From assembly GCA_049324415.1 (NCBI GenBank), contig JBMOOS010000012.1, forward strand, positions 16,851 to 80,850: a stretch of 64,000 nt of DNA, written 5' to 3'. Of the stretch, positions 1 through 64,000 are shown one piece after another. The position numbers and the translations under genes are program-made. The notes below the pieces were generated by a model that saw only the letters and a list, made by a program, of their open reading frames with translations, ran no database searches and was not told the DNA's origin. Each line of letters starts with the position of its first letter. Within the stretch, counting starts at the first letter, position 1. Source of the stretch: Pseudomonadota bacterium (lineage in GTDB: Bacteria > Pseudomonadota > Alphaproteobacteria > Sphingomonadales > CAKZYD01).

Positions 1-39
1 CATCCACCGTGTTGGGTCTGTTTAGGTAAGCAAAGCTTT

Positions 40-71
40 GGTGGAGCGCGCCCTCAACAACGCGCTCCACC
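40..71. other. perfect 11-bp inverted repeat GGTGGAGCGCG-N10-CGCGCTCCACC
   Basis: Read directly. It follows in-frame stops at 23-29 that could end an upstream + strand gene. No U-tract, so not a classical intrinsic terminator. Confidence 0.6.
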
Positions 72-75
72 AACC

Positions 76-126
76 ACCCACCGCAAGAGCAGCAGACCGC
101 CCAGGCGGTGGGTACTGACCCACCGC
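76..126. other. alternative-pairing element: ACCCACCGC (76-84) / GCGGTGGGT (105-113) / ACCCACCGC (118-126)
   Basis: The central 9-mer is the exact reverse complement of both flanking 9-mers, so two mutually exclusive hairpins are possible (20-nt or 4-nt loop). Confidence 0.5.
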
Positions 127-231
127 ATGTCGGTATTGGCGGTTTATAAGAACCTATTAGGTGGAACAATGCGCTGAAGGGATGCAACCGCACTGATCGC
201 ACGGCGGCACATGGTGCGAAAGGAATTTGGA

Positions 232-624
232 ATGGATGGGGTTAATTTCACGGGAAAACTGCCTCCCCCCTCGGTGTCGCGCGCCGAACCCGTCCGCGCT
301 GACATCGGCGGGCGCGCTGCGGGCCACGGCCAGGACGCGCAAACCCCTGCCCCGGTCGGCCCCACCGGCAGAGCGCCGGAAAACAGGAATGATCCGAAGG
401 ACCCCTTTGCCAAGGTGACGCAGATGCTGGGAGAGGCGCTTGCCGGGCGGATTGCGCGCTCCAAGCTGCAAATCGAGCGTGACGAGGCCAGCGGTCGCTT
501 CATATACAAGGCGGTCGATGTCGAGTCAGGCGAAGTGACGCGGCAATTTCCGCCCGAGGAGGTGCTGCGGATCCTCGCCTTTTACCGTAACCCGGAAGGC
601 TTGGTTATCGACGACAAAGCCTAG
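232..624 (+). CDS. flaG: flagellar protein FlaG
   Basis: C-terminal KLQIERDEASGRFIYKAVDVESGEVTRQFPPEEVLRI resembles the FlaG family core. AAGGAA RBS lies 6 nt before ATG 232 (the ORF-track start at 211 remains possible). Sits immediately upstream of the flagellin genes. Confidence 0.8.
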   Translation: MDGVNFTGKLPPPSVSRAEPVRADIGGRAAGHGQDAQTPAPVGPTGRAPENRNDPKDPFAKVTQMLGEALAGRIARSKLQIERDEASGRFIYKAVDVESGEVTRQFPPEEVLRILAFYRNPEGLVIDDKA

Positions 625-686
625 TCTCCTCTGCGGCGCGGGACGCGTATCCCTCGCGCCGCGACACGGAAGTGTACGACAAAACT

Positions 687-720
687 ATGCCGCCTTGCCC
701 TGGCAAGGCGGCATTTTTTT
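687..720 (+). terminator. rho-independent terminator after flaG
   Basis: ATGCCGCCTTGCC / GGCAAGGCGGCAT stem followed by a T7 run. Confidence 0.85.
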
Positions 721-804
721 CCGCCCGTGGGTGGTCGAACTGTCCCGGAAAACCTTTCCCAGGCCATGGGCCTGGCTGGCCTTGGTCAATAAAAATATCA
801 ATTA

Positions 805-817
805 TATCAATAGATTG
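805..817 (+). promoter_or_regulatory. IHF-consensus match TATCAATAGATTG (WATCAANNNNTTR)
   Basis: Exact match to the IHF core consensus inside an AT-rich patch, about 30 bp upstream of the sigma54 -24 element. Confidence 0.5.
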
Positions 818-845
818 AATGTCACGCCTTCAACTCGTCGCGCGC

Positions 846-861
846 TGGCACATGGCTTGCT
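846..861 (+). promoter_or_regulatory. sigma54 (RpoN) promoter TGGCAC-ATGGC-TTGCT for flagellin 1
   Basis: Perfect TGGCAC-N5-TTGC with the -12 element 68 nt upstream of ATG 928. Confidence 0.8.
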
Positions 862-927
862 TTCCTGTCTTCCCGAGCAAAAGGCTCGAGCCGAGAAAAC
901 TCGGTTTCTCACAGAAAGGAGTAGACA

Positions 928-1764
928 ATGTCGTTTTCCGTGAACACCAACGCAAGTGCCTTTGTCGCTTTGCAGAATTTGACCGTGACCAACAAAGCAC
1001 TCACTGTGACCCAGAACCGGATCAATACCGGCAAGGCCGTGGCGACGGCGAAGGACAATAGCGCGATTTTCGCGATCGCGCAGAACCTTCGCTCCGACCT
1101 CGGCGGTCTCAACGCGGTCAAGCAAAGCATCGATCGCGGCCTCTCGACGCTCGATATCGCTGTTTCGGCCGCCGAGTCGATTTCCGACCTTCTCGTTCAG
1201 ATGAAGGAGAAGGCGGTCGCTGGCGCGGATGAGGGCCTCGACACGCAAAGCCGCAGCGCTTTGACCGAGGACTTCAATGCGCTGCGCGACCAGATCGCGA
1301 TCATTGTCAGCAACGCCCAGTTCAACGGCTCCAATCTCATCGATGGAAACAGTGGCGCGGGCTCAAGGCTCAAGGTGCTGCTGTCGGATGCCGGCACGCA
1401 GACCTTCTCCGTCGCCAACCAGTCGCTGGGATTGGGCAGTTCGAACGTGACGATCGGCGCAACGTCCACTTTCACCACCGCGACCGAGGCGGCCAGCATG
1501 GTGACCACCATTGAAACCTCGTTGACCAATGTCAACAAGGTGCTGGGCACATTCGGTTCCGGAGCGCGGACTTTGGACGTGCAAAAATCGTTTGTCGCCA
1601 AGCTCGCCGATACCATCGAGACCGGTATCGGGAACCTGGTCGATGCTGACCTGGCACGGGAAAGCGCAAGGCTGCAATCGCTGCAGGTCAAGCAGCAACT
1701 TGGCTTGCAGGCCTTGTCGATTGCCAATCAATCGCCGCAGGCGGTGCTTTCGCTGTTCTCATAA
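928..1764 (+). CDS. flagellin (short, about 278 aa, Caulobacter-type)
   Basis: N-terminal MSFSVNTNASAFVALQNL...NRINTGKAV and C-terminal LQSLQVKQQLGLQALSIANQSPQAVLSLFS are conserved flagellin D0/D1 segments. GAAAGGAG RBS present. Confidence 0.95.
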   Translation: MSFSVNTNASAFVALQNLTVTNKALTVTQNRINTGKAVATAKDNSAIFAIAQNLRSDLGGLNAVKQSIDRGLSTLDIAVSAAESISDLLVQMKEKAVAGADEGLDTQSRSALTEDFNALRDQIAIIVSNAQFNGSNLIDGNSGAGSRLKVLLSDAGTQTFSVANQSLGLGSSNVTIGATSTFTTATEAASMVTTIETSLTNVNKVLGTFGSGARTLDVQKSFVAKLADTIETGIGNLVDADLARESARLQSLQVKQQLGLQALSIANQSPQAVLSLFS

Positions 1765-1811
1765 ACGACCTCGAGAGCGACGGGTCACCCTCGCTCTCCT
1801 GGCGCCTTCTC

Positions 1812-1848
1812 AATTTCCCGCCAGGCTCTCCTGGCGGGAAATTTTTTT
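1812..1848 (+). terminator. rho-independent terminator after flagellin 1
   Basis: AATTTCCCGCCAGG-CTCT-CCTGGCGGGAAATT stem-loop followed by a T-run. Confidence 0.9.
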
Positions 1849-1946
1849 CCCCACCCCCCATTCAACCCGGAAAAAACTGCGCGCCAGCCCTGCTCAAGGC
1901 TTCCCAAATCAAAGTCAACGCATTGAATAATAAAAGAAAAATATAT

Positions 1947-1962
1947 TGGCACGAGGCTTGCT
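1947..1962 (+). promoter_or_regulatory. sigma54 promoter TGGCAC-GAGGC-TTGCT for flagellin 2
   Basis: Perfect TGGCAC-N5-TTGC preceded by an AT-rich patch. A one-mismatch IHF-like site AGTCAACGCATTG lies at 1913-1925. Confidence 0.8.
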
Positions 1963-2037
1963 TCATGTCTTTGCAAGCGGACTTTGCCGGGCATCAACGC
2001 CGCGGCGGGACCGAAGACAGCCGAAGGAGAGCCGACG

Positions 2038-2868
2038 ATGTCAATGTCGATCAACACCAATAGCTCAGCGCTCAACGCGCTGCAGAATCTGAATATCACC
2101 AACCGCGACCTCGATAAGACCCAGCTTCGGGTCAATACCGGCCTTGAAGTGCGCAATGCCAAGGACAATGCGGCGGTTTACGCCATCGCGCAAAACCTGC
2201 GCGCCAACAAGCAGGGCCTTGAGGCGGTGAAGCAATCCCTCGACCGCTCGATCTCGGCGGTCGACATCGCGCTGGCCGCCTCGGAAGCGATCGCCGACAT
2301 CCTCATTCAAATGAAGGAGAAGGTCGTCGCCGCCGCCGACGCCGGACTCGACGCGCAAAGCCGCAGCGCGCTGCAGGAAGACTTCAACTCGTTGCGCGAC
2401 CAGATCACCACCATGGTCAACAACGCCGAGTTCAACGGCATCAACCTCATCGATGGCAATGGCGACCAGGTTTCCGCCATCGTCAACGCCAATGCGACGC
2501 AGAATATTTCCATCGCCCACCAAAGCCTGTCGCTGGGCAGCTCCAACATCTCGCTGGGCGCGGCGAGCACCTTCACGACGGCGACGGAAGCGCAGTCGTT
2601 GATTTCGGTGATCGACAGCTCGATCAAGAATGTCTCTTCAGTGATGACGGTGCTGGGCGCTGGCTCGCGCTCGATGGAGCTGCAGCGCCTGTTCGTCAAC
2701 AAGCTGTCCGACACCATCGAGACCGGCATTGGCAATCTGGTGGACGCCGATCTTGCCCGGGAAAGCGCGCGCTTGCAGGCGCTCCAGGTCAAGCAGCGAC
2801 TTGGCGTCCAGGCGCTTTCCATCGCCAACAGCCAGCCGCAGGTCATCCTCGGCCTGTTCGGGAATTGA
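2038..2868 (+). CDS. flagellin paralogue (276 aa)
   Basis: MSMSINTNSSALNALQNL... and ...LQALQVKQRLGVQALSIANSQPQVILGLFGN. GAAGGAGA RBS before ATG 2038; the ORF-track 5' extension was trimmed. Confidence 0.95.
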   Translation: MSMSINTNSSALNALQNLNITNRDLDKTQLRVNTGLEVRNAKDNAAVYAIAQNLRANKQGLEAVKQSLDRSISAVDIALAASEAIADILIQMKEKVVAAADAGLDAQSRSALQEDFNSLRDQITTMVNNAEFNGINLIDGNGDQVSAIVNANATQNISIAHQSLSLGSSNISLGAASTFTTATEAQSLISVIDSSIKNVSSVMTVLGAGSRSMELQRLFVNKLSDTIETGIGNLVDADLARESARLQALQVKQRLGVQALSIANSQPQVILGLFGN

Positions 2869-2904
2869 CGCGCGCGCAAGGAAGGCTGTCTTTGCCCGTA
2901 CGCG

Positions 2905-2943
2905 TGGATGGGCCGGCGGAACGCCGGCCCATCCATTTTTTTT
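2905..2943. terminator. bidirectional terminator between flagellin 2 and pseI
   Basis: TGGATGGGCCGGCG-GAA-CGCCGGCCCATCCA stem followed by T8 on the + strand, between convergent genes. Confidence 0.85.
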
Positions 2944-2951
2944 GGCGATCA

Positions 2952-4004
2952 TTATTTGTCGGCAACCAGGTCCCAGGACAGCGGCGTGCCGCGGGCGATG
3001 GCCTGGCGGGCGGCGCGGCCAAGGACATCGGGCAAATGCCTTGGCGCAAGGCCAAAGCCAGGGCGGATCGAACGGACATTGGCTGGCGTCAAGGTCTCGC
3101 CGGCGGCGATATCGGCCACCGCGTAGAGCGAGCGCTTGAACTGGGCGTTGGCGGTCTCGGAGGGCTTCAGCTCATAGCCCACTTGTCCCAAGGCGGCATG
3201 GGCGGCGCGGGTTTCGCGCACCAATGCCGCGAGCTCTTGCGGTTCAAGGGAAAAGCTGGAATCGGGTCCGCCGTCGGCCCGCGCCAGGGTGACGTGCTTT
3301 TCGATGATGGCGGCGCCGAGCGCGGTGGCGGCGATGGCGACGGTGACGCCCATGCTATGGTCGGAAAGGCCGACGGTCGCATCGAAGCGCCGGGCCATGT
3401 CGACCATGGTGTTCAGGTTGATCTCCTCGACCGGCGTTGGATAGCCGCTGACGCAATAAAGAAGGGCGATGTCGCGGGCGCCCGCCCCGCGCGCGGTGCT
3501 CAAGGCGGCTTCGATATCGCCCAAGCTGGCGGTGCCGGTGGACATGACGATGGGTTTGCCGGTTCGCGCGACGCGGGCGATCAGGGGCAGGTCGACAAGC
3601 TCGAGGCTGGCGATCTTGTATGCCGGGTTGCCAAGGCTTTCCAAGAGATCGACCGCCGAGGGGTCGAAGGGGGCGGAAAACAGCGTGACGCCACGCCGGG
3701 CGGCGTGGGCGAACAGGGGGGCGTGCCATTCGAAGGGGGTGAAGGCCTTGCGATAAAGGCTATAAAGGGTTTCGCCGTCCCACAGCCCGCCGCTGATGCG
3801 AAAGCCCGGCCCGTCATGATCGATGGTGATGGTGTCGGGGGTATAGCTTTGCATCTTGACGGCATCGGCGCCGGCCTCGGCCGCCATGTCGATGATGGCG
3901 AAGGCGCGGGCGATGTCGCCATTGTGGTTGGCCGACATCTCGGCGACGATATAGGGTGGGTCGCCCGGGCCGATGGCGCGGCCATTGATGGCAAACTTCC
4001 TCAT
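2952..4004 (-). CDS. pseI: pseudaminic acid synthase (NeuB/PseI family)
   Basis: IGPGDPPYIVAEMSANHNGDIARAFAIIDMAAEAGADAVKMQSY plus a C-terminal SAF-like domain. Last gene of the pse operon. Confidence 0.85.
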   Translation of the reverse strand: MRKFAINGRAIGPGDPPYIVAEMSANHNGDIARAFAIIDMAAEAGADAVKMQSYTPDTITIDHDGPGFRISGGLWDGETLYSLYRKAFTPFEWHAPLFAHAARRGVTLFSAPFDPSAVDLLESLGNPAYKIASLELVDLPLIARVARTGKPIVMSTGTASLGDIEAALSTARGAGARDIALLYCVSGYPTPVEEINLNTMVDMARRFDATVGLSDHSMGVTVAIAATALGAAIIEKHVTLARADGGPDSSFSLEPQELAALVRETRAAHAALGQVGYELKPSETANAQFKRSLYAVADIAAGETLTPANVRSIRPGFGLAPRHLPDVLGRAARQAIARGTPLSWDLVADK

Positions 4005-5302
4005 CAGCGCACCTTGAACACCGGTTCCAGGGGAGGGCAGCGCAACCGGGCGCGCACGTTCTTGCTCTTGATCGCCATGGCCAGCACGTCCAGCACCTCG
4101 TCATAGGCATCGAGCAACCGCGCCACCTCGGCGGGGCCATGGGCGTAGGAAATATTGTGGGTGCCAAGGGTGAGGACGCCGCGGGCGAACATTTCCTGCA
4201 AGAAAAGGGTTTTCATCTCCCAGGCGGTGGCGCCCTCGCAGTCGGAGAGAAGAAAGAAGCTCCAGCTCGGGTGGCCGGCGACCTTGGCGATATGATGGAG
4301 GCCATGCGCCGCAATGCGCGCGCCAAGCCCTTCCATCACCTGGCCGCCGGTGGCGGCAAGGGTTTCCACCACTGGGGCGCTGGCGATCTTGTCGAGAACC
4401 GCGTTCGCTGCGGCGAGCGATAAAGTCTCGCCCCCCATGGTGAAGGAGAAAAAGATGTCCTCCATCAGCGCCATGATATCCGCACGGCCGCAGACCAAAG
4501 ACAAGGGAAAGCCGTTGGCAAGGCCCTTGCCGAAGGTGGCAAGGTCGGGGGTCACGCCGAACAGCTCCTGCGCGCCGCCCTTGGCGAAGCGAAAGCCGGT
4601 GATGGTCTCGTCGAAAATAAGGAGCGCGCCATGGCGGTGGGCGATGTCCCGCACTGCCGCGAGATAGCCGGGCAAGGGCTGGGTGGTGTTCATCGGCTCG
4701 AGGATGACGGCGGCGAAGGCGCCGGGATGGGCGCCGAGCATGTCATCGAGGCGCTCGGCGTCGTTATAGGGAAAGACGTGGGTCAAGGCGCGGGTCGCCT
4801 GCGGCACCCCTTTATGGCGGGCGGTGGCGCCGATATACCAGTCCTGCCAGCCGTGATAGCCGCACACCGCCACCCGGTCGCGCCCGGTATAGGCGCGGGC
4901 GAGGCGCACCGCGCCGGCGGTGGCGTCCGACCCGTTCTTGCCGAAGCGCACCCGCTCGGCGCATGGCACCATGGCGATGACTTTTTCCGCCACTTCCATC
5001 TCCAGGCGGTGGGGGAGGGAGAAGATGACTCCATTGTCCAGTTGCGCGCGCACCGCCCGGTCGACGTCGGCATCGCCATAGCCCAGCATGACGGCAAGCA
5101 GGCCGTTGACGAAATCCACATAGCTGTTGCCGTCGGCGTCCCACACGGTGGCGCCATGGCCGCGCTCGATGAAAAGCGGCGAGACGCCGGGGGGAAATTG
5201 CAGCCGTGACTTGGAGAAGGTCTGGCTGCCGAGCGGGATCGATCGTTCCGCCCGGGTGAGCCAGGCGAGCGAAGTGTCGAAACGGCGCGCCGGCGTGGTC
5301 AT
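4004..5302 (-). CDS. class III (glutamate-1-semialdehyde aminomutase-like) PLP aminotransferase
   Basis: 432 aa. GSDATAGAVRLARAYTGR and FDETITGFR...ATFGKGLANG motifs are typical of the GSA-AT-like fold. 1-nt overlap with the pseI start. Confidence 0.8.
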   Translation of the reverse strand: MTTPARRFDTSLAWLTRAERSIPLGSQTFSKSRLQFPPGVSPLFIERGHGATVWDADGNSYVDFVNGLLAVMLGYGDADVDRAVRAQLDNGVIFSLPHRLEMEVAEKVIAMVPCAERVRFGKNGSDATAGAVRLARAYTGRDRVAVCGYHGWQDWYIGATARHKGVPQATRALTHVFPYNDAERLDDMLGAHPGAFAAVILEPMNTTQPLPGYLAAVRDIAHRHGALLIFDETITGFRFAKGGAQELFGVTPDLATFGKGLANGFPLSLVCGRADIMALMEDIFFSFTMGGETLSLAAANAVLDKIASAPVVETLAATGGQVMEGLGARIAAHGLHHIAKVAGHPSWSFFLLSDCEGATAWEMKTLFLQEMFARGVLTLGTHNISYAHGPAEVARLLDAYDEVLDVLAMAIKSKNVRARLRCPPLEPVFKVR

Positions 5303-6063
5303 GGGCGGGGCTCCATGGCGTTGCGGGCCAGCGTCGCCTCGTAGCCGGCGTTGCGCGCGATGTGGCTGTTGAGGGCCGCGACATCGGGATGAGCGCCAAG
5401 AAAATCCAGCACGTCATGGCTGGAAAAGCGGGGGTTGTCGGGATAGAGCGCGGCGAACACCGCTTGCACGAAGGCAAGGTCTTCCGGCTCGTCGACGGTC
5501 CAGCGCTGGCTGGAGCGATCGATTTCGCTGGTCAGGTTGCCGATGGAAAAGCCCTTGGCGCGCCCGGTGATGTAACTGGTCACATGCTCCCGCTGCGATG
5601 GCTTGCTGGCGTTCTCCCAAGCCAGGTTGAGGGCCTGGCGGGTCATCGCCTCGACGTCGAGGCCGTCGGGATAGGTGGGGGGCAGGACATTGCTGCTATA
5701 GTCGTGGCGACCGGCCAAATGCAGCCGCACCACGGCGTCGATGAGGTCGGGGTCGATGAGCGGGCAGTCGCCGGTGAGGCGCACCACATGGTCGGCGTTG
5801 TAGCGCTTGGCGCATTGGTAGAAGCGGTCGAGCACGTCGTCGACGGCGCCGCGATAGCAATCGACTTTCAGCGCCTGGGCAAGAGCGGCCAGGGGGTCGT
5901 CCTCGGCCTGGCCCGAGGTGGCGATGACCAGCCGATCGAGAAGGCGGGCGCGGGCGATGCGCTCGATCTGACGGGCAAGCATGGGCTTGCCAAGGATCGG
6001 CGCCAAGACCTTGCCAGGCAAGCGGGTCGAGCCCATGCGCGCTTGCAGGACACACAGAATCAT
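5299..6063 (-). CDS. SpsF-type (COG1861-like) cytidylyltransferase
   Basis: MILCVLQARMGSTRLPGKVL N-terminus. Start trimmed to ATG 6063. ATGA overlap with the downstream aminotransferase. Confidence 0.75.
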   Translation of the reverse strand: MILCVLQARMGSTRLPGKVLAPILGKPMLARQIERIARARLLDRLVIATSGQAEDDPLAALAQALKVDCYRGAVDDVLDRFYQCAKRYNADHVVRLTGDCPLIDPDLIDAVVRLHLAGRHDYSSNVLPPTYPDGLDVEAMTRQALNLAWENASKPSQREHVTSYITGRAKGFSIGNLTSEIDRSSQRWTVDEPEDLAFVQAVFAALYPDNPRFSSHDVLDFLGAHPDVAALNSHIARNAGYEATLARNAMEPRP

Positions 6064-6082
6064 GAGGCAAGTCTCCCGAGCA

Positions 6083-6982
6083 TCATGAGGCACGTCTCTT
6101 AAGGTCGGCGGGCGCGGGCCATCGCCGGGGGTCAACGAGGCGCGCCTCGCTAATCGCAAGGCCGCCATAGTCGAGCGCGGCGACCGGCGCGGCGGCGGCG
6201 CCAGCCAGCTCCTCCAGCTCCTCGACGGTGGTGACGCCGAGAATGGCGACATCGATGCGCCCGCTCAGCCGGGCAAAGCCCAGCGCCGCCTCAAGCGGCG
6301 TTCTCCCAGCCGCCGCGGCCTGGCGGCGCAAGGCGGCAAGGGCAGGGCGCAGCTCGGCAAGATGGGCCGGCAGGCGCTCGGGGTCGGCGGCGATCACGCC
6401 TTGCAAGAGGAGGGAGCGGGCATGGACCTCTATGCCACGCCGGCGCAGCCGGTCCAGCGTGCCGTCATGCAACAGCCGCTGGTCGAGGATGCTGAAGGGT
6501 ATCTGGAGGATGTCGATGGGATAGCGGGCAAGCAGCGCGTCGACCTCGCCGCCGTTATAGACCGAGGCGCCAAGGCGGCAGGCAAGGCCATCCTCGCGCA
6601 CCTCCTCCATGGCCCGCCACAGCGCCGCGCCATGTTCGCCGAGAAGATCGCCCGCATGGTGGACGAGGAGACCCTCGAGCGGCGCTTTCAGCCGCGCCGC
6701 CGAGGCCTCGGCATCGCCGCGCACGGCCTCGATCGCCTGGCGCAAGGAAAGGCCGGTGAAATGCCGGGTCTTGCTGATGACGCGCAGGCCATGGGTCGCC
6801 GGCAGGTGGCGGCCGATCAAGGCCTCGGCCTCGCCATAGGCGGGCGCGGTGTCGATCAGCGCGACGCCGAGATCGCAAGCGCGGGCCAAAATCGCCGCGA
6901 CCATGTCCTCGCGCAGGCGGCCATGCTGGTTGGTCGCCCCATAGTCGAGACCGAACTGCGCCGTGCCCAACCCCAGTTTCAT
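6083..6982 (-). CDS. aldo/keto reductase family oxidoreductase
   Basis: MKLGLGTAQFGLDYGATNQHG...IDTAPAYGEAE pattern. Start trimmed to ATG 6982, which overlaps the pseC stop (ATGA). Confidence 0.75.
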   Translation of the reverse strand: MKLGLGTAQFGLDYGATNQHGRLREDMVAAILARACDLGVALIDTAPAYGEAEALIGRHLPATHGLRVISKTRHFTGLSLRQAIEAVRGDAEASAARLKAPLEGLLVHHAGDLLGEHGAALWRAMEEVREDGLACRLGASVYNGGEVDALLARYPIDILQIPFSILDQRLLHDGTLDRLRRRGIEVHARSLLLQGVIAADPERLPAHLAELRPALAALRRQAAAAGRTPLEAALGFARLSGRIDVAILGVTTVEELEELAGAAAAPVAALDYGGLAISEARLVDPRRWPAPADLKRRAS

Positions 6983-8169
6983 GGCAAGAGGCCCTCCAGG
7001 GCGTCGCACACCCGGTCGACGTCGGCGTCCTTCATGCCGGCGTGCAAGGGCAGGGACAGGCAGCGCTCGTAATAGCGCCAGGCGCCCGGCAGATCGGGCG
7101 CGCCATAGCGGGCGACGTAATAAGGCTGGTGGCTGACGGGAAAATAATGCACTTGGCTGCCGATGGCCTGGTCGCGCAAGGCCGCCATCACGGCGCGCCG
7201 GTCGCGCCCCAGGGCGGCGAAGTCGATGAGCGCCACCGCAAGATGCCAGCACGGATCGGCATGGGGCGCGCGGGCGATGAAGCGGATCCGGGGCGCCATG
7301 ACGGAAAGGCGCGCCTCATAGCGGCGGACGAGATGGCGGCGGGTCTCGGCGAAACGGTCGAGCTTGGCGAGTTGCGACAGGCCAAGGGCGCATTGCAGGT
7401 CGCTTGCCCGGTAATTATAGCCGAGCTCGGGCATTTCATAATACCAGGGATTGGCCTTGCCGTCGGCGGCAAGGCCATGGGCGGGGTACGCGAAATGGCC
7501 AGGCGCGCTCGCCATGCCGTGATGGCGCAGCCGGCGCATGCGCGCAGCAACCTCGGGGTCGTTGGTGGTGACCGCGCCGCCTTCGCCCATGGCGATGGTT
7601 TTCACCGGATGAAAGGAAAAGCAGGCGGCGGCGGAAGTGGCGCAATCGCCAACCCGCTGGCCGTTGCCGTAGCGGGTGCCCAGGGCGTGGCAGGCGTCCT
7701 CGACCAGGCGGGCGCCATGCTCGGTGGCGATTGCGCCAAGGCTGATAAGGTCGCATGGCTGGCCGGCGAGATGCACCGGGATGGCGAGCTTGACCGGCGC
7801 GCCGGCGCTGGCAATGGCGGCGTCAAGGGTGGCGGGCGTCATCAGGCCATTGTCGGGATCGACATCGGCGAACACCACTTCGGCGTCGCACATGCGCGCG
7901 GCATTGGCGGTGGCAAGGAAGGTGATCGCCGGGACGATGACGCGATCGCCAGGCCCCAGCCCTTGCGCAAGATAGGCAAGGTGCAGCGCCGCCGTCCCAT
8001 TGGCGCAGGCAACCGCATGGCGGGCGCCGAGCTGGGCGCACAGCGCTTCCTCAAAGGCGGCGACGGCGGGGCCGGTGGTGAGCAAGTCGCCCTGCAAGGC
8101 GGCGACCACGGCGGCGATGTCGTCGGCGTCTATCTGCTGCCGGCCATAGGGAAGAAAGGGCGCGCCCAT
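6979..8169 (-). CDS. pseC: UDP-4-amino-4,6-dideoxy-N-acetyl-beta-L-altrosamine transaminase (DegT/PseC family)
   Basis: LPYGRQQIDADDIAAVVAALQGDLLTTGPAV and FSFHPVKTIAMGEGG (PLP lysine). Start trimmed to ATG 8169. Confidence 0.85.
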   Translation of the reverse strand: MGAPFLPYGRQQIDADDIAAVVAALQGDLLTTGPAVAAFEEALCAQLGARHAVACANGTAALHLAYLAQGLGPGDRVIVPAITFLATANAARMCDAEVVFADVDPDNGLMTPATLDAAIASAGAPVKLAIPVHLAGQPCDLISLGAIATEHGARLVEDACHALGTRYGNGQRVGDCATSAAACFSFHPVKTIAMGEGGAVTTNDPEVAARMRRLRHHGMASAPGHFAYPAHGLAADGKANPWYYEMPELGYNYRASDLQCALGLSQLAKLDRFAETRRHLVRRYEARLSVMAPRIRFIARAPHADPCWHLAVALIDFAALGRDRRAVMAALRDQAIGSQVHYFPVSHQPYYVARYGAPDLPGAWRYYERCLSLPLHAGMKDADVDRVCDALEGLLP

Positions 8170-8176
8170 GGCCGGG

Positions 8177-9244
8177 TCACTGGTCGAGGCCAAGGAGGGC
8201 GCGCATGCCCGCGACGCTGAGCCAATCGTCATTGCGGTCGGAGGAATAGGTGAAATCCTCGGCGACGCTGACCGCCCCTTGCGCTTCGTAGGAAACCCGG
8301 CTCCACCAGGCGAAAGCGGGCTCGATGACGTAGCGCCCGTCGAGCTCGATGGTGGTGCGGGCGTCATCGAGCGGCACCATCACCTCATGCAGCTTCTCGC
8401 CTGGACGAATGCCAACGATATGGGTTTTCATCCCCGGCTTCAGCGCCTCCACCAGGTCGGTGATGCGCATCGAGGGGATTTTCGGCACGAAGACTTCGCC
8501 GCCGTTCATCATCACCAGCGACGACATGACGAAATCGACGCCCTGCTCGAGGGTGATCCAGAAGCGGGTCATGCGCGGGTCGGTGATGGGCAGGCTGTCC
8601 GCGCCTTCCCGCAACAGCTTTTGGAAGAAGGGCACGACCGAGCCGCGGCTTCCCACCACATTGCCATAGCGGACCACGGCAAAGCGGGTGCCGCTTTCCC
8701 CGGCAAGATTGTTGGCGGCGACGAAAATCTTGTCCGAGGCAAGCTTGGACGCGCCGTAAAGGTTGATGGGGTTGGCGGCCTTGTCGGTGGACAGGGCGAT
8801 GACCTTCTTCACCCCGGCCCGGATCGCGCCGTAAACCAGGTTCTCCGCCCCCAGCACATTGGTGCGGATGCATTCGAAGGGGTTGTACTCGGCCGCCGTC
8901 ACATGCTTGAGCGCCGCCGCGTGGATGACATAGTCGACGCCGCGCAGCGCCATCTCGAGCCGGCGGCCATCGCGCACGTCGCCAATGAGATAGCGTAAAG
9001 TGCCTTCATGGGGCCGGAAGGCGGGATCGCCTTGCATTTCATATTGCTTGAGCTCGTCGCGCGAATAGATGGCGACGCGGCGCGGCTGATAGCGCTTGAG
9101 CAAGGTGCGGATGAAGGCCTTGCCAAAGGACCCCGTGGCGCCGGTGATGAGGATATTGGCGCCGTTGAAGATATTGGCGCAGGCGGGATTCCAGCCCTCC
9201 ACCGCTTCGCTGCGGCGTTTATTGTCCACTCGGTCCATGCCCAT
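8177..9244 (-). CDS. pseB: UDP-N-acetylglucosamine 4,6-dehydratase, inverting (PseB/FlaA1 family)
   Basis: FNGANILITGATGSFGKAF...YSRDELKQYEM and extended-SDR features. First gene of the six-gene operon. Confidence 0.88.
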   Translation of the reverse strand: MGMDRVDNKRRSEAVEGWNPACANIFNGANILITGATGSFGKAFIRTLLKRYQPRRVAIYSRDELKQYEMQGDPAFRPHEGTLRYLIGDVRDGRRLEMALRGVDYVIHAAALKHVTAAEYNPFECIRTNVLGAENLVYGAIRAGVKKVIALSTDKAANPINLYGASKLASDKIFVAANNLAGESGTRFAVVRYGNVVGSRGSVVPFFQKLLREGADSLPITDPRMTRFWITLEQGVDFVMSSLVMMNGGEVFVPKIPSMRITDLVEALKPGMKTHIVGIRPGEKLHEVMVPLDDARTTIELDGRYVIEPAFAWWSRVSYEAQGAVSVAEDFTYSSDRNDDWLSVAGMRALLGLDQ

Positions 9245-9397
9245 GGAAAAAACCCACTTTCCTGATGGCGCGGCGCGCCGTCGTTTTTTGCGTTCGCCAA
9301 ATCCTTGCCGATCGAGGTAAATAATCGCTTACCAAAAGAGCGTGCGGCCAAGGGACGCATGCTGTTGCGGCCACGGATCAATGTTAACGGGACGGCC

Positions 9398-10438
9398 ATG
9401 GCTCATATCCTCATGCGCTGCGACGGCGATGCCACCATCGGCCTTGGCCATGTGATGCGCTGCCTCGCCTTGGGCGAGGCCTTGCTCGAGCAAGGGGCGG
9501 AGGTCACTTTTCTATGCCGGCGCTGCCCCGATCCCATCGCCAAGCGAATCGGCGAAGCGGGCGCTGCGATTGAATATCTCGCCAGCGCGGGCACGGCAGC
9601 GGAGGCGGATGAGGTGATCGCTGAGGCGCAGGCGCGCGGCGCGGCGGCGGTGGTCATCGACGGCTATGCCTTCACCCCGGACTTTTTCGCGCGGCTTGAC
9701 GCAGCGCCGGGGTTGCGGCGGGTGGCGATCGACGATCTGATGCTGCCCGCCTGTCGCCAGGCCGACCTCATCGTCAACCAAAATCCCCATGCCAGGGCTG
9801 AGGACTATGCCGGATGTCCGGGACGGCTTCTTCTGGGGCTTTCCTATGGCATCCTGCGGCGGGAGTTTCGTGGCGGCGCCCGGCCGGAACGGCGTTTCGA
9901 TCAGCCGGTGCGCCGGGTGCTGATCTCGTGCGGCGGCGCCGATCCCGCCAATGCCACGACGAGCGCCATCCAGGCGCTCGACGCCATGGCGTGCGACGCT
10001 TTGGAAGTGGTCGCCCTCGCCGGCGCGGCCAATCCCTTCATGATGGAGCTCGACGGCGCCGCCCAGTTGTCGCGCCATGATGTGGCCATCGTGCGCAACA
10101 CCGCCGCCATGGCCCATGTCATGGCCTGGGCGGATATCGCCATCGTCGCCGGCGGGACGACGCTGTGGGAATGCGCTTGGGCAGGGTTGCCGACGCTGGC
10201 GCTCATCGTCGCCGACAATCAGGCGCCGGGGGTCGAGGCTTTCGCCCGCGCTGGCGGCGTCATCGCCCTTGACTGGCGGCGCAACGCCGGGCCGGGGCGC
10301 GTGAAGGACGCTTTGGCGCCGCTGTTCGCCGCGCCGGCCTTGCGCGCCCGCCTGTCGCAGACCGCCGCCGCGCAAGTGGATGGCCTTGGCGCGGCGCGGG
10401 TTGCCCGGGCGGTGCTCGATCTTGCCGCGCCACCATGA
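9398..10438 (+). CDS. pseG: UDP-2,4-diacetamido-2,4,6-trideoxy-beta-L-altropyranose hydrolase (PseG-like)
   Basis: ILMRCDGDATIGLGHVMRCLALGEALLEQG N-terminus is typical of PseG. Divergent from pseB. Start trimmed to ATG 9398. Confidence 0.75.
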   Translation: MAHILMRCDGDATIGLGHVMRCLALGEALLEQGAEVTFLCRRCPDPIAKRIGEAGAAIEYLASAGTAAEADEVIAEAQARGAAAVVIDGYAFTPDFFARLDAAPGLRRVAIDDLMLPACRQADLIVNQNPHARAEDYAGCPGRLLLGLSYGILRREFRGGARPERRFDQPVRRVLISCGGADPANATTSAIQALDAMACDALEVVALAGAANPFMMELDGAAQLSRHDVAIVRNTAAMAHVMAWADIAIVAGGTTLWECAWAGLPTLALIVADNQAPGVEAFARAGGVIALDWRRNAGPGRVKDALAPLFAAPALRARLSQTAAAQVDGLGAARVARAVLDLAAPP

Positions 10439-10444
10439 TCGCCA

Positions 10445-10933
10445 TCAGATATGAGCGTCGAGCGCCAGCGTCGTCGGCTCGCGCACCGTCTTGCCGATCT
10501 GGGCGTCGCGGCCATAGGACGGCACCGGGCGCTTGCGCCGCTCGATTTCATCGCCGATCGCCTGCATGAGACCCTCGCTCACCGATTTCAAGCGCTCGAT
10601 CAGGCGGCGGTTGCCATCGAGCATCTTGTGAAACTCCTCGGTCGCCGCCTTGAGCGCAAGGCGCAGGGATTTGTCGACGCCGCCAAGCTGGCTTTTATGG
10701 CTGCGGATGACGCCGAGCTCGGTGGCGTATAGTGCGGAAAGGCGGCTTTTCTCGCCCGCCAGGCTCTTGATCTCGCTGGCCCGCCGCTGGCGCAGCCATT
10801 GGTTTTCCTGATCGAGCAGCCGGGTCAGGGATTGCGTCACCTGCAGAAGATGACGCACCCGCTCGCTGAGCATGGCGGCGCTAAGCTGTCCGCAGGAACC
10901 GCCGGCCGGACCTTGTCTTTCATGCTGGGTCAT
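10445..10933 (-). CDS. flagellar protein, FlgN-like; occupies the position of Caulobacter FlbY
   Basis: 162-aa helical protein whose start overlaps the stop of the rod-binding gene by 1 nt. Assignment rests on synteny (flgI-cheL-flbY) rather than on recognised motifs. Confidence 0.45.
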   Translation of the reverse strand: MTQHERQGPAGGSCGQLSAAMLSERVRHLLQVTQSLTRLLDQENQWLRQRRASEIKSLAGEKSRLSALYATELGVIRSHKSQLGGVDKSLRLALKAATEEFHKMLDGNRRLIERLKSVSEGLMQAIGDEIERRKRPVPSYGRDAQIGKTVREPTTLALDAHI

Positions 10934-11241
10934 TACGCAACCTCCTGAAATTTCAGCATTTCCCGCTGGAGGGCATCGGCCACGCCAATGCCGCCGCGCT
11001 GGACCATGGCGACGCCGTATTCCTCGATCATCAGACTGCGGTAGAGCTCTTCGGAAGAACCCCCGCCGAACGGCCCGTCGACGGACAGGCCGGAAAACAT
11101 TTGCGACAGCATCTGGGCGATGAAAATCGCTTCATAGGCCTTGGCCGCCTCTTCCGCTGTCGCGGGCCTGCGGGCGCCGGTGCCGCCAGCGATGCCGCCA
11201 AGGCCAGCGATATTGACGGCGGGGGACGCGATCATGCTCAT
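10933..11241 (-). CDS. rod-binding protein (FlgJ N-terminal domain-like / CheL)
   Basis: 102 aa. AAKAYEAIFIAQMLSQMF...LYRSLMIEEYGVAMVQRGGIGVADALQREM is the rod-binding family pattern. Its start overlaps the flgI stop. Confidence 0.8.
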   Translation of the reverse strand: MSMIASPAVNIAGLGGIAGGTGARRPATAEEAAKAYEAIFIAQMLSQMFSGLSVDGPFGGGSSEELYRSLMIEEYGVAMVQRGGIGVADALQREMLKFQEVA

Positions 11242-12374
11242 CAGATCACCTCCAGCTCCGCCTGCAAGGCGCCTGCCGCCTTCAAGGCCTGGAGGATGGA
11301 AATCATGTCGCGCGGACCGACGCCCAGGGCGTTGAGGCCATCGACCAGGTCTTGCAGGCTGACGCCGCCGTCGAGCACCGCCAGGCGGCGTTCTTCGCCA
11401 GCGTCGACTTCGACGGTGCTGCGGGGGACGACCACGGTTTGCCCCTGTTGGGCGAAGGCGTTTGGCTGCGAGACTTGCGGGGTCTCGGTGATGCGGATGG
11501 TGAGGTTGCCTTGGGCGATGGCGACCCGCGAGACCCGCACCTCGGCGCCGATGACGATGATCCCCGAGGATTCGTCGATGACGACGCGCGCGGTCTGGTC
11601 CGGCATGACTGTAAGCTGCTCGACCTCGGTCATCAGCGAAACCATGTCGCCGGCATAGGCGGCGGGACGCTCCACCTTGACCGTCGAGGGGTCGAGCGAG
11701 GTCGCGACGGCGCCGCCGAAATAATCGTTGATGGTGCCGGCGATCCGCCGGGAGGTGGTGAAATCGGGGTTGCGCAAGGCAAGGTTCATGCTTTGCATGC
11801 GGTTCAGCGCGAATTCGATTTCCGCCTCGACGATGGCGCCGTTGGCGATCCGCCCCGAGGTGGGCACCCCACGGGTGATCGAGGTCGCGTCGCCCTTGGC
11901 GCTGAAGCCGTTGACCGCGACCGCGCCTTGGGCGACGGCATAGACCTGGCCGTCCAGCCCCACCAGCGGCGTCACCAGCAGGTTGCCCCCGGTCAGGTCG
12001 GTGGCATCGCCCAGGGTCGAGACCTGCACGTCGATGCGCGCGCCGCGGCGGGCGAAGGGGGGCAAGGTGGCGCTCACCGTCACTGCGGCGACGTTGCGGG
12101 TTTTCATGGTGTTGTCGCGAATGTTGACGCCGAGGCGCTCCAGCATGGCGACAAGGGTCTGCTCGGTGAAGGGCGAGTTGCGCAAGGTATCGCCGGTGCC
12201 GCGCAAGCCCACCACCAGCCCATAGCCGGTCAGTTGATTTTCCCGGACATTCTCGAAATCGACGATATCCTTGATCCGCGATTGCGCGCGCGCCACGCCA
12301 ACGCCAAGGCTCAGCATAAGAGCCAGCGCCATGGTCAATAGCGCGTTAACGATTTTTCCGAACTTCTGCGTCAT
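11241..12374 (-). CDS. flgI: flagellar P-ring protein FlgI
   Basis: Signal peptide, then SRIKDIVDFENVRENQLTGYGLVVGLRGTGD and C-terminal LQALKAAGALQAELEVI. ATG 12374 chosen because the sigma54 -12 element lies only 11 nt from the TTG at 12422. Confidence 0.92.
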   Translation of the reverse strand: MTQKFGKIVNALLTMALALMLSLGVGVARAQSRIKDIVDFENVRENQLTGYGLVVGLRGTGDTLRNSPFTEQTLVAMLERLGVNIRDNTMKTRNVAAVTVSATLPPFARRGARIDVQVSTLGDATDLTGGNLLVTPLVGLDGQVYAVAQGAVAVNGFSAKGDATSITRGVPTSGRIANGAIVEAEIEFALNRMQSMNLALRNPDFTTSRRIAGTINDYFGGAVATSLDPSTVKVERPAAYAGDMVSLMTEVEQLTVMPDQTARVVIDESSGIIVIGAEVRVSRVAIAQGNLTIRITETPQVSQPNAFAQQGQTVVVPRSTVEVDAGEERRLAVLDGGVSLQDLVDGLNALGVGPRDMISILQALKAAGALQAELEVI

Positions 12375-12431
12375 GAATTCTGTCACCGCTTGTTGCAAAG
12401 CCAGGGAAGCAGCTTTCCTCAAATTTCCTCA

Positions 12432-12447
12432 AGCGAAATTCATGCCA
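12432..12447 (-). promoter_or_regulatory. sigma54 promoter TGGCAT-GAATT-TCGCT for the flgI operon
   Basis: GG-N10-GC spacing is correct on the minus strand, about 59 nt upstream of ATG 12374. Confidence 0.6.
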
Positions 12448-12462
12448 ATGGGAGTTATTGAT

Positions 12463-12475
12463 TAAGTGGTTGATT
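12463..12475 (-). promoter_or_regulatory. IHF-consensus match AATCAACCACTTA
   Basis: Exact WATCAANNNNTTR on the minus strand, centred roughly 45-50 bp upstream of the transcription start implied by the sigma54 promoter. Confidence 0.45.
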
Positions 12476-12522
12476 TCTATCGTGTCTATGGTCAATAGAC
12501 AGGCGGACGGCGGGACCCTGAT

Positions 12523-12560
12523 GGCAAGGCTTGCCGGGTGGTGGGGCAAAGCTTGCCGGG
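12523..12560. promoter_or_regulatory. two tandem palindromes GGCAAGGCTTGCCGGG / GGCAAAGCTTGCCGGG (candidate bEBP/FlbD-type enhancer)
   Basis: 15/16 identical 16-mers with a 22-bp period, each GGCAA-N3-TTGCC. They lie 76-113 bp upstream of the flgI sigma54 promoter and 32-69 bp upstream of the fliX ATG. Confidence 0.5.
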
Positions 12561-12591
12561 AATGATGCAGCATCGGTGACCGAGGTTTGAC

Positions 12592-13011
12592 ATGAAAATA
12601 GAAGGGCCAGGACGCATCACGCCGGCAACGCCCGCCAAGCGCCGGCACGGCGCGCGCGCCGGGGGTTTTGCCGATGCCTTGGGCGCGGCGGGCGAGGCCA
12701 AACCCGCAGCGCCGCCGCGCGCCGCCGCGCCCACAGCGTCGATCGATGCCTTGCTCTCGATGCAAGGCGTTGACGATGCCACCACCGGCCGCTCGCGCGG
12801 CCTTGCCCAAGCCCATGGCCTGTTGGAAGGGCTGGAGGCGCTGCGCCGCGGCATCTTGGCCGGGGTTGTCCCAGCGCCGCAGTTGCGCGCCCTTATTTCC
12901 CGCATCAACCACAATCGCGATATGATCGTGGATCCGCAACTTTCGGAAATCATTGCCGAAATCGACCTGCGCGCGCGGGTCGAGCTGGCTAAGCTCGGCA
13001 TTGCCTTGTAA
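12592..13011 (+). CDS. fliX: flagellar assembly regulator FliX
   Basis: 139 aa. C-terminal GLLEGLEALRRGILAGVVPAPQLRAL...DPQLSEIIAEIDLRARVELAKL fits the FliX family. Divergent from flgI as in Caulobacter. Confidence 0.8.
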   Translation: MKIEGPGRITPATPAKRRHGARAGGFADALGAAGEAKPAAPPRAAAPTASIDALLSMQGVDDATTGRSRGLAQAHGLLEGLEALRRGILAGVVPAPQLRALISRINHNRDMIVDPQLSEIIAEIDLRARVELAKLGIAL

Positions 13012-13157
13012 CAATCTTGCCGCTTGCGGGGGCAGGGCCCAGCCATTATAAGGACCGGCGCTTAAGGGTCGTTTTAGGAAATTGCTTAGACAATGCGTCT
13101 AGGCTCGCCGGCGGCCCTGACAGTTAAGAATTTTGGGGAAATGGAGAACTGGCTGGA

Positions 13158-13580
13158 ATGAAGTCCGAAATTAACATGCCGGCCGACTATCGGCCAAGCA
13201 TGGACGAAGATTTCATGAATCCGCGGCAGTTGGAGTATTTCCGCCGCAAGCTGTTGCAATGGAAAGACGAGATTCTCCGGGAATCGCAGGAGACGCTGCA
13301 GACCTTGCAGAACGAGTCCCTGCGCGAGCCGGACATCGCCGATCGGGCTTCCTCGGAGACCGACTGGTCGATCGAGCTGCGCACCCGCGACCGCCAACGC
13401 AAGCTGATCGCCAAAATCGATTCCGCCCTTAAAAGGATCGAGAGTGGCGAATATGGCTATTGCGAGGTCACCGGCGACCCCATCAGCCTGCAGCGGCTGG
13501 ACGCGCGGCCCATCGCCACCATGACGCTGGAAGCCCAAGAGCGGCATGAAAAGATGGAAAAAGTCCACCGCGACGATTGA
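13158..13580 (+). CDS. dksA: RNA polymerase-binding transcription factor DksA (zinc-finger-degenerate type)
   Basis: Coiled-coil tip DIADRA and C-terminal YGYCEVTGDPISLQRLDARPIATMTLEAQERHE. Only 1 of the 4 canonical Cys is retained. Confidence 0.9.
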   Translation: MKSEINMPADYRPSMDEDFMNPRQLEYFRRKLLQWKDEILRESQETLQTLQNESLREPDIADRASSETDWSIELRTRDRQRKLIAKIDSALKRIESGEYGYCEVTGDPISLQRLDARPIATMTLEAQERHEKMEKVHRDD

Positions 13581-13634
13581 TAAGGCGCGGGTCGTGTTCT
13601 TTGCGCGGCTGATCTTTGATCCCCCGAAAAATGG

Positions 13635-13671
13635 CAAGGGTTGATCGCGCGTTTTGTGCGACCAACCCTTG
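13635..13671. terminator. 9-bp-stem hairpin CAAGGGTTG-N19-CAACCCTTG between convergent dksA and flgH
   Basis: Read directly. No clear U-tract on either strand. Confidence 0.4.
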
Positions 13672-13705
13672 TGCTTCCACGCTTGGAGGTTGGGAATTCC
13701 TTTTC

Positions 13706-14512
13706 CTAGAAGGGGAAGAGGGCGTCGAAAAGCTGTTGTCCGTAGCGGGCTTGCTGCACGTCGGTGAGCTGGCCGCGTCCGCCATAGGAAATCCGGGCTT
13801 CGGCGATCTGGGTGTGCTTGATGGTGTTGTCCTGGGCGATGTCCTGCGGGCGGACGATGCCGACGATGACCAGCTCGCGCATCTCGAAATTGACCCGCAC
13901 CTCTTGCCGGCCCTGGATCATCAGATTGCCGTTGGGCAGCAATTTGGTGACGATGGCGGCGACGGTGAGGTTGATGTCTTCCGAGCGCTGCACCTCGCCG
14001 GTGCCGACCGAGGATGAATTGCTTTTGCCCTTCACCAGGCTGGTGGGATCGACGGCGTTGGGAAGGAAGCTGTTCAATTTGCTTTCCAGGCCGAACAGAT
14101 TGTCTAGCCCGGCATCCTCGGAATTGGCCCGGGTGCGGCTCGTGGTGTTGTCGACCTGGGCGCTGTCGGAGATGGCGATCTTGACGGTCAGAATGTCGCC
14201 CACCTGATTGGCCCGCTGGTCGCGGAAGAAGGAACGCGCCCCCGTGCGCCACAAGGACATGGCCTGGCCTTGGGAGAACGTTGGCGGGACTTGCCGCACA
14301 GCCAGATTGGGACGGGTCTGGACTGCCAATGGTGCGCCGATGGACGATTCCGCCTCCGGGGCCGAGACATCGCCAATGGGGGTAAGCGCTGGCGCCCTGC
14401 CGATATTCTTCACCCTTTCCAGGGTGGCACCGCAAGCGCCAAGGCTGAGGCTGGCGACCAGCCACAACGCGCATTTTGAAAGCCGGGAAGGGAAGGTGCT
14501 GGTGCTCCGCAT
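13706..14512 (-). CDS. flgH: flagellar L-ring lipoprotein FlgH
   Basis: Lipobox LSLGAC, then ...LWRTGARSFFRDQRANQVGDILTV...RISYGGRGQL. ATG 14512 preferred over TTG 14536. Confidence 0.92.
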   Translation of the reverse strand: MRSTSTFPSRLSKCALWLVASLSLGACGATLERVKNIGRAPALTPIGDVSAPEAESSIGAPLAVQTRPNLAVRQVPPTFSQGQAMSLWRTGARSFFRDQRANQVGDILTVKIAISDSAQVDNTTSRTRANSEDAGLDNLFGLESKLNSFLPNAVDPTSLVKGKSNSSSVGTGEVQRSEDINLTVAAIVTKLLPNGNLMIQGRQEVRVNFEMRELVIVGIVRPQDIAQDNTIKHTQIAEARISYGGRGQLTDVQQARYGQQLFDALFPF

Positions 14513-14542
14513 GGGTTTTGGTCCTATCGCTTGCAAGGATTG

Positions 14543-15031
14543 TCAGTTGGTGGCGAGGAGGCCGAGGCGCACGGGCGCGGCGACGAGGACGAGGTTGGGC
14601 CCCTCGATGCGCCCCTCCACCACCTGCCGGGTATCGACATTGAGGAGGCGGATGGTCTCGCCCTGCGCGCCGTTTTCCTGGGCGCGGCCCTGCGCCGTCA
14701 ACATCAGGGCGCCAAAGCGCAGCACCATGGTGACGAGGGCGTTTTTGCGAATCATTGCCGGGACCTCGACGTCGCTATGCCGCAAGGGCAGGCCTGCTTT
14801 GAGCCGGCGCCGCGCCGCCATGTCGACGAGCGCCGCCTTGTCGCGGACGATGTTGCCGCGCGCCTGGCCATCGGAGATGGAAATCCAGCGCAAGTCTTGC
14901 TCCGCGATGACCTCGCCGGTGGCAAAATCCTGGCGCAAGACCGGGACCGCGACTTCGGCGCTGGCGGCGGTGGCGAGCCACAGGGCGGCACTGGCAAGCA
15001 GCGGGCTCAACAAGAGGGCGGACAATTTCAC
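14543..15031 (-). CDS. flgA: flagellar P-ring assembly chaperone FlgA
   Basis: 162 aa with a signal peptide. The ...GETIRLLNVDTRQVVEGRIEGPNLV SAF-like C-terminus and its position between flgG and flgH support the call. GTG start with a GGGAGAG RBS. Confidence 0.8.
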   Translation of the reverse strand: MKLSALLLSPLLASAALWLATAASAEVAVPVLRQDFATGEVIAEQDLRWISISDGQARGNIVRDKAALVDMAARRRLKAGLPLRHSDVEVPAMIRKNALVTMVLRFGALMLTAQGRAQENGAQGETIRLLNVDTRQVVEGRIEGPNLVLVAAPVRLGLLATN

Positions 15032-15052
15032 GGCGGCTCTCCCTTAAGGCTT

Positions 15053-15120
15053 AGAGCGTTTTCAGCAAAACTGTGAACGGCTTTGCGGTTTGAAAACGCG
15101 ACAAATCAGGACCTCTAGCG
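15053..15120 (-). repeat. copy B of a 67-68 nt structured intergenic element (flgG-flgA spacer)
   Basis: The reverse complement is 60/68 identical to 27833-27899. Contains a GCGTTTTC...GAAAACGC outer stem and a GCAAAGC...GTTTTGC inner stem. Confidence 0.8.
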
Positions 15121-15900
15121 CAGGTTGGAGGTGACGCTCATCATCTCGTCGGCGGTGGTGATGACCTTGGAGTTCATCTCATAGGCCCGCTGCGCGGTGA
15201 TGAGGGCGGTGATCTCCGCCACCGGGTTGACGTTGGAGGTCTCGACGAACCCCTGGCGCACGGTGCCAAAACCGACATCGCCCGGCACCCCGACGACCGG
15301 CGCGCCGGAAGCCGGGGTCTCGGCCAGCAGGTTATCGCCTAGCGCTTCCAGCCCGGCATCGTTGGGGAAGGTGACGAGCTCGACCTGGCCGATGAGCTGA
15401 GGCTCGATCTGTCCAGCGAGCTTGACTTGGATTTGCCCCCGTTCGTTGATGGCGACGTCGATGGCGTCGGGCGGTACTGTCAAGCCCGGCGCCACGATAT
15501 AGCCGTCCGGGGTGACGAGCTGGCCCACGGGCGACAGTTGGAAGGAGCCGGAGCGGGTATAGGCGTCCGTGTTGTCGGGCAGGGTGATGCGGAAATAGCC
15601 GCGGCCATTGATGGCAAGATCGTAAGGGTTCTTGCTTTCCACCAGGCTGCCTTGCTCGGTGATGCGGTAGATGCTGCCGGTCTTGACGCCGACCCCGATC
15701 TGAATGCCGCTGGGCAGGATGGTGCCGGCGTCCGATGAAGTGGCGCCGACACGCTCGATATTCTGGTAGAGCAAGTCCTGGAATTCCGCCCGCTGGCGCT
15801 TGTAGCCGGTGGTGTTCATATTGGCGATGTTGTTGGAGATGACCTCGACATTGAGCTGTTGCGCCAGCATGCCGGTGGCGGCGGTAGAGAGGGCTTTCAT
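15115..15900 (-). CDS. flgG: flagellar distal rod protein FlgG
   Basis: MKALSTAATGMLAQQLNVEVISNNIANMNTTGYKRQRAEFQDLLYQ and C-terminal ITAQRAYEMNSKVITTADEMM. Confidence 0.95.
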   Translation of the reverse strand: MKALSTAATGMLAQQLNVEVISNNIANMNTTGYKRQRAEFQDLLYQNIERVGATSSDAGTILPSGIQIGVGVKTGSIYRITEQGSLVESKNPYDLAINGRGYFRITLPDNTDAYTRSGSFQLSPVGQLVTPDGYIVAPGLTVPPDAIDVAINERGQIQVKLAGQIEPQLIGQVELVTFPNDAGLEALGDNLLAETPASGAPVVGVPGDVGFGTVRQGFVETSNVNPVAEITALITAQRAYEMNSKVITTADEMMSVTSNLR

Positions 15901-15934
15901 CTTGGTTTTCCTTTCACGTCCTGGGCTTGCGCGG

Positions 15935-16681
15935 TCACTGTATGCGGCCAAGCCGCTCGATGCCGCGCATGCGCAAATCCTGGTAACGGTCGATCATGCG
16001 GGCGGCGGATTGATAGCTGCGCAGGACCGACATCATGTCCGTCATTTCGATGATGCCGTTGACGTTGGAGGTCTCCAGCATGCCGTGCTGGACGCGCAGA
16101 CCGGTCGCCGGCTGGGGCGGCTGGGTGCTGCGGTAAAGGCTGTTGCCGGCCTTTTGCATGAGCTGTTCGTTGGCGAAGGCGACGAGCTGCAGCTTGCCCA
16201 TCACCCCGCGCTTCGAGGAGACGGTGCCATCGTCGGCGAACTCGATATTGATGTCCTGCGGGGTGACGGCGATCGGCTGGCCGCCGTCATCAAGAACCTT
16301 GTGGCCGGATTCGACGGCGAGGAAGCCATCGGGGCTGATGTGCATGCGCCCGTTCCGGGTATAGAATGCCTCCGTCTCGCCATCGCGCTGGACAGCGAGG
16401 AACCCCTTGCCGGCAAGGGCGATGTCGAGGGGGTTGCCGGTCGGCACGAAATCCCCTTGGGTAGCGTCGCGGGCAACGCCATAATCCTCGACGAACGCGA
16501 CTTCGCGGGCGCCCGGGGCGTCGGTCTCGGCGCCCGGCATGTCCATCAGATAGTCCTGGAACATCACTTGCTCGCGCCGGTAGGCGGTGGTGTTCATGTT
16601 GGCGATGTTGTTGGCGATGATGTCCATATAGCGCCGCATCGCCGCCTGATGCGACAGGCTTACATAAAGCGTGGTATCCAT
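15935..16681 (-). CDS. flgF: flagellar proximal rod protein FlgF
   Basis: MDTTLYVSLSHQAAMRRYMDIIANNIANMNTTAYRRE and C-terminal rod domain. Lies upstream of flgG. Confidence 0.9.
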   Translation of the reverse strand: MDTTLYVSLSHQAAMRRYMDIIANNIANMNTTAYRREQVMFQDYLMDMPGAETDAPGAREVAFVEDYGVARDATQGDFVPTGNPLDIALAGKGFLAVQRDGETEAFYTRNGRMHISPDGFLAVESGHKVLDDGGQPIAVTPQDINIEFADDGTVSSKRGVMGKLQLVAFANEQLMQKAGNSLYRSTQPPQPATGLRVQHGMLETSNVNGIIEMTDMMSVLRSYQSAARMIDRYQDLRMRGIERLGRIQ

Positions 16682-16726
16682 CTTCGGGCTCCATTTTGGA
16701 TGGAAGATCGACTGCTGATTTCGAAA

Positions 16727-16741
16727 GCAGGAAGCGTGCCA
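16727..16741 (-). promoter_or_regulatory. sigma54 promoter TGGCAC-GCTTC-CTGC for the flgFGAH operon
   Basis: Perfect -24 element and correctly spaced GC at -12 on the minus strand, about 45 nt upstream of the flgF ATG. Confidence 0.65.
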
Positions 16742-16794
16742 ATCTCTAACGCCTTGATTTTATTAAACTATGCAAGCAACCCTTCGGGCTTGGC

Positions 16795-16832
16795 GGCAAG
16801 CCTTGCCGGCCCGCTTGCGGGCAGGAATTGCC
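16795..16832. promoter_or_regulatory. paired palindromes GGCAAGCCTTGCCGGC and GGCAGGAATTGCC (candidate enhancer)
   Basis: Same GGCAA-N3-TTGCC architecture and roughly 24-bp spacing as at 12523-12560. They lie 54-91 bp upstream of the flgF sigma54 promoter. Confidence 0.45.
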
Positions 16833-16972
16833 GTCTCCAATGCTTTTGGCAAGGCAGGGCTTCAACGGCTTGTTAACCCTCCCGCCCCTAGCATGGCCTC
16901 AGTGACGCGCCGGGTTGGCCCGATGGGCCGCATGGCGATGGACGACGGGGAACGGGTGACGGGGACGGGATA

Positions 16973-17485
16973 ATGGCGCAAGACGCGGCAGCCGATGACC
17001 TGGCCGAGGGCTTGGAACAGGAAGGTCCGGCGCGAAAACGCTTCAGCGGCAAGAAGATCGTGCTTTTCGCGGCGCCGGTGGTGTTGCTTTTGCTGGCGCT
17101 TGCCGTTGCCTTCTTTCTTGGCCTCTTCGGCGGCGAGGAGCCGGCGGAGGAAGCCGCGGCGCTCGCCAAGGAGCCGACCCAGGTTCTTTTCTATGACGTT
17201 CCGGAAATGCTGGTCAATCTCAATACCGGCGAGAAGAAAGCGACCTATTTGAAGCTCAGCGTCGCGCTGGAGGTCGATCGGCAAAGCACGCTTGCCACGC
17301 TCGAGGCGAAGCTGCCGCGCGTCGTCGACAATTTTCAGATTTATTTGCGCGAGCTCCGGCTTGAGGACCTTTCCGGATCCGCTGGCATGTTCCGCTTGAA
17401 GGAAGAGCTTTTGCGCCGGGTCAACGAAGCGGTGGCGCCAGCGCAGGTGAAGGACGTATTGTTCAAGGAAATGCTCGTGCAATGA
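16973..17485 (+). CDS. fliL: flagellar basal-body-associated protein FliL
   Basis: N-terminal TM helix, then FYDVPEMLVNLNTGEKKATYLKLSVALEV...FKEMLVQ. Confidence 0.9.
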   Translation: MAQDAAADDLAEGLEQEGPARKRFSGKKIVLFAAPVVLLLLALAVAFFLGLFGGEEPAEEAAALAKEPTQVLFYDVPEMLVNLNTGEKKATYLKLSVALEVDRQSTLATLEAKLPRVVDNFQIYLRELRLEDLSGSAGMFRLKEELLRRVNEAVAPAQVKDVLFKEMLVQ

Positions 17486-17522
17486 CGCGCTGATGGCGCG
17501 TGGCGCATGGACGATAGGGCTT

Positions 17523-18662
17523 ATGGCAGACGAAAAACAAGGACCCGACGACGAGGCGGTCGCCGCCGAATGGGAGGCGATGGCCGGCGAGGGCCAGGGG
17601 AAAAGCGTCGATGACGAGGCGGTCGCTGCCGAATGGGAGGCGATGGCCGGCGGCGACGAGGATGAGGAGGCGCTAGGCGGCGGCGCGGCGGGCCGGGTCC
17701 TCGACCAGAACGAGATCGACAGCCTGCTCGGCTTTGACGGCGATGACGAAGACAAGAACCGCCAGGGCATTCACGCCATCATCAATTCGGCGCTGGTCTC
17801 TTACGAGCGCCTGCCGATGCTCGACATCATCTTCGATCGCGTGGTGCGGATGATGACGACCTCGTTGCGCAATTTCACCTCGGACAATATCGAGGTCTCG
17901 CTCGACAACATCAATTCGGTGCGTTTTGGCGATTATCTCAATTCCGTGCCGTTGCCGGCGATGATGTCGGTGTTCCGGGCCGAGGAATGGGACAATTATG
18001 GCCTGATGACGGTGGATTCCTCGCTCATCTATTCGATTGTCGATGTGCTCCTGGGCGGGCGCCGGGGCACCGCGGCGATGCGGATCGAGGGCCGGCCCTA
18101 CACGACCATCGAGCAATCGCTGGTCGAGCGCATGATCGCGGTGATCTTGAAGGACCTGTCGGGCGCTTTCGAGCCGCTCAGTCCGGTCACCTTCACGTTC
18201 GACCGTTTGGAGACCAACCCGCGTTTCGCCTCGATCGCCCGGCCGTCCAACGCCGCCATCCTGATCAAGCTCAGGATCGACATGGAAGATCGCGGCGGCC
18301 GGCTGGAGATGCTGTTCCCCTATGCCACCCTGGAGCCGATCCGCGAGCTTCTCCTGCAACGCTTCATGGGCGAGAAATTCGGCCGGGACTCGATCTGGGA
18401 AACCCATTTGGCGACGGAGCTGTGGCACACCCGCGTGTCCCTCGACGCCGTGCTCGACGAACAAGTGATGTCGCTGCGCAAGATCCTCAACTTGAAGGTT
18501 GGCGATACCCTCGTCTTCAACGCCACCGAGCGCACCCCGGTGGTGCTGCGCAGCGGCAGCATCGCTTTGATGAGCGGGCGCATGGGCCGCTCCGGCCAGC
18601 ATGTCGCGATCAAGGTCAACGCCGTCACCACCACGGCAAGGAGTTCCAGCAATGACGCTTGA
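17523..18662 (+). CDS. fliM: flagellar motor switch protein FliM
   Basis: CheY-binding motif LDQNEIDSLLGF plus FliM middle and C-terminal domains. Start at 17523 or 17493 is unresolved. Confidence 0.92.
   Translation: MADEKQGPDDEAVAAEWEAMAGEGQGKSVDDEAVAAEWEAMAGGDEDEEALGGGAAGRVLDQNEIDSLLGFDGDDEDKNRQGIHAIINSALVSYERLPMLDIIFDRVVRMMTTSLRNFTSDNIEVSLDNINSVRFGDYLNSVPLPAMMSVFRAEEWDNYGLMTVDSSLIYSIVDVLLGGRRGTAAMRIEGRPYTTIEQSLVERMIAVILKDLSGAFEPLSPVTFTFDRLETNPRFASIARPSNAAILIKLRIDMEDRGGRLEMLFPYATLEPIRELLLQRFMGEKFGRDSIWETHLATELWHTRVSLDAVLDEQVMSLRKILNLKVGDTLVFNATERTPVVLRSGSIALMSGRMGRSGQHVAIKVNAVTTTARSSSNDA
17550..17652 (+). repeat. in-frame 63-bp-period duplication in the fliM 5' region
   Basis: 40-nt blocks at 17550-17589 and 17613-17652 differ at one base. 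They encode DEAVAAEWEAMAG twice. Confidence 0.9.
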
Positions 18663-19059
18663 TCTTGTGACCAGCGCGGTTCTTGGCCTTTTGCTGCTGG
18701 CCATGATCGTCAGCGCTTGGCGTCTTGAGCGCCGCTTGAAAAGCGTGCGCGCCGGCAAGGAGGAGTTGCAGGCGTTGATCGAGGGCTTGAACAAGGCGAC
18801 GGAAAGGGCGCAGGCCAGCATCGTGGAGATGCGCGCAGCGGCAAAACAGTTCGAAGGCACGTGGGAGGGTAGCGTTGGCAAGGCGCGGGCGCTCGCGGAT
18901 GAATTGGCGCTCATCACCCATGCCGGGGAAAACCTCGCCAACCGCTTGGAACAGCGCCTCGCCGACTTGCCGGATGCGGCGGCGCGGCCGTCACCCGTGC
19001 CCCCCGCGGCTAAAACCGAGGACAATGACGTCGTGCGCGCCTTGCGCGGCGTTCGCTAG
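18652..19059 (+). CDS. small N-terminally anchored coiled-coil protein (possibly DUF6468-like)
   Basis: 135 aa. AAGGAG RBS; start overlaps the fliM 3' end by 11 nt. One TM helix, then helical heptad-like sequence. Confidence 0.6.
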   Translation: MTLDLVTSAVLGLLLLAMIVSAWRLERRLKSVRAGKEELQALIEGLNKATERAQASIVEMRAAAKQFEGTWEGSVGKARALADELALITHAGENLANRLEQRLADLPDAAARPSPVPPAAKTEDNDVVRALRGVR

Positions 19060-19063
19060 TGGC

Positions 19064-19105
19064 GAAAATCAAACGCTTGGACCCCATTCATCGTGTTTGA
19101 TTTTC
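19064..19105. other. 11-bp inverted repeat GAAAATCAAAC-N20-GTTTGATTTTC
   Basis: Read directly, in the 133-nt spacer upstream of the MotE-like gene. Confidence 0.6.
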
Positions 19106-19192
19106 ACCACAATATATTGGATTTGCGCGTGGCTCGGCCCGACAATTCGGAAATGAATTGGCGGAATCGAACCACTAGAATGTGAGACGCCC

Positions 19193-19876
19193 ATGGCACT
19201 GCCACGAATACGCCTGCTGCCGAGCTTGATGATTGTCGGCGCCTTCGCCCTTGGCATCCAGGTCGTTGGCCTTGTCGAAGGCTTCGACGCGACTGGCGGG
19301 CCGGCGCGGGCGCAGGAGGGCGCTGACGCCAAGACCGGCGCGGCGGCGCCGGAGGAAGGCGAGGCCCTCCACGATGGCGCCATGCCGGACATGCCCCTGG
19401 CGCCCGATGCATCGGCGCCCGCGCAAGACCCTGGCGCCTTCGATCCCGCCTATATGAGCCCCTCGGAGATCGCGCTGCTGCGCGACCTTGCCCAGCGGCG
19501 CACTATGTTGGACGAGCGCGAGCAGCAGATCGCCTTGCGCGGACGCTTGCTCGAAGCGACGGAAAAACGCATCGATGGCAAGATCGGCGAGCTTAAGGCT
19601 CTGGAAGAGCGCATCAAGGGCCTCATTAACCAGCATGACGAAGCGCAGACGAAGCAGATCGACAATCTGGTCCGCGTCTATGAGAAAATGAAGCCCAAGG
19701 ACGCCGCGCAAATCTTCGAGCGTCTCGACCTCGACATCCAGATCGCCGTCGCGCAGCGCATGAAGGAGGCCAAGATGGCGCCGATCATGGCGGCGATGGC
19801 GCCGGAAAGCGCGAAAACCCTGAGTACGGCCTTGGCCAGCCGCATCGAGCTTCCGGGCTTGAACAGCGAAAGTTGA
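19193..19876 (+). CDS. MotE-family flagellar protein (MgtE-N-like domain)
   Basis: N-terminal TM helix, coiled coil, and C-terminal VYEKMKPKDAAQIFERLDLDIQIAVAQRMKEAKMAPIMAAM typical of MotE/FlbB-type proteins. Confidence 0.7.
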   Translation: MALPRIRLLPSLMIVGAFALGIQVVGLVEGFDATGGPARAQEGADAKTGAAAPEEGEALHDGAMPDMPLAPDASAPAQDPGAFDPAYMSPSEIALLRDLAQRRTMLDEREQQIALRGRLLEATEKRIDGKIGELKALEERIKGLINQHDEAQTKQIDNLVRVYEKMKPKDAAQIFERLDLDIQIAVAQRMKEAKMAPIMAAMAPESAKTLSTALASRIELPGLNSES

Positions 19877-20012
19877 CATAAGGGACAGGCTTTACGCCCC
19901 TTTAACCCGGCTTCCCTATGGTTGACGGCATCGCGAAGGACGCTGGCATGATGCGTTCTGGCATGCCCGGCCGTGGAACAGCAGGCGGCGGCCCAGTGGA
20001 AGAAGGCAGGAC

Positions 20013-20666
20013 ATGAGTAGCAATTCCGTATCGGTCAGTTTGCAATCGCGCCTGGCGGCGCTGCGCGCCGAACGCGGCGGCAATGTCGCGATCGACGAGG
20101 TGGGGGATGTGGTCACGTCCCTGGTTTCGACGCTGCAGGGCGATTTCGAGGCCACCACCTTGCGCTTCAGCGCCGAGATCGAGCGGCTGATGGAATTCAT
20201 CACCACGGCCAAGGAAGAAATCGCTTCCATCAACCCCAACACCTTGTCGAAGCGCGATTTGCCCGGCGCCGCCGACGAGCTTGACGCCATCGTCGCCGCC
20301 ACCGAGGATGCCGCCGGCAAGATCATGGACGCCGCCGATGAAGTCCAGGCCATCGCCGCCGGGCTCGACGGCGCGCTCGGCGACAAGCTGCTCGCGGTGT
20401 CCACCAAGATTTTCGAGGCATCGAGTTTTCAGGACATCACCGGGCAACGGGTGACCAAGGTGGTGCGGGTCCTCAAGCTGGTGGAGGAACGCCTCGCGCT
20501 CCTTGCCCAGACCATTGGCGATGATCACATCGAGGAAAAAGCCGCCATCGAGCGCGACAAGGACGGGGTCGTGGTCAAGGACGAGGATCTGCTGCACGGC
20601 CCTCAGCTCGAGGGCGACGGCAACAACCAAGACGATATCGACGCCCTGCTCGCCAGCTTCGATTAG
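20013..20666 (+). CDS. cheZ: CheZ-family CheY-P phosphatase homologue
   Basis: Catalytic-helix motif SSFQDITGQRV (compare E. coli DFQDLTGQ) and an acidic C-terminal peptide QDDIDALLASFD resembling the CheY-binding tail. Confidence 0.75.
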   Translation: MSSNSVSVSLQSRLAALRAERGGNVAIDEVGDVVTSLVSTLQGDFEATTLRFSAEIERLMEFITTAKEEIASINPNTLSKRDLPGAADELDAIVAATEDAAGKIMDAADEVQAIAAGLDGALGDKLLAVSTKIFEASSFQDITGQRVTKVVRVLKLVEERLALLAQTIGDDHIEEKAAIERDKDGVVVKDEDLLHGPQLEGDGNNQDDIDALLASFD

Positions 20667-20674
20667 GAACCGCT

Positions 20675-21286
20675 ATGGCCATGGAGTCCTTTCCTGGCCC
20701 GGAAAACCATGGCGCGGCCAGTGTAAACACCCTGGTTTCGCTGTATCTTTTGTTGCTGACCTTCTTCATCGCCTTGCAGGCCCTGGCCGAACATCAGCCC
20801 CTCGACGCCCGGCGCACGCTGGACAGCGTGCGCGCCGCCTTCGGCGACAAGCGCGTCATCATTCCCAGAATCGCGCCCGATCTACCCTTTGAGGGCAGCT
20901 TTGAAGCGGAACTGGAAAGGCTCATGCGACAGGCCTTCGGCATCGCCGCCCGCTCTGCCGGCGGCGCCGCGCGGGAGGAGGTGGGCATCGCCATTGATCC
21001 GGCCTATTTCTTCGCGCCTGCCAGTATTCGGCTTCGCGGCGACCGGCAGGGCGCGCTTGGCGCGGTTGCCCGCTATCTTGCCACCTCGCCCAAGGGCGAG
21101 GCGCGGCGCTTGTCCATCCTCGCCATGGGCGCGGATGGCCTTGCCACGCAGCGCGCCATCGCGCTGGGGCTCGCCTTGCAGGCGCAGGGCGCGCCGTCGG
21201 AGAGCATCGTCCTGGCGCGCCGCCCCGATGCCGAGGACGGGCTTGTTTTGCGCTTTGCCAGACGGCCGGCGGAGCCGCGCCCGTGA
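20675..21286 (+). CDS. MotB-like protein 1 (TM lacks the conserved Asp; degenerate OmpA-like C-terminus)
   Basis: TM segment LVSLYLLLLTFFIAL resembles the MotB TM. The C-terminal half follows the OmpA-like pattern without canonical PG-binding residues. Confidence 0.55.
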   Translation: MAMESFPGPENHGAASVNTLVSLYLLLLTFFIALQALAEHQPLDARRTLDSVRAAFGDKRVIIPRIAPDLPFEGSFEAELERLMRQAFGIAARSAGGAAREEVGIAIDPAYFFAPASIRLRGDRQGALGAVARYLATSPKGEARRLSILAMGADGLATQRAIALGLALQAQGAPSESIVLARRPDAEDGLVLRFARRPAEPRP

Positions 21287-21972
21287 CGCGGAGGTCCAGC
21301 GGTAGCCTCATTGGCGGGCTCGGCGCCGGCTGGTCGCTGTTGCTCGCCGACCTTCTTGCCCTGCTCTTGACTTTTTTCATCCTGATATTTTCCTATACCT
21401 CCTTCGACCAGGCCTCCTGGTCGGCGATGACCCAGGCGCTGTCGGCGCAATTGAACGACAAGGCGGCGCCCGCCCGCCCGGACGCGTCGGGAACCCCCGA
21501 GGAGAGGGCGGGCGGCCTTTCCCTTGATTATGTCACGCGGCTTCTCGAAGAGCGGCGCGCCGACAACAAGGTGCTCGCCCAGGCGACGCTGATCCGCAGC
21601 GAGGACCGCCTGACGCTGCGCCTCCCCCACAATGCGCTTTTCACTGCCGAAGACGCTGTGCAACCCGATATCCATGCCGCCCTTGGCGAGCTCGGCGTGA
21701 CTTTCGCCCATTTAGGCCATGGTCTTGAAATCACGACGCATTTGCCGCCCGGCATGACGCCGGCCGCAGCCTGGCCGTTGGGCCTGGCGCGGGCGGAAAG
21801 GGTGGCGCAGGCCTTGCGACAGGCCACCGTCTTGCCCGACGTCACGCTCGTGTCGGCGGCGGACGCGGATTTTTCGTTATTCCTAACCAATTATGAACTA
21901 GCTGCGCGCTATGCTCTGGCGGACCGCGTGGAAATCAGCATTTTGCGCCGCGGCGCAGCGACGGAAAAATGA
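21283..21972 (+). CDS. MotB-like protein 2 (TM retains Asp; OmpA-like C-terminus)
   Basis: WSLLLADLLALLLTFFILIFS matches the MotB YADLMTLLLAFF pattern, including Asp. C-terminal GLARAERVAQAL is OmpA-like. GTGA overlap with the upstream gene. Confidence 0.6.
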   Translation: MTRRSSGSLIGGLGAGWSLLLADLLALLLTFFILIFSYTSFDQASWSAMTQALSAQLNDKAAPARPDASGTPEERAGGLSLDYVTRLLEERRADNKVLAQATLIRSEDRLTLRLPHNALFTAEDAVQPDIHAALGELGVTFAHLGHGLEITTHLPPGMTPAAAWPLGLARAERVAQALRQATVLPDVTLVSAADADFSLFLTNYELAARYALADRVEISILRRGAATEK

Positions 21973-24900
21973 ATACGGATAAAGGCTTGCAAAAGAAGAT
22001 AAGACGCGCGTCGCGGCTGGCCGCTGTTCTTCTGCTTGCCCTTTTTTCGCCCGCCATGGCGATGGCTGCGCCGGTGGCGGTGCGGGGCGGCGACCATGAG
22101 GGCTATAGCCGGATCGTGTTCGACTGGCCGGCGCTGGTGCCCTATGCGGCATCCATGGACGGCGACAGCATCGTTCTTACCTTCGACAGCGCCGATGACC
22201 CCAAGCTTGACGGCCTCGCCCGCCAGCGCCTTATCAACATCCGCGCAGTAAGCGCGCGGCGCGACGCGGACAGGGTGACGGTACGCGTGCAGACCGCCGT
22301 GGGCGTTGGTCTGCGCCACTTCCGTGACGGGCGTAAAGTGGTGGTCGATGCGCTCGTCCCGCGGCCCGCCATGGCCAAGCCCGAGACTGCCTCCCCGGCG
22401 GTCGGCGAGGATGCTCCGAAATTGGCCGAGATCGCTGCCCTGGGCCGCGCCGCCGCGCAAATGAACGCCGCCGACCACGCGGCCGCGGTGCGCCGCGCTG
22501 AAGCGGCCGAGGCGGCGGCGGAAAAAGCGAAAGCCGAAGCCGCGGCCGCCGCCAGGGCGGAGGCGGAAGCGAAGGCGGCGGCGGAGGAGGAAGAAGCACG
22601 CCGGCAGGCCGAGGCGGCGGCGCAAGCGGCCGAGCAAGCAGCGCTTGTCGCGCAGGCGCCGCAACATCTCGTCGTCGGCGTGCGCCCCTTGCAAAACGGC
22701 GTTCTGCTTCGCTATCCCTGGGCGCGGACGGTGGCGGCGGCGGCGTTCAAGCGCGGCGCCCAGCTTTGGGTGGTGTTCGAGGCCTTGGCGACGGTCGATC
22801 ATGGCGCGCTTGTCACGGCGATGGGCGAGCGCATTCGCGACGCGACCCAGGTGCCGCATCAAACGGCGACCATCCTGCGCTATCGCATTCGCGTCGATCA
22901 GAATGTCGGCATGCGCCGCGAGGGCACGCAGTGGGTGGTCGAGGTCAAGGATACGCTCGTTCGCCCGCGCCAGCCGATGACGGCGGTGCGGCAATTGGAT
23001 CCGCGCGGCGGGGCGCGGCTGTTCATCAACCTTGAAGAAGGCGGCGCGACCCTCATCGCCGATGACCCGGAAGTGGGCGACCGGCTGTTCATCGTGCCGG
23101 TCGTACCCTCGGGAAGGGGCCTTGCCGAGGAGCAGCGGTTTGCCGAATTCGAGCTGCTTGCCAGCGCCCAAGGGGTCGCCGTCTCGGCCTTGTCCGATCA
23201 CGTCCTGGTGGAGCGCGATCGCGACGGGGTGGTGATCGCGACGGGCGACGGGCTCGAGGTCTCCGGCAAGGGGCGCGAGGACGCCGTCGAGGAAATCGCC
23301 CCTGCGCCGGCAACGCGCATTTTCGATTTCGAGGCCTGGCGGGCGCTTGGCGGGTCGGGCGAGACGACCCAGCGTTACCACCACTTGCTCTATGCTCTGT
23401 CGCGGGCGCGCAAGGATGCGCGCAATGCCCGGCGCTGGGATCTGGCGCGCTTCCTGTTGGCGGGCGGACGCGCCACCGATGCCTATGGCGTGCTCGCCGT
23501 CATGGGCAGGGACGAGCCGGCGCTTGAAGACAGCGCCGAGTTCCGCGCGGTGCGTGGCGTCGCGGCATTGAACCTGCGGCGTTATGATGAAGCGGCGGGG
23601 GATTTGGCCATGGCTTCCCTCGATGACGAGCCGGACGCTTATTTATGGCGTGCCCTGGTGGCCGAGGCGCAAGGCCAGCCGCAAGCCGCGCTTGACGCCT
23701 TCCGGCGGGGAACGGATGTCATCTCTCTCTACAGCCATGATGACCGGGCGCGCTTCAGCCTGGCGGCGATGCGCGCCGCGCTGGCCTTGGGCGAGAACGA
23801 ATTCGTCGAGCGCGAATTGGCATTGCTCGAGACCTTGACGCTGTCGCCGCACCGCCGCGCTGAAGCGCAGTTCCTGCAAGCGCGCCTGTCGCAAGCCTAT
23901 GCCGACGTGGAAACCGCCAAGGCGACTTATGCGCGCCTTAGCGACGAAGCGCCGCGCCATATCGCCGCGCGCGCCCGCTTCGAAGCGATCAAGCTCGCCA
24001 CCGCCAGCGGCGCGATCACCCTGGGCGAGGCGATCAACGGCCTTGAAAGGCTGCGCTATGCCTGGCGCGGCGATGAATTCGAGCTCGATCTTTTAGAGCG
24101 CCTCGGCGAACTCTATATCGCTACCGGAGACTACCGGACCGGACTCGAGGCCTTGCGCCAGGCGGTGAGCTATTTCGCCGATTCGACGCGCACCCGCGCC
24201 ATCGCCAGACGCATGGAGGCGATTTTCCGCGATCTTTTCCTGTCCGACAAGACGCAAGCGATGGAGCCTTTGCAAGCGCTTGCCCTCTACTATGATTTTC
24301 GCGAGCTGACGCCGCTCGGCGCGGAGGGCGACACCATGGTCCGTCGGCTCGCCGATCGGATGGTCGCTGTCGATCTCCTCGATCGCGCCGCCGGCCTCCT
24401 CGAGCATCAAGTGAAATATCGCCTGGAGGGAGTGGCGCAAGCCGACGTCGCCACGCGCCTGGCGATGATCCATCTGATGAACGGGCGCGCCAGTGATGCC
24501 CTGGGCGTTTTGCGGGCGACCCGCAATGTCGCCGCCATGCCGGAGGATTTGCGGCGGCGGCGCCGGCAATTGGAAGCGCGCGCGCTCATCGACCTTGGGC
24601 AGTTCGCCGAGGCGGAAAGCCTTCTTGAGGAAGACGCCACGCCCCAAGCCACGCTGTTGCGCGCCGATCTCTATTGGGGCGACAAGGCGTGGACCAAGGT
24701 CGTTGCCGCCAGCGGCGCGGTCCTTGGCGAGCGTTGGCGCGACGATGCCCCGCTCGGCGAGGACGAGCGGCGGCATCTGTTGCGCATCGCGGTGGCGCTG
24801 GCGATGACCGACGACAAGGCCGGTCTGCGCCAGTTGCGCCAGCAATACGCCAAGGCGATGGCAAGCGGCGCCTTGTCGGAAGCCTTTGACGTCATCACCA

Positions 24901-25028
24901 ATACCGGGACGCCCAATCCGCGCGACCTTAAGGCCGCGGTGGCCAGTCTCGCCGACATCGATCGGCTGCAAAGCTTCCTCGCCTCCTACCGCGATGCCTT
25001 GTCGCAAGGCGGCGCCAGCCAATCCTGA
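21969..25028 (+). CDS. secreted 1019-aa protein: N-terminal beta domain, Ala/Glu/Lys-rich TolA-like linker, long TPR-like helical-repeat region
   Basis: Signal peptide ...LFSPAMAMAAP. Low-complexity AEAAEAAAEKAKAEAAAAARAEAEAKAAAEEEEARRQAEAAAQAAEQ. C-terminal 550 aa are helical repeats. ATGA overlap with MotB-like 2. Confidence 0.65.
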   Translation: MNTDKGLQKKIRRASRLAAVLLLALFSPAMAMAAPVAVRGGDHEGYSRIVFDWPALVPYAASMDGDSIVLTFDSADDPKLDGLARQRLINIRAVSARRDADRVTVRVQTAVGVGLRHFRDGRKVVVDALVPRPAMAKPETASPAVGEDAPKLAEIAALGRAAAQMNAADHAAAVRRAEAAEAAAEKAKAEAAAAARAEAEAKAAAEEEEARRQAEAAAQAAEQAALVAQAPQHLVVGVRPLQNGVLLRYPWARTVAAAAFKRGAQLWVVFEALATVDHGALVTAMGERIRDATQVPHQTATILRYRIRVDQNVGMRREGTQWVVEVKDTLVRPRQPMTAVRQLDPRGGARLFINLEEGGATLIADDPEVGDRLFIVPVVPSGRGLAEEQRFAEFELLASAQGVAVSALSDHVLVERDRDGVVIATGDGLEVSGKGREDAVEEIAPAPATRIFDFEAWRALGGSGETTQRYHHLLYALSRARKDARNARRWDLARFLLAGGRATDAYGVLAVMGRDEPALEDSAEFRAVRGVAALNLRRYDEAAGDLAMASLDDEPDAYLWRALVAEAQGQPQAALDAFRRGTDVISLYSHDDRARFSLAAMRAALALGENEFVERELALLETLTLSPHRRAEAQFLQARLSQAYADVETAKATYARLSDEAPRHIAARARFEAIKLATASGAITLGEAINGLERLRYAWRGDEFELDLLERLGELYIATGDYRTGLEALRQAVSYFADSTRTRAIARRMEAIFRDLFLSDKTQAMEPLQALALYYDFRELTPLGAEGDTMVRRLADRMVAVDLLDRAAGLLEHQVKYRLEGVAQADVATRLAMIHLMNGRASDALGVLRATRNVAAMPEDLRRRRRQLEARALIDLGQFAEAESLLEEDATPQATLLRADLYWGDKAWTKVVAASGAVLGERWRDDAPLGEDERRHLLRIAVALAMTDDKAGLRQLRQQYAKAMASGALSEAFDVITNTGTPNPRDLKAAVASLADIDRLQSFLASYRDALSQGGASQS

Positions 25029-25082
25029 AACGGCGCCATGATCGCCATTGGGTGGTCAAGAGAAGCGTCGGTGAAAGAACGC

Positions 25083-25835
25083 TCAGCCTGGGCCGAAGCT
25101 TTGCACCAGGCTGCCCGCGACCAGGTGCCAGCCGTCGACCAGCACGAAAAAGATCAGCTTGAAGGGCAGCGAGATCATGATCGGCGGCAACATCATCATG
25201 CCCATCGACATGAGGACCGAGGAGACCACGAGGTCGATGACGATGAAGGGGATGAACAAGAGAAAGCCGATCTCGAAGGCGCGGCGCAGCTCGCTGACGA
25301 CAAAGGCCGGTACCAGGGCCTTGAGGGGAACGTCCTCGATTTTGTCAGGCCTCTCGGGGATGCCGGACATGTCGAGGAAAAGCGCGAGGTCCTTGTCCCG
25401 GACCTGTTTCAGCATGAAGGCGCGGAATGGCGCCACGGTGCGGGTGAAGGCTTCCTCCTCGCCGATCTGCTCCTCGATCAAGGGCTGCAGGCCGTCGCGA
25501 TAGGCGGTTTCGAAGGTCGGGGCCATGACGAAGGCGGTCAGGAACAGCGCCAGGGAAATCAGCACCATGTTGGGGGGCGATTGCTGGGTCCCGAGCGCGC
25601 TGCGCAGAAGCGACAGCACAACCACCATGCGGGTGAAGGAGGTGACCGTGATGAGGATGGACGGCGCCACCGAAAGAACGGTGAGCAGCAGCAGCAACTG
25701 AACCACCCGGCCCGTCAGCGTGCCCGACTGTTCGCCAAGATCGATGGAAATGGACTGCGCCGCGGCGCCGCCCGCCATGGCGAGGATGAAGATAAACGCC
25801 AGCGGGATGAGCCCCGCCTTACGCCGGACGCTCAT
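25083..25835 (-). CDS. fliP: flagellar export apparatus protein FliP
   Basis: ...[59 protein letters not shown] is a canonical FliP core. Confidence 0.95.
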
Positions 25836-26128
25836 GCAGGGTCCTCGTCGCGCGGGGTGGGCGCGGCCTTGCCGCTTTCGATGAGGAGGGTCGAGTTGGG
25901 GCCGAGCAGCAAAAGATGCCGGCGCTGGTCGCAGGCGACAAGGACCAGCTTGTGGCGCACGTCGATGGCGCGGGTCTCCACCACCTCAAGCCGCGCCTTG
26001 GCGCCAGGGCGGGAGCCGTCCCATAAGCGCGCCAATCCCATGCGCCGGACCAGCCACACGCCCAGGGCGATCATCGCCAGAACGAGCCCGAGGGCGCCAA
26101 CGCTGCGCAAAAGGTCGAGCGCGCTCAT
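25832..26128 (-). CDS. fliO: flagellar biosynthesis protein FliO
   Basis: 98 aa with a single TM helix. [28 protein letters not shown] pattern. Overlaps the fliP start. Confidence 0.8.
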
Positions 26129-26424
26129 GGCGTATCGCCACCCCGCCGGCTTTCGGCATAGACATGCGACAACACCACGGCGACGGCGTGCACCGCCTCG
26201 AGGGGAATGGGGCTGAGCTCGTCGAACTGGGCCAGCAGCGCTGCGAGCTCCGCGTCCTCGCGCACCTTGACGCCCTCGGCGAAGGCCACCTCCAGGATCT
26301 TCTCAGCGCGCCAGCCCTGGCCGCTGGCGGTGATCATCGGGTGTGCCGCTTCCTCGCGCGCGGCGATGGCGACGGCGGTGCGGCGTCGATGATCGGATGT
26401 GTTGCTGTCGGGGTCGGCGGTCAT
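26125..26424 (-). CDS. stand-alone FlhB C-terminal-domain paralogue (EscU/YscU/FlhB-CTD family, lacks NPTH)
   Basis: 99 aa, alignable by eye to FlhB residues after the NPTH site in this window (TAVAI / PMITASGQG..AEKILEVA / IPLEAVHAVAVVLSHVY). ATGA overlap with fliO. Confidence 0.75.
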   Translation of the reverse strand: MTADPDSNTSDHRRRTAVAIAAREEAAHPMITASGQGWRAEKILEVAFAEGVKVREDAELAALLAQFDELSPIPLEAVHAVAVVLSHVYAESRRGGDTP

Positions 26425-26486
26425 TTAAAGGACGGCTTTCTGTCCGCGGGGTGTAGCCATTCACCGAGATTGTCGGCAAGTCATGC

Positions 26487-26501
26487 TTAAAAATCCGTTA
26501 A
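26487..26501. promoter_or_regulatory. CtrA-type box TTAA-AAATCCG-TTAA(G)
   Basis: TTAA-N7-TTAA in the divergent promoter region between the fliOP and flgBC-fliE operons. Confidence 0.5.
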
Positions 26502-26608
26502 GTGGCGGCGGCTGGCAAACCCAAACAATTTTACGAAATCTTAAAATGTCCGGCAGACAGTGAAGACTCGTGAAAAAAGGGAGCGAGGCTCCCGGTGGCG
26601 GACTGGCT

Positions 26609-27043
26609 ATGGACCTGACGAGCATTCCCATCCTCGCGGCGATCAACCAACGGCTGAAATGGCTGGGTGGCAGACAGCAGCTGATCTCGCAGAACATCGC
26701 CAACGCCAACACCCCCGACTACATGCCGCGCGACCTCAAGGCGCAGGATTTTTCCGACCTGCTTGCGCAAGCGCCTGGCAGCGGCGCCGAAACGCAAGCG
26801 ACCGGCATGCGCCGGACCCAGCCGGCTCATTTCGACAAAGCCGGCGGCAATGGCGCGCGGCCGGCGGTGGCAGGCCGGCAGGAGCGGATTGGCGAGATCA
26901 AGCCCAACCGCAACGGCGTCGTCCTCGAGGAGCAGTTGACCGCCATGGCCGACACGCAGATCGAATACAATATGATGCTGAACATCTATCGCAAGCAGAT
27001 GAACATGATGCGCATCGCGCTTGGCCGCAATGGCCAGCGCTAA
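26609..27043 (+). CDS. flgB: flagellar proximal rod protein FlgB
   Basis: ...RQQLISQNIANANTPDYMPRD. Start set at ATG 26609 by N-terminal length comparison with FlgB proteins. Confidence 0.9.
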   Translation: MDLTSIPILAAINQRLKWLGGRQQLISQNIANANTPDYMPRDLKAQDFSDLLAQAPGSGAETQATGMRRTQPAHFDKAGGNGARPAVAGRQERIGEIKPNRNGVVLEEQLTAMADTQIEYNMMLNIYRKQMNMMRIALGRNGQR

Positions 27044-27057
27044 GCAAGGAAAAGGCC

Positions 27058-27465
27058 ATGGACCTGACCAAAGCGATGCAAATCTCGGCCGCCGGCATGA
27101 AGGCGCAAGGCACCCGCATGCGGATCATCGCGGAGAATATCGCCAACGAGCGATCGATCGCCAACGGCCCGGGCGATGAACCCTATCGCCGCCGCGTGGT
27201 GACCTTCGCCAACGAGCTCGACCGCCAATTGGGCGTCGAGCTGGTGAAGGTGAAGAGCATCCGCAAAGACCCGTCGGATTTCGGGCGCAAATACGAGCCC
27301 AGCCATCCCGCCGCCGACAAGGACGGCTATGTCACCACCACCAATGTCAACGGGCTTATCGAAGAAGGCGATATGAAGGAGGCCTCGCGCACCTACGAAG
27401 CCAATTTAAGCGCCATCGAGGCCGCCAAGAATCTGCTGATGCGCACCCTCGATCTGCTGCGATAA
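27058..27465 (+). CDS. flgC: flagellar proximal rod protein FlgC
   Basis: MDLTKAMQISAAGMKAQGTRMRIIAENIANE... and C-terminal EASRTYEANLSAIEAAKNLLMRTLDLLR. Confidence 0.95.
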   Translation: MDLTKAMQISAAGMKAQGTRMRIIAENIANERSIANGPGDEPYRRRVVTFANELDRQLGVELVKVKSIRKDPSDFGRKYEPSHPAADKDGYVTTTNVNGLIEEGDMKEASRTYEANLSAIEAAKNLLMRTLDLLR

Positions 27466-27489
27466 ACAAACGGAATTTGGAGAGCGGGC

Positions 27490-27798
27490 ATGGACATGAA
27501 ACTCTTGGACGCGACAAAGGCTTATGGCGGCACCGCCGGCCGCCTCGGCGCCCCTGGCTTGGACGCCGCCCCCGCGGGCGGCCCCAGCTTTGCCGACATG
27601 GTGGGCGAAGCCGTCAAGACCACGGTCGATGCGTCCGCCAGATCGGAAGGCGTCACCGCCCTGGCGCTCAACAAGGAAGCGGAGCTGCTGGACGTGGTGA
27701 CCGCGATCAACAACGCGGAAATGACGCTGGAGACGGTGGTCGCGGTGCGCGACCGGGTGATCAACGCCTATAACGAAATCATACGCATGCCGATCTAG
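27490..27798 (+). CDS. fliE: flagellar hook-basal body complex protein FliE
   Basis: 102 aa. ...SFADMVGEAV...LLDVVTAINNAEMTLETVVAVRDRVINAYNEIIRMPI. Confidence 0.92.
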   Translation: MDMKLLDATKAYGGTAGRLGAPGLDAAPAGGPSFADMVGEAVKTTVDASARSEGVTALALNKEAELLDVVTAINNAEMTLETVVAVRDRVINAYNEIIRMPI

Positions 27799-27832
27799 CG
27801 CACGTTCAGTGAAATCAGAGTCGGTGAACATA

Positions 27833-27899
27833 CGCTAGAGTCTTGATTGATCGCGTTTTCGAACCGCAAAACCGCTCACACTTTTGCTGAAAACGCTCT
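27833..27899 (+). repeat. copy A of the 67-68 nt structured intergenic element (fliE-fliQ spacer)
   Basis: 88% identical to the reverse complement of 15053-15120. Nested hairpin GCGTTTTC(27853-60)...GAAAACGC(27889-96) with inner GCAAAA/TTTTGC. Confidence 0.8.
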
Positions 27900-27971
27900 G
27901 GGAACAAGTCTGAGGGATGGGCGTGCTCGCGTCCGGAATGCCGCATTAAGGTTAATCAAAAGGCAAAAGAC

Positions 27972-28235
27972 ATGACAGGGGCGGAAGTTCTGGATCTCGG
28001 GCGGGGCGCCATCTATACGCTGCTCATCATGTCGGGTCCGCCCATGGCCATCGGTCTTGGCGTCGGCCTCATCATCGCTCTTTTCCAGGCCTTGACCCAA
28101 ATTCAGGAAATGACGCTCACCTTCGTGCCGAAGATCATCGCCATTTTCCTGTCACTCCTCGTTTTGCTGCCATTCATGGGCACAGCGCTCGCCAGCATGA
28201 CCGAGCAGCTCATGGCGCGCATCGTCACGGGATAG
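27972..28235 (+). CDS. fliQ: flagellar export apparatus protein FliQ
   Basis: 87 aa with two TM helices. ALFQALTQIQEMTLTFVPKI motif. Confidence 0.95.
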   Translation: MTGAEVLDLGRGAIYTLLIMSGPPMAIGLGVGLIIALFQALTQIQEMTLTFVPKIIAIFLSLLVLLPFMGTALASMTEQLMARIVTG

Positions 28236-28244
28236 GAAAAGGCC

Positions 28245-29003
28245 GTGCTTGCCCAATGGATTGGTGGCGAGGTTTTCGCCTTTCTGCTGTTGCTGGCGCG
28301 CTTCTCGGCCATGCTTACCCTGATGCCGGCCTTGGGCGAGACCATCATCCCGGCGCGGGTGCGCGTCGGCCTTGCCGTCATCCTCGCCTTCATTCTGTTG
28401 CCCAGCCTGGCGCCGGGCTTGCCCGCGCTGCCGGCCTCGCTTCTTGGCCTTATCGGTGTCGTCTTGGGCGAGATCGCCATCGGCCTGTTCGTCGGCGTCA
28501 TCCTGCGCTTGATGACCTCGGCCTTGAACCTGGCTGGCAGCGTCATCGCCTTGCAAAGCGGCTTGGCGGCGGCGCAGACCTTCGACCCCACCCAGGGCAC
28601 GCAAAGCGCGGTGGTCGCGCGCTTTTTCACCGTTGTCGGCACCGTCGTCATTTTCGCCGCCGATCTCCACCTCATGATCATCAAGGCGATGGCCTATTCC
28701 TATGTCCTGTTTCCCGCCGGCAAGGTGCCGTTGATTGGTGACGCTTCGGCCTCGATTACGCAAGTGGTGGCGGGTTCCTTCGCCATCGGCCTGAGCATGG
28801 CGGCGCCGTTTCTCGTCTATGGCATCGTGTTCAACATCGCGCTCGGCCTGCTCGCCCGGCTGATGCCGCAATTGCCGGTGTTTTTCGTCGCCATGCCGGC
28901 CAACATCTTTCTCGCCTTCACCATCCTCATGTTCACCCTGTCGGCGATGATGCTGGTCTTTGCCAGCTATTTCGAAGAGGGCGTGGCGCGGTTTCTCGGT
29001 TAA
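28245..29003 (+). CDS. fliR: flagellar export apparatus protein FliR
   Basis: 252-aa polytopic membrane protein between fliQ and flhB. FliR-like FLLLLARFSAMLTLMP. Confidence 0.9.
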   Translation: MLAQWIGGEVFAFLLLLARFSAMLTLMPALGETIIPARVRVGLAVILAFILLPSLAPGLPALPASLLGLIGVVLGEIAIGLFVGVILRLMTSALNLAGSVIALQSGLAAAQTFDPTQGTQSAVVARFFTVVGTVVIFAADLHLMIIKAMAYSYVLFPAGKVPLIGDASASITQVVAGSFAIGLSMAAPFLVYGIVFNIALGLLARLMPQLPVFFVAMPANIFLAFTILMFTLSAMMLVFASYFEEGVARFLG

Positions 29004-29012
29004 GGAAGAGCG

Positions 29013-30092
29013 ATGGCCGAGCAGAATGACGACGCCCAGAAGACCGAGGAGCCCACCTCCAAAAAGCTGGAGGACGCCTATAAGAAAGGCGAGGCGCCGC
29101 GCAGCCATGAAGTCCGCACCTGGCTCATGCTCTTGACCGCTACGCTCGCCTACGCGCTTTTCGCCTCCCGTTCCGGCGGCAGCATCACCGAGCGTTTGAC
29201 CGTCTATCTTGCTCAGTCCCACGCCATCAGCCTCGACGGCGGCGCCATCCTGGCCGACCTGCGCGCTCTCGGTTGGGCGATATTGCGCGCCCTGGGGATT
29301 CCCATCCTGATGCTGATCGCCGCCGCTTTCGCCGGAACCCTCATTCAAGCCAAGGTGGTGCTTTCGGGCGAGAAGATGAAACCTAAATTGTCAAAAATCT
29401 CGCCCCTATCGGGATTGAAACGGCTGTTTTCCATCCAGTCCGTCTCGGAACTGGGCAAGTCGGTCGCCAAGCTGGTCATCATCGGCGGCGCCAGCATCCT
29501 TCTTTTGTGGCCCGAGCGGGGCCGCCTCATCGAGGTTCTCGGCCTCTCCTTTCCCGACATCGTGACGCTGGTCAACGCCATGGCCCTGCGGCTTGGCATC
29601 GCCGTTGTCTCCATCATGACCGTCGTCGCGCTCCTCGACTACGCCCTGCAGCGCCAGCAGTTCATGAAGCGCATGCGCATGACCAAGCAGGAGGTCAAGG
29701 ACGAGCACAAGCAGCTTGAAGGCGACCCGCAGGTGAAGGGGCGCATCCGGCAAATCCGCATGCAGCGGGCCAAGCAGCGGATCACCAAGGCGGTGCCGGA
29801 ATCCGATGTGGTGATCACCAACCCGACCCATTATGCAGTCGCCCTAAAATACAAGCATGGCGAGATGGCGGTTCCCCTGCTCAAGGCCAAGGGGGTGGAT
29901 CATCTGGCGGCGAAAATCCGCGAGCTTGCCAAGAAGCACGATATTCCCATCGTCGAAAACCCGCCCCTTGCCCGCGCCATCTATGCCACGGTCGACGTCG
30001 ATGAGGAAATCACCCCGCAGCATTATAAGGCGGTGGCGGAGGTCATCGGCTATGTGCTGCGGCTGCGCGGCAAGCTCGTCAAGCGCCGTTAA
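29013..30092 (+). CDS. flhB: flagellar export switch protein FlhB
   Basis: N-terminal QKTEEPTSKKLEDAYKKGEAPRS and the autocleavage motif VVITNPTHYAVAL. Confidence 0.95.
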   Translation: MAEQNDDAQKTEEPTSKKLEDAYKKGEAPRSHEVRTWLMLLTATLAYALFASRSGGSITERLTVYLAQSHAISLDGGAILADLRALGWAILRALGIPILMLIAAAFAGTLIQAKVVLSGEKMKPKLSKISPLSGLKRLFSIQSVSELGKSVAKLVIIGGASILLLWPERGRLIEVLGLSFPDIVTLVNAMALRLGIAVVSIMTVVALLDYALQRQQFMKRMRMTKQEVKDEHKQLEGDPQVKGRIRQIRMQRAKQRITKAVPESDVVITNPTHYAVALKYKHGEMAVPLLKAKGVDHLAAKIRELAKKHDIPIVENPPLARAIYATVDVDEEITPQHYKAVAEVIGYVLRLRGKLVKRR

Positions 30093-30170
30093 GCGGAAAA
30101 AGAGAGCGATGCCGTCTTGCAACGCTGCGCGGTGGATTTATTCTGGGCAAGGCTTGGCATCAAGCGCTCC

Positions 30171-32726
30171 ATGAAGTGCCGGCTTTGGCAAGGGCTAAGG
30201 GGATTAGGGCAAGTGTTGCGCAGGGCGGTGAACAACCTGATCGGCTTTTCCGGCCTGGGCGGCTGGAATGGCGCGCCGCGCCCGGCGCCCGGCTGGGAGG
30301 ATTTCCTCTCCGCCACGCAAAGGCCGTCGCCACTCAAGGCCATGCCATGGCCCTCTTTGGCCGCCATCCTCATCCTCCTTCTCGTCTCTGGCCTCATCAT
30401 CGGCCGCGTCACCGGCCTGTGGCTGCAGACCGGTTTTGTCCTGGCCTTCCTCTTTGGCGGCGCGGCGGCGGGGCTGTTCGTGCTGGTGGCGCGCAGACCG
30501 CGAAGCGCGCCAGCGGGCGTTGCGCGCGATATCCTGATGGCGGCGATCGAGGTGCCGCGCGAGGCGGTCGCCATCACCGACGCGCACGGCGGTCTTGTTT
30601 GCGCCAATGGCGCCTATGGCCGGGCTTGCCAGGGCTTTCCAGCGCCCCACGCATTGGCGCGAAGCGACACGGAGGCGCGGCGGATCAACGCCATGGCGGC
30701 GCGCGTCCTTGCAGGCGCCGCCGGCGATGAAAGCCTTTTCATCGACGACGCGAAAAGCGGCGCTACGCTCAAGATTTCCGTTGCCCGCGCCCGCCACGCG
30801 CCGGGCTATCTGGTGTGGACGGTGGAACCCCTCACCGACGCGGCTCAGCTCAACCGCATTCTCCAGCAAGGCGGCCCGCTGTTGCGCGGCTGGTTCGATG
30901 CGTTGGACATAGGGCTCGTCCTGGCCGACGCCCAGGGCTTTGTGCGCTTTGTGAACGCGACATTTTCACGCTGGTGCGGCGCCCGCGAAACCCAGGCAGG
31001 AGCCTTGCGCCTTGCCGACCTGTTCGAGCAGGGCGCGGACGGCGCCTTTCTTGTCCGCGACGCCAAAGGCGGCGCTCTTGCCGTCCATGTGACCGACATC
31101 CCCTTGGCGAACGGCCGGCCCGATGGCGAGGAAGCGGCAGGCGCGGTTGCCCGGCTGGTCCAGAAAGCATCGCCCCTGGCAGCGCAAAGGCAGGCGGCGC
31201 TGCCTGGCCATTCCACCTTGCCCGAGCAGCTTTTCAACGAAGCGCCGGTCGGCATCGCCATCGTCGATCGCCATGGCGTGGTGTTGCGCCTGAATGGCAC
31301 CATGCGGGCCATCCTTGGCCTTGCCGCGCAAGAGGAGGAAATCGACCTTCTCTCGCTGGTGGCGGAAGAGGAGCGGGAGGCGGTCTCCCGGCTGCTCGCC
31401 GACGCTGCCGCCGGGCGGGCGCCGCGCGCCCCCACCGACATTCACTTGCGCCAGGCGCGCGATGGCGTGGCCCAGCTTTATGTCCGCACCGCCCATGGCG
31501 GGGAAGGCGACGCAGTGCTTTATCTTGCCGACACTACCGAGCAAAAGCGCCTCGAACTGCAATTCGCCCAGGCGCAGAAAATGCAGGCGGTCGGCCAGCT
31601 GGCCGGCGGCATCGCCCACGACTTCAACAACATCCTGACGGCGATGATCGGCTTTTGCGACCTTCTGCTGGTGCGCCACGGCGCCGGCGATGCGTCCTTT
31701 GCCGATATCATGCAGATCAAGCAGAACGCCAATCGGGCGGCCAATCTGGTGCGCCAGTTGCTGGCCTTCTCCCGCCAGCAGACCTTGCGCGCGACGGTTC
31801 TGGTGGTGACCGACGTGCTGGCCGAACTGTCCAACCTGTTGCGCCGGCTGATCGGCGAGAATATCGAGCTCAAAATGATCCATGGCCGCGATATCGGGCC
31901 GGTGAAGGTGGACCAGGGCCAGCTCGAGCAGGTCATCATCAACCTGGCGGTCAATGCCCGCGACGCCATGCCCGACGGTGGTGTCTTGACCATCACCACC
32001 CGTATGGTGAACGCCAGGAACCTGCCGTCCATGGGGCACGAATTCATGCCGGCGCAGGATTATGTCTCCATCGCCGTCAGCGATACCGGCCATGGCATTC
32101 CGCAGCAATATCTCAGCAAGATTTTCGAGCCCTTCTTCACCACCAAGGAGGTGGGGCGGGGCACGGGCCTCGGCCTTTCCACCGTCTATGGCATCGTCAA
32201 GCAGACCGGCGGCTTTATCTTCGCCGAATCGAAGCAAGGTGCGGGCGCCACCTTCCTCATCTATCTGCCCGTTCATCACGGCGTCCAGGAAGCCCCGCCA
32301 GAACGCGCCGCGCGGCGCAGCGACAGCGTCGCCGATTTGTGGGGGCGCGGCACCGTTCTGCTGGTCGAGGATGAAGATGCCGTGCGCACCTTCGCCGTGC
32401 GGGCGCTCAGCAAAAAAGGCTATTCGGTCCTTGAGGCGGCCAGCGGCGAGGCGGCGCTTGACATCGTGCGCGGCCATGAAGGCGCCATCGACCTCGTCAT
32501 CTCCGACGTGGTGATGCCCAATATGGACGGCCCGACGCTGGTCAAGGCGATTCGCAAATTACGCCCCGAGACCAAGATCATCTTTATCTCCGGCTATGCC
32601 CAGGACGGCTTTCGCAACACCGTCGATGCTAGCGATTTTCATTTCCTGCCCAAGCCCTTCAGCCTCACCCAGCTTGCTGAAAAGGTGAAGGCGGTGATGA
32701 GCGAGGACGGCCCGCCAGCCGCTTAA
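30171..32726 (+). CDS. cckA: hybrid sensor histidine kinase/response regulator, CckA-like
   Basis: Two N-terminal TM helices, PAS-like repeats, H-box IAHDFNNILTAMIGFCDLLL, ATP-binding boxes (NLAVNARDAMP, GRGTGLGLSTVYGIV) and a C-terminal receiver (VLLVEDEDAVR...DLVISDVVMPNMDG). Start uncertain (30171 or 30342; the ORF track begins with a TTG at 30117). Confidence 0.8.
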   Translation: MKCRLWQGLRGLGQVLRRAVNNLIGFSGLGGWNGAPRPAPGWEDFLSATQRPSPLKAMPWPSLAAILILLLVSGLIIGRVTGLWLQTGFVLAFLFGGAAAGLFVLVARRPRSAPAGVARDILMAAIEVPREAVAITDAHGGLVCANGAYGRACQGFPAPHALARSDTEARRINAMAARVLAGAAGDESLFIDDAKSGATLKISVARARHAPGYLVWTVEPLTDAAQLNRILQQGGPLLRGWFDALDIGLVLADAQGFVRFVNATFSRWCGARETQAGALRLADLFEQGADGAFLVRDAKGGALAVHVTDIPLANGRPDGEEAAGAVARLVQKASPLAAQRQAALPGHSTLPEQLFNEAPVGIAIVDRHGVVLRLNGTMRAILGLAAQEEEIDLLSLVAEEEREAVSRLLADAAAGRAPRAPTDIHLRQARDGVAQLYVRTAHGGEGDAVLYLADTTEQKRLELQFAQAQKMQAVGQLAGGIAHDFNNILTAMIGFCDLLLVRHGAGDASFADIMQIKQNANRAANLVRQLLAFSRQQTLRATVLVVTDVLAELSNLLRRLIGENIELKMIHGRDIGPVKVDQGQLEQVIINLAVNARDAMPDGGVLTITTRMVNARNLPSMGHEFMPAQDYVSIAVSDTGHGIPQQYLSKIFEPFFTTKEVGRGTGLGLSTVYGIVKQTGGFIFAESKQGAGATFLIYLPVHHGVQEAPPERAARRSDSVADLWGRGTVLLVEDEDAVRTFAVRALSKKGYSVLEAASGEAALDIVRGHEGAIDLVISDVVMPNMDGPTLVKAIRKLRPETKIIFISGYAQDGFRNTVDASDFHFLPKPFSLTQLAEKVKAVMSEDGPPAA

Positions 32727-32746
32727 GCTCTATTTAAAAAAATTTT

Positions 32747-32761
32747 GAACATAAGCCGAAC
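32747..32761. promoter_or_regulatory. alphaproteobacterial LexA (SOS) box GAAC-ATAAGCC-GAAC
   Basis: Exact GAAC-N7-GAAC direct repeat, about 120 nt upstream of recA. Confidence 0.75.
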
Positions 32762-32816
32762 ATTTTCTAATATTATTAATGTTTTTCAATAAGTTATAAA
32801 AACCGCTTGCAGGATA

Positions 32817-32831
32817 GAACAAAACAGGTAC
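32817..32831. promoter_or_regulatory. second, imperfect LexA box GAAC-AAAACAG-GTAC
   Basis: One mismatch to GAAC-N7-GAAC, about 52 nt upstream of the recA ATG. Confidence 0.5.
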
Positions 32832-32882
32832 ATTTAGTCCGTTGCGCTGCTTGGCACGGCTATGTGATAAAGGAAGGGCGAG

Positions 32883-33956
32883 ATGGCGAACGCGGGTTTG
32901 AAACTGGTTGGAACGGATGTGATGGACAAGGGCCGCGCATTGGAAGCCGCGCTGGCGCAGATCGACAGGGCTTTTGGCAAGGGCTCGGTCATGAAGCTGG
33001 GCCAGCGGGGCGCGATGGTCGATATCGAGGCGATTTCCAGCGGTTCGCTGGGGCTCGATATCGCGCTCGGCGTCGGCGGCTTGCCCCGCGGGCGGATCAT
33101 CGAAATCTACGGCCCGGAAAGCTCGGGCAAGACCACCTTGGCCCTCCATGCCGTGGCCGAGGCCCAGCGCAAGGGCGGCATCGCGGCGTTCATCGACGCC
33201 GAGCATGCCCTCGATCCGGCCTATGCCAGGAAATTGGGGGTCAATGTCGACGAATTGCTCATTTCGCAGCCCGACACTGGCGAGCAGGCCTTGGAAATCG
33301 CCGACACGCTGGTGCGCTCCGGCGCCATCGACATCCTGGTCATCGACAGCGTGGCGGCGTTGACGCCGCGCGCCGAGCTGGAAGGCGAAATGGGCGACAG
33401 CCATGTCGGCCTGCAGGCGCGCCTCATGAGCCAGGCCTTGCGCAAGCTTACCGGCTCCATCTCGAAATCGCGCTGCATGGTCGTCTTCATCAATCAGATC
33501 CGCATGAAGATCGGCGTCATGTACGGCAATCCGGAAACCACCACCGGCGGCAACGCCTTGAAATTCTACGCCTCCGTGCGACTCGACATCCGCCGCGTCG
33601 GGCAGATCAAGGACCGCGACGAGATCATTGGCAACACCACCCGGGTCAAGGTGGTCAAGAACAAGGTGGCGCCGCCCTTCCGCACCGTCGAGTTCGACAT
33701 CATGTATGGCGAAGGCATTTCCAAGCGGGGCGAGCTCCTCGATCTGGGGGTGAAGGTGGGGGTCGTGGAAAAATCCGGCGCCTGGTATTCCTATGACAGC
33801 CAGCGTATTGGCCAGGGGCGGGAAAACGCCAAGGCTTTCCTGCGCGACAATCCTGATCTTGCGCAAGCGATCGAGGCCTCGGTGCGGGCCCATGCCGGAC
33901 TGGTGAGTGAAACCATGGTGGCGGGCGATGACGAGCCTGTCGATGCCGATGCGTGA
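32883..33956 (+). CDS. recA: recombinase RecA
   Basis: [20 protein letters not shown] Walker A, ...[37 protein letters not shown]. Confidence 0.98.
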
Positions 33957-34314
33957 AGGGATTGAAACCCTAGCTGGGTGAAAGCTTTGCACGAATCCAG
34001 CGAATGGGGACTTAAAGACCGTTTTTTTGATTTTGCGCGCCCTGCCATGGGTCAACGCGCCTTCAGCGTCGCTGACATGGCCACATAGCGGCGGCCGGCG
34101 TGGGGTGCCGCACTGGGTTTTTATCGGGTTGCCGGATGCCGTTTCACGACTTGCCTTCGGCCATACAGCGTCATTGTTTGGCCTCTTGCCCTTTCCCAAC
34201 ACCATGACAGCCGGCATGGACAGCCGGCCTGCGCCCCGCTAAAACCGGGGCCGATTTCGCTTGCCCCACGGCGGGCAAGGGGGCGGTTATGGCCTTTCAA
34301 GGGAGTTGACGGCG

Positions 34315-36972
34315 GTGCCCAGCAGCAACGAGATACGCGCGCTTTTCCTCGATTTCTTCAAGCGGCACGGCCATGAGGTGGTGCCCTCGAGCCCCCTGGT
34401 GCCGCGCAACGACCCCAGCTTGATGTTCACCAACGCGGGCATGGTGCAGTTCAAGAATGTTTTCACTGGGGTGGAAAGCCGGCCTTACCAGACCGCGGTC
34501 AGCGCCCAGAAATGCGTGCGTGCCGGCGGCAAGCATAACGATCTCGATAACGTCGGCTATACCGCCCGGCACCATACGTTTTTCGAGATGCTGGGCAATT
34601 TTTCCTTTGGCGACTATTTCAAGGAGCGGGCCATCGACCTTGCTTGGCGCTTGGTGCATGGCGAAATGGGCCTTGAGCGCGACCGGCTATGGGTCACGGT
34701 CTACCATGATGACGATGAGGCCTTCGATTTGTGGCGTAAAATCGCTGGCCTGCCCCTTGAACGGGTGATCCGCATCGCGACCAAGGACAATTTTTGGGCG
34801 ATGGGCGATACCGGGCCGTGCGGGCCGTGCACGGAAATTTTCTATGACCACGGGCCGGACATTCCGGGCGGCCCCCCGGGCAGTGCCGATGCCGAGGGCG
34901 ATCGCTTCGTTGAAATCTGGAACCTGGTGTTCATGCAATATGAGCAGGTGACGCCCGATGAGCGTATCGCTCTCCCCAAGCCCTCGGTCGATACCGGCAT
35001 GGGGCTGGAGCGCATGGCGGCGGTTCTCCAGGGCACCCACGACAATTATGCAACCGACCAGATCCGCGCCCTCATCCTGGCCTCCGCCGAAGCCTCGCAG
35101 AGCGCGCCCGACGGCCCCCACAAGATCTCCCACCGGGTGATCGCCGATCACTTGCGCGCCGTCAGCTTTCTCGTCGCCGACGGGGTTTTTCCAGCCAATG
35201 ACGGGCGCGGCTATGTCCTGCGCCGGATCATGCGCCGGGCGATGCGGCACGCCCATCTCCTCGGCACCCGCGAGCCCCTCATGCATCGTCTGGTGCCAGC
35301 GCTCGCCGCGCAGATGGGTAAGGCTTATCCCGAGCTGGTGCGCGCCGAGGCGCTGATCAAGGAAACCCTTTATCACGAGGAAAGCCGCTTCCGGCAAACC
35401 CTGGAGCGGGGCTTGCGCCTGCTTGACGAGGAAGTGGCGAAACTGCCTGCAAAGGCGGCCTTGCCGGGCGAGATTGCCTTCAAGCTCTATGACACCTATG
35501 GCTTTCCCTATGATTTGACCGAGGATGCCTTGCGCGGCATGGGGCGTGTTGTCGAGCGCGCCGGTTTTGACGCGGCGATGGCGCGTCAGCGCGCCGAGGC
35601 CCGTGCCGCCTGGGCCGGTTCCGGCGAGCAAGCGACGGAGCGGCAATGGTTCGCGCTGCGCGACCGTGTTGGCCCCACGGAGTTTCTCGGCTATGGCGCC
35701 GATGAAGCGCAGGGCGAGATCATCGCCCTTTATGCCGATGGCCAGCCAATCGAGCAGGCAAGCCAAGGCGACACCGTTGAGATCGTCACCAACCAGACGC
35801 CATTTTACGGCGAATCCGGCGGCCAGATGGGGGACAAGGGCACGATCCGCGGCGAGAGTGGCGCGGCGCAAGTCGAGGACACGCGAAAGCCGCTGGGCCT
35901 TCATGTCCATGTGGCGCGGGTGATCGAGGGCACTTTTGCGGTTGGCGATGTCGTTACCCTCAGCGTCGACGGGGCGCGCCGCGACCGGCTGCGCGCCAAT
36001 CATTCCGCGACCCATCTTTTGCATGCCGCCTTGCGCCAGACGCTGGGCTCGCATGTGGCGCAAAAAGGCTCCCTGGTGGCGCCGGACAGGCTGCGCTTCG
36101 ATTTCGCCCATCCCAAGGCGATGACGGACCAGGAAATCGCCGCGGCCGAGGCCATGGTCAACGCCCAGATCCGCGGCAACGCCGAGGTGGTGACCCGGAT
36201 CATGACCCCGGACGAGGCGATCGCGGCGGGCGCCATCGCTCTTTTCGGCGAAAAATACGGCGATGAAGTGCGGGTGTTGTTCATGGGCGATGAGCAAGGC
36301 GCCGCGAACAAGGTTTTTTCCATCGAGTTTTGCGGGGGCACCCACGTCCGCCGGCTGGGCGACATCGCCTTGTTCAAGATCATGAGCGAAAGCGCCGTTT
36401 CCGCCGGCGTGCGCCGCATCGAGGCGGTGGTCGGCGAGGCCGCCCGGCAGGCCTATATCGCCCAGGAGAACGCCTTGCGGGAGGCGGCGGAAGCGCTCAA
36501 GGCCGCGCCCATGGAGGTGCCGGCGCGCATCGCCGCCCTCATGGAGGAGCGCAAGCAGCTGGCGCGCGCGCTTGCCGAGACGCGCAAGAAGCTCGCCGCG
36601 GGCGGGAGTTCCGCAAGCCGCGAGGCGATCGAGGAGGTGGGCGGCGTCGCCTTTTTGGGCCAGGTGCTTGACGGCGTCCCAGCCAAAGAGCTGCGGGGCT
36701 TGGTGGACGCCGCCAAGGCGCGCCTCAAAAGCGGCGTTGCCGTGATGGTGGCGGTGAACGACGGCAAGGCCGCCGTCGCAGTCGGCGTCACCGAGGATCT
36801 CACCGAACATTTGAGCGCCATTGAGTTGGTGCGGGTAGCCGCGCAATCGTTGGGCGGTGTTGGCGGCGGCGGCCGCCCCGACCTTGCGCAAGCCGGCGGC
36901 CCGGAGGGCGCCGCCGCTGCCAAGGCGCTGGATGCGGTGCGCGGCGCCTTAAGCGCGCGCGCGGTCGCGTGA
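34315..36972 (+). CDS. alaS: alanine--tRNA ligase
   Basis: [27 protein letters not shown]...[11 protein letters not shown] plus an HxxxH editing domain. GTG 34315 with a GGGAG RBS; the ORF-track extension was trimmed. Confidence 0.95.
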
Positions 36973-37056
36973 AAGGCGAGGGGGTGGAGGACCCGCACAC
37001 CTTGCGCATCTCGCGCGCCATTCGCCCACTCAAGCTAGCCCGCGAGTGTCCCGGGT

Positions 37057-37103
37057 CGTTAAGTTCGCTCTATTTGGGAGCGCGCTCACACGCGAACTTA
37101 ACG
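37057..37103. other. nested palindrome CGTTAAGTTCGC-N23-GCGAACTTAACG enclosing GAGCGCGCTC
   Basis: 12-bp perfect arms between convergent alaS and icd. The inner 10-bp sequence is self-complementary. Confidence 0.6.
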
Positions 37104-37146
37104 ATTCATCGCCCAGCATGAAGATTGATTTTTAGCCGTCCTATTT

Positions 37147-38361
37147 TCAGCGCGCCATCGCCGCTTCCAGATTCTCGACGATCTTGTCGAAAAAGCCCTG
37201 CGTCGTCAGCCAGGGCTGATCGGGGCCGATGAGGAGGGCGAGGTCCTTGGTCATGTCGCCGGCTTCCACGGTTTCGACGCAGACCCGCTCCAAGGTCTCG
37301 GCAAAGCGCACCACTGCGGGCGTGCCGTCCACCTTGCCGCGGTGCTTGAGGCCGCCGGTCCAGGCATAGATCGAAGCGATGGGGTTGGTCGAGGTCGCCT
37401 CGCCCTTCTGATGCTGGCGGTAATGGCGGGTGACGGTGCCATGGGCCGCTTCCGCCTCCACCGTCTTGCCGTCGGGCGTCATCAGGATCGAGGTCATGAG
37501 CCCCAGCGAACCGAAGCCTTGCGCCACGGTGTCCGACTGCACGTCGCCATCGTAATTCTTGCAGGCCCAGACAAAGCCCCCCGACCATTTCAAGGCGGCG
37601 GCCACCATGTCGTCGATCAGGCGGTGTTCGTAGACGATTTTCCTGGCCGCGAAGGCGTCCCTGAACTCGGCGTCGAACACCTCCTGGAACAGGTCCTTGA
37701 AGCGACCGTCATAGGCCTTGAGGATGGTGTTCTTGGTGGAAAGATAGACCGGCCAGCCCAACTGCAGGCCGTAGTTGAAGGAGGCGCGGGCGAAGTCGCG
37801 GATCGAGGCGTCCAGATTGTACATCGCCATGGCAACGCCGCCGCCCGGAAAATCGAATACCTCGTGCTCGATCATCTGGCCATCCTCGCCCACCCATTTG
37901 ATCGACAATTTGCCCTTGCCCGGCACCTTGAAGTCAGTGGCGCGGTACTGGTCGCCAAAGGCGTGGCGGCCGATGACGATGGGCTGGGTCCAGCCGGGCA
38001 CCAGGCGCGGCACGTTGCGCATGATGATGGGGGCGCGGAACACCGTGCCGCCAAGGATGTTGCGGATGGTGCCGTTGGGCGACTTCCACATTTTCTTGAG
38101 GCCGAACTCCTCGACCCGGGCCTCGTCCGGCGTGATGGTGGCGCATTTGACGCCGACGCCATAATGCTTGATGGCGTTGGCGGCGTCGATCGTCACCTGA
38201 TCGTGGGTGGCGTCGCGATGGGCAATGCCAAGATCGTAATATTTAAGGTCGATATCGAGATAGGGAAGGATGAGCCGTTCGCGAATCCATTGCCAAATGA
38301 TGCGGGTCATTTCATCGCCGTCGAGCTCGACGACGGGGTTCGTCACCTTGATCTTCGCCAT
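37147..38361 (-). CDS. icd: NADP-dependent isocitrate dehydrogenase (eukaryote-like 404-aa type)
   Basis: [45 protein letters not shown]... Start trimmed to ATG 38361. Confidence 0.95.
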
Positions 38362-38480
38362 GATATCCCTCTGTTGCGAGCACTTGGCCGGATGAGCGCA
38401 GCGCCGGCCTGTTTCGCGGCGGACCCTAGCACCGCCGAGGCGGGATGCAAAGAGCGGACGCGCGCGACTTTCGGATAATG

Positions 38481-39092
38481 TTAGATGATCCGCCCCAAGG
38501 CCTCGGCGCGGTGGTTGCCAAGGGCGGTCATCATGTCGTCGACGGTGGGCACCACTTCGAAAAGCCGCCGGTTGGCGGGGTCGGCGAAGCCATGGGCGAT
38601 GACGTGCTCGATAAGGTCGATGAAGGGCTGCCAATAGCCGTCATGGTCGAGGAGATAGATGGGCTTGGCGTGCAAGCGCAGTTGCGCCCAGGTGGCGATC
38701 TCGAAAGTCTCGTCCAGCGTGCCGGTGCCGCCGGGGAGAACGGCGAAGGCATCGGCGAGGGCGAACATGCGCGCCTTGCGCTGGTGCATGGTATCGACGA
38801 TTTCGAGCCGGGTCAGCCCCTCTTGGGCGACTTCCAATTCGTCGAGGAACTGCGGGATGACGCCGATCACTTCGCCGCCGGCGCCCAGCGCCGCCCGCGC
38901 CAGCACCCCCATCAGGCCGACGCTGCCGCCGCCGTAGACGATGCCGATTCCCGCCTTGGCGAGGCGCACGCCCAAGTCCTGCGCCATCTTGGCAAAGCCA
39001 GGCCCGCGCCCCTCGCGGGAGCCGCAGAAGACGCACACCCTTTTGTGGTCGATGGCTGCTTGCTTCATCTCGTTCAAGGATATAGGGCGCAT
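38481..39092 (-). CDS. LOG-family (TIGR00730-type) nucleotide phosphoribohydrolase
   Basis: VCVFCGS..., [12 protein letters not shown] and PGGTGTLDE motifs. Confidence 0.85.
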
Positions 39093-39173
39093 TGCCTTTT
39101 TTGTCTTCCCTTCATGGCTCGCTTATGGGTGCAAGGCATGACCAAATCATGACGAAGCCTTGGGGTCTTGGCT

Positions 39174-39698
39174 CTAAGCTTGAAGTTTCGCAGGCGCCGA
39201 CCCATCGACGGGAATGGTGCGCCCGCTGAGCGCGTCCAGCATCGGGGTGAGATGGAGGGCAAGCTGGGTCAAAAGGGTCATGAACTCCGACGGCTCGGGG
39301 TGATGGTCAAGGCAAGTCTCCTGGATCATCCACACTTTATTGGCCTTGTCGATCTTGAGGGTGGCGCGGATATCCTTGGCCGCGTCGCGCGCCAGCTCCA
39401 TGATCGAGCGGCGGTTCCATTCATTCTCCGCGGTGAAGGGCAGGTAGCCAAGACAGGTGGTAAGGCGCAGCACGATATGCCGGAGAACGTCTTCGCTGAG
39501 GCGGGCCTCGAACTCCATGCCGCGCAGGCGAAAGCGCGTGGTCACCGGCTTGTCGACCCGGTCCATCTCCACCAGCTGCAGCAGCCGCTGGCAGGCCGCG
39601 GCAAGGGTCATTTGCCGCGGCGCGCCGCCTTTTAAGGTCGCCTCTTGTTGAGAAGGCGCGCCGCCCGGTTCGCCGGTGCCGTCATGTGCTTTGTCCAT
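39174..39698 (-). CDS. hypothetical protein (no family recognised)
   Basis: 174-aa ORF from ATG 39698 with a GC3-rich frame. No motif I can assign. Confidence 0.5.
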   Translation of the reverse strand: MDKAHDGTGEPGGAPSQQEATLKGGAPRQMTLAAACQRLLQLVEMDRVDKPVTTRFRLRGMEFEARLSEDVLRHIVLRLTTCLGYLPFTAENEWNRRSIMELARDAAKDIRATLKIDKANKVWMIQETCLDHHPEPSEFMTLLTQLALHLTPMLDALSGRTIPVDGSAPAKLQA

Positions 39699-39774
39699 GT
39701 CCCCGCAACGCTCAAAAAATTGCCAACGCCCAGGCCCCATAATGCGCGATGTCTATTTAATAGGAGGTAAACCC

Positions 39775-39882
39775 ATGGTTGATCTGAGGCGCGGGAGACG
39801 ACGCGCGCTGGAGGCCAATGGGCGCTGGCGCAAGGCGGCGCAAGACGCTAAAAGACTGGCCAAGGGCAAGCCCCTACCTTAA
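39775..39882 (+). CDS. candidate 35-aa highly basic small ORF upstream of psd
   Basis: Consensus AGGAGG lies 7 nt before the ATG. Product MVDLRRGRRRALEANGRWRKAAQDAKRLAKGKPLP. Its TAA stop is embedded in the psd RBS (TAAGGAGA). Confidence 0.4.
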   Translation: MVDLRRGRRRALEANGRWRKAAQDAKRLAKGKPLP

Positions 39883-39897
39883 GGAGACGAGATAGCA

Positions 39898-40611
39898 ATG
39901 GATAGCCAGCAAACGGCCTTTTCCTGGTCGGATTTTTTCCCATCGCTCCACCCCGAGGGACGTAAATTCGTGATCGCCCTTGGCGTCGCCGCGCTCGTTT
40001 TCTTGGTTTTGGGCTGGGGCGTGCTGCTTGTCATCACCCTTATCCTGGCGCTCTTTTGCGCCTATTTCTTCCGCGACCCGGCGCGCGTCGTACCGCAGAC
40101 ACCCGATGTTCTCGTCAGCCCGGCGGACGGGCGGGTGCAGGCCATCGCCATGGTCCCGCCGCCGGCGGAACTGGAGATGGGGGACGCGCCCATGCTGCGG
40201 ATCAGCATTTTCCTGTCCGTCCTTGACGTTCACGTCAACCGGGTGCCCGCGGCGGGGTGCATCGAGAAGCGGGTCTATGTGCCCGGCGCCTTTCTCAACG
40301 CCCAGCTCGACAAGGCCAGCGACAAGAACGAGCGGCTGTTGCTACGCCTGCGCCTCGCGAACGGGCAGGCGGTCGGCTTTGTCCAGATCGCCGGCCTCAT
40401 CGCCCGGCGCATCGTCTGCCATGTCCATGAAGGCGACGAGGTGGAGGCAGGCGAGCGCTTCGGCATCATCCGCTTCGGCAGCCGCATGGACGTCTATCTT
40501 CCCGCCGGCATGGCGCCTGCGGTGGCGCTGGGCCAGCGCACCCTGGGCGGGGAGACCATCATCGCCGCGCCGGGCGACCCGGCAGACCGCGTGACGGGTG
40601 TCAGCCGTTGA
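39898..40611 (+). CDS. psd: phosphatidylserine decarboxylase proenzyme (short form)
   Basis: ...ERFGIIRFGSRMDVYLP self-cleavage GS site, with N-terminal TM helices. Confidence 0.9.
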   Translation: MDSQQTAFSWSDFFPSLHPEGRKFVIALGVAALVFLVLGWGVLLVITLILALFCAYFFRDPARVVPQTPDVLVSPADGRVQAIAMVPPPAELEMGDAPMLRISIFLSVLDVHVNRVPAAGCIEKRVYVPGAFLNAQLDKASDKNERLLLRLRLANGQAVGFVQIAGLIARRIVCHVHEGDEVEAGERFGIIRFGSRMDVYLPAGMAPAVALGQRTLGGETIIAAPGDPADRVTGVSR

Positions 40612-41408
40612 CAAAGCCGCCGCTCGAACATACCGAACACCGGCCATCCCGCCTGCGGACGCTGCCGTTGCGGGCACTGGCGCCCAACATGATCACCATG
40701 CTGGCGCTGACCGCGGGCTTGACCGGCATTAAATTTGCCATCGCCGGGCGGTGGGAGGCGGCGGTCTATGCCATCGTCATCGCCGCCATTTGCGACGGCA
40801 TGGACGGCACGGTGGCCCGCTTGCTGCGCGGCGCCACCCGCTTTGGCGCCGAGCTCGATTCGCTGTCCGACGTGGTGGCTTTCGGCATTGCGCCCGCGGT
40901 GGTCCTCTATATGTGGACGCTTCAGGACTTGGGCGGCGTCGGCTGGGTGGTGGCGCTCATCTACGCGGGCGGCTGCGCGCTGCGCCTGGCCCGCTTCAAC
41001 GCCAATCTGGATGGCGAGGAGGCGCCCTATCGCCTCGCCGGCTATCTCACTGGGGTCCCGGCGCCGGCCGGCGCCGGCCTTGCCTTGCTGCCGATGATCC
41101 TTTCCTTCTGGACCGCCAAGGACGATATGTTCACCCCTGCCTTGACCGCGGTCTACATGACCGGCATCGCCCTTCTCATGGTGTCGCGCCTGCCGACCTT
41201 TTCCATCAAGTCCTTTCGCGTGCGCCCGGCGATGCGGTTTCCGCTCATCCTGGCGGTGCCGCTTTTCGTCGCCCTGCTGACGGCGTTCCCGTGGAAGACC
41301 CTGACCGTGGTCGGCGCCGCCTATCTCTTGAGCCTGCCGTTCAGCCTGCGCAGCTATCGCCGCCATCGCGGGGGGAAGGCGAGCCCGTCTAAAATTGCGC
41401 GGCGATAA
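40608..41408 (+). CDS. pssA: CDP-diacylglycerol--serine O-phosphatidyltransferase
   Basis: CDP-alcohol phosphatidyltransferase motif DGMDGTVARLLRGATRFGAELDSLSD. TTG start overlapping the psd stop. Confidence 0.9.
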   Translation: MTKPPLEHTEHRPSRLRTLPLRALAPNMITMLALTAGLTGIKFAIAGRWEAAVYAIVIAAICDGMDGTVARLLRGATRFGAELDSLSDVVAFGIAPAVVLYMWTLQDLGGVGWVVALIYAGGCALRLARFNANLDGEEAPYRLAGYLTGVPAPAGAGLALLPMILSFWTAKDDMFTPALTAVYMTGIALLMVSRLPTFSIKSFRVRPAMRFPLILAVPLFVALLTAFPWKTLTVVGAAYLLSLPFSLRSYRRHRGGKASPSKIARR

Positions 41409-41424
41409 GCGTTGTTCGGCGCAT

Positions 41425-41970
41425 TTACTCCGCGGCCTTATGGGCGTGCCGGCGGCTTTTGCCGGACATCAGGCGGGCGCGGTTTTTTTCCAGATAATCG
41501 AGCGCGGCGCGCTGCACGGACAGGCCATATCCCAGGACGAACTCGCCCGCCGGGGTGAGCTCGCTGCGCGCCATCTCCTCAAGCGCCTGGATGCGGTCCC
41601 GGTGGTGATCGATGCGGTCGTCGATCAGTTCCGCGACCCGCTCCGGCGAGACCGCCTCGGCGAACAGCAAGGCGGCGAGGAATTCCGAGCGCTGGCGATC
41701 CGGGCCGGGATCGCGCTCCAAGGCGTGGGTGAGCTCCGCCCGGCCCTTGGGGGTGAGGGAATAGACTTTCTTGTCGGGCTTGCCGTCCTGCGATTCCTCG
41801 CGGCAGGTGACGAGCCCTTCCTCCATCAGACGGGCAAGGGCGGGATAGATGGAGCCATAGCTCGCTTCGCTGAAGAAGGAAAAAGCGCCATCGGCCACTA
41901 GCTTCTTGATTTCATAGCCGGTGGCATCGCCCAGAGCCAGGATGCCCAAACACAACGTCCTGACGTCCAT
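41425..41970 (-). CDS. PadR-family transcriptional regulator
   Basis: LGILALGDATGYEIKKLV...GSIYPALARLMEEGLV...KKVYSLTPKGRAEL winged-helix pattern. Confidence 0.88.
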   Translation of the reverse strand: MDVRTLCLGILALGDATGYEIKKLVADGAFSFFSEASYGSIYPALARLMEEGLVTCREESQDGKPDKKVYSLTPKGRAELTHALERDPGPDRQRSEFLAALLFAEAVSPERVAELIDDRIDHHRDRIQALEEMARSELTPAGEFVLGYGLSVQRAALDYLEKNRARLMSGKSRRHAHKAAE

Positions 41971-41992
41971 AGATCATCCTCGATTTTATAGT

Positions 41993-42020
41993 TATCGTTA
42001 TGATATATATCGATATGATA
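41993..42020. promoter_or_regulatory. tandem 13-bp direct repeat TATCGTTATGATA / TATCGATATGATA (candidate PadR operator)
   Basis: 12/13 identical with a 15-bp period, containing the palindrome ATATCGATAT. Lies 23-50 bp upstream of the PadR start. Confidence 0.45.
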
Positions 42021-42175
42021 TTGAATTTTCGCGGGCTTGGCAAGGGGCGCAAAGCCAGGCGCCGCCGCGCCGTGGACGGCGTTCGTTAAGCGACTCTTAA
42101 CCCTGTCGCGTCACAAATTATTTAGCTTTGACGGCGTGGCGCCATTCCTGGCGCCCCGCGCGGAGGGAATGGATC

Positions 42176-43036
42176 ATGCGGGGCAAAGTTTTTTTTCTTC
42201 CTCTTCTTATCGCCTTGCTGCAGGCGTGCGCAGGCCCCGAGGCCGTGATCCGCGCTGAGCCAGCCGAAGCGGCGCCGGGCGCGCTCATGGTCTCGGTCCA
42301 TGACTATCAGCGCTTGCAGCTGCGCCTTGCCAGCCTGGAAAGCGATGTGCGGGCCTTGCAAAGACGCGAGGCGCTGGCTGGCGGCGACAGCGGCGTCGCC
42401 ATCATGGCGCCGCCCGCCACGCCCGTAACGGATGGCGTCGGGACGGCCGCCGCGCAGGACTGGCAGGCGCTTGAGATGGAAGGCGAGAGCCGCGAAGACC
42501 TGTCCGCCGCCGATGCCGAGGCGGCAGCGCCTGGCGCGCCGGTGACGGGCGCGGCGACGGACGTGGCCAACCTTGCTCCGGCTTCCGCCGGGGCGGGGGT
42601 TATGGAAACAGGCGCCTCTGCGCTCCGGAGCGAACCAGGCGAGGACAATAAGGGAGCGCAAAGCGCGGAAAAGGCCATCGAATTTGGCGCCGCGGCGCAG
42701 GCCGATCCGGCGGCGTATCCTGCGCCCAGCGCAGCGCTGCCTGCCGCCGACATTGCCATCCACCTGGCCTCCTACCGCAAGGCGGAGGATGCACGCAAAG
42801 GCTGGCGCGCTTTGCTTGCCGCCAACCAGGACCTTTTGGCCGGCCTGCAGCCTGTGCTCGGCCTTCTCGACATGGGCGATTATGGCGGGCGCTATCTCAG
42901 GCTCAAGGCGGCCGGCTTTGCCGATGGCGATGCCGCCACCGCCGTTTGCACGGAATTGAAGCGCCGGGGCCACTATTGTGTTCTCAGCGACACGCAAGGC
43001 GAACCCTTGATGGCGCAGTCCAGCGCCCAGCCTTGA
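42176..43036 (+). CDS. SPOR-domain lipoprotein
   Basis: Lipobox LLQAC after MRGKVFFLPLLIA. C-terminal IHLASYRKAEDARKGWRAL...GGRYLRLKAAGFADGDAATAVCTELKRRG is SPOR-like. Confidence 0.75.
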   Translation: MRGKVFFLPLLIALLQACAGPEAVIRAEPAEAAPGALMVSVHDYQRLQLRLASLESDVRALQRREALAGGDSGVAIMAPPATPVTDGVGTAAAQDWQALEMEGESREDLSAADAEAAAPGAPVTGAATDVANLAPASAGAGVMETGASALRSEPGEDNKGAQSAEKAIEFGAAAQADPAAYPAPSAALPAADIAIHLASYRKAEDARKGWRALLAANQDLLAGLQPVLGLLDMGDYGGRYLRLKAAGFADGDAATAVCTELKRRGHYCVLSDTQGEPLMAQSSAQP

Positions 43037-43104
43037 GAACGAGGAACGGGAAAAGAACGCCTGAAAGTCGGGCTTGCTTTCGCCGGCAAAGTCGGAAAGT
43101 ATCT

Positions 43105-43217
43105 GCCCGTGAACGACCTCGGGTCGTGATGAACGGGCCGGACATGAGGGGGCACTTCGTCCGGCGCGGCGCGGCAGCGATGATTTGGGGGCAAGATGCA
43201 GCCAATTCCGCTGCCGC
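43105..43217. other. cluster of three stem-loops (candidate structured RNA or 3' UTR)
   Basis: Nested GCCCGT/ACGGGC plus ACGACC/GGTCGT (43105-43138); CCGGAC/GTCCGG (43138-43164); GCGGCAGCG/CGCTGCCGC 9-bp stem (43171-43217). Confidence 0.35.
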
Positions 43218-43311
43218 GCTTCTTATTGGCGCGGAGCGGTGTTTCCTTTCCCCCAGGACCTCAATCCTCCCATGACTCCTCCCATCACGGCTTTCCGGCG
43301 GCCGCCCTGCC

Positions 43312-46300
43312 TCACTCCCCGGGCTGGGGATGGCGTTTTTCCACCAGCCGGGGATAGCGCGCTTCAAGGGTCTCGATCTCGCCGGCGATGGCTCCCGGCG
43401 AGCGGGTATGGCGGGCCATCAGCCGGTAGAAGACCGGCACCACGAACAAGGTGAGAAGAGTGGCGAAAAGGACGCCGGAGAACACCACGATGCCAAGGAC
43501 GCTGCGCGCTTCCGCTCCGGCGCCGCTGGCCAGCATCAAGGGAATGGCGCCCATGACGGTGGACAGCGCGGTCATCAGAATGGGCCGCAGGCGCTCGACC
43601 GCGGCGGTGACCAGCGCTTCCTCGAAGGCAAGGCCCTTGTCGCGCAGTTGATTGGCGAACTCGACGATGAGAATGCCGTTTTTCGCGGCAAGGCCCACCA
43701 GCATGATGATGCCGATCTTGCTGTAGATGTTGAGGCTTTGCCCGCCAAGCCAGAGGGCGGCGAGCGCCGCGGCGATGGCCAGGGGCACGGTCAGCATGAT
43801 GACAAGGGGGTGGATGAAGCTTTCGAACTGGGCGGCCAGCACCAGAAAGACGACCAGGAGCGACAGGCCGAAAGCAAGATAAAGGGCGCTTGAGGACTCG
43901 AGAAGGTCGCGGGCCTCGCCCTTGAAGTCGAGCCGCGCCGCCGCCGGCAGAATCGCGCGCGCCGCGTCTTCGGCATAGGCCAGGGCATCGCCAATGGGAT
44001 AGCCCGGCGCCAGGCTGGCGCTGATGGTGACGGCGCGCAGCCGGTTGAAACGAGGCAGGGACGTGGCCCCCGCCATTTCGGTCAGGCTCACCAGGTTGGA
44101 CAAGGGGACAAGCTGGCCCGAGGTCGACGAGCGGACATAGATATTGCTGAGATCGCTGGGGGTCTGACGGTCCTCGCGCTTGGCTTGCAGGATGACGTCA
44201 TATTCCTCGCCGCGGTCGACGAAGGTGGTGGCGCGGCGCGAGCCCAGCATGGTTTCCAGGGTGCGGCCGATGACCTCGACCGAGACCCCGAGGTCGGCGG
44301 CCCGGGTGCGCTCGATCCGCACCCGCATTTGCGGCTTGGTCTCCTGATAATCAGCGTCAAGGCCGAAGATTCGTGGATTGGCTTCCAGCCGCGCCATCAT
44401 CGCGTCGCGCAATTGGCGCAGTTCCTCATAGGTGGCGGCGCCGATCACCACCTGCAGCGGCTGGCGCGCGCGGCCCTGGCCGATGCCGGGGCGGGGCAGC
44501 ACGAAGGCATTGGCCCCGGGCAGGCGGCTGAGGTCGCGGAACACCCTTTGGGTGACTTCATCGACGCGCGCCGCGCGCGCGTCCCAGTCCACCAGGGTGA
44601 CGACGGAAAAACCGCTGTTGGTGTCGTCGCCGCCGCCAAAGCCCGGGGTGATGGAAAGCACCCGGGCGGCGATGCCTTCATCGACAAGGGGCATGAGGCG
44701 CGCTTCGATTTCCCGTTGCCGGGCGCGGGCGTAATCGAAGCTGGCCCCTTCCGGCGCGCTCATCCGCACGAAGAAGGAGCCGCGGTCCTCGCGCGGGGTG
44801 AACTCGTCCGGCACCCGGGTCAACAGCACGGCGATCGAGGCGGTGACGATGAGGGCGGCGATGATGACGGCGTCCGGCCGGTGCAGTGCCGCCTTGAGGA
44901 GGCGGCGGTAGCCTTCCTTGAGGGCGCTAAAGGCGCGGGCGTTGAATTCGCTGATGCGGGTCGACTTGGCTCGCCGTTGCAACAGCTTGGCGCACATCGC
45001 CGGGGAGAGGGACAAGGCGACGACCGAGGAAAAGCCCACCGCCGCGGCAAGCGCCAGGGCGAATTCGGAAAAAAGCCGGCCCACGGTGCCTGGAATAAGG
45101 GCGATGGGCACGAGGACGGCGATCAGCACCAGGGTGGTCGCGACCACCGCAAATCCCACTTGCCGGGCGCCGCGATAGGCGGCGAGGAGGGGGGTCTCGC
45201 CATGTTCCACCCGGCGATAGATGTTCTCCAAGACGACGATGGCGTCATCGACGACGAGGCCGATGGCCAGCACCAGGGCGAGCAGCGTCAGGATATTGAT
45301 GGAAAAGCCAAGGACCGCCAAGGCGATGAAGGAGCCGATGAGGGAGATCGGCACGGTCACCGCCGGCACCAGGGTGGCGCGCATGTCGCCGATGAAAAGA
45401 TAGATGACAAGGATGACGAGGCCGGCAGTAATCAGCAGCGTGCGCACCACCTCGCGCAACGAGGCCTCGATGTAGACCGAATAGTCGGTGTTGACCTCGA
45501 GCCGCATGCCGTCGGGAAGGGTGGGCTGGATGCGGGCGACTTCTGCCTTGACGGCGCGCGCCACGGTGAGCGTGTTGGCCTGGCTTTGCTTGATGACGCC
45601 AAGCCCCGCCGCGGCAAGGCCGTTGGCGCGAAAATCGGTCTTTTCGTTTTCCGCCCCCAGCTCGACGTCGGCGACTTCGCCAAGCCGGGTGAGCGAGCCA
45701 TCGCCGCCGCGGGCGACGACAAGGGCGCGAAAATCATCGACGCTAAGATAGGAGCGGGCGGTGCGCACGGTAAAATCGCGGCTTTCCGATTCCAGCCGGC
45801 CCGCCGGCAATTCGACATTTTCTTGCCTGAGCGCGCGTTCGATGTCATCGACCGTCAGCCCGCGCAAGGCGAGGGCGGCGCGGTCGAGCCAGATGCGCAT
45901 GGCGTAGCGCCGCTCGCCGCCGATGCGCACCCGGCTGACGCCGTTCACCGCCGCCAGGCGATCCACCAGAAAGCGGCGCATATAATCATGCATTTCCAAG
46001 GGCCGCATCGTGTCCGAGGAAACCGTCAGCCATAAAATGGGCTGGGTGTCGGCGTCGGCCTTGGAGATGTCGGGGGCTTCGGCTTCGTCGGGCAGGCGGT
46101 CGATCACCCGGCTGACCCGGTCGCGCACGTCGTTGGCGGCGCCATCGATGTCGCGCTCCAGGGTGAATTCGATGCTGATGGAGGAACGGCCATCGCTGCT
46201 CGTCGATTCGATGGTGCGCACCCCCTCGATGCCGCTGATTTCGTCCTCGATGATGCGGGTGACCTTGCTTTCCACCACGTCCGCCGAGGCGCCGGGGTAG

Positions 46301-46449
46301 GCGGTGGAGACGGAGACCACGGGGGGGTCGATGTCCGGGGCCTCGCGCACCGGCAGGCGGGAGAGGGCGAAAAGGCCGAAGGCGACGAGCAAGGCGCTGA
46401 TGACGGTTGCGAAAACCGGCCTTTTCACCGAAAGGTCGGAGAGGATCAT
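43312..46449 (-). CDS. RND efflux transporter permease (AcrB/HAE1-like)
   Basis: 1045 aa. MILSDLSVKRPVFATVISALLV..., 12-TM architecture, and typical motifs VVDDAIVVLENI and GIIMLVGLAAKNGILIVEFA. Confidence 0.95.
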   Translation of the reverse strand: MILSDLSVKRPVFATVISALLVAFGLFALSRLPVREAPDIDPPVVSVSTAYPGASADVVESKVTRIIEDEISGIEGVRTIESTSSDGRSSISIEFTLERDIDGAANDVRDRVSRVIDRLPDEAEAPDISKADADTQPILWLTVSSDTMRPLEMHDYMRRFLVDRLAAVNGVSRVRIGGERRYAMRIWLDRAALALRGLTVDDIERALRQENVELPAGRLESESRDFTVRTARSYLSVDDFRALVVARGGDGSLTRLGEVADVELGAENEKTDFRANGLAAAGLGVIKQSQANTLTVARAVKAEVARIQPTLPDGMRLEVNTDYSVYIEASLREVVRTLLITAGLVILVIYLFIGDMRATLVPAVTVPISLIGSFIALAVLGFSINILTLLALVLAIGLVVDDAIVVLENIYRRVEHGETPLLAAYRGARQVGFAVVATTLVLIAVLVPIALIPGTVGRLFSEFALALAAAVGFSSVVALSLSPAMCAKLLQRRAKSTRISEFNARAFSALKEGYRRLLKAALHRPDAVIIAALIVTASIAVLLTRVPDEFTPREDRGSFFVRMSAPEGASFDYARARQREIEARLMPLVDEGIAARVLSITPGFGGGDDTNSGFSVVTLVDWDARAARVDEVTQRVFRDLSRLPGANAFVLPRPGIGQGRARQPLQVVIGAATYEELRQLRDAMMARLEANPRIFGLDADYQETKPQMRVRIERTRAADLGVSVEVIGRTLETMLGSRRATTFVDRGEEYDVILQAKREDRQTPSDLSNIYVRSSTSGQLVPLSNLVSLTEMAGATSLPRFNRLRAVTISASLAPGYPIGDALAYAEDAARAILPAAARLDFKGEARDLLESSSALYLAFGLSLLVVFLVLAAQFESFIHPLVIMLTVPLAIAAALAALWLGGQSLNIYSKIGIIMLVGLAAKNGILIVEFANQLRDKGLAFEEALVTAAVERLRPILMTALSTVMGAIPLMLASGAGAEARSVLGIVVFSGVLFATLLTLFVVPVFYRLMARHTRSPGAIAGEIETLEARYPRLVEKRHPQPGE

Positions 46450-47582
46450 GCCGGCCCTCCCTCGGCGGGTTGCGGCGCCACGGTCGGCGCGACGATTTGG
46501 ACCGGCGCGCCGTCGCGCAGGCGCTGCATGCCCTGGACCACCACTTTTTCATCCTCGGCAAGGCCGCTCAGCACTTCCATATAGCCAGCGGTGCGCCCGC
46601 CGATGGCGACGGGGCGCAAGCGGGCGACGCCGTCCTCCACCACATAGACGAATTGCTTGTCCTCAACCGCGACCAGGGCCTCCTCGGGGACGCGGATGGC
46701 GCGCCGCGGGTTTTTCAACAGCTCCACCGTCATCGACATGCCGGGGCGCAGCGCCGAGTCAGGATTGGGCAGGAGGGCGCGCACCTGCACCATGCGGGTC
46801 ACCGGATCGACGCGGGAATCGACGGTCGCCACCTTGCCGTTGAACAAGCGGCCGGGATAGGCGGTGGTGCGCGCTTCGATGGTCTGGCCCGGGGAAAGGG
46901 ATGGCAAAAAAGCCTCAGGGATTTGAAAATCGAGCTTCAGCACGCTCAAATCGTCAAGACTGGTGATTTCAAGGCCGGGATTGACCAGCGCTCCCTTGGA
47001 GACGCGGCGCAAGCCCAGGCGGCCGGCGAAAGGCGCGGTGACCCTGCGCTTGGCGAGCCGGGCGCGGGCGGTCTTGACATCGGCCTCGGCCTTGCGCAGG
47101 GCCGCGGTTTGGACATCGAGCTGGGCCTGGCTCACCGCATTGCGGGCGACAAGCTCGGCGAGGCGCTCGAACTGCTTGCGCTTTTCCGTAAGGTCCGCCT
47201 CGGCGGCGGCAAGGGCCGCCTCCTCCTCCTGCGATTCCAAGGTGACCAGGGTCGCGCCAGTGGCGACTTGTTGGCCGTCGTTGAAATGGACCTGCGCGAC
47301 GACGCCGCTGACCTCGGCAAGGATGGTCACTGATTCGTTGGCGCGCAGGGTGCCCAGGGATTCCAGGCGGTCGACGAACGGCACCCGCTGCGCGCTCGCC
47401 ACCACCACCGGGGCGGCATCGCCCGCGGCCAGGCCATTGTTGTCATCCTCGGCGGGCGACTGCCGGAGGAAATAAACGCCAACCGCCAGGATAGCCGCAA
47501 GGCCAGCATAGGCCGCCATTCTCGCCCAAGACATGCGCCATCGCCTTTTTTTGGAACGAAGCCTTTTTTTGGAACGAACCAC
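46446..47582 (-). CDS. RND efflux periplasmic adaptor (membrane fusion protein)
   Basis: Signal anchor, coiled-coil hairpin (AAAEADLTEKRKQFERLAELV...) and beta-barrel C-terminus. ATGA overlap with the pump gene. Start (GTG 47582 or ATG 47534) uncertain. Confidence 0.9.
   Translation of the reverse strand: MVRSKKRLRSKKRRWRMSWARMAAYAGLAAILAVGVYFLRQSPAEDDNNGLAAGDAAPVVVASAQRVPFVDRLESLGTLRANESVTILAEVSGVVAQVHFNDGQQVATGATLVTLESQEEEAALAAAEADLTEKRKQFERLAELVARNAVSQAQLDVQTAALRKAEADVKTARARLAKRRVTAPFAGRLGLRRVSKGALVNPGLEITSLDDLSVLKLDFQIPEAFLPSLSPGQTIEARTTAYPGRLFNGKVATVDSRVDPVTRMVQVRALLPNPDSALRPGMSMTVELLKNPRRAIRVPEEALVAVEDKQFVYVVEDGVARLRPVAIGGRTAGYMEVLSGLAEDEKVVVQGMQRLRDGAPVQIVAPTVAPQPAEGGPA
47543..47578. 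repeat. perfect 18-bp tandem duplication (GCCTTTTTTTGGAACGAA x2)
   Basis: Read directly. On the coding strand it gives RSKKRL/RSKKRR if the GTG start is used; otherwise it lies in the 5' UTR. Each unit holds an A7/T7 tract. Confidence 0.9.
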
Positions 47583-47629
47583 TTCACCCCGCCGACAAAG
47601 CGACAGGGGTCGTGCTTCCTACCCTAAGG

Positions 47630-47785
47630 CTAACGCATGACAGGAGAAGAAGAAAGCGCCGCGCGTCTCAAAAATCCTACCGTTGGCCGCAGGCCTTGGC
47701 CTTGCAAGGCGGCCCAGGCGTCCTTGATGCCGCGCAACGCCAGAACCGCTAGGAGAATGAAAAGCCCATAGCCAAGGAGGTACAT
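47630..47785 (-). CDS. candidate 51-aa single-TM small protein upstream of the RND operon
   Basis: ATG 47785 is preceded by GAGG. Product MYLLGYGLFILLAVLALRGIKDAWAALQGQGLRPTVGFLRRAALSSSPVMR. Below the ORF-track size cut-off. Confidence 0.3.
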   Translation of the reverse strand: MYLLGYGLFILLAVLALRGIKDAWAALQGQGLRPTVGFLRRAALSSSPVMR

Positions 47786-47884
47786 GGGTCAGCCTCGAAA
47801 GTTCCTGAAATATTCTTATATGTTTCTTATTTGTTCTATTTTGTCAAGGCTCATTTCGATCTGTTGCGCGGCGTTGCCGATGGT

Positions 47885-48853
47885 TCAAGCTTCTTGAGAA
47901 AAATCTTCAATAGACCGCAACATCAGATTGAAATTTTTTGTGTTTTTCTTTCCATCGTAGCGCTTGAATACGGTCTGGAAACCGCGCCGCAGCCGTGTTG
48001 CCTGGATAGTCCTTTGGGCAATCAGGCACTCTATGGCGCGCAAGGCTTCTGGCGCGGCGTCCGGTTTTTCGCCCAGGCGCGCGGCAAAGTCCTGCAAGGC
48101 CGCCCGTTGCACGCAGCAGTCCTGAAAGGCGCCCAATACTTCCTGCAAGGCGCGCAGTTGGCCAAGCTGGGCTTCCATGGTCCCGGGGTCAAACAGCGGC
48201 GCGAAGAATTCCAAGCCATAGCGCAATTCCTTGGCCCGCTTGCGCACATCGTGCACCGCCGCATCGGGGCTCTCGGGGGTGATGGCGCGGCCGCGCCTTA
48301 TCATCCGCCGATGGGCTTTCGCCAGGGCCCTTGTCGCCGCGACATGAAGGGGAACGCCCGCGCGCTGCCCTCCGCCAGTGGTACCAAGGCGGGCGCATAA
48401 ATTTGCAAAACGCTTGGCGGTGAGCATGCGAAGAAGGCGCCGATACGCCGCCTGGCGTTGCTGGACGAGGCGCTGGCGCAAGGCCGCCGGCGCGTCTCCT
48501 GCCGTCTTGTCAAGGTCGGCCAGATGAACATCGAGGTCCCGCGCGAGGCTGCTTTGCCGGCTCGCCCAGCGCAATTCCCGGCGGCAGATGCGGACAAAGA
48601 CGGGCGGCAAATAAGAGCCGAGATGCTTCACCATGGCGCGGGCCCGGCGCATGGCGACGCGCAACTGGTGCAGGGCTTCAACATTGCCGCCTTGGGCTTT
48701 GATGAGGGCGCCATTGGCCGCCATGGCGTTGGCCAGGACGGCAAGATAGCGTCCCAGCAGCGGGGCTATCATCGCCTCGGGGTTTTTCATGGCGCGGGCA
48801 AGGGTCTTGGCGGGCTTGACAGGCCGGCCTTGCGCTTTTCCTGGCGGTGTCAT
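47885..48853 (-). CDS. CHAD-domain protein
   Basis: Repeated CHAD signatures LHQLRVAMRRARAMVKHL and VHDVRKRAKELRYGLEFF. AGGAAAGG RBS lies in the 10-nt gap after the tamB stop. Confidence 0.8.
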   Translation of the reverse strand: MTPPGKAQGRPVKPAKTLARAMKNPEAMIAPLLGRYLAVLANAMAANGALIKAQGGNVEALHQLRVAMRRARAMVKHLGSYLPPVFVRICRRELRWASRQSSLARDLDVHLADLDKTAGDAPAALRQRLVQQRQAAYRRLLRMLTAKRFANLCARLGTTGGGQRAGVPLHVAATRALAKAHRRMIRRGRAITPESPDAAVHDVRKRAKELRYGLEFFAPLFDPGTMEAQLGQLRALQEVLGAFQDCCVQRAALQDFAARLGEKPDAAPEALRAIECLIAQRTIQATRLRRGFQTVFKRYDGKKNTKNFNLMLRSIEDFSQEA

Positions 48854-48863
48854 GGCCTTTCCT

Positions 48864-51800
48864 TCAATAATCGCGCGACCAGCGCAGCGACATGGTGGCG
48901 TCACGCTCGCCGCTAAAGCGGCTGAGGAGGCTCAAGCGGCGGGTGATGCCCCATTCCACGGCGGCGCCGGTCTGGCCGGTCGAAGGGTCGGTGGTGACTT
49001 CCACATAGACATCGTCGGTTAAATATTTGCCGCCGGTGATGGCGGTGGCGCTGGTTCCGGTGCCGACGCTCAACCGGTCAAGCCCAATGCCGCTGCGCGC
49101 CGCGCCGAGGACGTTAAGCCCGCCGCCGCCGCGCAAGGTGGTGAGGGCGCTGGCGAGCTGGACCGCCTCGAGGGCGGAAAGATTGGCGACCGAGTTGCCA
49201 AAGAGGATGCGGGACAAAATCTCGTCGGTGGGGAGGGGCGGGCTCGAGCTCAAGTTGAGTTGCGGCTTTGAGGCGGTGCCGGTGACCGTGATCGTGGCGG
49301 TCAAGCCCTCGCGGCTGTTGCTGGCGAGGATGTCGAGGCGGGGATCGATTCTACGCCCGCCGGTGAAGCTTAAAAGCCCGCGTTCAAGCTCGAACCGCCG
49401 GCCGGCGAAATCAAGGTCGCCGCGCACCAGCCGGGCCTCGCCGGTGATCGCCGCCTGGTTGCTGGGGCCGGTGATTTTAAGGTCGGCGCTCCATTCCGAA
49501 TTGAGGCCGAGGCCGCGCACGAACATGCGCCGCTCGGCGCGCACCGCGACATCAAGCTGGATGGGGAGGGGCGCGCCCTCGGCCTGGCGCGCCGCCATTT
49601 CCTCAGAGACGCCATTGACTTCCTCATAGGCGATGGTGGGGATGCTGGCTGCCTCGCTGTCCTTGAGGGTGATTTCGGCACGCTCAAGATTAAGCTTGCC
49701 GGAGAGGTTGAGCGCGCCCTTGGCGCTGGCGATGTCCACCCCGCCGCTGGCCTTGGCGCGCAGGTCGTCACGGCGCAGGACCCAGAAATCGCGCAATTCA
49801 AGCCTGGCCGCGCCCGGCCATGGGCCCTTTTGCCCAAGCGCCATTTGCGCCGCGCCGCTGATGGTCAGCGTCCCGCCATTGCCGTCGCCGGCGCTGAGGC
49901 GGCGTAATTCCAGCTTTTGACCGTTTATCGCCACATCCGCAGCGATGTCGGTGAAGATAAGGCCCACCTCGAGGTTTTCATAACGCCCTTGGACCAGGCG
50001 AAGCGCGCCTTCAAGGCGCGGCGCGGCGGGGGTGCCGGCAAGGCCAAGATCGCTTTCAAGGGTGCCGCTGATGAGGTGCTGCGGCTCGCCCACCAGCGCC
50101 CACAGGGGGGCAAGGCTGCTGTCCACCTCAAGCCTGCCGTCAAGGGGCGCGTCCGCATCCAATTGGGGCAAAAGCGCATCGGCCGGCCAGTCCATGCGGA
50201 CGCTCGCCGTAAGCCGCGCCACTTGCGCATCGTCAAGATAGGCTTGCGCGCCGCCGGTAAAGGCGTTTCCCGTCAACCTGCCGTCGAGCGCCAGGGCGAG
50301 ACGTTCGTCGGGAAGGTCGGCGCGGGGCAGGATATCCTCGATGCGCAAGGACAAGGCGCCTGCGACAGTCTTTGCCTCGCGCTCAAGGGTGACAAGGCCG
50401 TTTACCCGGCCGCCATGGGTCCAGTCGCCGCCCAGGCCCCGGGCCAGGCCAAGCGGCACGGCTTCCATGCGCAAGGACAGGTCCTGCCTCTCCCCCGCCC
50501 AGGTGAACGCGCCCAGCACGCGGCCCGCGCCAGCACGCAAAGCAAAGGGGGCGAGCGCAAAATCGCCGCCGGTCACCGTCAAGCGCAGCGGCGCCTCGCT
50601 CGCCACCGCCTGGCCGTTGATGGTTCCCTCGATGCCGGCCTTGAGCGTCCAGGCGCCCGTGCCTTGGGGACTGAAGACCAATGCCAGCTCCAGCTCGGCC
50701 GGCGCCGGGGCAAGGGCGGAAAGGCGGACCTGGGCCCTGGTATCGCTTCCCGCCCGGGTGGCGGTCGCGCTCAGCCTATCGATATAATGGCCAGCGATGT
50801 CGATGCCTTGCGCGGTGCCATCCAATGTAAGGCGTGGTCCCGCGCCGCCCCAGCCAAGGCGGCCTTGCATGGTCATCCCATCGACGCGCAAGGGGGTCGC
50901 CGCCTGCCAGCGCAGTTTTTCCGCGCTCATCTCGAAATCGATGCGCTGGCCGTCGGCCAGGGGGGAAAAAACGAGGGTTGCCCGCGCTTTGGCGTCAAGG
51001 CCGAACAACAGGGCCTCGCCAGGCCCCGCCGGAGCAAGGCTGAGGCGGGCCTCGCCGCCAAGCTTGCCCGCCGCGTCAAGGGCAAGCGCGCCCGTCGCTT
51101 GCCAGGGGCCGAAGGCAAGGGCGATGTCCTCGGCGGTCCAGTTGGGGGCGCGGCGCAGGCGCCCCGACGCTTGCAATGCTTGCCCGCTTGCTTCGGCATT
51201 GAGGCGCACGGCGAGGCCTTCGGCCAGGCGGCCGTCAAGGGTGAGGCGCGGTGCCGTGAAGGCGACCTCGGCAAGCTGGGCGCGCGTGCCTTCAAGCCTG
51301 GCCTTAAGATAAAGGGCATCGAGGGGCCCTTCGACCTGCGCGCTCAGGCGCAGCGCCCCCGACAATGGCGCCGGGCGGGCGGCGAACAGCGCCGCTGCGT
51401 CCCCCAGGCGGGTCTCGGCGTTGACCAAAAGCCGCGCCGCTTCATAGCGGCCCTTGGCGCTTGCCTCTATGCCCGCGCCCACCAGCGCCAAGTCGTGAAC
51501 GATGACGGCGGGGCCGTCCAGCGCGCCATCGACCGTCAAGCGCAAGGGTCCCGCGGCAAGGCGCTGCAGGGCGGGGTGCGGGCTGGCAAGGCGCGCCGCG
51601 CCTAGGTCGGCGGCGAAGGCGAGGGGAAGGCCGCGCCCCTGGCGCTGAAGGTTGATGTCGCCGGCAAGCGCCCCATCAAGCAGACTGGCATCGCCGTTCA
51701 GCACGGCAAGGCTGGGAAGGGAAACGGCAAAGCCGCCCTCGAGGCGGCCCGTGCGCAGACCCAGGGTCATCGCCCCCTTGAGCTGGAGCGCCGCCGCGCC

Positions 51801-53081
51801 GCCGGTCAGCCGGGCGATGTCGAGCCGCCGCCAGTCTTCGCTAAAGGAAAGCTCGGCGGCAAGGTCGAGGCCGCCAGCGCTGAGGCGGTCGAGCATGGCG
51901 CCAGGCGCGCCAAGACGGGCAAGGCGGGCGCGGGCATGGGCATGGGGCGCGAAAACCGGCCCCGACAGTTCGCCTTCAAGGGTCACCGCGCCCACCGGCT
52001 GGCCGATGCGCTCATCGAGCCAGTCATTTTCCGCCGGCACTTCCATGGTGAGGCTAAAGCCCGTGGCGAAAGCCGGCGCCGCGCCAAGATCGAGATGGCC
52101 GACCCAGGCCATCTCGCCAGCCTCCATGGCAAGGCCGCCGGCCAGCCGCCACCGACCGTCTTCCGCACGCTCGATGCCAAGGGCGCCGGTTACCTGGCGG
52201 CCGACGAGGCGCAAGGCATCGCCGGTCAACAGTCGCGCGGTCTCGGCGGTGAAGGCCAATTGCCAGCCATCCTCGCCATGGGCGATGTCGGTGGCAAAAA
52301 GCGGCGCCCCGGCAAGGCTGATGGCGCCCGTCCCACGCCATTCTTCATAGGGGCCGTCGCCGGTGAGGCGAACGGCCAGGGGCGCGTCGAGGCCGAGCAG
52401 GCCGCCGATAAGCCCCCCCGCCGGCGCTTCCGCCGTCAGTTCGAGCGTCAATGCCCGCGCGCCGGGCGCGTAGACCAGGTCGAGACGCGCCCGATCGCCG
52501 GTTTCCTCTGCTGCGGGGTCGACGGCGGCGAAGAGGCGGATGGCCTTGCCCCGCCGCCAGTCAAGACGACCGCTGAAACGGGCGAGGATCGGCGCGCGGT
52601 CCGGCGGCGTATAGCGGATGCGGTCAATGACAAGGCGGTCGAGGGTGATATCGAAGGGGAGCCGAGGCAGCGCAAGGCCACCGCTGGGAGCTTGCCCATC
52701 CTTGCCCTGGGGCGGGCGCAGCACCTCCACCGTCTCGGCCTCGATCGCCGCGATGCTCAAGCCGCGGCGTAACAGGCCCCAGGGGCGCCAGGCGATGCTA
52801 AGCTGCGGGACGCGCAGCCAAACCCCCTCGTCATCGGCGATGCCGAGGTCGATAAGGCGAAGGCGGCTGAAAAGGCTGCCTTCAAGGCCGGCAATGCGCA
52901 CCCCTTCGACCCGCGCCGATAGCTCGCGCAGCAGCCAGCGATGGCCGGCGGCGCTGTCGAGAAGCGCGAGGCCGGCAAGGGGGATGGCGGTCAATAGGAG
53001 CATGGCCATAGCAAGCCATGCCATATAACGCGGCCAGCGGCGGCGCGGCCGTGCCTGTGCGGTTTTTGCCCTTTGCGCCAT
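48864..53081 (-). CDS. tamB: translocation and assembly module protein TamB (DUF490 C-terminus)
   Basis: 1405 aa with an N-terminal signal anchor, a long beta-rich body and C-terminal ...GKYLTDDVYVEVTTD...LSLLSRFSGERDATMSLRWSRDY. Confidence 0.88.
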   Translation of the reverse strand: MAQRAKTAQARPRRRWPRYMAWLAMAMLLLTAIPLAGLALLDSAAGHRWLLRELSARVEGVRIAGLEGSLFSRLRLIDLGIADDEGVWLRVPQLSIAWRPWGLLRRGLSIAAIEAETVEVLRPPQGKDGQAPSGGLALPRLPFDITLDRLVIDRIRYTPPDRAPILARFSGRLDWRRGKAIRLFAAVDPAAEETGDRARLDLVYAPGARALTLELTAEAPAGGLIGGLLGLDAPLAVRLTGDGPYEEWRGTGAISLAGAPLFATDIAHGEDGWQLAFTAETARLLTGDALRLVGRQVTGALGIERAEDGRWRLAGGLAMEAGEMAWVGHLDLGAAPAFATGFSLTMEVPAENDWLDERIGQPVGAVTLEGELSGPVFAPHAHARARLARLGAPGAMLDRLSAGGLDLAAELSFSEDWRRLDIARLTGGAAALQLKGAMTLGLRTGRLEGGFAVSLPSLAVLNGDASLLDGALAGDINLQRQGRGLPLAFAADLGAARLASPHPALQRLAAGPLRLTVDGALDGPAVIVHDLALVGAGIEASAKGRYEAARLLVNAETRLGDAAALFAARPAPLSGALRLSAQVEGPLDALYLKARLEGTRAQLAEVAFTAPRLTLDGRLAEGLAVRLNAEASGQALQASGRLRRAPNWTAEDIALAFGPWQATGALALDAAGKLGGEARLSLAPAGPGEALLFGLDAKARATLVFSPLADGQRIDFEMSAEKLRWQAATPLRVDGMTMQGRLGWGGAGPRLTLDGTAQGIDIAGHYIDRLSATATRAGSDTRAQVRLSALAPAPAELELALVFSPQGTGAWTLKAGIEGTINGQAVASEAPLRLTVTGGDFALAPFALRAGAGRVLGAFTWAGERQDLSLRMEAVPLGLARGLGGDWTHGGRVNGLVTLEREAKTVAGALSLRIEDILPRADLPDERLALALDGRLTGNAFTGGAQAYLDDAQVARLTASVRMDWPADALLPQLDADAPLDGRLEVDSSLAPLWALVGEPQHLISGTLESDLGLAGTPAAPRLEGALRLVQGRYENLEVGLIFTDIAADVAINGQKLELRRLSAGDGNGGTLTISGAAQMALGQKGPWPGAARLELRDFWVLRRDDLRAKASGGVDIASAKGALNLSGKLNLERAEITLKDSEAASIPTIAYEEVNGVSEEMAARQAEGAPLPIQLDVAVRAERRMFVRGLGLNSEWSADLKITGPSNQAAITGEARLVRGDLDFAGRRFELERGLLSFTGGRRIDPRLDILASNSREGLTATITVTGTASKPQLNLSSSPPLPTDEILSRILFGNSVANLSALEAVQLASALTTLRGGGGLNVLGAARSGIGLDRLSVGTGTSATAITGGKYLTDDVYVEVTTDPSTGQTGAAVEWGITRRLSLLSRFSGERDATMSLRWSRDY

Positions 53082-54949
53082 CAGAAGCTTTGCCCAATAC
53101 TGATATAGACTTGCACCCGGCCCTCGCCGGGACGCCGGTCCAAGGGGGTGGCAAGGTCGAGCCGGATCGGCGCGAAGTCGGTATAATAGCGAAAGCCAAG
53201 GCCGCCGCCGAAACGCAAGCCGGAAAATTTCGGGATATTTTCAGGGTAGACATTGCCGGCGTCGACGAAAGGGACGAGGCCGAAGCGCTGGCTGATCTGC
53301 ACCCGCGCCTCCAGCCCCATCTCCACCAAGGCAAGGCCGCCAAGGGGCTCGCCCGTTGCATCCACCGGACCCACATTCTGGTAGCCAAAGCCGCGCACCG
53401 AGCCGCCGCCGCCGGCAAAGAAGCGCCGGTTGGCCGGCAGCCGCGCCCGCCCGGCGCCCAGGATGCTGCCCAGCTTCAGGCGGCCGGCCAGCACGTGCCG
53501 GTCACCGCGGCCCAGGCCGTAATAGGCGGTGGCTTGCGCGGTGGTGGTGGTGAAGCCGAAAACGCCGCCGTCGATGCCAAGCTCGGGCGCCGCCGTCAGC
53601 ACCAGGCGGGCGCCGCCGCGCGGGTCGAGGAGGTTGTCGGTGCCGTCCCAGCGCGCCGAGAGGGGCAGGGCGGCCAGGAAGAAATTGCGCTCGCCGGCGT
53701 TGTCGATGACCTGGGTGAATTCCCCCTTGGTCGCGGCGGCGAAGACCCAGCGCTTGCCGATCTGCCGTTCAAGGCCAAGGGAGGTGCGGGCGGAGTAGGC
53801 GGTGAAGGCGTCATTGCCTTCCCGGGCGAGGGCAAGCTCGGCGAGCAGGGTTTGCCCTGGCCGGCGGAAATTGGGCTTGTCGATCTTGGCGCTTGCCGAC
53901 TGTTCGAGTTCGGACAATAAAAGACGCAAGCGTAACCGCTCTTGCGCCCCCAGGATGTTGCGGTGGGCCCAGCCCGCCTCGCCGCTGAAGCCGTCGGTCG
54001 AGCTGTAGCCCGCGCCCAGGGAGATGGTGCGCATTTTGCCTTCAGTGACGGCAACCTCAATGGGCCCGGGAATGGCCGGGTCCACGCTTTGCGCATGCGC
54101 CAGCGCCGGGCGCGGGGCCACCGTGATGCTGTTGAAAAGCCCGGTGCGGCTTAAACGTTCGAGATAAAGATCGACTTTGTCCTGGTCATAGACATCGCCC
54201 ATTTTCCATGGCGCCAGCCGGGTGATGTAGCTGGGCTTGACCGAACGGGCGCCGGTGATGGCGATGGGGCCGAAGGCGACCCTTGGCCCCAGGCGCAAGC
54301 GAAAACGTATGGTGACTTGGTGGCGGGCGTGATCGACCACGACCTCACGGCTGACAAGTTCGGCAAAGGGGTAACCCCGGGTCTTGGGGGCAAGCGCCAG
54401 CGCGCCGTCGGCGGCGAGAATGGTGTCGGCGCGCGCCGGGTCGCCGACAAGGAGGATGCCGCCGAGCGCGCCTTCGAGGTCGGGCAGCGTGGCGTCCGCC
54501 GGGTCGAGCGCGATGTCGATGCCACCCACTTCATAGCGGGGGCCCGGGGTGGCCAGGACCTCCACCTGCCAGCGCCCCTCCGGCGTTGGCCGGATCCGGC
54601 CGTCAAGCCGTGCGCCGTAATAGGCTTCCGAAATAAGAAGCTGGCGCAGCACCTTGATGTCGTTGTCGAGCCGCCGGCGCAGGCCGGCGTAGGAAGTGAC
54701 CGGCTCGGCCTTGTCGTCGAGGAGGCGGGCAAGGTCGCGAGCACGGCCCTCCATGCCGATCCCGGCAAAGCCACCGAAAGTGACGCGATAGTCAATGGGC
54801 GCCGTCGCCAAAGGCGGGGTGCTCGTCTGGGCGCTGGCGGGCAAAGCCATCAGGAGCGACCAGAAAAATCCCGCCCGCCATGCAAGACCCGCCACTGCGC
54901 GTGAGGCACGCGGCGCGCAGCGGTGGAATGAAAACGGCCAATGATTCAC
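53081..54949 (-). CDS. tamA: outer-membrane Omp85-family protein TamA
   Basis: Signal peptide, POTRA-like repeats and a beta-barrel ending ...VQVYISIGQSF. Its stop overlaps the tamB start. Confidence 0.88.
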   Translation of the reverse strand: MNHWPFSFHRCAPRASRAVAGLAWRAGFFWSLLMALPASAQTSTPPLATAPIDYRVTFGGFAGIGMEGRARDLARLLDDKAEPVTSYAGLRRRLDNDIKVLRQLLISEAYYGARLDGRIRPTPEGRWQVEVLATPGPRYEVGGIDIALDPADATLPDLEGALGGILLVGDPARADTILAADGALALAPKTRGYPFAELVSREVVVDHARHQVTIRFRLRLGPRVAFGPIAITGARSVKPSYITRLAPWKMGDVYDQDKVDLYLERLSRTGLFNSITVAPRPALAHAQSVDPAIPGPIEVAVTEGKMRTISLGAGYSSTDGFSGEAGWAHRNILGAQERLRLRLLLSELEQSASAKIDKPNFRRPGQTLLAELALAREGNDAFTAYSARTSLGLERQIGKRWVFAAATKGEFTQVIDNAGERNFFLAALPLSARWDGTDNLLDPRGGARLVLTAAPELGIDGGVFGFTTTTAQATAYYGLGRGDRHVLAGRLKLGSILGAGRARLPANRRFFAGGGGSVRGFGYQNVGPVDATGEPLGGLALVEMGLEARVQISQRFGLVPFVDAGNVYPENIPKFSGLRFGGGLGFRYYTDFAPIRLDLATPLDRRPGEGRVQVYISIGQSF

Positions 54950-55362
54950 GGGATGTCCGGTGTAGCTGTCTTTATCAGCGGCAAGCGACCGCTGAGGACA
55001 CGCCGCCAGCTTAGCTGCTCCATGGGCACTATAACAGAGTTTGTGCGCGAACTATGGCGGCGCGTCGCGACCTCATCAGCATTCTCAAACGGTCTCTAAA
55101 CGCTGATGTCGATGACAAGGCCGGTGTTGCGCTTCTGGGTGAGGAGGTGATGGCTGACCTGACGCCATTCCTCGGCGCGGTGGGTGGCGCCGCGCAAGCG
55201 GGCTGCTGCGGCAGCCTGTCTGGCCGCTGGCAATGCGGCGGTCCCCATTTGTCCGCGAAGGCGAACCGCCACATAAAGTGTCGGGTCTATTTCGCCTATC
55301 ATAGTGCATCATAAATAGGGACAGGCGTAGAGAATTCAAGTATTGTAAGCACAATATTATCG

Positions 55363-55380
55363 TTAATATCTATGGTTAAC
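55363..55380. promoter_or_regulatory. TTAA-TATCTATGG-TTAAC site (TTAA-N9-TTAA) within an AT-rich block
   Basis: Shares the sub-motifs CGTTAATAT and TTAAC(G)AATAGC with the site at 55577-55596. Adjacent palindrome TATTGT-AAGC-ACAATA at 55341-55356. Confidence 0.4.
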
Positions 55381-55475
55381 AATAGCTTGCCAGACGAGGT
55401 TCAAATTATATGAGCGCTTGTTCCTGACCCACTATCGCGTTTGGCAAACCATGTTTTTTGCCTGCTCTGGCGGGC

Positions 55476-55516
55476 GCACAGAAAAGGACCGCATGGCAGG
55501 GGATGCGATGCGGTCC
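55476..55516 (-). terminator. minus-strand intrinsic terminator candidate
   Basis: GGACCGCAT-N13-ATGCGGTCC 9-bp stem followed on the minus strand by TTTTCTGTG. Confidence 0.5.
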
Positions 55517-55576
55517 AGGTCAGGGCTGGGTTTCCAGCGTGGAAGTAGGAAATGCGCTTGGCAACGCAGGTCATGA

Positions 55577-55593
55577 TTAACGAATAGCGTTAA
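55577..55593. promoter_or_regulatory. 17-bp palindrome TTAACG-AATAG-CGTTAA (TTAA-N9-TTAA)
   Basis: Perfect 6-bp arms, about 255 bp upstream of the cysG ATG. Confidence 0.45.
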
Positions 55594-55846
55594 TATATCG
55601 TAAACACGCCGCTCTTTAGCGCGAGGCGCGCGGGGCAAGGCGAGCCCGGACGCTGGCGAAAGGGCAAGCCGGCGAAAAAAACCTGAAAGTGCAGGGCCGC
55701 CAGGCTTTTTCCCACGTCCCTTGCCTTTCCGCACAAGTTTTTCTTCACCGCGGCGAAATTTATATCGTTTGTTTCCGCCATCCCCCTTGCGCGACCCTTA
55801 TGGCCTGAGAAGCCGCGTTTCAAATAGCGCGCAGGGAGCCATAAGG

Positions 55847-57256
55847 ATGCGTTATTTTCCGATCTTCCTCGACCTCAAGGACCGCCGCGTCGTCATCGTC
55901 GGCGGCGGCGCGGCGGCGGCGGCCAAGCTGCGCCTGCTTGCCAAGAGCGAGGCTATACTGATCCTCATCGCCCCCAGGCTTGCCGCCGGCACGGCGCAGG
56001 CCGCGCGGGAAGCCGGCGCCCACCATATCGCGCGCGCCTTCCAGGCGAGGGATCTTGATGGCGCTGCCCTCGTCTATCTTAGCAGCAAGGCGGCGGGCCT
56101 TGAAGCGGCGGTCACCGCCGCGGCGCGGGCACGGGCCGTTCCCGTCAATATCCTCGATAAGCCGCAAGGCTGCGACTTCATCACCCCCGCGCTGGTGGAG
56201 CGCGCGCCGCTCACCATCGCCATTTCCTCCGACGCCAAGGCGCCCACCCTGGCGCGGCATGTGAAGGCGCGCCTTGACGCCTTGTTGCCGCAGGGTCTTG
56301 GCCGGCTGGGCCGCCTTGCCGAGGCGTTTCGCCCGGCGGCAAGCCGGGTGTTTCCCGACATGGTGGCGCGGCGGCGCTTCTGGGACAAGGTGTTCGCCGC
56401 GCCGTTGGCGGGCGACCTCATGGGCGATGACCAGGGCGCGGCGCGGGCGCGCATCATCCGCCTGATGAACCAGGCTGCGGGCGCCGCGCCAGCCCACGGC
56501 CGCGTCGCGCTTGTTGGCGCCGGCCCGGGCGATCCTGACCTTCTCACCTTGAAGGCGCATCGCGCCCTGCAGCAGGCGGACGTCATCGTCCATGACCGGC
56601 TGGTCTCGGACGCGGTGCTGGAGTTCGCCCGGCGCGAGGCGGCGCGCATTTGCGTCGGCAAGCAGCGCGGCCACCACCCGGTGCCGCAGGCGGCGATCAA
56701 CCGGCTGCTGGTCAAGCATGCCCGGGCTGGCGCGTTCGTGGTGCGCCTCAAGGGCGGCGACCCCTTCATCTTCGGCCGGGGCGGCGAGGAGGTGGAGGCG
56801 CTCGCCGCCGCCGGCGTGCCGGTCGAGGTGGTGCCGGGGATCACCGCCGCCGCCGGCTGCGCGGCGCAAGGGCTGATCCCGCTGACCCATCGCGAGGTGG
56901 CAAGCACGCTTACCCTGGTCGCCGGCCAGCGCAGCGGCCTTCACGACCAGGACTGGTCGGGGCTGGTCGGCGCCGGGCGGACCCTTGTCATCTATATGGG
57001 GCTCCATAACGCCGCCGCCATTGCAACCAAGCTGATGGCCGCCGGAGCGCCGCCCGGCCTTCCCGTCGCCATCGTCGAGAACGGCACTCGGCCCGACGGG
57101 CGGCGCATCGCCACCACGGTGGCGGCGCTGGCGCACGCCATCGCCGCCCATAGGGTGACAAGCCCCAGCTTGCTCATCGTCGGCGAGGTCGCTGCGCGCC
57201 ATGGGGTGCAACAGGACGCTCTTATGGCCGACCTGCGCCACGCGGTCGGGGCATGA
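55847..57256 (+). CDS. cysG: siroheme synthase (precorrin-2 dehydrogenase/ferrochelatase + uroporphyrinogen-III C-methyltransferase)
   Basis: MRYFPIFLDLKDRRVVIVGGG... and VALVGAGPGDPDLLTLKA. AAGGA RBS; start trimmed to 55847. Confidence 0.92.
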   Translation: MRYFPIFLDLKDRRVVIVGGGAAAAAKLRLLAKSEAILILIAPRLAAGTAQAAREAGAHHIARAFQARDLDGAALVYLSSKAAGLEAAVTAAARARAVPVNILDKPQGCDFITPALVERAPLTIAISSDAKAPTLARHVKARLDALLPQGLGRLGRLAEAFRPAASRVFPDMVARRRFWDKVFAAPLAGDLMGDDQGAARARIIRLMNQAAGAAPAHGRVALVGAGPGDPDLLTLKAHRALQQADVIVHDRLVSDAVLEFARREAARICVGKQRGHHPVPQAAINRLLVKHARAGAFVVRLKGGDPFIFGRGGEEVEALAAAGVPVEVVPGITAAAGCAAQGLIPLTHREVASTLTLVAGQRSGLHDQDWSGLVGAGRTLVIYMGLHNAAAIATKLMAAGAPPGLPVAIVENGTRPDGRRIATTVAALAHAIAAHRVTSPSLLIVGEVAARHGVQQDALMADLRHAVGA

Positions 57257-57266
57257 GGAGGCAAGG

Positions 57267-57566
57267 ATGACGCTCAAGATCCTTACCGCCAACCATCTTC
57301 AAAACGGCCATGTGGTCTTTCTTGGAGAGGATGGCGCCTGGTCGCCGCGGCTTGCCGCGGCGAGGCTTGCCCGCGATGGCGAGGAAGCGGCCGCGCTCGA
57401 AGCCGAGGGCGAGGCGGCGCAAGCGGCGCGGCGCGTGGTTGGCCCTTATTTGATCGAGGTTGAAGCGACGGCTGAAGGCCCCTTGCCGCTGCGCGGGCGC
57501 GAGCGGATCCGGGTCGCCGGCCCCACCGTGCGCCGCGATCTTGGGCCCTGGACCAAGGCTGAGTGA
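57267..57566 (+). CDS. DUF2849-family protein
   Basis: 99 aa, MTLKILTANHLQNGHVVFLGEDGAW.... Sits between cysG and the sulfite reductase gene, as is typical in alphaproteobacteria. Confidence 0.7.
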   Translation: MTLKILTANHLQNGHVVFLGEDGAWSPRLAAARLARDGEEAAALEAEGEAAQAARRVVGPYLIEVEATAEGPLPLRGRERIRVAGPTVRRDLGPWTKAE

Positions 57567-57594
57567 ATGCGCGGGGCGCGAAGGAGCAGGACTG

Positions 57595-59259
57595 ATGACC
57601 GCCATCTACCGCTATGACGCTTTCGACAAGGCGCTGGTCGAGGAACGGGTCGCCGATTTTCGCGACCAGGTGGCGCGCCGCCTCGCCGGGCAATTGTCGG
57701 AAGAGGAATTTCGCCCGTTACGCTTGATGAACGGGCTCTATCTCCAGCTTCACGCCTATATGCTGCGCGTCGCCATCCCCTATGGCACGCTGAGCAGCGA
57801 CCAGATGCGCATGCTCGCTTCCATCGCCCGGCGCTATGATCGTGGCTATGGCCATTTCACCACCCGCCAGAACATCCAGTTCAACTGGATCAAGCTTGGC
57901 GAAGCGCCGGACATCCTCGCCGACCTCGCGAAGGTGGACATGCACGCCATCCAGACATCCGGCAACTGCATCCGCAACGTCACCACCGATCACTTCGCCG
58001 GCGTCGCCGCCGACGAAGTCACCGACCCACGCCCCTATGCCGAGCTGGTGCGCCAGTGGTCGAGCCTGCACCCCGAATTTTCCTTCCTGCCGCGCAAGTT
58101 CAAGATCGCGGTCACCGCCGCCGCCCAGGACCGCGCCGCGATCAAGTTGCACGACATCGGCATTGTCTTGAAACGAGACGCTGCCGGGGACCTGGGCTGT
58201 GCGGTCTTCGTCGGTGGCGGCATGGGTCGCACCCCGATGATCGGCCATGCCATCCGCGACTTTTTACCGGCGGGGCATCTCCTTGGCTATCTCGAAGCCA
58301 TCCTGCGCGTCTATAACCGCCATGGCCGTCGCGACAATAAATTCAAGGCGCGGATCAAGATCCTGGTGCACGAGCTGGGGGTCGAGGCCTTCACCGCACA
58401 GGTGGAGGCGGAGTGGGACAAGATCAAGGACGGGCCGGTGGACGTGGATGGCCGCGAGCTTGCCCGCATCACCCGCCATTTCGCGCCTCCGCCCTATGCC
58501 AAGCTCGCCGAGCCGGTGCGCGCCTTCGAGGCGAAACTCTTCGAGGATCGTGCTTTCGCCCGCTGGGTCCGCCATAATGTCGCGGCCCACAAGGTGCCCG
58601 GCCATGGCGCGGTGACGGTGTCATTGAAACCCCATGGCGGCATTCCCGGCGATGCCACGGCGGCGCAGATGGATCTCATCGCCGACCTTGCGCACCGGCA
58701 CAGCTTTTCGGAAATCCGGGTCAGCCACGAGCAGAATCTGGTGCTCCCCCATGTGCGCAAAGATGCCCTTTACGCCCTGTGGCAGGCGCTGGAGGCGCAT
58801 GGTCTTGGCACCGCCAATGCCGGGCTCGCCACCGATATCATCGCCTGCCCCGGCCTTGACTATTGCGCGCTGGCCAACGCCCGCTCGATACCCCTGGCGC
58901 AAAAGATCTCCCGGCGTTTCGACGACATGGCGCGGCTTGAGGACATCGGCGAACTCAAGATCAAGATTTCCGGCTGCATCAACGCCTGCGGCCATCATCA
59001 TGCCGGCCATATCGGCATTTTGGGCGTCGACCGCAAGGGCGTGGAGAACTATCAGCTCCTGCTTGGCGGCTCGGGGGCCGAGGATGCCTCGCTGGGGCAA
59101 ATCCTTGGCCCCGGCTTTGACGAGGACGGCATTGTCGATGCGGTGGCAAGTGTGGTGGAGGCTTATCGCGCCCGGCGCCGCGACGGCGAGACCTTCCTTG
59201 CCGCCTATCGCCGGCTGGGGGCGCAACCGTTCAAGGAGGCGGTCTATGGCGCTCGTTGA
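57595..59259 (+). CDS. cysI: sulfite reductase hemoprotein (nitrite/sulfite reductase family)
   Basis: 554 aa. FRPLRLMNGLYLQ..., siroheme/4Fe-4S Cys cluster ACPGLDYC...SGCINACGHH. AAGGAG RBS. Confidence 0.9.
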   Translation: MTAIYRYDAFDKALVEERVADFRDQVARRLAGQLSEEEFRPLRLMNGLYLQLHAYMLRVAIPYGTLSSDQMRMLASIARRYDRGYGHFTTRQNIQFNWIKLGEAPDILADLAKVDMHAIQTSGNCIRNVTTDHFAGVAADEVTDPRPYAELVRQWSSLHPEFSFLPRKFKIAVTAAAQDRAAIKLHDIGIVLKRDAAGDLGCAVFVGGGMGRTPMIGHAIRDFLPAGHLLGYLEAILRVYNRHGRRDNKFKARIKILVHELGVEAFTAQVEAEWDKIKDGPVDVDGRELARITRHFAPPPYAKLAEPVRAFEAKLFEDRAFARWVRHNVAAHKVPGHGAVTVSLKPHGGIPGDATAAQMDLIADLAHRHSFSEIRVSHEQNLVLPHVRKDALYALWQALEAHGLGTANAGLATDIIACPGLDYCALANARSIPLAQKISRRFDDMARLEDIGELKIKISGCINACGHHHAGHIGILGVDRKGVENYQLLLGGSGAEDASLGQILGPGFDEDGIVDAVASVVEAYRARRRDGETFLAAYRRLGAQPFKEAVYGAR

Positions 59260-59761
59260 ATTTCGCAGCATTTTAAAGCGCGATTGGCTATGGCTCGATG
59301 ACGCCGCCGCTTTCGCTCCTGGCGCGCCGGTGGTGGTGACGCTGGCGCGCTTGCAAGGGGAGGCCGAGACCCTTTTTGCACGCGCCGGCGCGGTGGGGGT
59401 CGTGCTTGCCGCCGGCGCGCCGGCGGAAGCGCTTGCCCCCCATCTCGACCGGCTTGCCATGGTGGCGCTGGACTTTCCCAGCTTTGCCGACGGGCGAGCC
59501 TATTCCAACGCCCGGGTACTGCGCGACCATCTCGGCTTTTTGGGCGAGATCCGCGCTGTCGGCGACGTCCTTGCCGACCAGCTTGGCTTCATGGCCCGCT
59601 GCGGCTTTTCCAGCGCCGCGCTTGCCCCCCATGTTGATGAGGCGGTGGCGGCGCGGGCCCTCGCGCGCTATTCGGTGGCCTATCAGGCGGCCAGCGATGA
59701 CAAGGCGCCGGCCCACCGCCTGCGCCGCATGCCCCCCTTAAAGTCCCGCGAGGTGGCCTGA
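59246..59761 (+). CDS. DUF934-family protein (sulfite-reduction associated)
   Basis: ...LDFPSFADGRAYSNARVLRDHLGFLGEIRAVGDVLADQL. Overlaps the cysI 3' end by 14 nt. Confidence 0.75.
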   Translation: MALVEFRSILKRDWLWLDDAAAFAPGAPVVVTLARLQGEAETLFARAGAVGVVLAAGAPAEALAPHLDRLAMVALDFPSFADGRAYSNARVLRDHLGFLGEIRAVGDVLADQLGFMARCGFSSAALAPHVDEAVAARALARYSVAYQAASDDKAPAHRLRRMPPLKSREVA

Positions 59762-60477
59762 TGCACGCCATTTCGCAAACCACCGTCGATGCCTTGAACG
59801 CGCGCTATGCCGGGCAGGGCGCGCAAGCCGTGCTGCGCGGGCTGCTGATCGAGGAGTTTCCCGGCGCGGTGACGCTGGTTTCCTCTTTCGGCGCCGAGTC
59901 GGCGGTGCTCCTCCACATGGCGGCGCGGATCGACCGCGCGATCGACGTCGTCTTCGTCAACACCGGCAAGCTGTTCGGGGAAACGCTGCGCTACAAGGCG
60001 GACCTCGTCGCCCGCCTGGGCCTTCTCAATGTGCGCACCATCATGCCCAAGCCGGCGCTCCTCGATGCCAACGATCCCAAGGGCGATTTGTGGGCGCGCA
60101 ACGCCGACCGCTGCTGCTATGTGCGCAAAGTCGAGCCGCTCGCCCGGGCATTGAAGGACGTCAATGTCTGGATTTCCGGGCGCAAGGGCTTTCACGGCGG
60201 GGCGCGGTCCGGCCTGCCGCTGTTCGAGCTTGTCGACGGGCGCATCAAGGTCAATCCCTTGACCGACTGGACGCGGCAAGAGCTTGAGGCATATTTCACG
60301 GCGCACGGCTTGCCGCGCCACCCCTTGGAGGCGGACGGCTATCCCTCGGTCGGCTGCATGCCGTGCACCAGCCCGGTGAAGGCGGGCGAGGGGGCGCGCG
60401 CCGGCCGCTGGCGGGGACTGGACAAGAGCGAGTGCGGCATTCACATCCCGCTTGCCCAGCACAGCGTGGCGTCTTAA
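59761..60477 (+). CDS. cysH: adenylyl-/phosphoadenylyl-sulfate reductase (thioredoxin), Fe-S type CysH
   Basis: C-terminal ECGIH catalytic motif plus RCCYVRKVEPL and SVGCMPCT cysteines, characteristic of 4Fe-4S APS-reductase-type CysH. Confidence 0.9.
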   Translation: MHAISQTTVDALNARYAGQGAQAVLRGLLIEEFPGAVTLVSSFGAESAVLLHMAARIDRAIDVVFVNTGKLFGETLRYKADLVARLGLLNVRTIMPKPALLDANDPKGDLWARNADRCCYVRKVEPLARALKDVNVWISGRKGFHGGARSGLPLFELVDGRIKVNPLTDWTRQELEAYFTAHGLPRHPLEADGYPSVGCMPCTSPVKAGEGARAGRWRGLDKSECGIHIPLAQHSVAS

Positions 60478-60510
60478 AGGCTAAGGCGGCGATCAACGAA
60501 GGGGACGGCC

Positions 60511-61419
60511 ATGAAGCGGGCGCTGTTGCCGCTCAATGCCTTGCGCGTCTTCGACGCCGCCGCGCGCCATTTGAGCTTCAAGAACGCCGCCGACGAGCTG
60601 GCGGTGACGCCGGCGGCGGTCAGCCAGCAGATTCGCGCCCTTGAGGATTATCTCGGGGTGGTCCTGTTCAGGCGCCAGGGGCGGGGTCTTGAGCTCACCG
60701 AGGACGCCAAGCGCGCCTTGCCGGCGCTGCGCGTCGGCTTTGAGCGTTTCGAGGAAGCGGTGCGCACGCTGCAAGCCGCCCAGCATTCGACGACGCTCAC
60801 CATTTCCGTCGCCCCGTCATTCGCGTCGAAATGGCTGGTGCCGCGGATCGAGCGCTATTATTCGGCGCGGCCCGCCATGGACGTGCGCATCCAGGCCTCC
60901 AACAAGCTGGTGAATTTCGCCGAGGAGAATATCGACCTTGCCATTCGCTATGGCGGCGGACGTTATCCCGACCTCATGGTGGAAAAGCTGATGGACGAGC
61001 GGGTCTTCCCGGTTTGCAGCCCGGCCTTGCTGGCAGGCGAGGCGGGCCTTCGCCAAGCCGCCGACCTGCTGCGTTACATACTCATCCACGACGACAGCTC
61101 GGAGGACGACCCGAGCTGCCCCACTTGGACGATGTGGCTGGCGGCGGCGGGGGTCGCCCTTGATCCGCCAACGCGCGGCCTCCATTTCAACCAGTCGCAA
61201 CTGGCCATCGAGGCCGCCGCCTTGGGCAAGGGCGTGGCCTTGGCCAAGCAGGCGATCGCCGGCGCCGACCTTGCCTCAGGCCGGCTGGTGAAACCTTTCG
61301 AGGCGGCCCATCCCGTGGATTTTGCCTATTTCCTGGTGGCGCCCGAGCCGCAATGGCGGCAGAAAAAAGTGCAGGATTTCGTTGCCTGGCTGAAGGCGGA
61401 AGCGGTGGAGGAGGCTTGA
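60511..61419 (+). CDS. LysR-family transcriptional regulator (GcvA-like)
   Basis: LPLNALRVFDAAARHLSFKNAADELAVTPAAVSQQIRALEDYLGVVLFRR HTH region. Confidence 0.9.
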   Translation: MKRALLPLNALRVFDAAARHLSFKNAADELAVTPAAVSQQIRALEDYLGVVLFRRQGRGLELTEDAKRALPALRVGFERFEEAVRTLQAAQHSTTLTISVAPSFASKWLVPRIERYYSARPAMDVRIQASNKLVNFAEENIDLAIRYGGGRYPDLMVEKLMDERVFPVCSPALLAGEAGLRQAADLLRYILIHDDSSEDDPSCPTWTMWLAAAGVALDPPTRGLHFNQSQLAIEAAALGKGVALAKQAIAGADLASGRLVKPFEAAHPVDFAYFLVAPEPQWRQKKVQDFVAWLKAEAVEEA

Positions 61420-61430
61420 GGGCCATTGGA

Positions 61431-61461
61431 CGCACCGCGAGGGCGTGCGGTTTATTTTTTT
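61431..61461 (+). terminator. weak rho-independent terminator after the LysR gene
   Basis: CGCAC-N9-GTGCG stem followed by GTTTATTTTTTT. Confidence 0.45.
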
Positions 61462-61564
61462 AAGCGCGCCGCGGACCCATGCGAGTTTCAAGACGGGCTC
61501 TTATTTCCTTTCGCCGTTTCTGTCATACTGTGGCGGTGCCAGCCGGGTTGCGAGGGGAAGGGCC

Positions 61565-62812
61565 ATGTTGGACCGTTTCATGGAAAAAACCATCGCCAAG
61601 GGAAGGCTTGTCCTGTGCTTGCCTAATGGCCGCCGCCATGCCGCCGGCGATGGCACGGGCCCCAAGGTCACCTTGCGGTTCGCCAATTGGCGGACGATGC
61701 TAGGCGTGTTGTTCAATCCCCATCTGCGCCTGGGCGAAGCCTATATGGATGGCACCCTTATCCTCGAGGAAGGCGACGTTTATGATCTCCTGTCGCTGCT
61801 TGCCCTTAACGCGAGCCAAGGCTACGGCAATCAATGGTTCGCGTTTCTAGGCAGGCTGCGCCGCGCCTGGCGGCGGGTGCAGCAATTCAACCCGGCGTTC
61901 CGCGCCCGCCGCAACGCCGCCCACCACTATGACATCGACGGGCGGGTCTATGACCTGTTTCTGGATCGCGACCGGCAATATTCCTGCGCCTATTTCAGCG
62001 ATCCGGAGATGACCCTTGACGCCGCCCAGGCGGCCAAGAAAGCCCACATCGCCCGCAAGCTGTGCCTGGCGCCCGGGCAAAGCGTCCTTGACATCGGCTG
62101 CGGCTGGGGCGGCCTTGCCCTTGACCTGGCGGGCGTCGAGGGCGCCAAGGTCACCGGCATCACCCTTTCGCAAGCCCAGCTTCGGGTCGCCGAGGAAAAG
62201 GCGCTGCGCCGCGGCCTTGCCAGCCGGGTCGATTTCCGCCTCGCCGACTATCGCGCGCTCAAAGGCCCCTTTGACCGCATCGTCTCCGTCGGCATGTTCG
62301 AGCATGTCGGGGTCGGCTATTACCGGACGTTCTTCAACCAGGTGGCGCGGCTCCTCACCCAAAACGGCGTTGCCCTTATCCACAGCATCGGGCGCAGCGA
62401 CGGGCCCGGCGCCACCAACCCTTGGATCGCCAAATACATCTTTCCCGGCGGCTATATCCCGGCGCTTTCGGAAATCCTGCCCCATATCGAGCGGGCGGGG
62501 CTTGTCCTCACCGATATCGAAGTCTGGCGCCTTCATTATGCCGAGACACTGGCCCATTGGCGGCGCCGCTTCGCGCAAAACCGCGCCAAGGCGGCGCAAT
62601 GGATCGACGAGCGTTTTTGCCGGATGTGGGAATTCTATCTCGCCGCCAGCGAAGCCTCCTTCCGCTGGGGGGGCATGGTGGTCTATCAGTTGCAAGTGGC
62701 GCGCGTTCAAGACGCGGTTCCCTTGACCCGGGATTATCTTTATGTGTCGTCTGAACCGGCAGTGGAGGAGCAGGCGATCCCATGGCGCGGCCAGCGGACC
62801 ATCCCGTCATAG
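61565..62812 (+). CDS. cfa: cyclopropane-fatty-acyl-phospholipid synthase family SAM methyltransferase
   Basis: HYDIDGRVYDLFLDRDRQYSCAYF and SAM motif VLDIGCGWGGLA. Start trimmed to ATG 61565. Confidence 0.88.
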   Translation: MLDRFMEKTIAKGRLVLCLPNGRRHAAGDGTGPKVTLRFANWRTMLGVLFNPHLRLGEAYMDGTLILEEGDVYDLLSLLALNASQGYGNQWFAFLGRLRRAWRRVQQFNPAFRARRNAAHHYDIDGRVYDLFLDRDRQYSCAYFSDPEMTLDAAQAAKKAHIARKLCLAPGQSVLDIGCGWGGLALDLAGVEGAKVTGITLSQAQLRVAEEKALRRGLASRVDFRLADYRALKGPFDRIVSVGMFEHVGVGYYRTFFNQVARLLTQNGVALIHSIGRSDGPGATNPWIAKYIFPGGYIPALSEILPHIERAGLVLTDIEVWRLHYAETLAHWRRRFAQNRAKAAQWIDERFCRMWEFYLAASEASFRWGGMVVYQLQVARVQDAVPLTRDYLYVSSEPAVEEQAIPWRGQRTIPS

Positions 62813-63801
62813 AAAAGGGCAAGGTTGGCGTCCTTCTCGTCAACCTCGGCTCGCCCGACGCGCCGACGCCCCAGGCGGTGCGGCGCTATTTGCGCGAATT
62901 CTTGTCCGACAGGCGGGTGATCGAAATCCCCCGACCCCTGTGGCTTCCCATCCTCTACGGCCCGATCTTGAGCTTTCGCCCCCGGCGCAGCGCCCGGCTT
63001 TACGAAAAAATCTGGGACACCACCCATGACGACGCGCCGCTGCGCCGCATCACCCGCGTGCAAGCGGAGAAGCTGGCGGCGCGCTTTGCTGATATGCCCC
63101 ATGTCATCGTCGATTGGGCGATGCGTTACGGCGCGCCATCGCTGGCCCAGCGCCTTGCCGCGCTCGCCGCGCAAGGCTGCGACCGGCTGCTCGTCTTCGC
63201 CCTCTATCCGCAATACGCCGCCGCCACCACGGCGAGCGTTTATGACCGGGCGTTCGATGTGTTGAAGGCGATGCGCTGGCAGCCGGCGTTGCGCACCGCG
63301 CCGCCCTATCACGATGACCCCGGCTATATCGCCGCGATCGCCGAGAGCATCGCCGCCCATGTCGCCGGCCTTGACCAACCGCCGCAAGTGGTGCTCGCTT
63401 CTTTTCATGGCTTGCCGCAACGCAGCCTGGAACAAGGCGACCCCTATCACTGCCAGTGCCAGAAAACAGGGCGCCTGGTGCGCCAGCGCCTGGGCTGGCC
63501 CGAGGGCCAGCTCGAGGTCACCTTCCAGTCCCGTTTCGGCCCCGCCGCCTGGCTGCAACCCTATACGCTGGAGCGGGCGAAGGCCTTGGCGGGCGAAGGC
63601 GTCAAAAGGCTTGCCATCATCTGCCCCGGCTTTGCCGCCGATTGCCTGGAAACCCTTGAGGAGATCGCTATCGGGCTGCGCGAAGCGTTCCTCGCCGCCG
63701 GCGGCGAGGCGTTCAGCTATATCCCCTGCCTCAACGCCGAGGAACGCCATATCGATCTCTTGGCCGCTATCGTCCGCCGCGAGGCCGCCGGCTGGATTTA
63801 G
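62782..63801 (+). CDS. hemH: ferrochelatase
   Basis: KVGVLLVNLGSPDAPTPQAVRRYLREFLSDRRVIE and ...FHGLP.... 31-nt overlap with the cfa 3' end. Confidence 0.92.
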   Translation: MARPADHPVIEKGKVGVLLVNLGSPDAPTPQAVRRYLREFLSDRRVIEIPRPLWLPILYGPILSFRPRRSARLYEKIWDTTHDDAPLRRITRVQAEKLAARFADMPHVIVDWAMRYGAPSLAQRLAALAAQGCDRLLVFALYPQYAAATTASVYDRAFDVLKAMRWQPALRTAPPYHDDPGYIAAIAESIAAHVAGLDQPPQVVLASFHGLPQRSLEQGDPYHCQCQKTGRLVRQRLGWPEGQLEVTFQSRFGPAAWLQPYTLERAKALAGEGVKRLAIICPGFAADCLETLEEIAIGLREAFLAAGGEAFSYIPCLNAEERHIDLLAAIVRREAAGWI

Positions 63802-63896
63802 CGGCGCGCGCCCTTGGTCTTAATTGACCCTTCCCGCGTTCCCGTTCTAGGCTGAATAAGTCCACCGCCACCATAACCGACACAAGGAGAGAAGCC

Positions 63897-64000
63897 ATGG
63901 CGCGCGTTGCAATCGTCACCGGAGGGACCCGCGGCATCGGGGAAGCCATTTCCATCGCGCTTCACGCCATGGGCATGAAGGTGGCGGCGATCTATGCCGG
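63897..64000 (+). CDS. SDR-family oxidoreductase, acetoacetyl-CoA-reductase-like (3' end outside the window)
   Basis: MARVAIVTGGTRGIGEAISIALHAMGMKVAAIYAG with a GGAGAGAAG RBS. Only 34 codons are visible. Confidence 0.6.
   Translation, partial: MARVAIVTGGTRGIGEAISIALHAMGMKVAAIYA

Follow-up and report, generated by a model that had tools for sequence, protein, structure and literature searches.

Three overlapping genes in the 64-kb stretch of DNA analysed in this study (hereafter the window) encode proteins which we call A, B and C. The trio is probably the stator-and-scaffold segment of an alphaproteobacterial flagellar superoperon of the Caulobacter/Fla2 type, comprising a MotB (protein B), a MotK-like protein (protein C) and an Asp-less copy of MotB (protein A). 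MotB is already known, and a scaffold of the MotK/PflA type is known in relatives. The new element of the locus is the extra protein A, a conserved but unstudied Asp-less MotB copy.

The trio is located downstream of a co-directional block of flagellar genes:

16973..17485, plus strand: fliL, which opens the block (Pfam FliL, E 4e-21; NCBIfam FliL, E 1.5e-46)
17493..18662, plus strand: fliM (Pfam FliM, E 9e-67, plus FliMN_C; TIGR01397, E 9e-92)
18601..19059, plus strand: small membrane protein of the DUF6468 type (Pfam DUF6468, E 3e-19)
19193..19876, plus strand: MotE/FlgY-type protein, candidate E-ring protein (Pfam MgtE_N, E 1.2e-5; NCBIfam collar_FlbB, E 7e-5)
20013..20666, plus strand: cheZ-like phosphatase gene (Pfam CheZ, E 4e-14, exceeding the cut-off)
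20675-21286, plus strand: protein A, 203 aa
21283-21972, plus strand: protein B, 229 aa, with a GTG start overlapping the stop of protein A
21969-25028, plus strand: protein C, 1019 aa

The coordinates and the Pfam matches agree with a sequence-only reading of this DNA, which had described three overlapping reading frames (GTGA, ATGA) behind fliL-fliM, a small membrane protein, a MotE-like gene and a CheZ-like gene. The A/B junction is GTGA at 21283-21286, with GGAG 8 nt 5' of it, and the B/C junction is ATGA at 21969-21972. The real start of the DUF6468 gene is probably downstream of 18601. This gene holds the same slot in 64 loci within the top 80 of the genome matches, which number at least 581, and the protein at its position in the Cereibacter sphaeroides operon has been named PflI (PMC10954123). 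MgtE_N is the published marker for FlgY/MotE homologues.

A genome scan with protein C matched at least 581 species genomes, and the loci of the best 80 were analysed. Among these 80, the order A-B-C was found again in 52 species-level genome loci, with protein identities of 20-45%, and it is kept across many alphaproteobacterial orders. By heuristic start calls, the exact 4-nt overlap was present at 18 of the 46 A-B junctions and 28 of the 52 B-C junctions. Since the order recurs in 52 genome loci together with recurring 4-nt overlaps, the arrangement exceeds chance. Wherever protein A is present (the 52 genome loci and 16 further loci), its gene lies immediately 5' of B without exception. 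A and B are jointly present or jointly absent in most loci; the exceptions are two loci (L010 and L032) in which a B-like, Asp-bearing gene stands alone without A. In some genomes, Ferrovibrio and Tagaea being examples, protein C is present and the cluster contains neither A nor B. The context of the trio was flagellar in every locus examined; occurrence outside flagellar loci, which the sequence-only reading had named as evidence against itself, was not seen.

A PADLOC scan of the three proteins gave no match to defence-system models. Together with the purely flagellar surroundings, this speaks against an identity with Zorya ZorB or another MotB-like defence protein.

Protein B is a genuine member of the MotB family. 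Two features were placed on the DNA:

21328..21396, plus strand: TM helix (about residues 16-38; AF2 helix 14-38)
21583..21948, plus strand: OmpA-like domain of the peptidoglycan-binding type (AF2 pLDDT above 90)

The TM helix, LLLADLLALLLTFFIL, carries the channel Asp23 (codon 21349-21351) within LLLADLLALLLTFF, and W17, D23, F31 and F32 do not vary among 55 sequences. Asp was found in every B-position protein in which the TM motif was located. A plug helix (about residues 43-58; AF2 43-58) directly follows the TM helix. Protein B matched Pfam MotB_plug with an E-value of 4e-7 (29.9 bits, curated cut-off 24), and among its relatives MotB_plug was matched in 55 of 55 and OmpA in 52 of 55. The B-family profile matched PDB entries with E-values of 1e-38 to 1e-34 (MotB 6ysf, 8.6e-39; PomB, 5.5e-36), and these matches span the TM/plug region and the periplasmic domain alike. 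A Foldseek search with the AF2 model gave an E-value of 1.5e-8 for the OmpA-like fold, and MotB of H. pylori (8.6e-8), PomB (2.7e-7) and MotS (3.2e-7) were matched. The relatives carry the NCBI label flagellar motor protein MotB. With MotB, PomB and MotS, protein B shares the invariant Asp in the TM helix, the plug helix and the OmpA-like domain. Unlike them, it is short, has no motA alongside and, in the window copy, has a degenerate peptidoglycan motif.

This motif reads THLPP...AAWPLGLARA in the window, where the motif Asp, Asn and Ser are missing and the Trp and Arg-Ala are retained. The family consensus is GHTDP...SNWELSLxRA (D in 32 of 53 and R in 50 of 53 relatives). The degenerate peptidoglycan-binding residues noted earlier for B are those of the window copy, whereas most relatives of B keep GHTD...NWELSxxRA. 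Since the motif Asp, Asn and Ser have been lost, wall anchoring by the window protein B may be weak, or may have been passed to protein C. The invariant Asp and the MotA-contacting TM helix, in turn, argue that protein B still partners a MotA.

Protein A is a MotB paralogue in which Ser replaces the Asp and the OmpA-like domain is non-canonical. Its features are as follows:

20723..20788, plus strand: MotB-type TM helix (about residues 17-38; AF2 helix 13-40)
20975..21268, plus strand: OmpA-like domain (about residues 101-198; AF2 pLDDT 82-95 over residues 101-200)

The TM helix is LVSLYLLLLTFFIAL, with Ser22 (codon 20738-20740) where MotB has its channel Asp. The loss of the channel Asp in A and its retention in B, as read originally from the letters, are thus correct. 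Of 52 A-lineage proteins, 49 carry Ser, Ala or Gly at this position, and only those of loci L027, L031 and L053 keep the Asp. S22, L23, L25, L27, L28, F30 and F31 are invariant in the family alignment of the helix. The mean pairwise identity of protein A is 57% in the TM helix versus 21% in the periplasmic domain, the TM helix of protein B (MotB) showing 63%, and the mean column identity of protein A overall is 23%. With the A-family profile, PomB (E 2.5e-14) and MotB (E 7.6e-12) were matched in the PDB, MotY giving an E-value of 0.27. Alignment of the A and B families by hhalign covered 198 columns (probability 99%, E 6e-18). MotB_plug was matched in 28 of 37 relatives of protein A, and OmpA in only 6 of 37. 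Foldseek matches of the AF2 model were YiaD (E 2e-7) and the MotB-C structures of H. pylori and Salmonella (about 1e-5). The canonical GHTD/NWELS peptidoglycan-binding motif is absent from protein A, and column counts showed no conserved D, N or S there.

Protein A shares the architecture and the TM face of MotB, PomB and MotS, and its homology to MotB takes in the TM/plug region as well as the OmpA-like domain. Where these proteins carry the Asp, however, it has Ser, Ala or Gly, and the canonical peptidoglycan motif is missing, so that it lacks a defining feature of MotB. The MotB likeness proposed for A and B from their letters was borne out by the MotB_plug, PDB-profile and hhalign matches and by the OmpA-like folds in the AF2 models and Foldseek searches. 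The profile searches gave MotB/PomB similarity for both, not the plain OmpA similarity that had been named as the contrary outcome. The GC3 of the protein A gene (0.80) is gene-like and close to that of its neighbours. All database relatives of protein A are nameless or labelled 'hypothetical protein', and our literature search found no paper that describes it.

Protein C has 85 full-length relatives, with E-values down to 1e-224. The following regions were distinguished:

21969..22070, plus strand: predicted Sec-type signal peptide (about residues 1-34, ...SPAMAMA/AP), from the translation by eye
22074..22358, plus strand: probable AMIN-like beta domain (about residues 36-130), from family matches
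22440..22652, plus strand: Ala/Glu/Lys-rich linker, with no invariant or near-invariant column from residue 127 to 258
22672..23348, plus strand: conserved middle region (about residues 235-460), from invariant columns
23377..24998, plus strand: TPR-like helical region (about residues 470-1010), from Pfam TPR_1, TPR_8 and TPR_16

The predicted signal peptide consists of a basic N-terminal region, the hydrophobic core LAAVLLLALF and an AxA site. Judged from this translation, protein C would be exported to the periplasm, in keeping with the signal peptide of MotK. In the family, the AMIN-like model PF24837 was matched in 14 of 31 sequences (best E 4.5e-7) and PF11741 in 2 of 31, the window copy being below threshold. 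The protein C profile also gave a weak match to the N-terminal region of PilQ (E 0.06). The N-terminal beta domain described earlier is probably AMIN-like, and the conserved middle region had been overlooked. The invariant residues of this region are A258, F260, R262, W267, F270, R304, W322, D366, P367, G370, D371, G384, G402 and W457. In the TPR region, the family signatures are LERLRYAWRGD and ALALYYDFRELTP, and the invariant residues include W699 R700 G701 D702 and F777 R778 E779 L780. The family matches many TPR models, and its PDB profile matches are TPR proteins and BamD.

The Ala/Glu/Lys-rich spacer had been likened to TolA domain II. A search for TolA in Pfam, NCBIfam and the PDB gave no match to protein C, and the spacer is a non-conserved, low-complexity linker that is Pro/Ala-rich and variable in length in relatives. 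The likeness to TolA domain II is therefore not supported.

By its anatomy and operon position, compared with published descriptions, protein C appears to be of the MotK/CC_2058 (PflA-like) kind. Papers of 2024-2026 describe MotK and CC_2058 as PflA-like, MotB-binding partners of the MotE/FlgY E-ring; rotation depends on MotK, which binds both MotE and MotB2, and a CC_2058 mutant is Mot- (PMC10954123; PMC11870540; PMC13023049). Like protein C, MotK of the C. sphaeroides Fla2 system and its putative counterpart in Caulobacter, CC_2058, have a signal peptide, a disordered linker and a long TPR-like part, and are encoded at the end of a fliL-(fliM)-pflI/DUF6468-motE block; their N-terminal AMIN-type beta domain has a probable counterpart in the AMIN-like domain of protein C. 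The slot after motE in the fliL-fliM-DUF6468-motE block is held by protein C in the window and in more than 60 loci within the 80 top-ranking genomes out of at least 581 that matched. None of these 80 was from Caulobacter or Cereibacter; the relation between MotK and CC_2058 is itself structural and not at the BLAST level (PMC10954123). A homologue of protein C in Azospirillum (E 7.5e-19) is encoded directly 5' of motA-motB. There are also differences. Protein C is longer than MotK (1019 versus 652 aa) and has the conserved middle region. The gene preceding motK in C. sphaeroides is motA2, whereas the MotB pair precedes protein C. In Caulobacter, motE (CC_2059) is directly followed by CC_2058, whereas cheZ, A and B intervene in the window.

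PflA/PflB of Campylobacter jejuni and Helicobacter pylori, FlcA/FlcB of Borrelia and MotC of Sinorhizobium meliloti are, as predicted for protein C, periplasmic proteins combining a beta-sandwich or AMIN domain with TPR. They join the FlgY/FlbB/MotE ring to the stators, which depend on them for recruitment or stability. No sequence relationship of protein C to them was detectable in our searches, and the link is one of structure and function only. Their operons contain no MotB paralogue, unlike the locus described here. PflB has its own TM helix; here, the TM-anchored partner would be protein A.

The translation and the AMIN-like and TPR matches of the family thus agree with the idea that protein C is a secreted stator scaffold of the beta-domain and TPR kind. 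The view that none of the three proteins could be assigned to a characterised component is not supported, since protein B belongs to the MotB family and protein C has the anatomy and operon slot of MotK/CC_2058.

We propose the following mechanism from the family assignments, the residue patterns, the synteny and the coupling shown above; the contacts among A, B, C, MotE and MotA, and the role of A, are all inferred. The single TM helix of protein B, with its proton-binding Asp, and the plug helix would insert into a MotA pentamer encoded elsewhere, and the OmpA-like domain would extend to the cell wall or to the scaffold. After Sec export, protein C would present an AMIN-like domain (probably wall-binding), a flexible linker, the conserved middle region and an extended TPR solenoid. 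The analogy with MotK suggests that its most likely partners are the periplasmic part of MotB and the ring of MotE/FlgY, which is encoded three genes upstream, and that it would thereby recruit stator units or keep them in place around the rotor. Protein A is, on this reading, an old duplicate of MotB that exchanged the Asp for Ser and lost the canonical peptidoglycan motif while its TM helix remained strongly constrained. Co-produced with B through the conserved stop/start overlap, it most likely resides in the membrane beside B, either as an A:B heterodimer in the MotA ring or as a non-conducting scaffold adaptor. The earlier suggestion that an inactive stator-B copy works with the TPR protein may hold for protein A only.

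The trio had been proposed as a MotA-less periplasmic motor, that is, a MotA-independent motor or energy-transducing module apart from the normal stator. It is true that no motA was found. With E. coli and Azospirillum MotA as phmmer queries against six-frame ORFs, nothing was matched at E <= 0.01 in the 64-kb window, in the 80 genome loci or in the 16 further loci, within 10 kb of C in these 96 loci. Almost all large ORFs in the window were also scanned against Pfam, and none was a MotA/ExbB-type protein. However, the window is also without fliF, fliG, fliN, flhA, fliI, flgE, flgK and flgL, and its flagellar genes end at flhB. With these and the hook genes missing, the flagellar regulon must be split, further flagellar loci being located elsewhere. 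The absence of motA is therefore uninformative and no sign of a MotA-free motor. The cluster contains no other polytopic MotA/ExbB/TolQ-like protein, and protein B keeps the hallmarks of MotA contact (the invariant Asp, the TM face and the plug). The Fla2 operon of C. sphaeroides is fliL2-pflI-motE-motA2-motK, so that motA2 fills the equivalent slot, and motB2 is not in the operon as described (PMC10954123). A module independent of MotA is very unlikely, and we infer that a motA exists elsewhere in the genome.

As for protein A, a copy that has lost the Asp and the peptidoglycan motif and has a low mean column identity (23%) could be a functionless, decaying duplicate. Decay is nevertheless extremely unlikely, given the intact ORFs in 52 species-level genomes of many orders and in 16 further loci, the strongly conserved TM helix, the conserved A-B translational coupling and the gene-like GC3. 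Protein A could instead be a pseudo-stator adaptor, a non-conducting relic outside the MotA ring that ties either the C scaffold or the MotE ring to the inner membrane. It would then resemble PflB of Campylobacter, a TPR protein with a TM anchor, or the T-ring that MotX and MotY form in Vibrio. In the T-ring, MotX with Sel1/TPR-like repeats and MotY with an OmpA-like domain hold PomB, a logic resembling that of C plus A. However, MotY is secreted in soluble form and differs in its N-terminal domain, and protein A is a MotB duplicate, its profile ranking MotB/PomB far over MotY. An adaptor would fit the loss of both the Asp and the canonical motif, and the fast evolution of the periplasmic domain (21% identity) is expected of a lineage-specific protein-protein contact. 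The gene of A is two genes 5' of C with only B between, and PflA-like spokes need a membrane-proximal partner in published models. Against this, a plain anchor needs no TM helix of 57% identity with invariant S22, L23, F30 and F31, and protein C occurs without A or B in the clusters of Ferrovibrio and Tagaea. We consider the adaptor possible but doubtful.

The strong conservation of the TM helix of A, near that of B and including the LLxFF face, would suit a heterodimeric stator core in which A and B together replace the MotB homodimer in the MotA pentamer. Such a core would have one Asp and one Ser, the periplasmic domain of B reaching the wall and that of A the scaffold C. The adjacency of the genes and the conserved 4-nt overlaps favour equimolar synthesis, A and B are mostly present or absent together, and the A-lineage copies with Asp in three genomes fit paired B-type subunits. 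Side-by-side single-TM B paralogues serving one A-type pentamer occur in the Agl motor of Myxococcus gliding, where the differing TolR-like subunits AglQ and AglS work with AglR, and as tandem ExbD in some TonB systems. To our knowledge these systems are non-flagellar and lack OmpA-like domains, and both of their subunits retain the acidic residue, unlike protein A. Present 5:2 models alternate between both Asp residues. From D32 mutants of E. coli, Asp-less MotB is dominant-negative and expected to poison stators, which makes simple co-assembly of protein A uncertain, and the two loci with a lone Asp-bearing copy (L010 and L032) do without A. We consider a heterodimeric core, like the adaptor, possible but doubtful.

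In its fullest form, this would be a naturally heterodimeric 5:1:1 stator composed of an Asp-bearing MotB and a Ser paralogue, whose OmpA-like domain docks onto the MotK/PflA-like scaffold and not onto peptidoglycan. We regard this specific arrangement as unlikely. If it were true, an asymmetric B core would span many Alphaproteobacteria, including Kordiimonadales, Sneathiellales, Rhodospirillales-like lineages, SAR116 and others.

The three genes under study, hereafter A, B and C, and the flagellar region around them are arranged as follows.

Features of the trio and its flagellar region in the window
20675-21286, + strand: A, ORF of 203 aa
21283-21972, + strand: B, ORF of 229 aa with a GTG start
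21969-25028, + strand: C, ORF of 1019 aa
About 0.9-30.1 kb: span of the flagellar genes, with two flagellins, a NeuB/aminotransferase/cytidylyltransferase glycosylation block, FlgI, FlgA/G/F and a fliL-to-flhB block

The stop codon of A and the start codon of B share the GTGA at 21283-21286, and GGAG is present 8 nt upstream; likewise, the stop codon of B and the start codon of C share the ATGA at 21969-21972. The GC3 values of the three genes (0.77-0.80) are similar to those of their neighbours, and the codon-position GC is gene-like in all three. On the same strand, 5' of A, are the genes of FliL, FliM, a DUF6468 protein, an MgtE_N/FlbB-like protein and CheZ. On the opposite strand, 3' of C, lie fliP, fliO and a stand-alone FlhB C-domain gene, then flgB, flgC, fliE, fliQ, fliR and flhB, beyond which a hybrid histidine kinase gene, recA, alaS, icd and further housekeeping genes are found. 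The factual statements of the sequence-only reading on ORFs, overlaps and neighbours were all borne out on re-examination. No fliF, fliG, fliN, flhA, fliI, flgE, flgK, flgL or motA was found in the window, and a FlgN-like match was weak, under the Pfam cut-off. The absence of these genes from the window indicates that part of the regulon is located elsewhere in the genome. Beyond the window, a look-up of its AcrB-like protein gave nothing, and one of C gave only an 8.8-kb copy of this locus.

B is MotB. The window protein itself matched Pfam MotB_plug with an E-value of 4e-7, which is over the curated cut-off, and matched PDB MotB chains across the TM/plug region. A word-indexed homology search with B alone returned only 2 proteins; when 1.84 billion representatives were instead searched exhaustively with HMMER, 286 proteins were obtained at E <= 1e-10. 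The best 150 of these 286 are nearly all about 240 aa in length, and most aligned almost end to end; relatives such as those of Eilatimonas milleporae and Kordiimonas sediminis carry the NCBI label 'flagellar motor protein MotB'. In the PDB, a 55-member profile matched chains of MotB, PomB and MotS with E-values from 8.6e-39 to 1e-25, the matches taking in the TM/plug region as well as the periplasmic domain. MotB_plug was matched by 55/55 relatives and OmpA by 52/55, and W17, D23, F31 and F32 are invariant in the 55 sequences. The Asp was kept in all B-position proteins of the loci in which the TM motif was found. In the AF2 model of B (pLDDT 85), the TM helix and the plug helix are joined by a domain whose Foldseek matches are periplasmic domains, those of H. 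pylori MotB, PomB and MotS. The defence-system protein ZorB was rejected as an identity for B, with ZorAB at Foldseek rank 46 only and no PADLOC hit. A tblastn search of a plasmid collection with B and the B-family consensus gave no match.

The consensus of the B family retains the peptidoglycan motif GHTDP...SNWELSLxRA. The corresponding region of the window protein (21730-21800, residues about 150-171) reads THLPP...AAWPLGLARA, in which the Asp, Asn and Ser are gone. Among 53 B relatives, the Asp of the motif is present in 32 and the Arg in 50. Wall anchoring of the stator containing the window protein may depend on partners.

A alone gave only marginal matches. When 37 positional homologues taken from the database loci were combined into a profile, its PDB matches to PomB (E 2.5e-14) and MotB (E 7.6e-12) ranked ahead of those to generic OmpA-like proteins, and hhalign aligned the A family with the B family over 198 columns with a probability of 99% and an E-value of 6e-18. 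MotB_plug was matched by 28 of the 37 members and OmpA by only 6. A relationship to MotY was rejected, because MotY appeared at E 0.27 in the A profile search, as against about 1e-14 for PomB/MotB. The AF2 model of A (pLDDT 74 overall, 82-95 across residues 101-200) has the same layout as that of B, namely a TM helix, a short helix and an OmpA-like domain. Canonical peptidoglycan residues showed no conservation at the motif columns of the A family. The TM helix follows the pattern (F/L)xSL(Y/F)LxLLAFFIxLNSxS, with S22, L23, L25, L27, L28, F30 and F31 invariant in 22 database relatives, all of which are unnamed or labelled 'hypothetical protein'. Ser22 of A is aligned with Asp23 of B, each being 8 residues N-terminal to the FF pair.

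A rough NJ tree placed the A sequences in one clade and the B sequences in another. Asp-bearing copies at the A position, with the TM motif WxxTFxDL, were found in three database loci (L027:8518-9255, L031:4795-5493 and L053:6907-7641), and these copies fell inside the A clade, beside the Asp-less A of locus L038. These facts indicate that A originated from an old duplication and that the Asp was later lost in most lineages. Judged from its sequence, A is a duplicate of MotB in which the proton-binding Asp is missing. No description of an Asp-less MotB paralogue or of a MotB pair was found in the open-access library searched, and this conserved paralogue is the new element of the trio.

A word-indexed search with C gave 85 full-length relatives, and at least 581 genomes proved to carry a relative in a pattern scan that took one genome for each species. 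The scan was built from 10 closer sequences, the 31-sequence alignment having no usable conserved stretch. The best matches among those listed are from Kordiimonas, Sphingomonadales, Sneathiellales, Ferrovibrio, Rhodospirillaceae, Novispirillum and SAR116, and the family currently bears no more specific label than 'tetratricopeptide repeat protein' or 'hypothetical'. By inspection, C begins with a Sec-type signal peptide. An AMIN-like beta domain follows (PF24837 in 14/31 relatives, PF11741 in 2/31; the PilQ match is weak), and then an Ala/Glu/Lys linker that is not conserved (no column is invariant from residue 127 to residue 258), a conserved middle region and a long TPR part with family signatures. 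The linker had been likened to TolA domain II; this likeness was rejected, since no search gave a TolA match and the region is without conservation.

In the Cereibacter sphaeroides Fla2 system, the operon fliL2-pflI-motE-motA2-motK encodes MotK, which has been described as having a signal peptide and an AMIN-like N-terminus, the rest of the protein being TPR-like (PMC10954123). MotK is needed for rotation, binds MotE and MotB2, and depends on MotA2/MotB2 for its localisation; Caulobacter CC_2058, the mutant of which is Mot-, was proposed as its distant homologue (PMC10954123). In later work, CC_2059/CC_2058, MotE/MotK, MotE/MotC, FlbB/FlcB and FlgY/PflA are treated as equivalent E-ring/spoke pairs. 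The order of signal peptide, AMIN-like domain and TPR part in C is the same as in the published description of MotK. From this anatomy, the family-level domain matches and the operon position, C would seem to be a protein of the MotK/CC_2058 kind, the comparison being one of descriptions. The MgtE_N protein of the window (19193-19876) is the MotE/FlgY member of such a pair.

The order MotE-(CheY)-(CheZ)-A-B-C was found in 52 of the 80 genome loci. Carriers of the trio include Eilatimonas milleporae DSM 25217, Kordiimonas gwangyangensis DSM 19435, Novispirillum itersonii ATCC 12639 and the complete genome CP030885.1. Two Asp-bearing copies precede C in 3/80 loci and one Asp-bearing MotB-like gene in 2/80 (L010:9261-9989 and L032:9339-9965); in the latter two, which come from Sphingosinicellaceae M-36 and Pedomonas sp., this gene is divergent and A is absent. 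In 10/80 loci, including those of Ferrovibrio and Tagaea, MotE or CheZ is directly followed by C. Caulobacter resembles these A/B-less loci, with MotE directly followed by the C-type gene. The remaining genome loci were too short for gene order to be judged. The A-B pair was present in 16/16 further loci (metagenomes and distant B representatives), with C next wherever the contig reaches. Exact 4-nt overlaps, on heuristic start calls, occurred at 18/46 A-B and 28/52 B-C junctions. In locus L064 (8811-9542), the B-type ORF lacks the TM start and runs on in frame from CheY-like residues, which reflects either a frameshift or a fusion, or else an error in the assembly of the MAG.

Two plasmid loci were also noted. 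On Azospirillum brasilense NZ_CP059453.1 (L085:10726-15028), a C homologue (E 7.5e-19) is located directly upstream of annotated motA and motB, in a locus with no MotE, A or B-type genes. This homologue is shorter (794 aa, annotated 'tetratricopeptide repeat protein') and lies between flgF and motA-motB. In the flagellar cluster of the Erythrobacter aureus plasmid NZ_CP031358.1 (L084:8523-13638), fliL-fliM-DUF6468 is accompanied by one hypothetical gene and by another gene of the FliL family, which lies on the opposite strand. A further protein encoded in this cluster, of 548 aa, matches the TPR half of C only, and a MotB-like pair is absent.

Several other features of the cluster were observed. 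The flagellin genes (928-1764 and 1984-2868) stand beside a NeuB/class-III aminotransferase/cytidylyltransferase/DegT block (window 928-8367), which looks like a nonulosonic-acid flagellin glycosylation island. A stand-alone 99-aa protein consisting of the FlhB C-terminal (Bac_export_2) domain only is encoded at 26125-26424 on the minus strand beside fliO/fliP, in addition to a full-length flhB at 29013-30092, and its gene position is kept in about 38 related loci. At the FliM N-terminus (17493-17720), the acidic stretch DDEAVAAEWEAMAG is present twice, ahead of LDQNEIDSLL, a peptide resembling the CheY-P-binding motif; this duplication was not picked up by Tandem Repeats Finder. As listed, the DUF6468 ORF shares 62 nt (18601-18662) with the end of fliM. 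If translation began at an internal ATG, at about 18652, the overlap would be short, as it is in relatives (4 nt in L001), so that the true start is probably downstream of the listed one. In relatives, a CheY-type response-regulator gene of 128-129 aa lies between the motE-like gene and cheZ (L001:7444-7830, L086:3277-3666, L088:3039-3425 and L090:8070-8459). Since the gap in the window (19876-20013) is only 136 bp, the cluster here has cheZ without an adjacent cheY.

Searches of six-frame ORFs by phmmer with E. coli and Azospirillum MotA gave no match at E <= 0.01 in the window, in agreement with the sequence-only reading, and none within 10 kb of C in the 96 loci. The periplasmic motor independent of MotA proposed in that reading is nevertheless unlikely, because many other flagellar genes are also missing from the window and B has kept its Asp, TM face and plug. 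We know of no role for the invariant Asp, the conserved TM face and the plug apart from a MotA-type pentamer. B is therefore most likely a stator B subunit requiring MotA encoded elsewhere; in C. sphaeroides, motA2 occupies the operon slot that B has in the window. C would be exported, with its AMIN-like domain probably binding the wall, and its TPR part, by analogy with MotK, would grip MotB and the MotE ring to recruit or stabilise the stator.

A would be co-translated with B. Mean pairwise identity in the TM helix is 57% for A and 63% for B, indicating that the membrane part of A is constrained nearly like that of a working MotB; in the periplasmic domain the values are 21% and 33%. It is thus unlikely that A is decaying, and the constrained TM helix suggests a specific membrane partner. 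This partner could be B inside the MotA ring, which would give an asymmetric stator with one Asp. A could also be a non-conducting adaptor joining the scaffold to the inner membrane.

The trio singled out in the sequence-only reading is real, but it is largely ordinary, its MotB-plus-MotK part belonging to a common alphaproteobacterial flagellar cluster. That reading had assigned none of the three proteins, and two of them can now be referred to described components, B to MotB and C, by its likeness, to the MotK/CC_2058 kind; for these two the value lies in annotation. Recent work puts the MotK/CC_2058/PflA-like scaffold between the E-ring and the stators, and the tight MotB-MotK coupling in the trio gives independent support to the published MotK-MotB2 interaction. 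A is a widespread, unnamed MotB duplicate that has no proton-binding Asp and a TM helix constrained nearly as that of MotB. If A resides inside the MotA ring, it would bear directly on the need for both Asp residues of the 5:2 stator. If A is an adaptor, it would be a missing membrane-proximal piece of the alphaproteobacterial stator scaffold.
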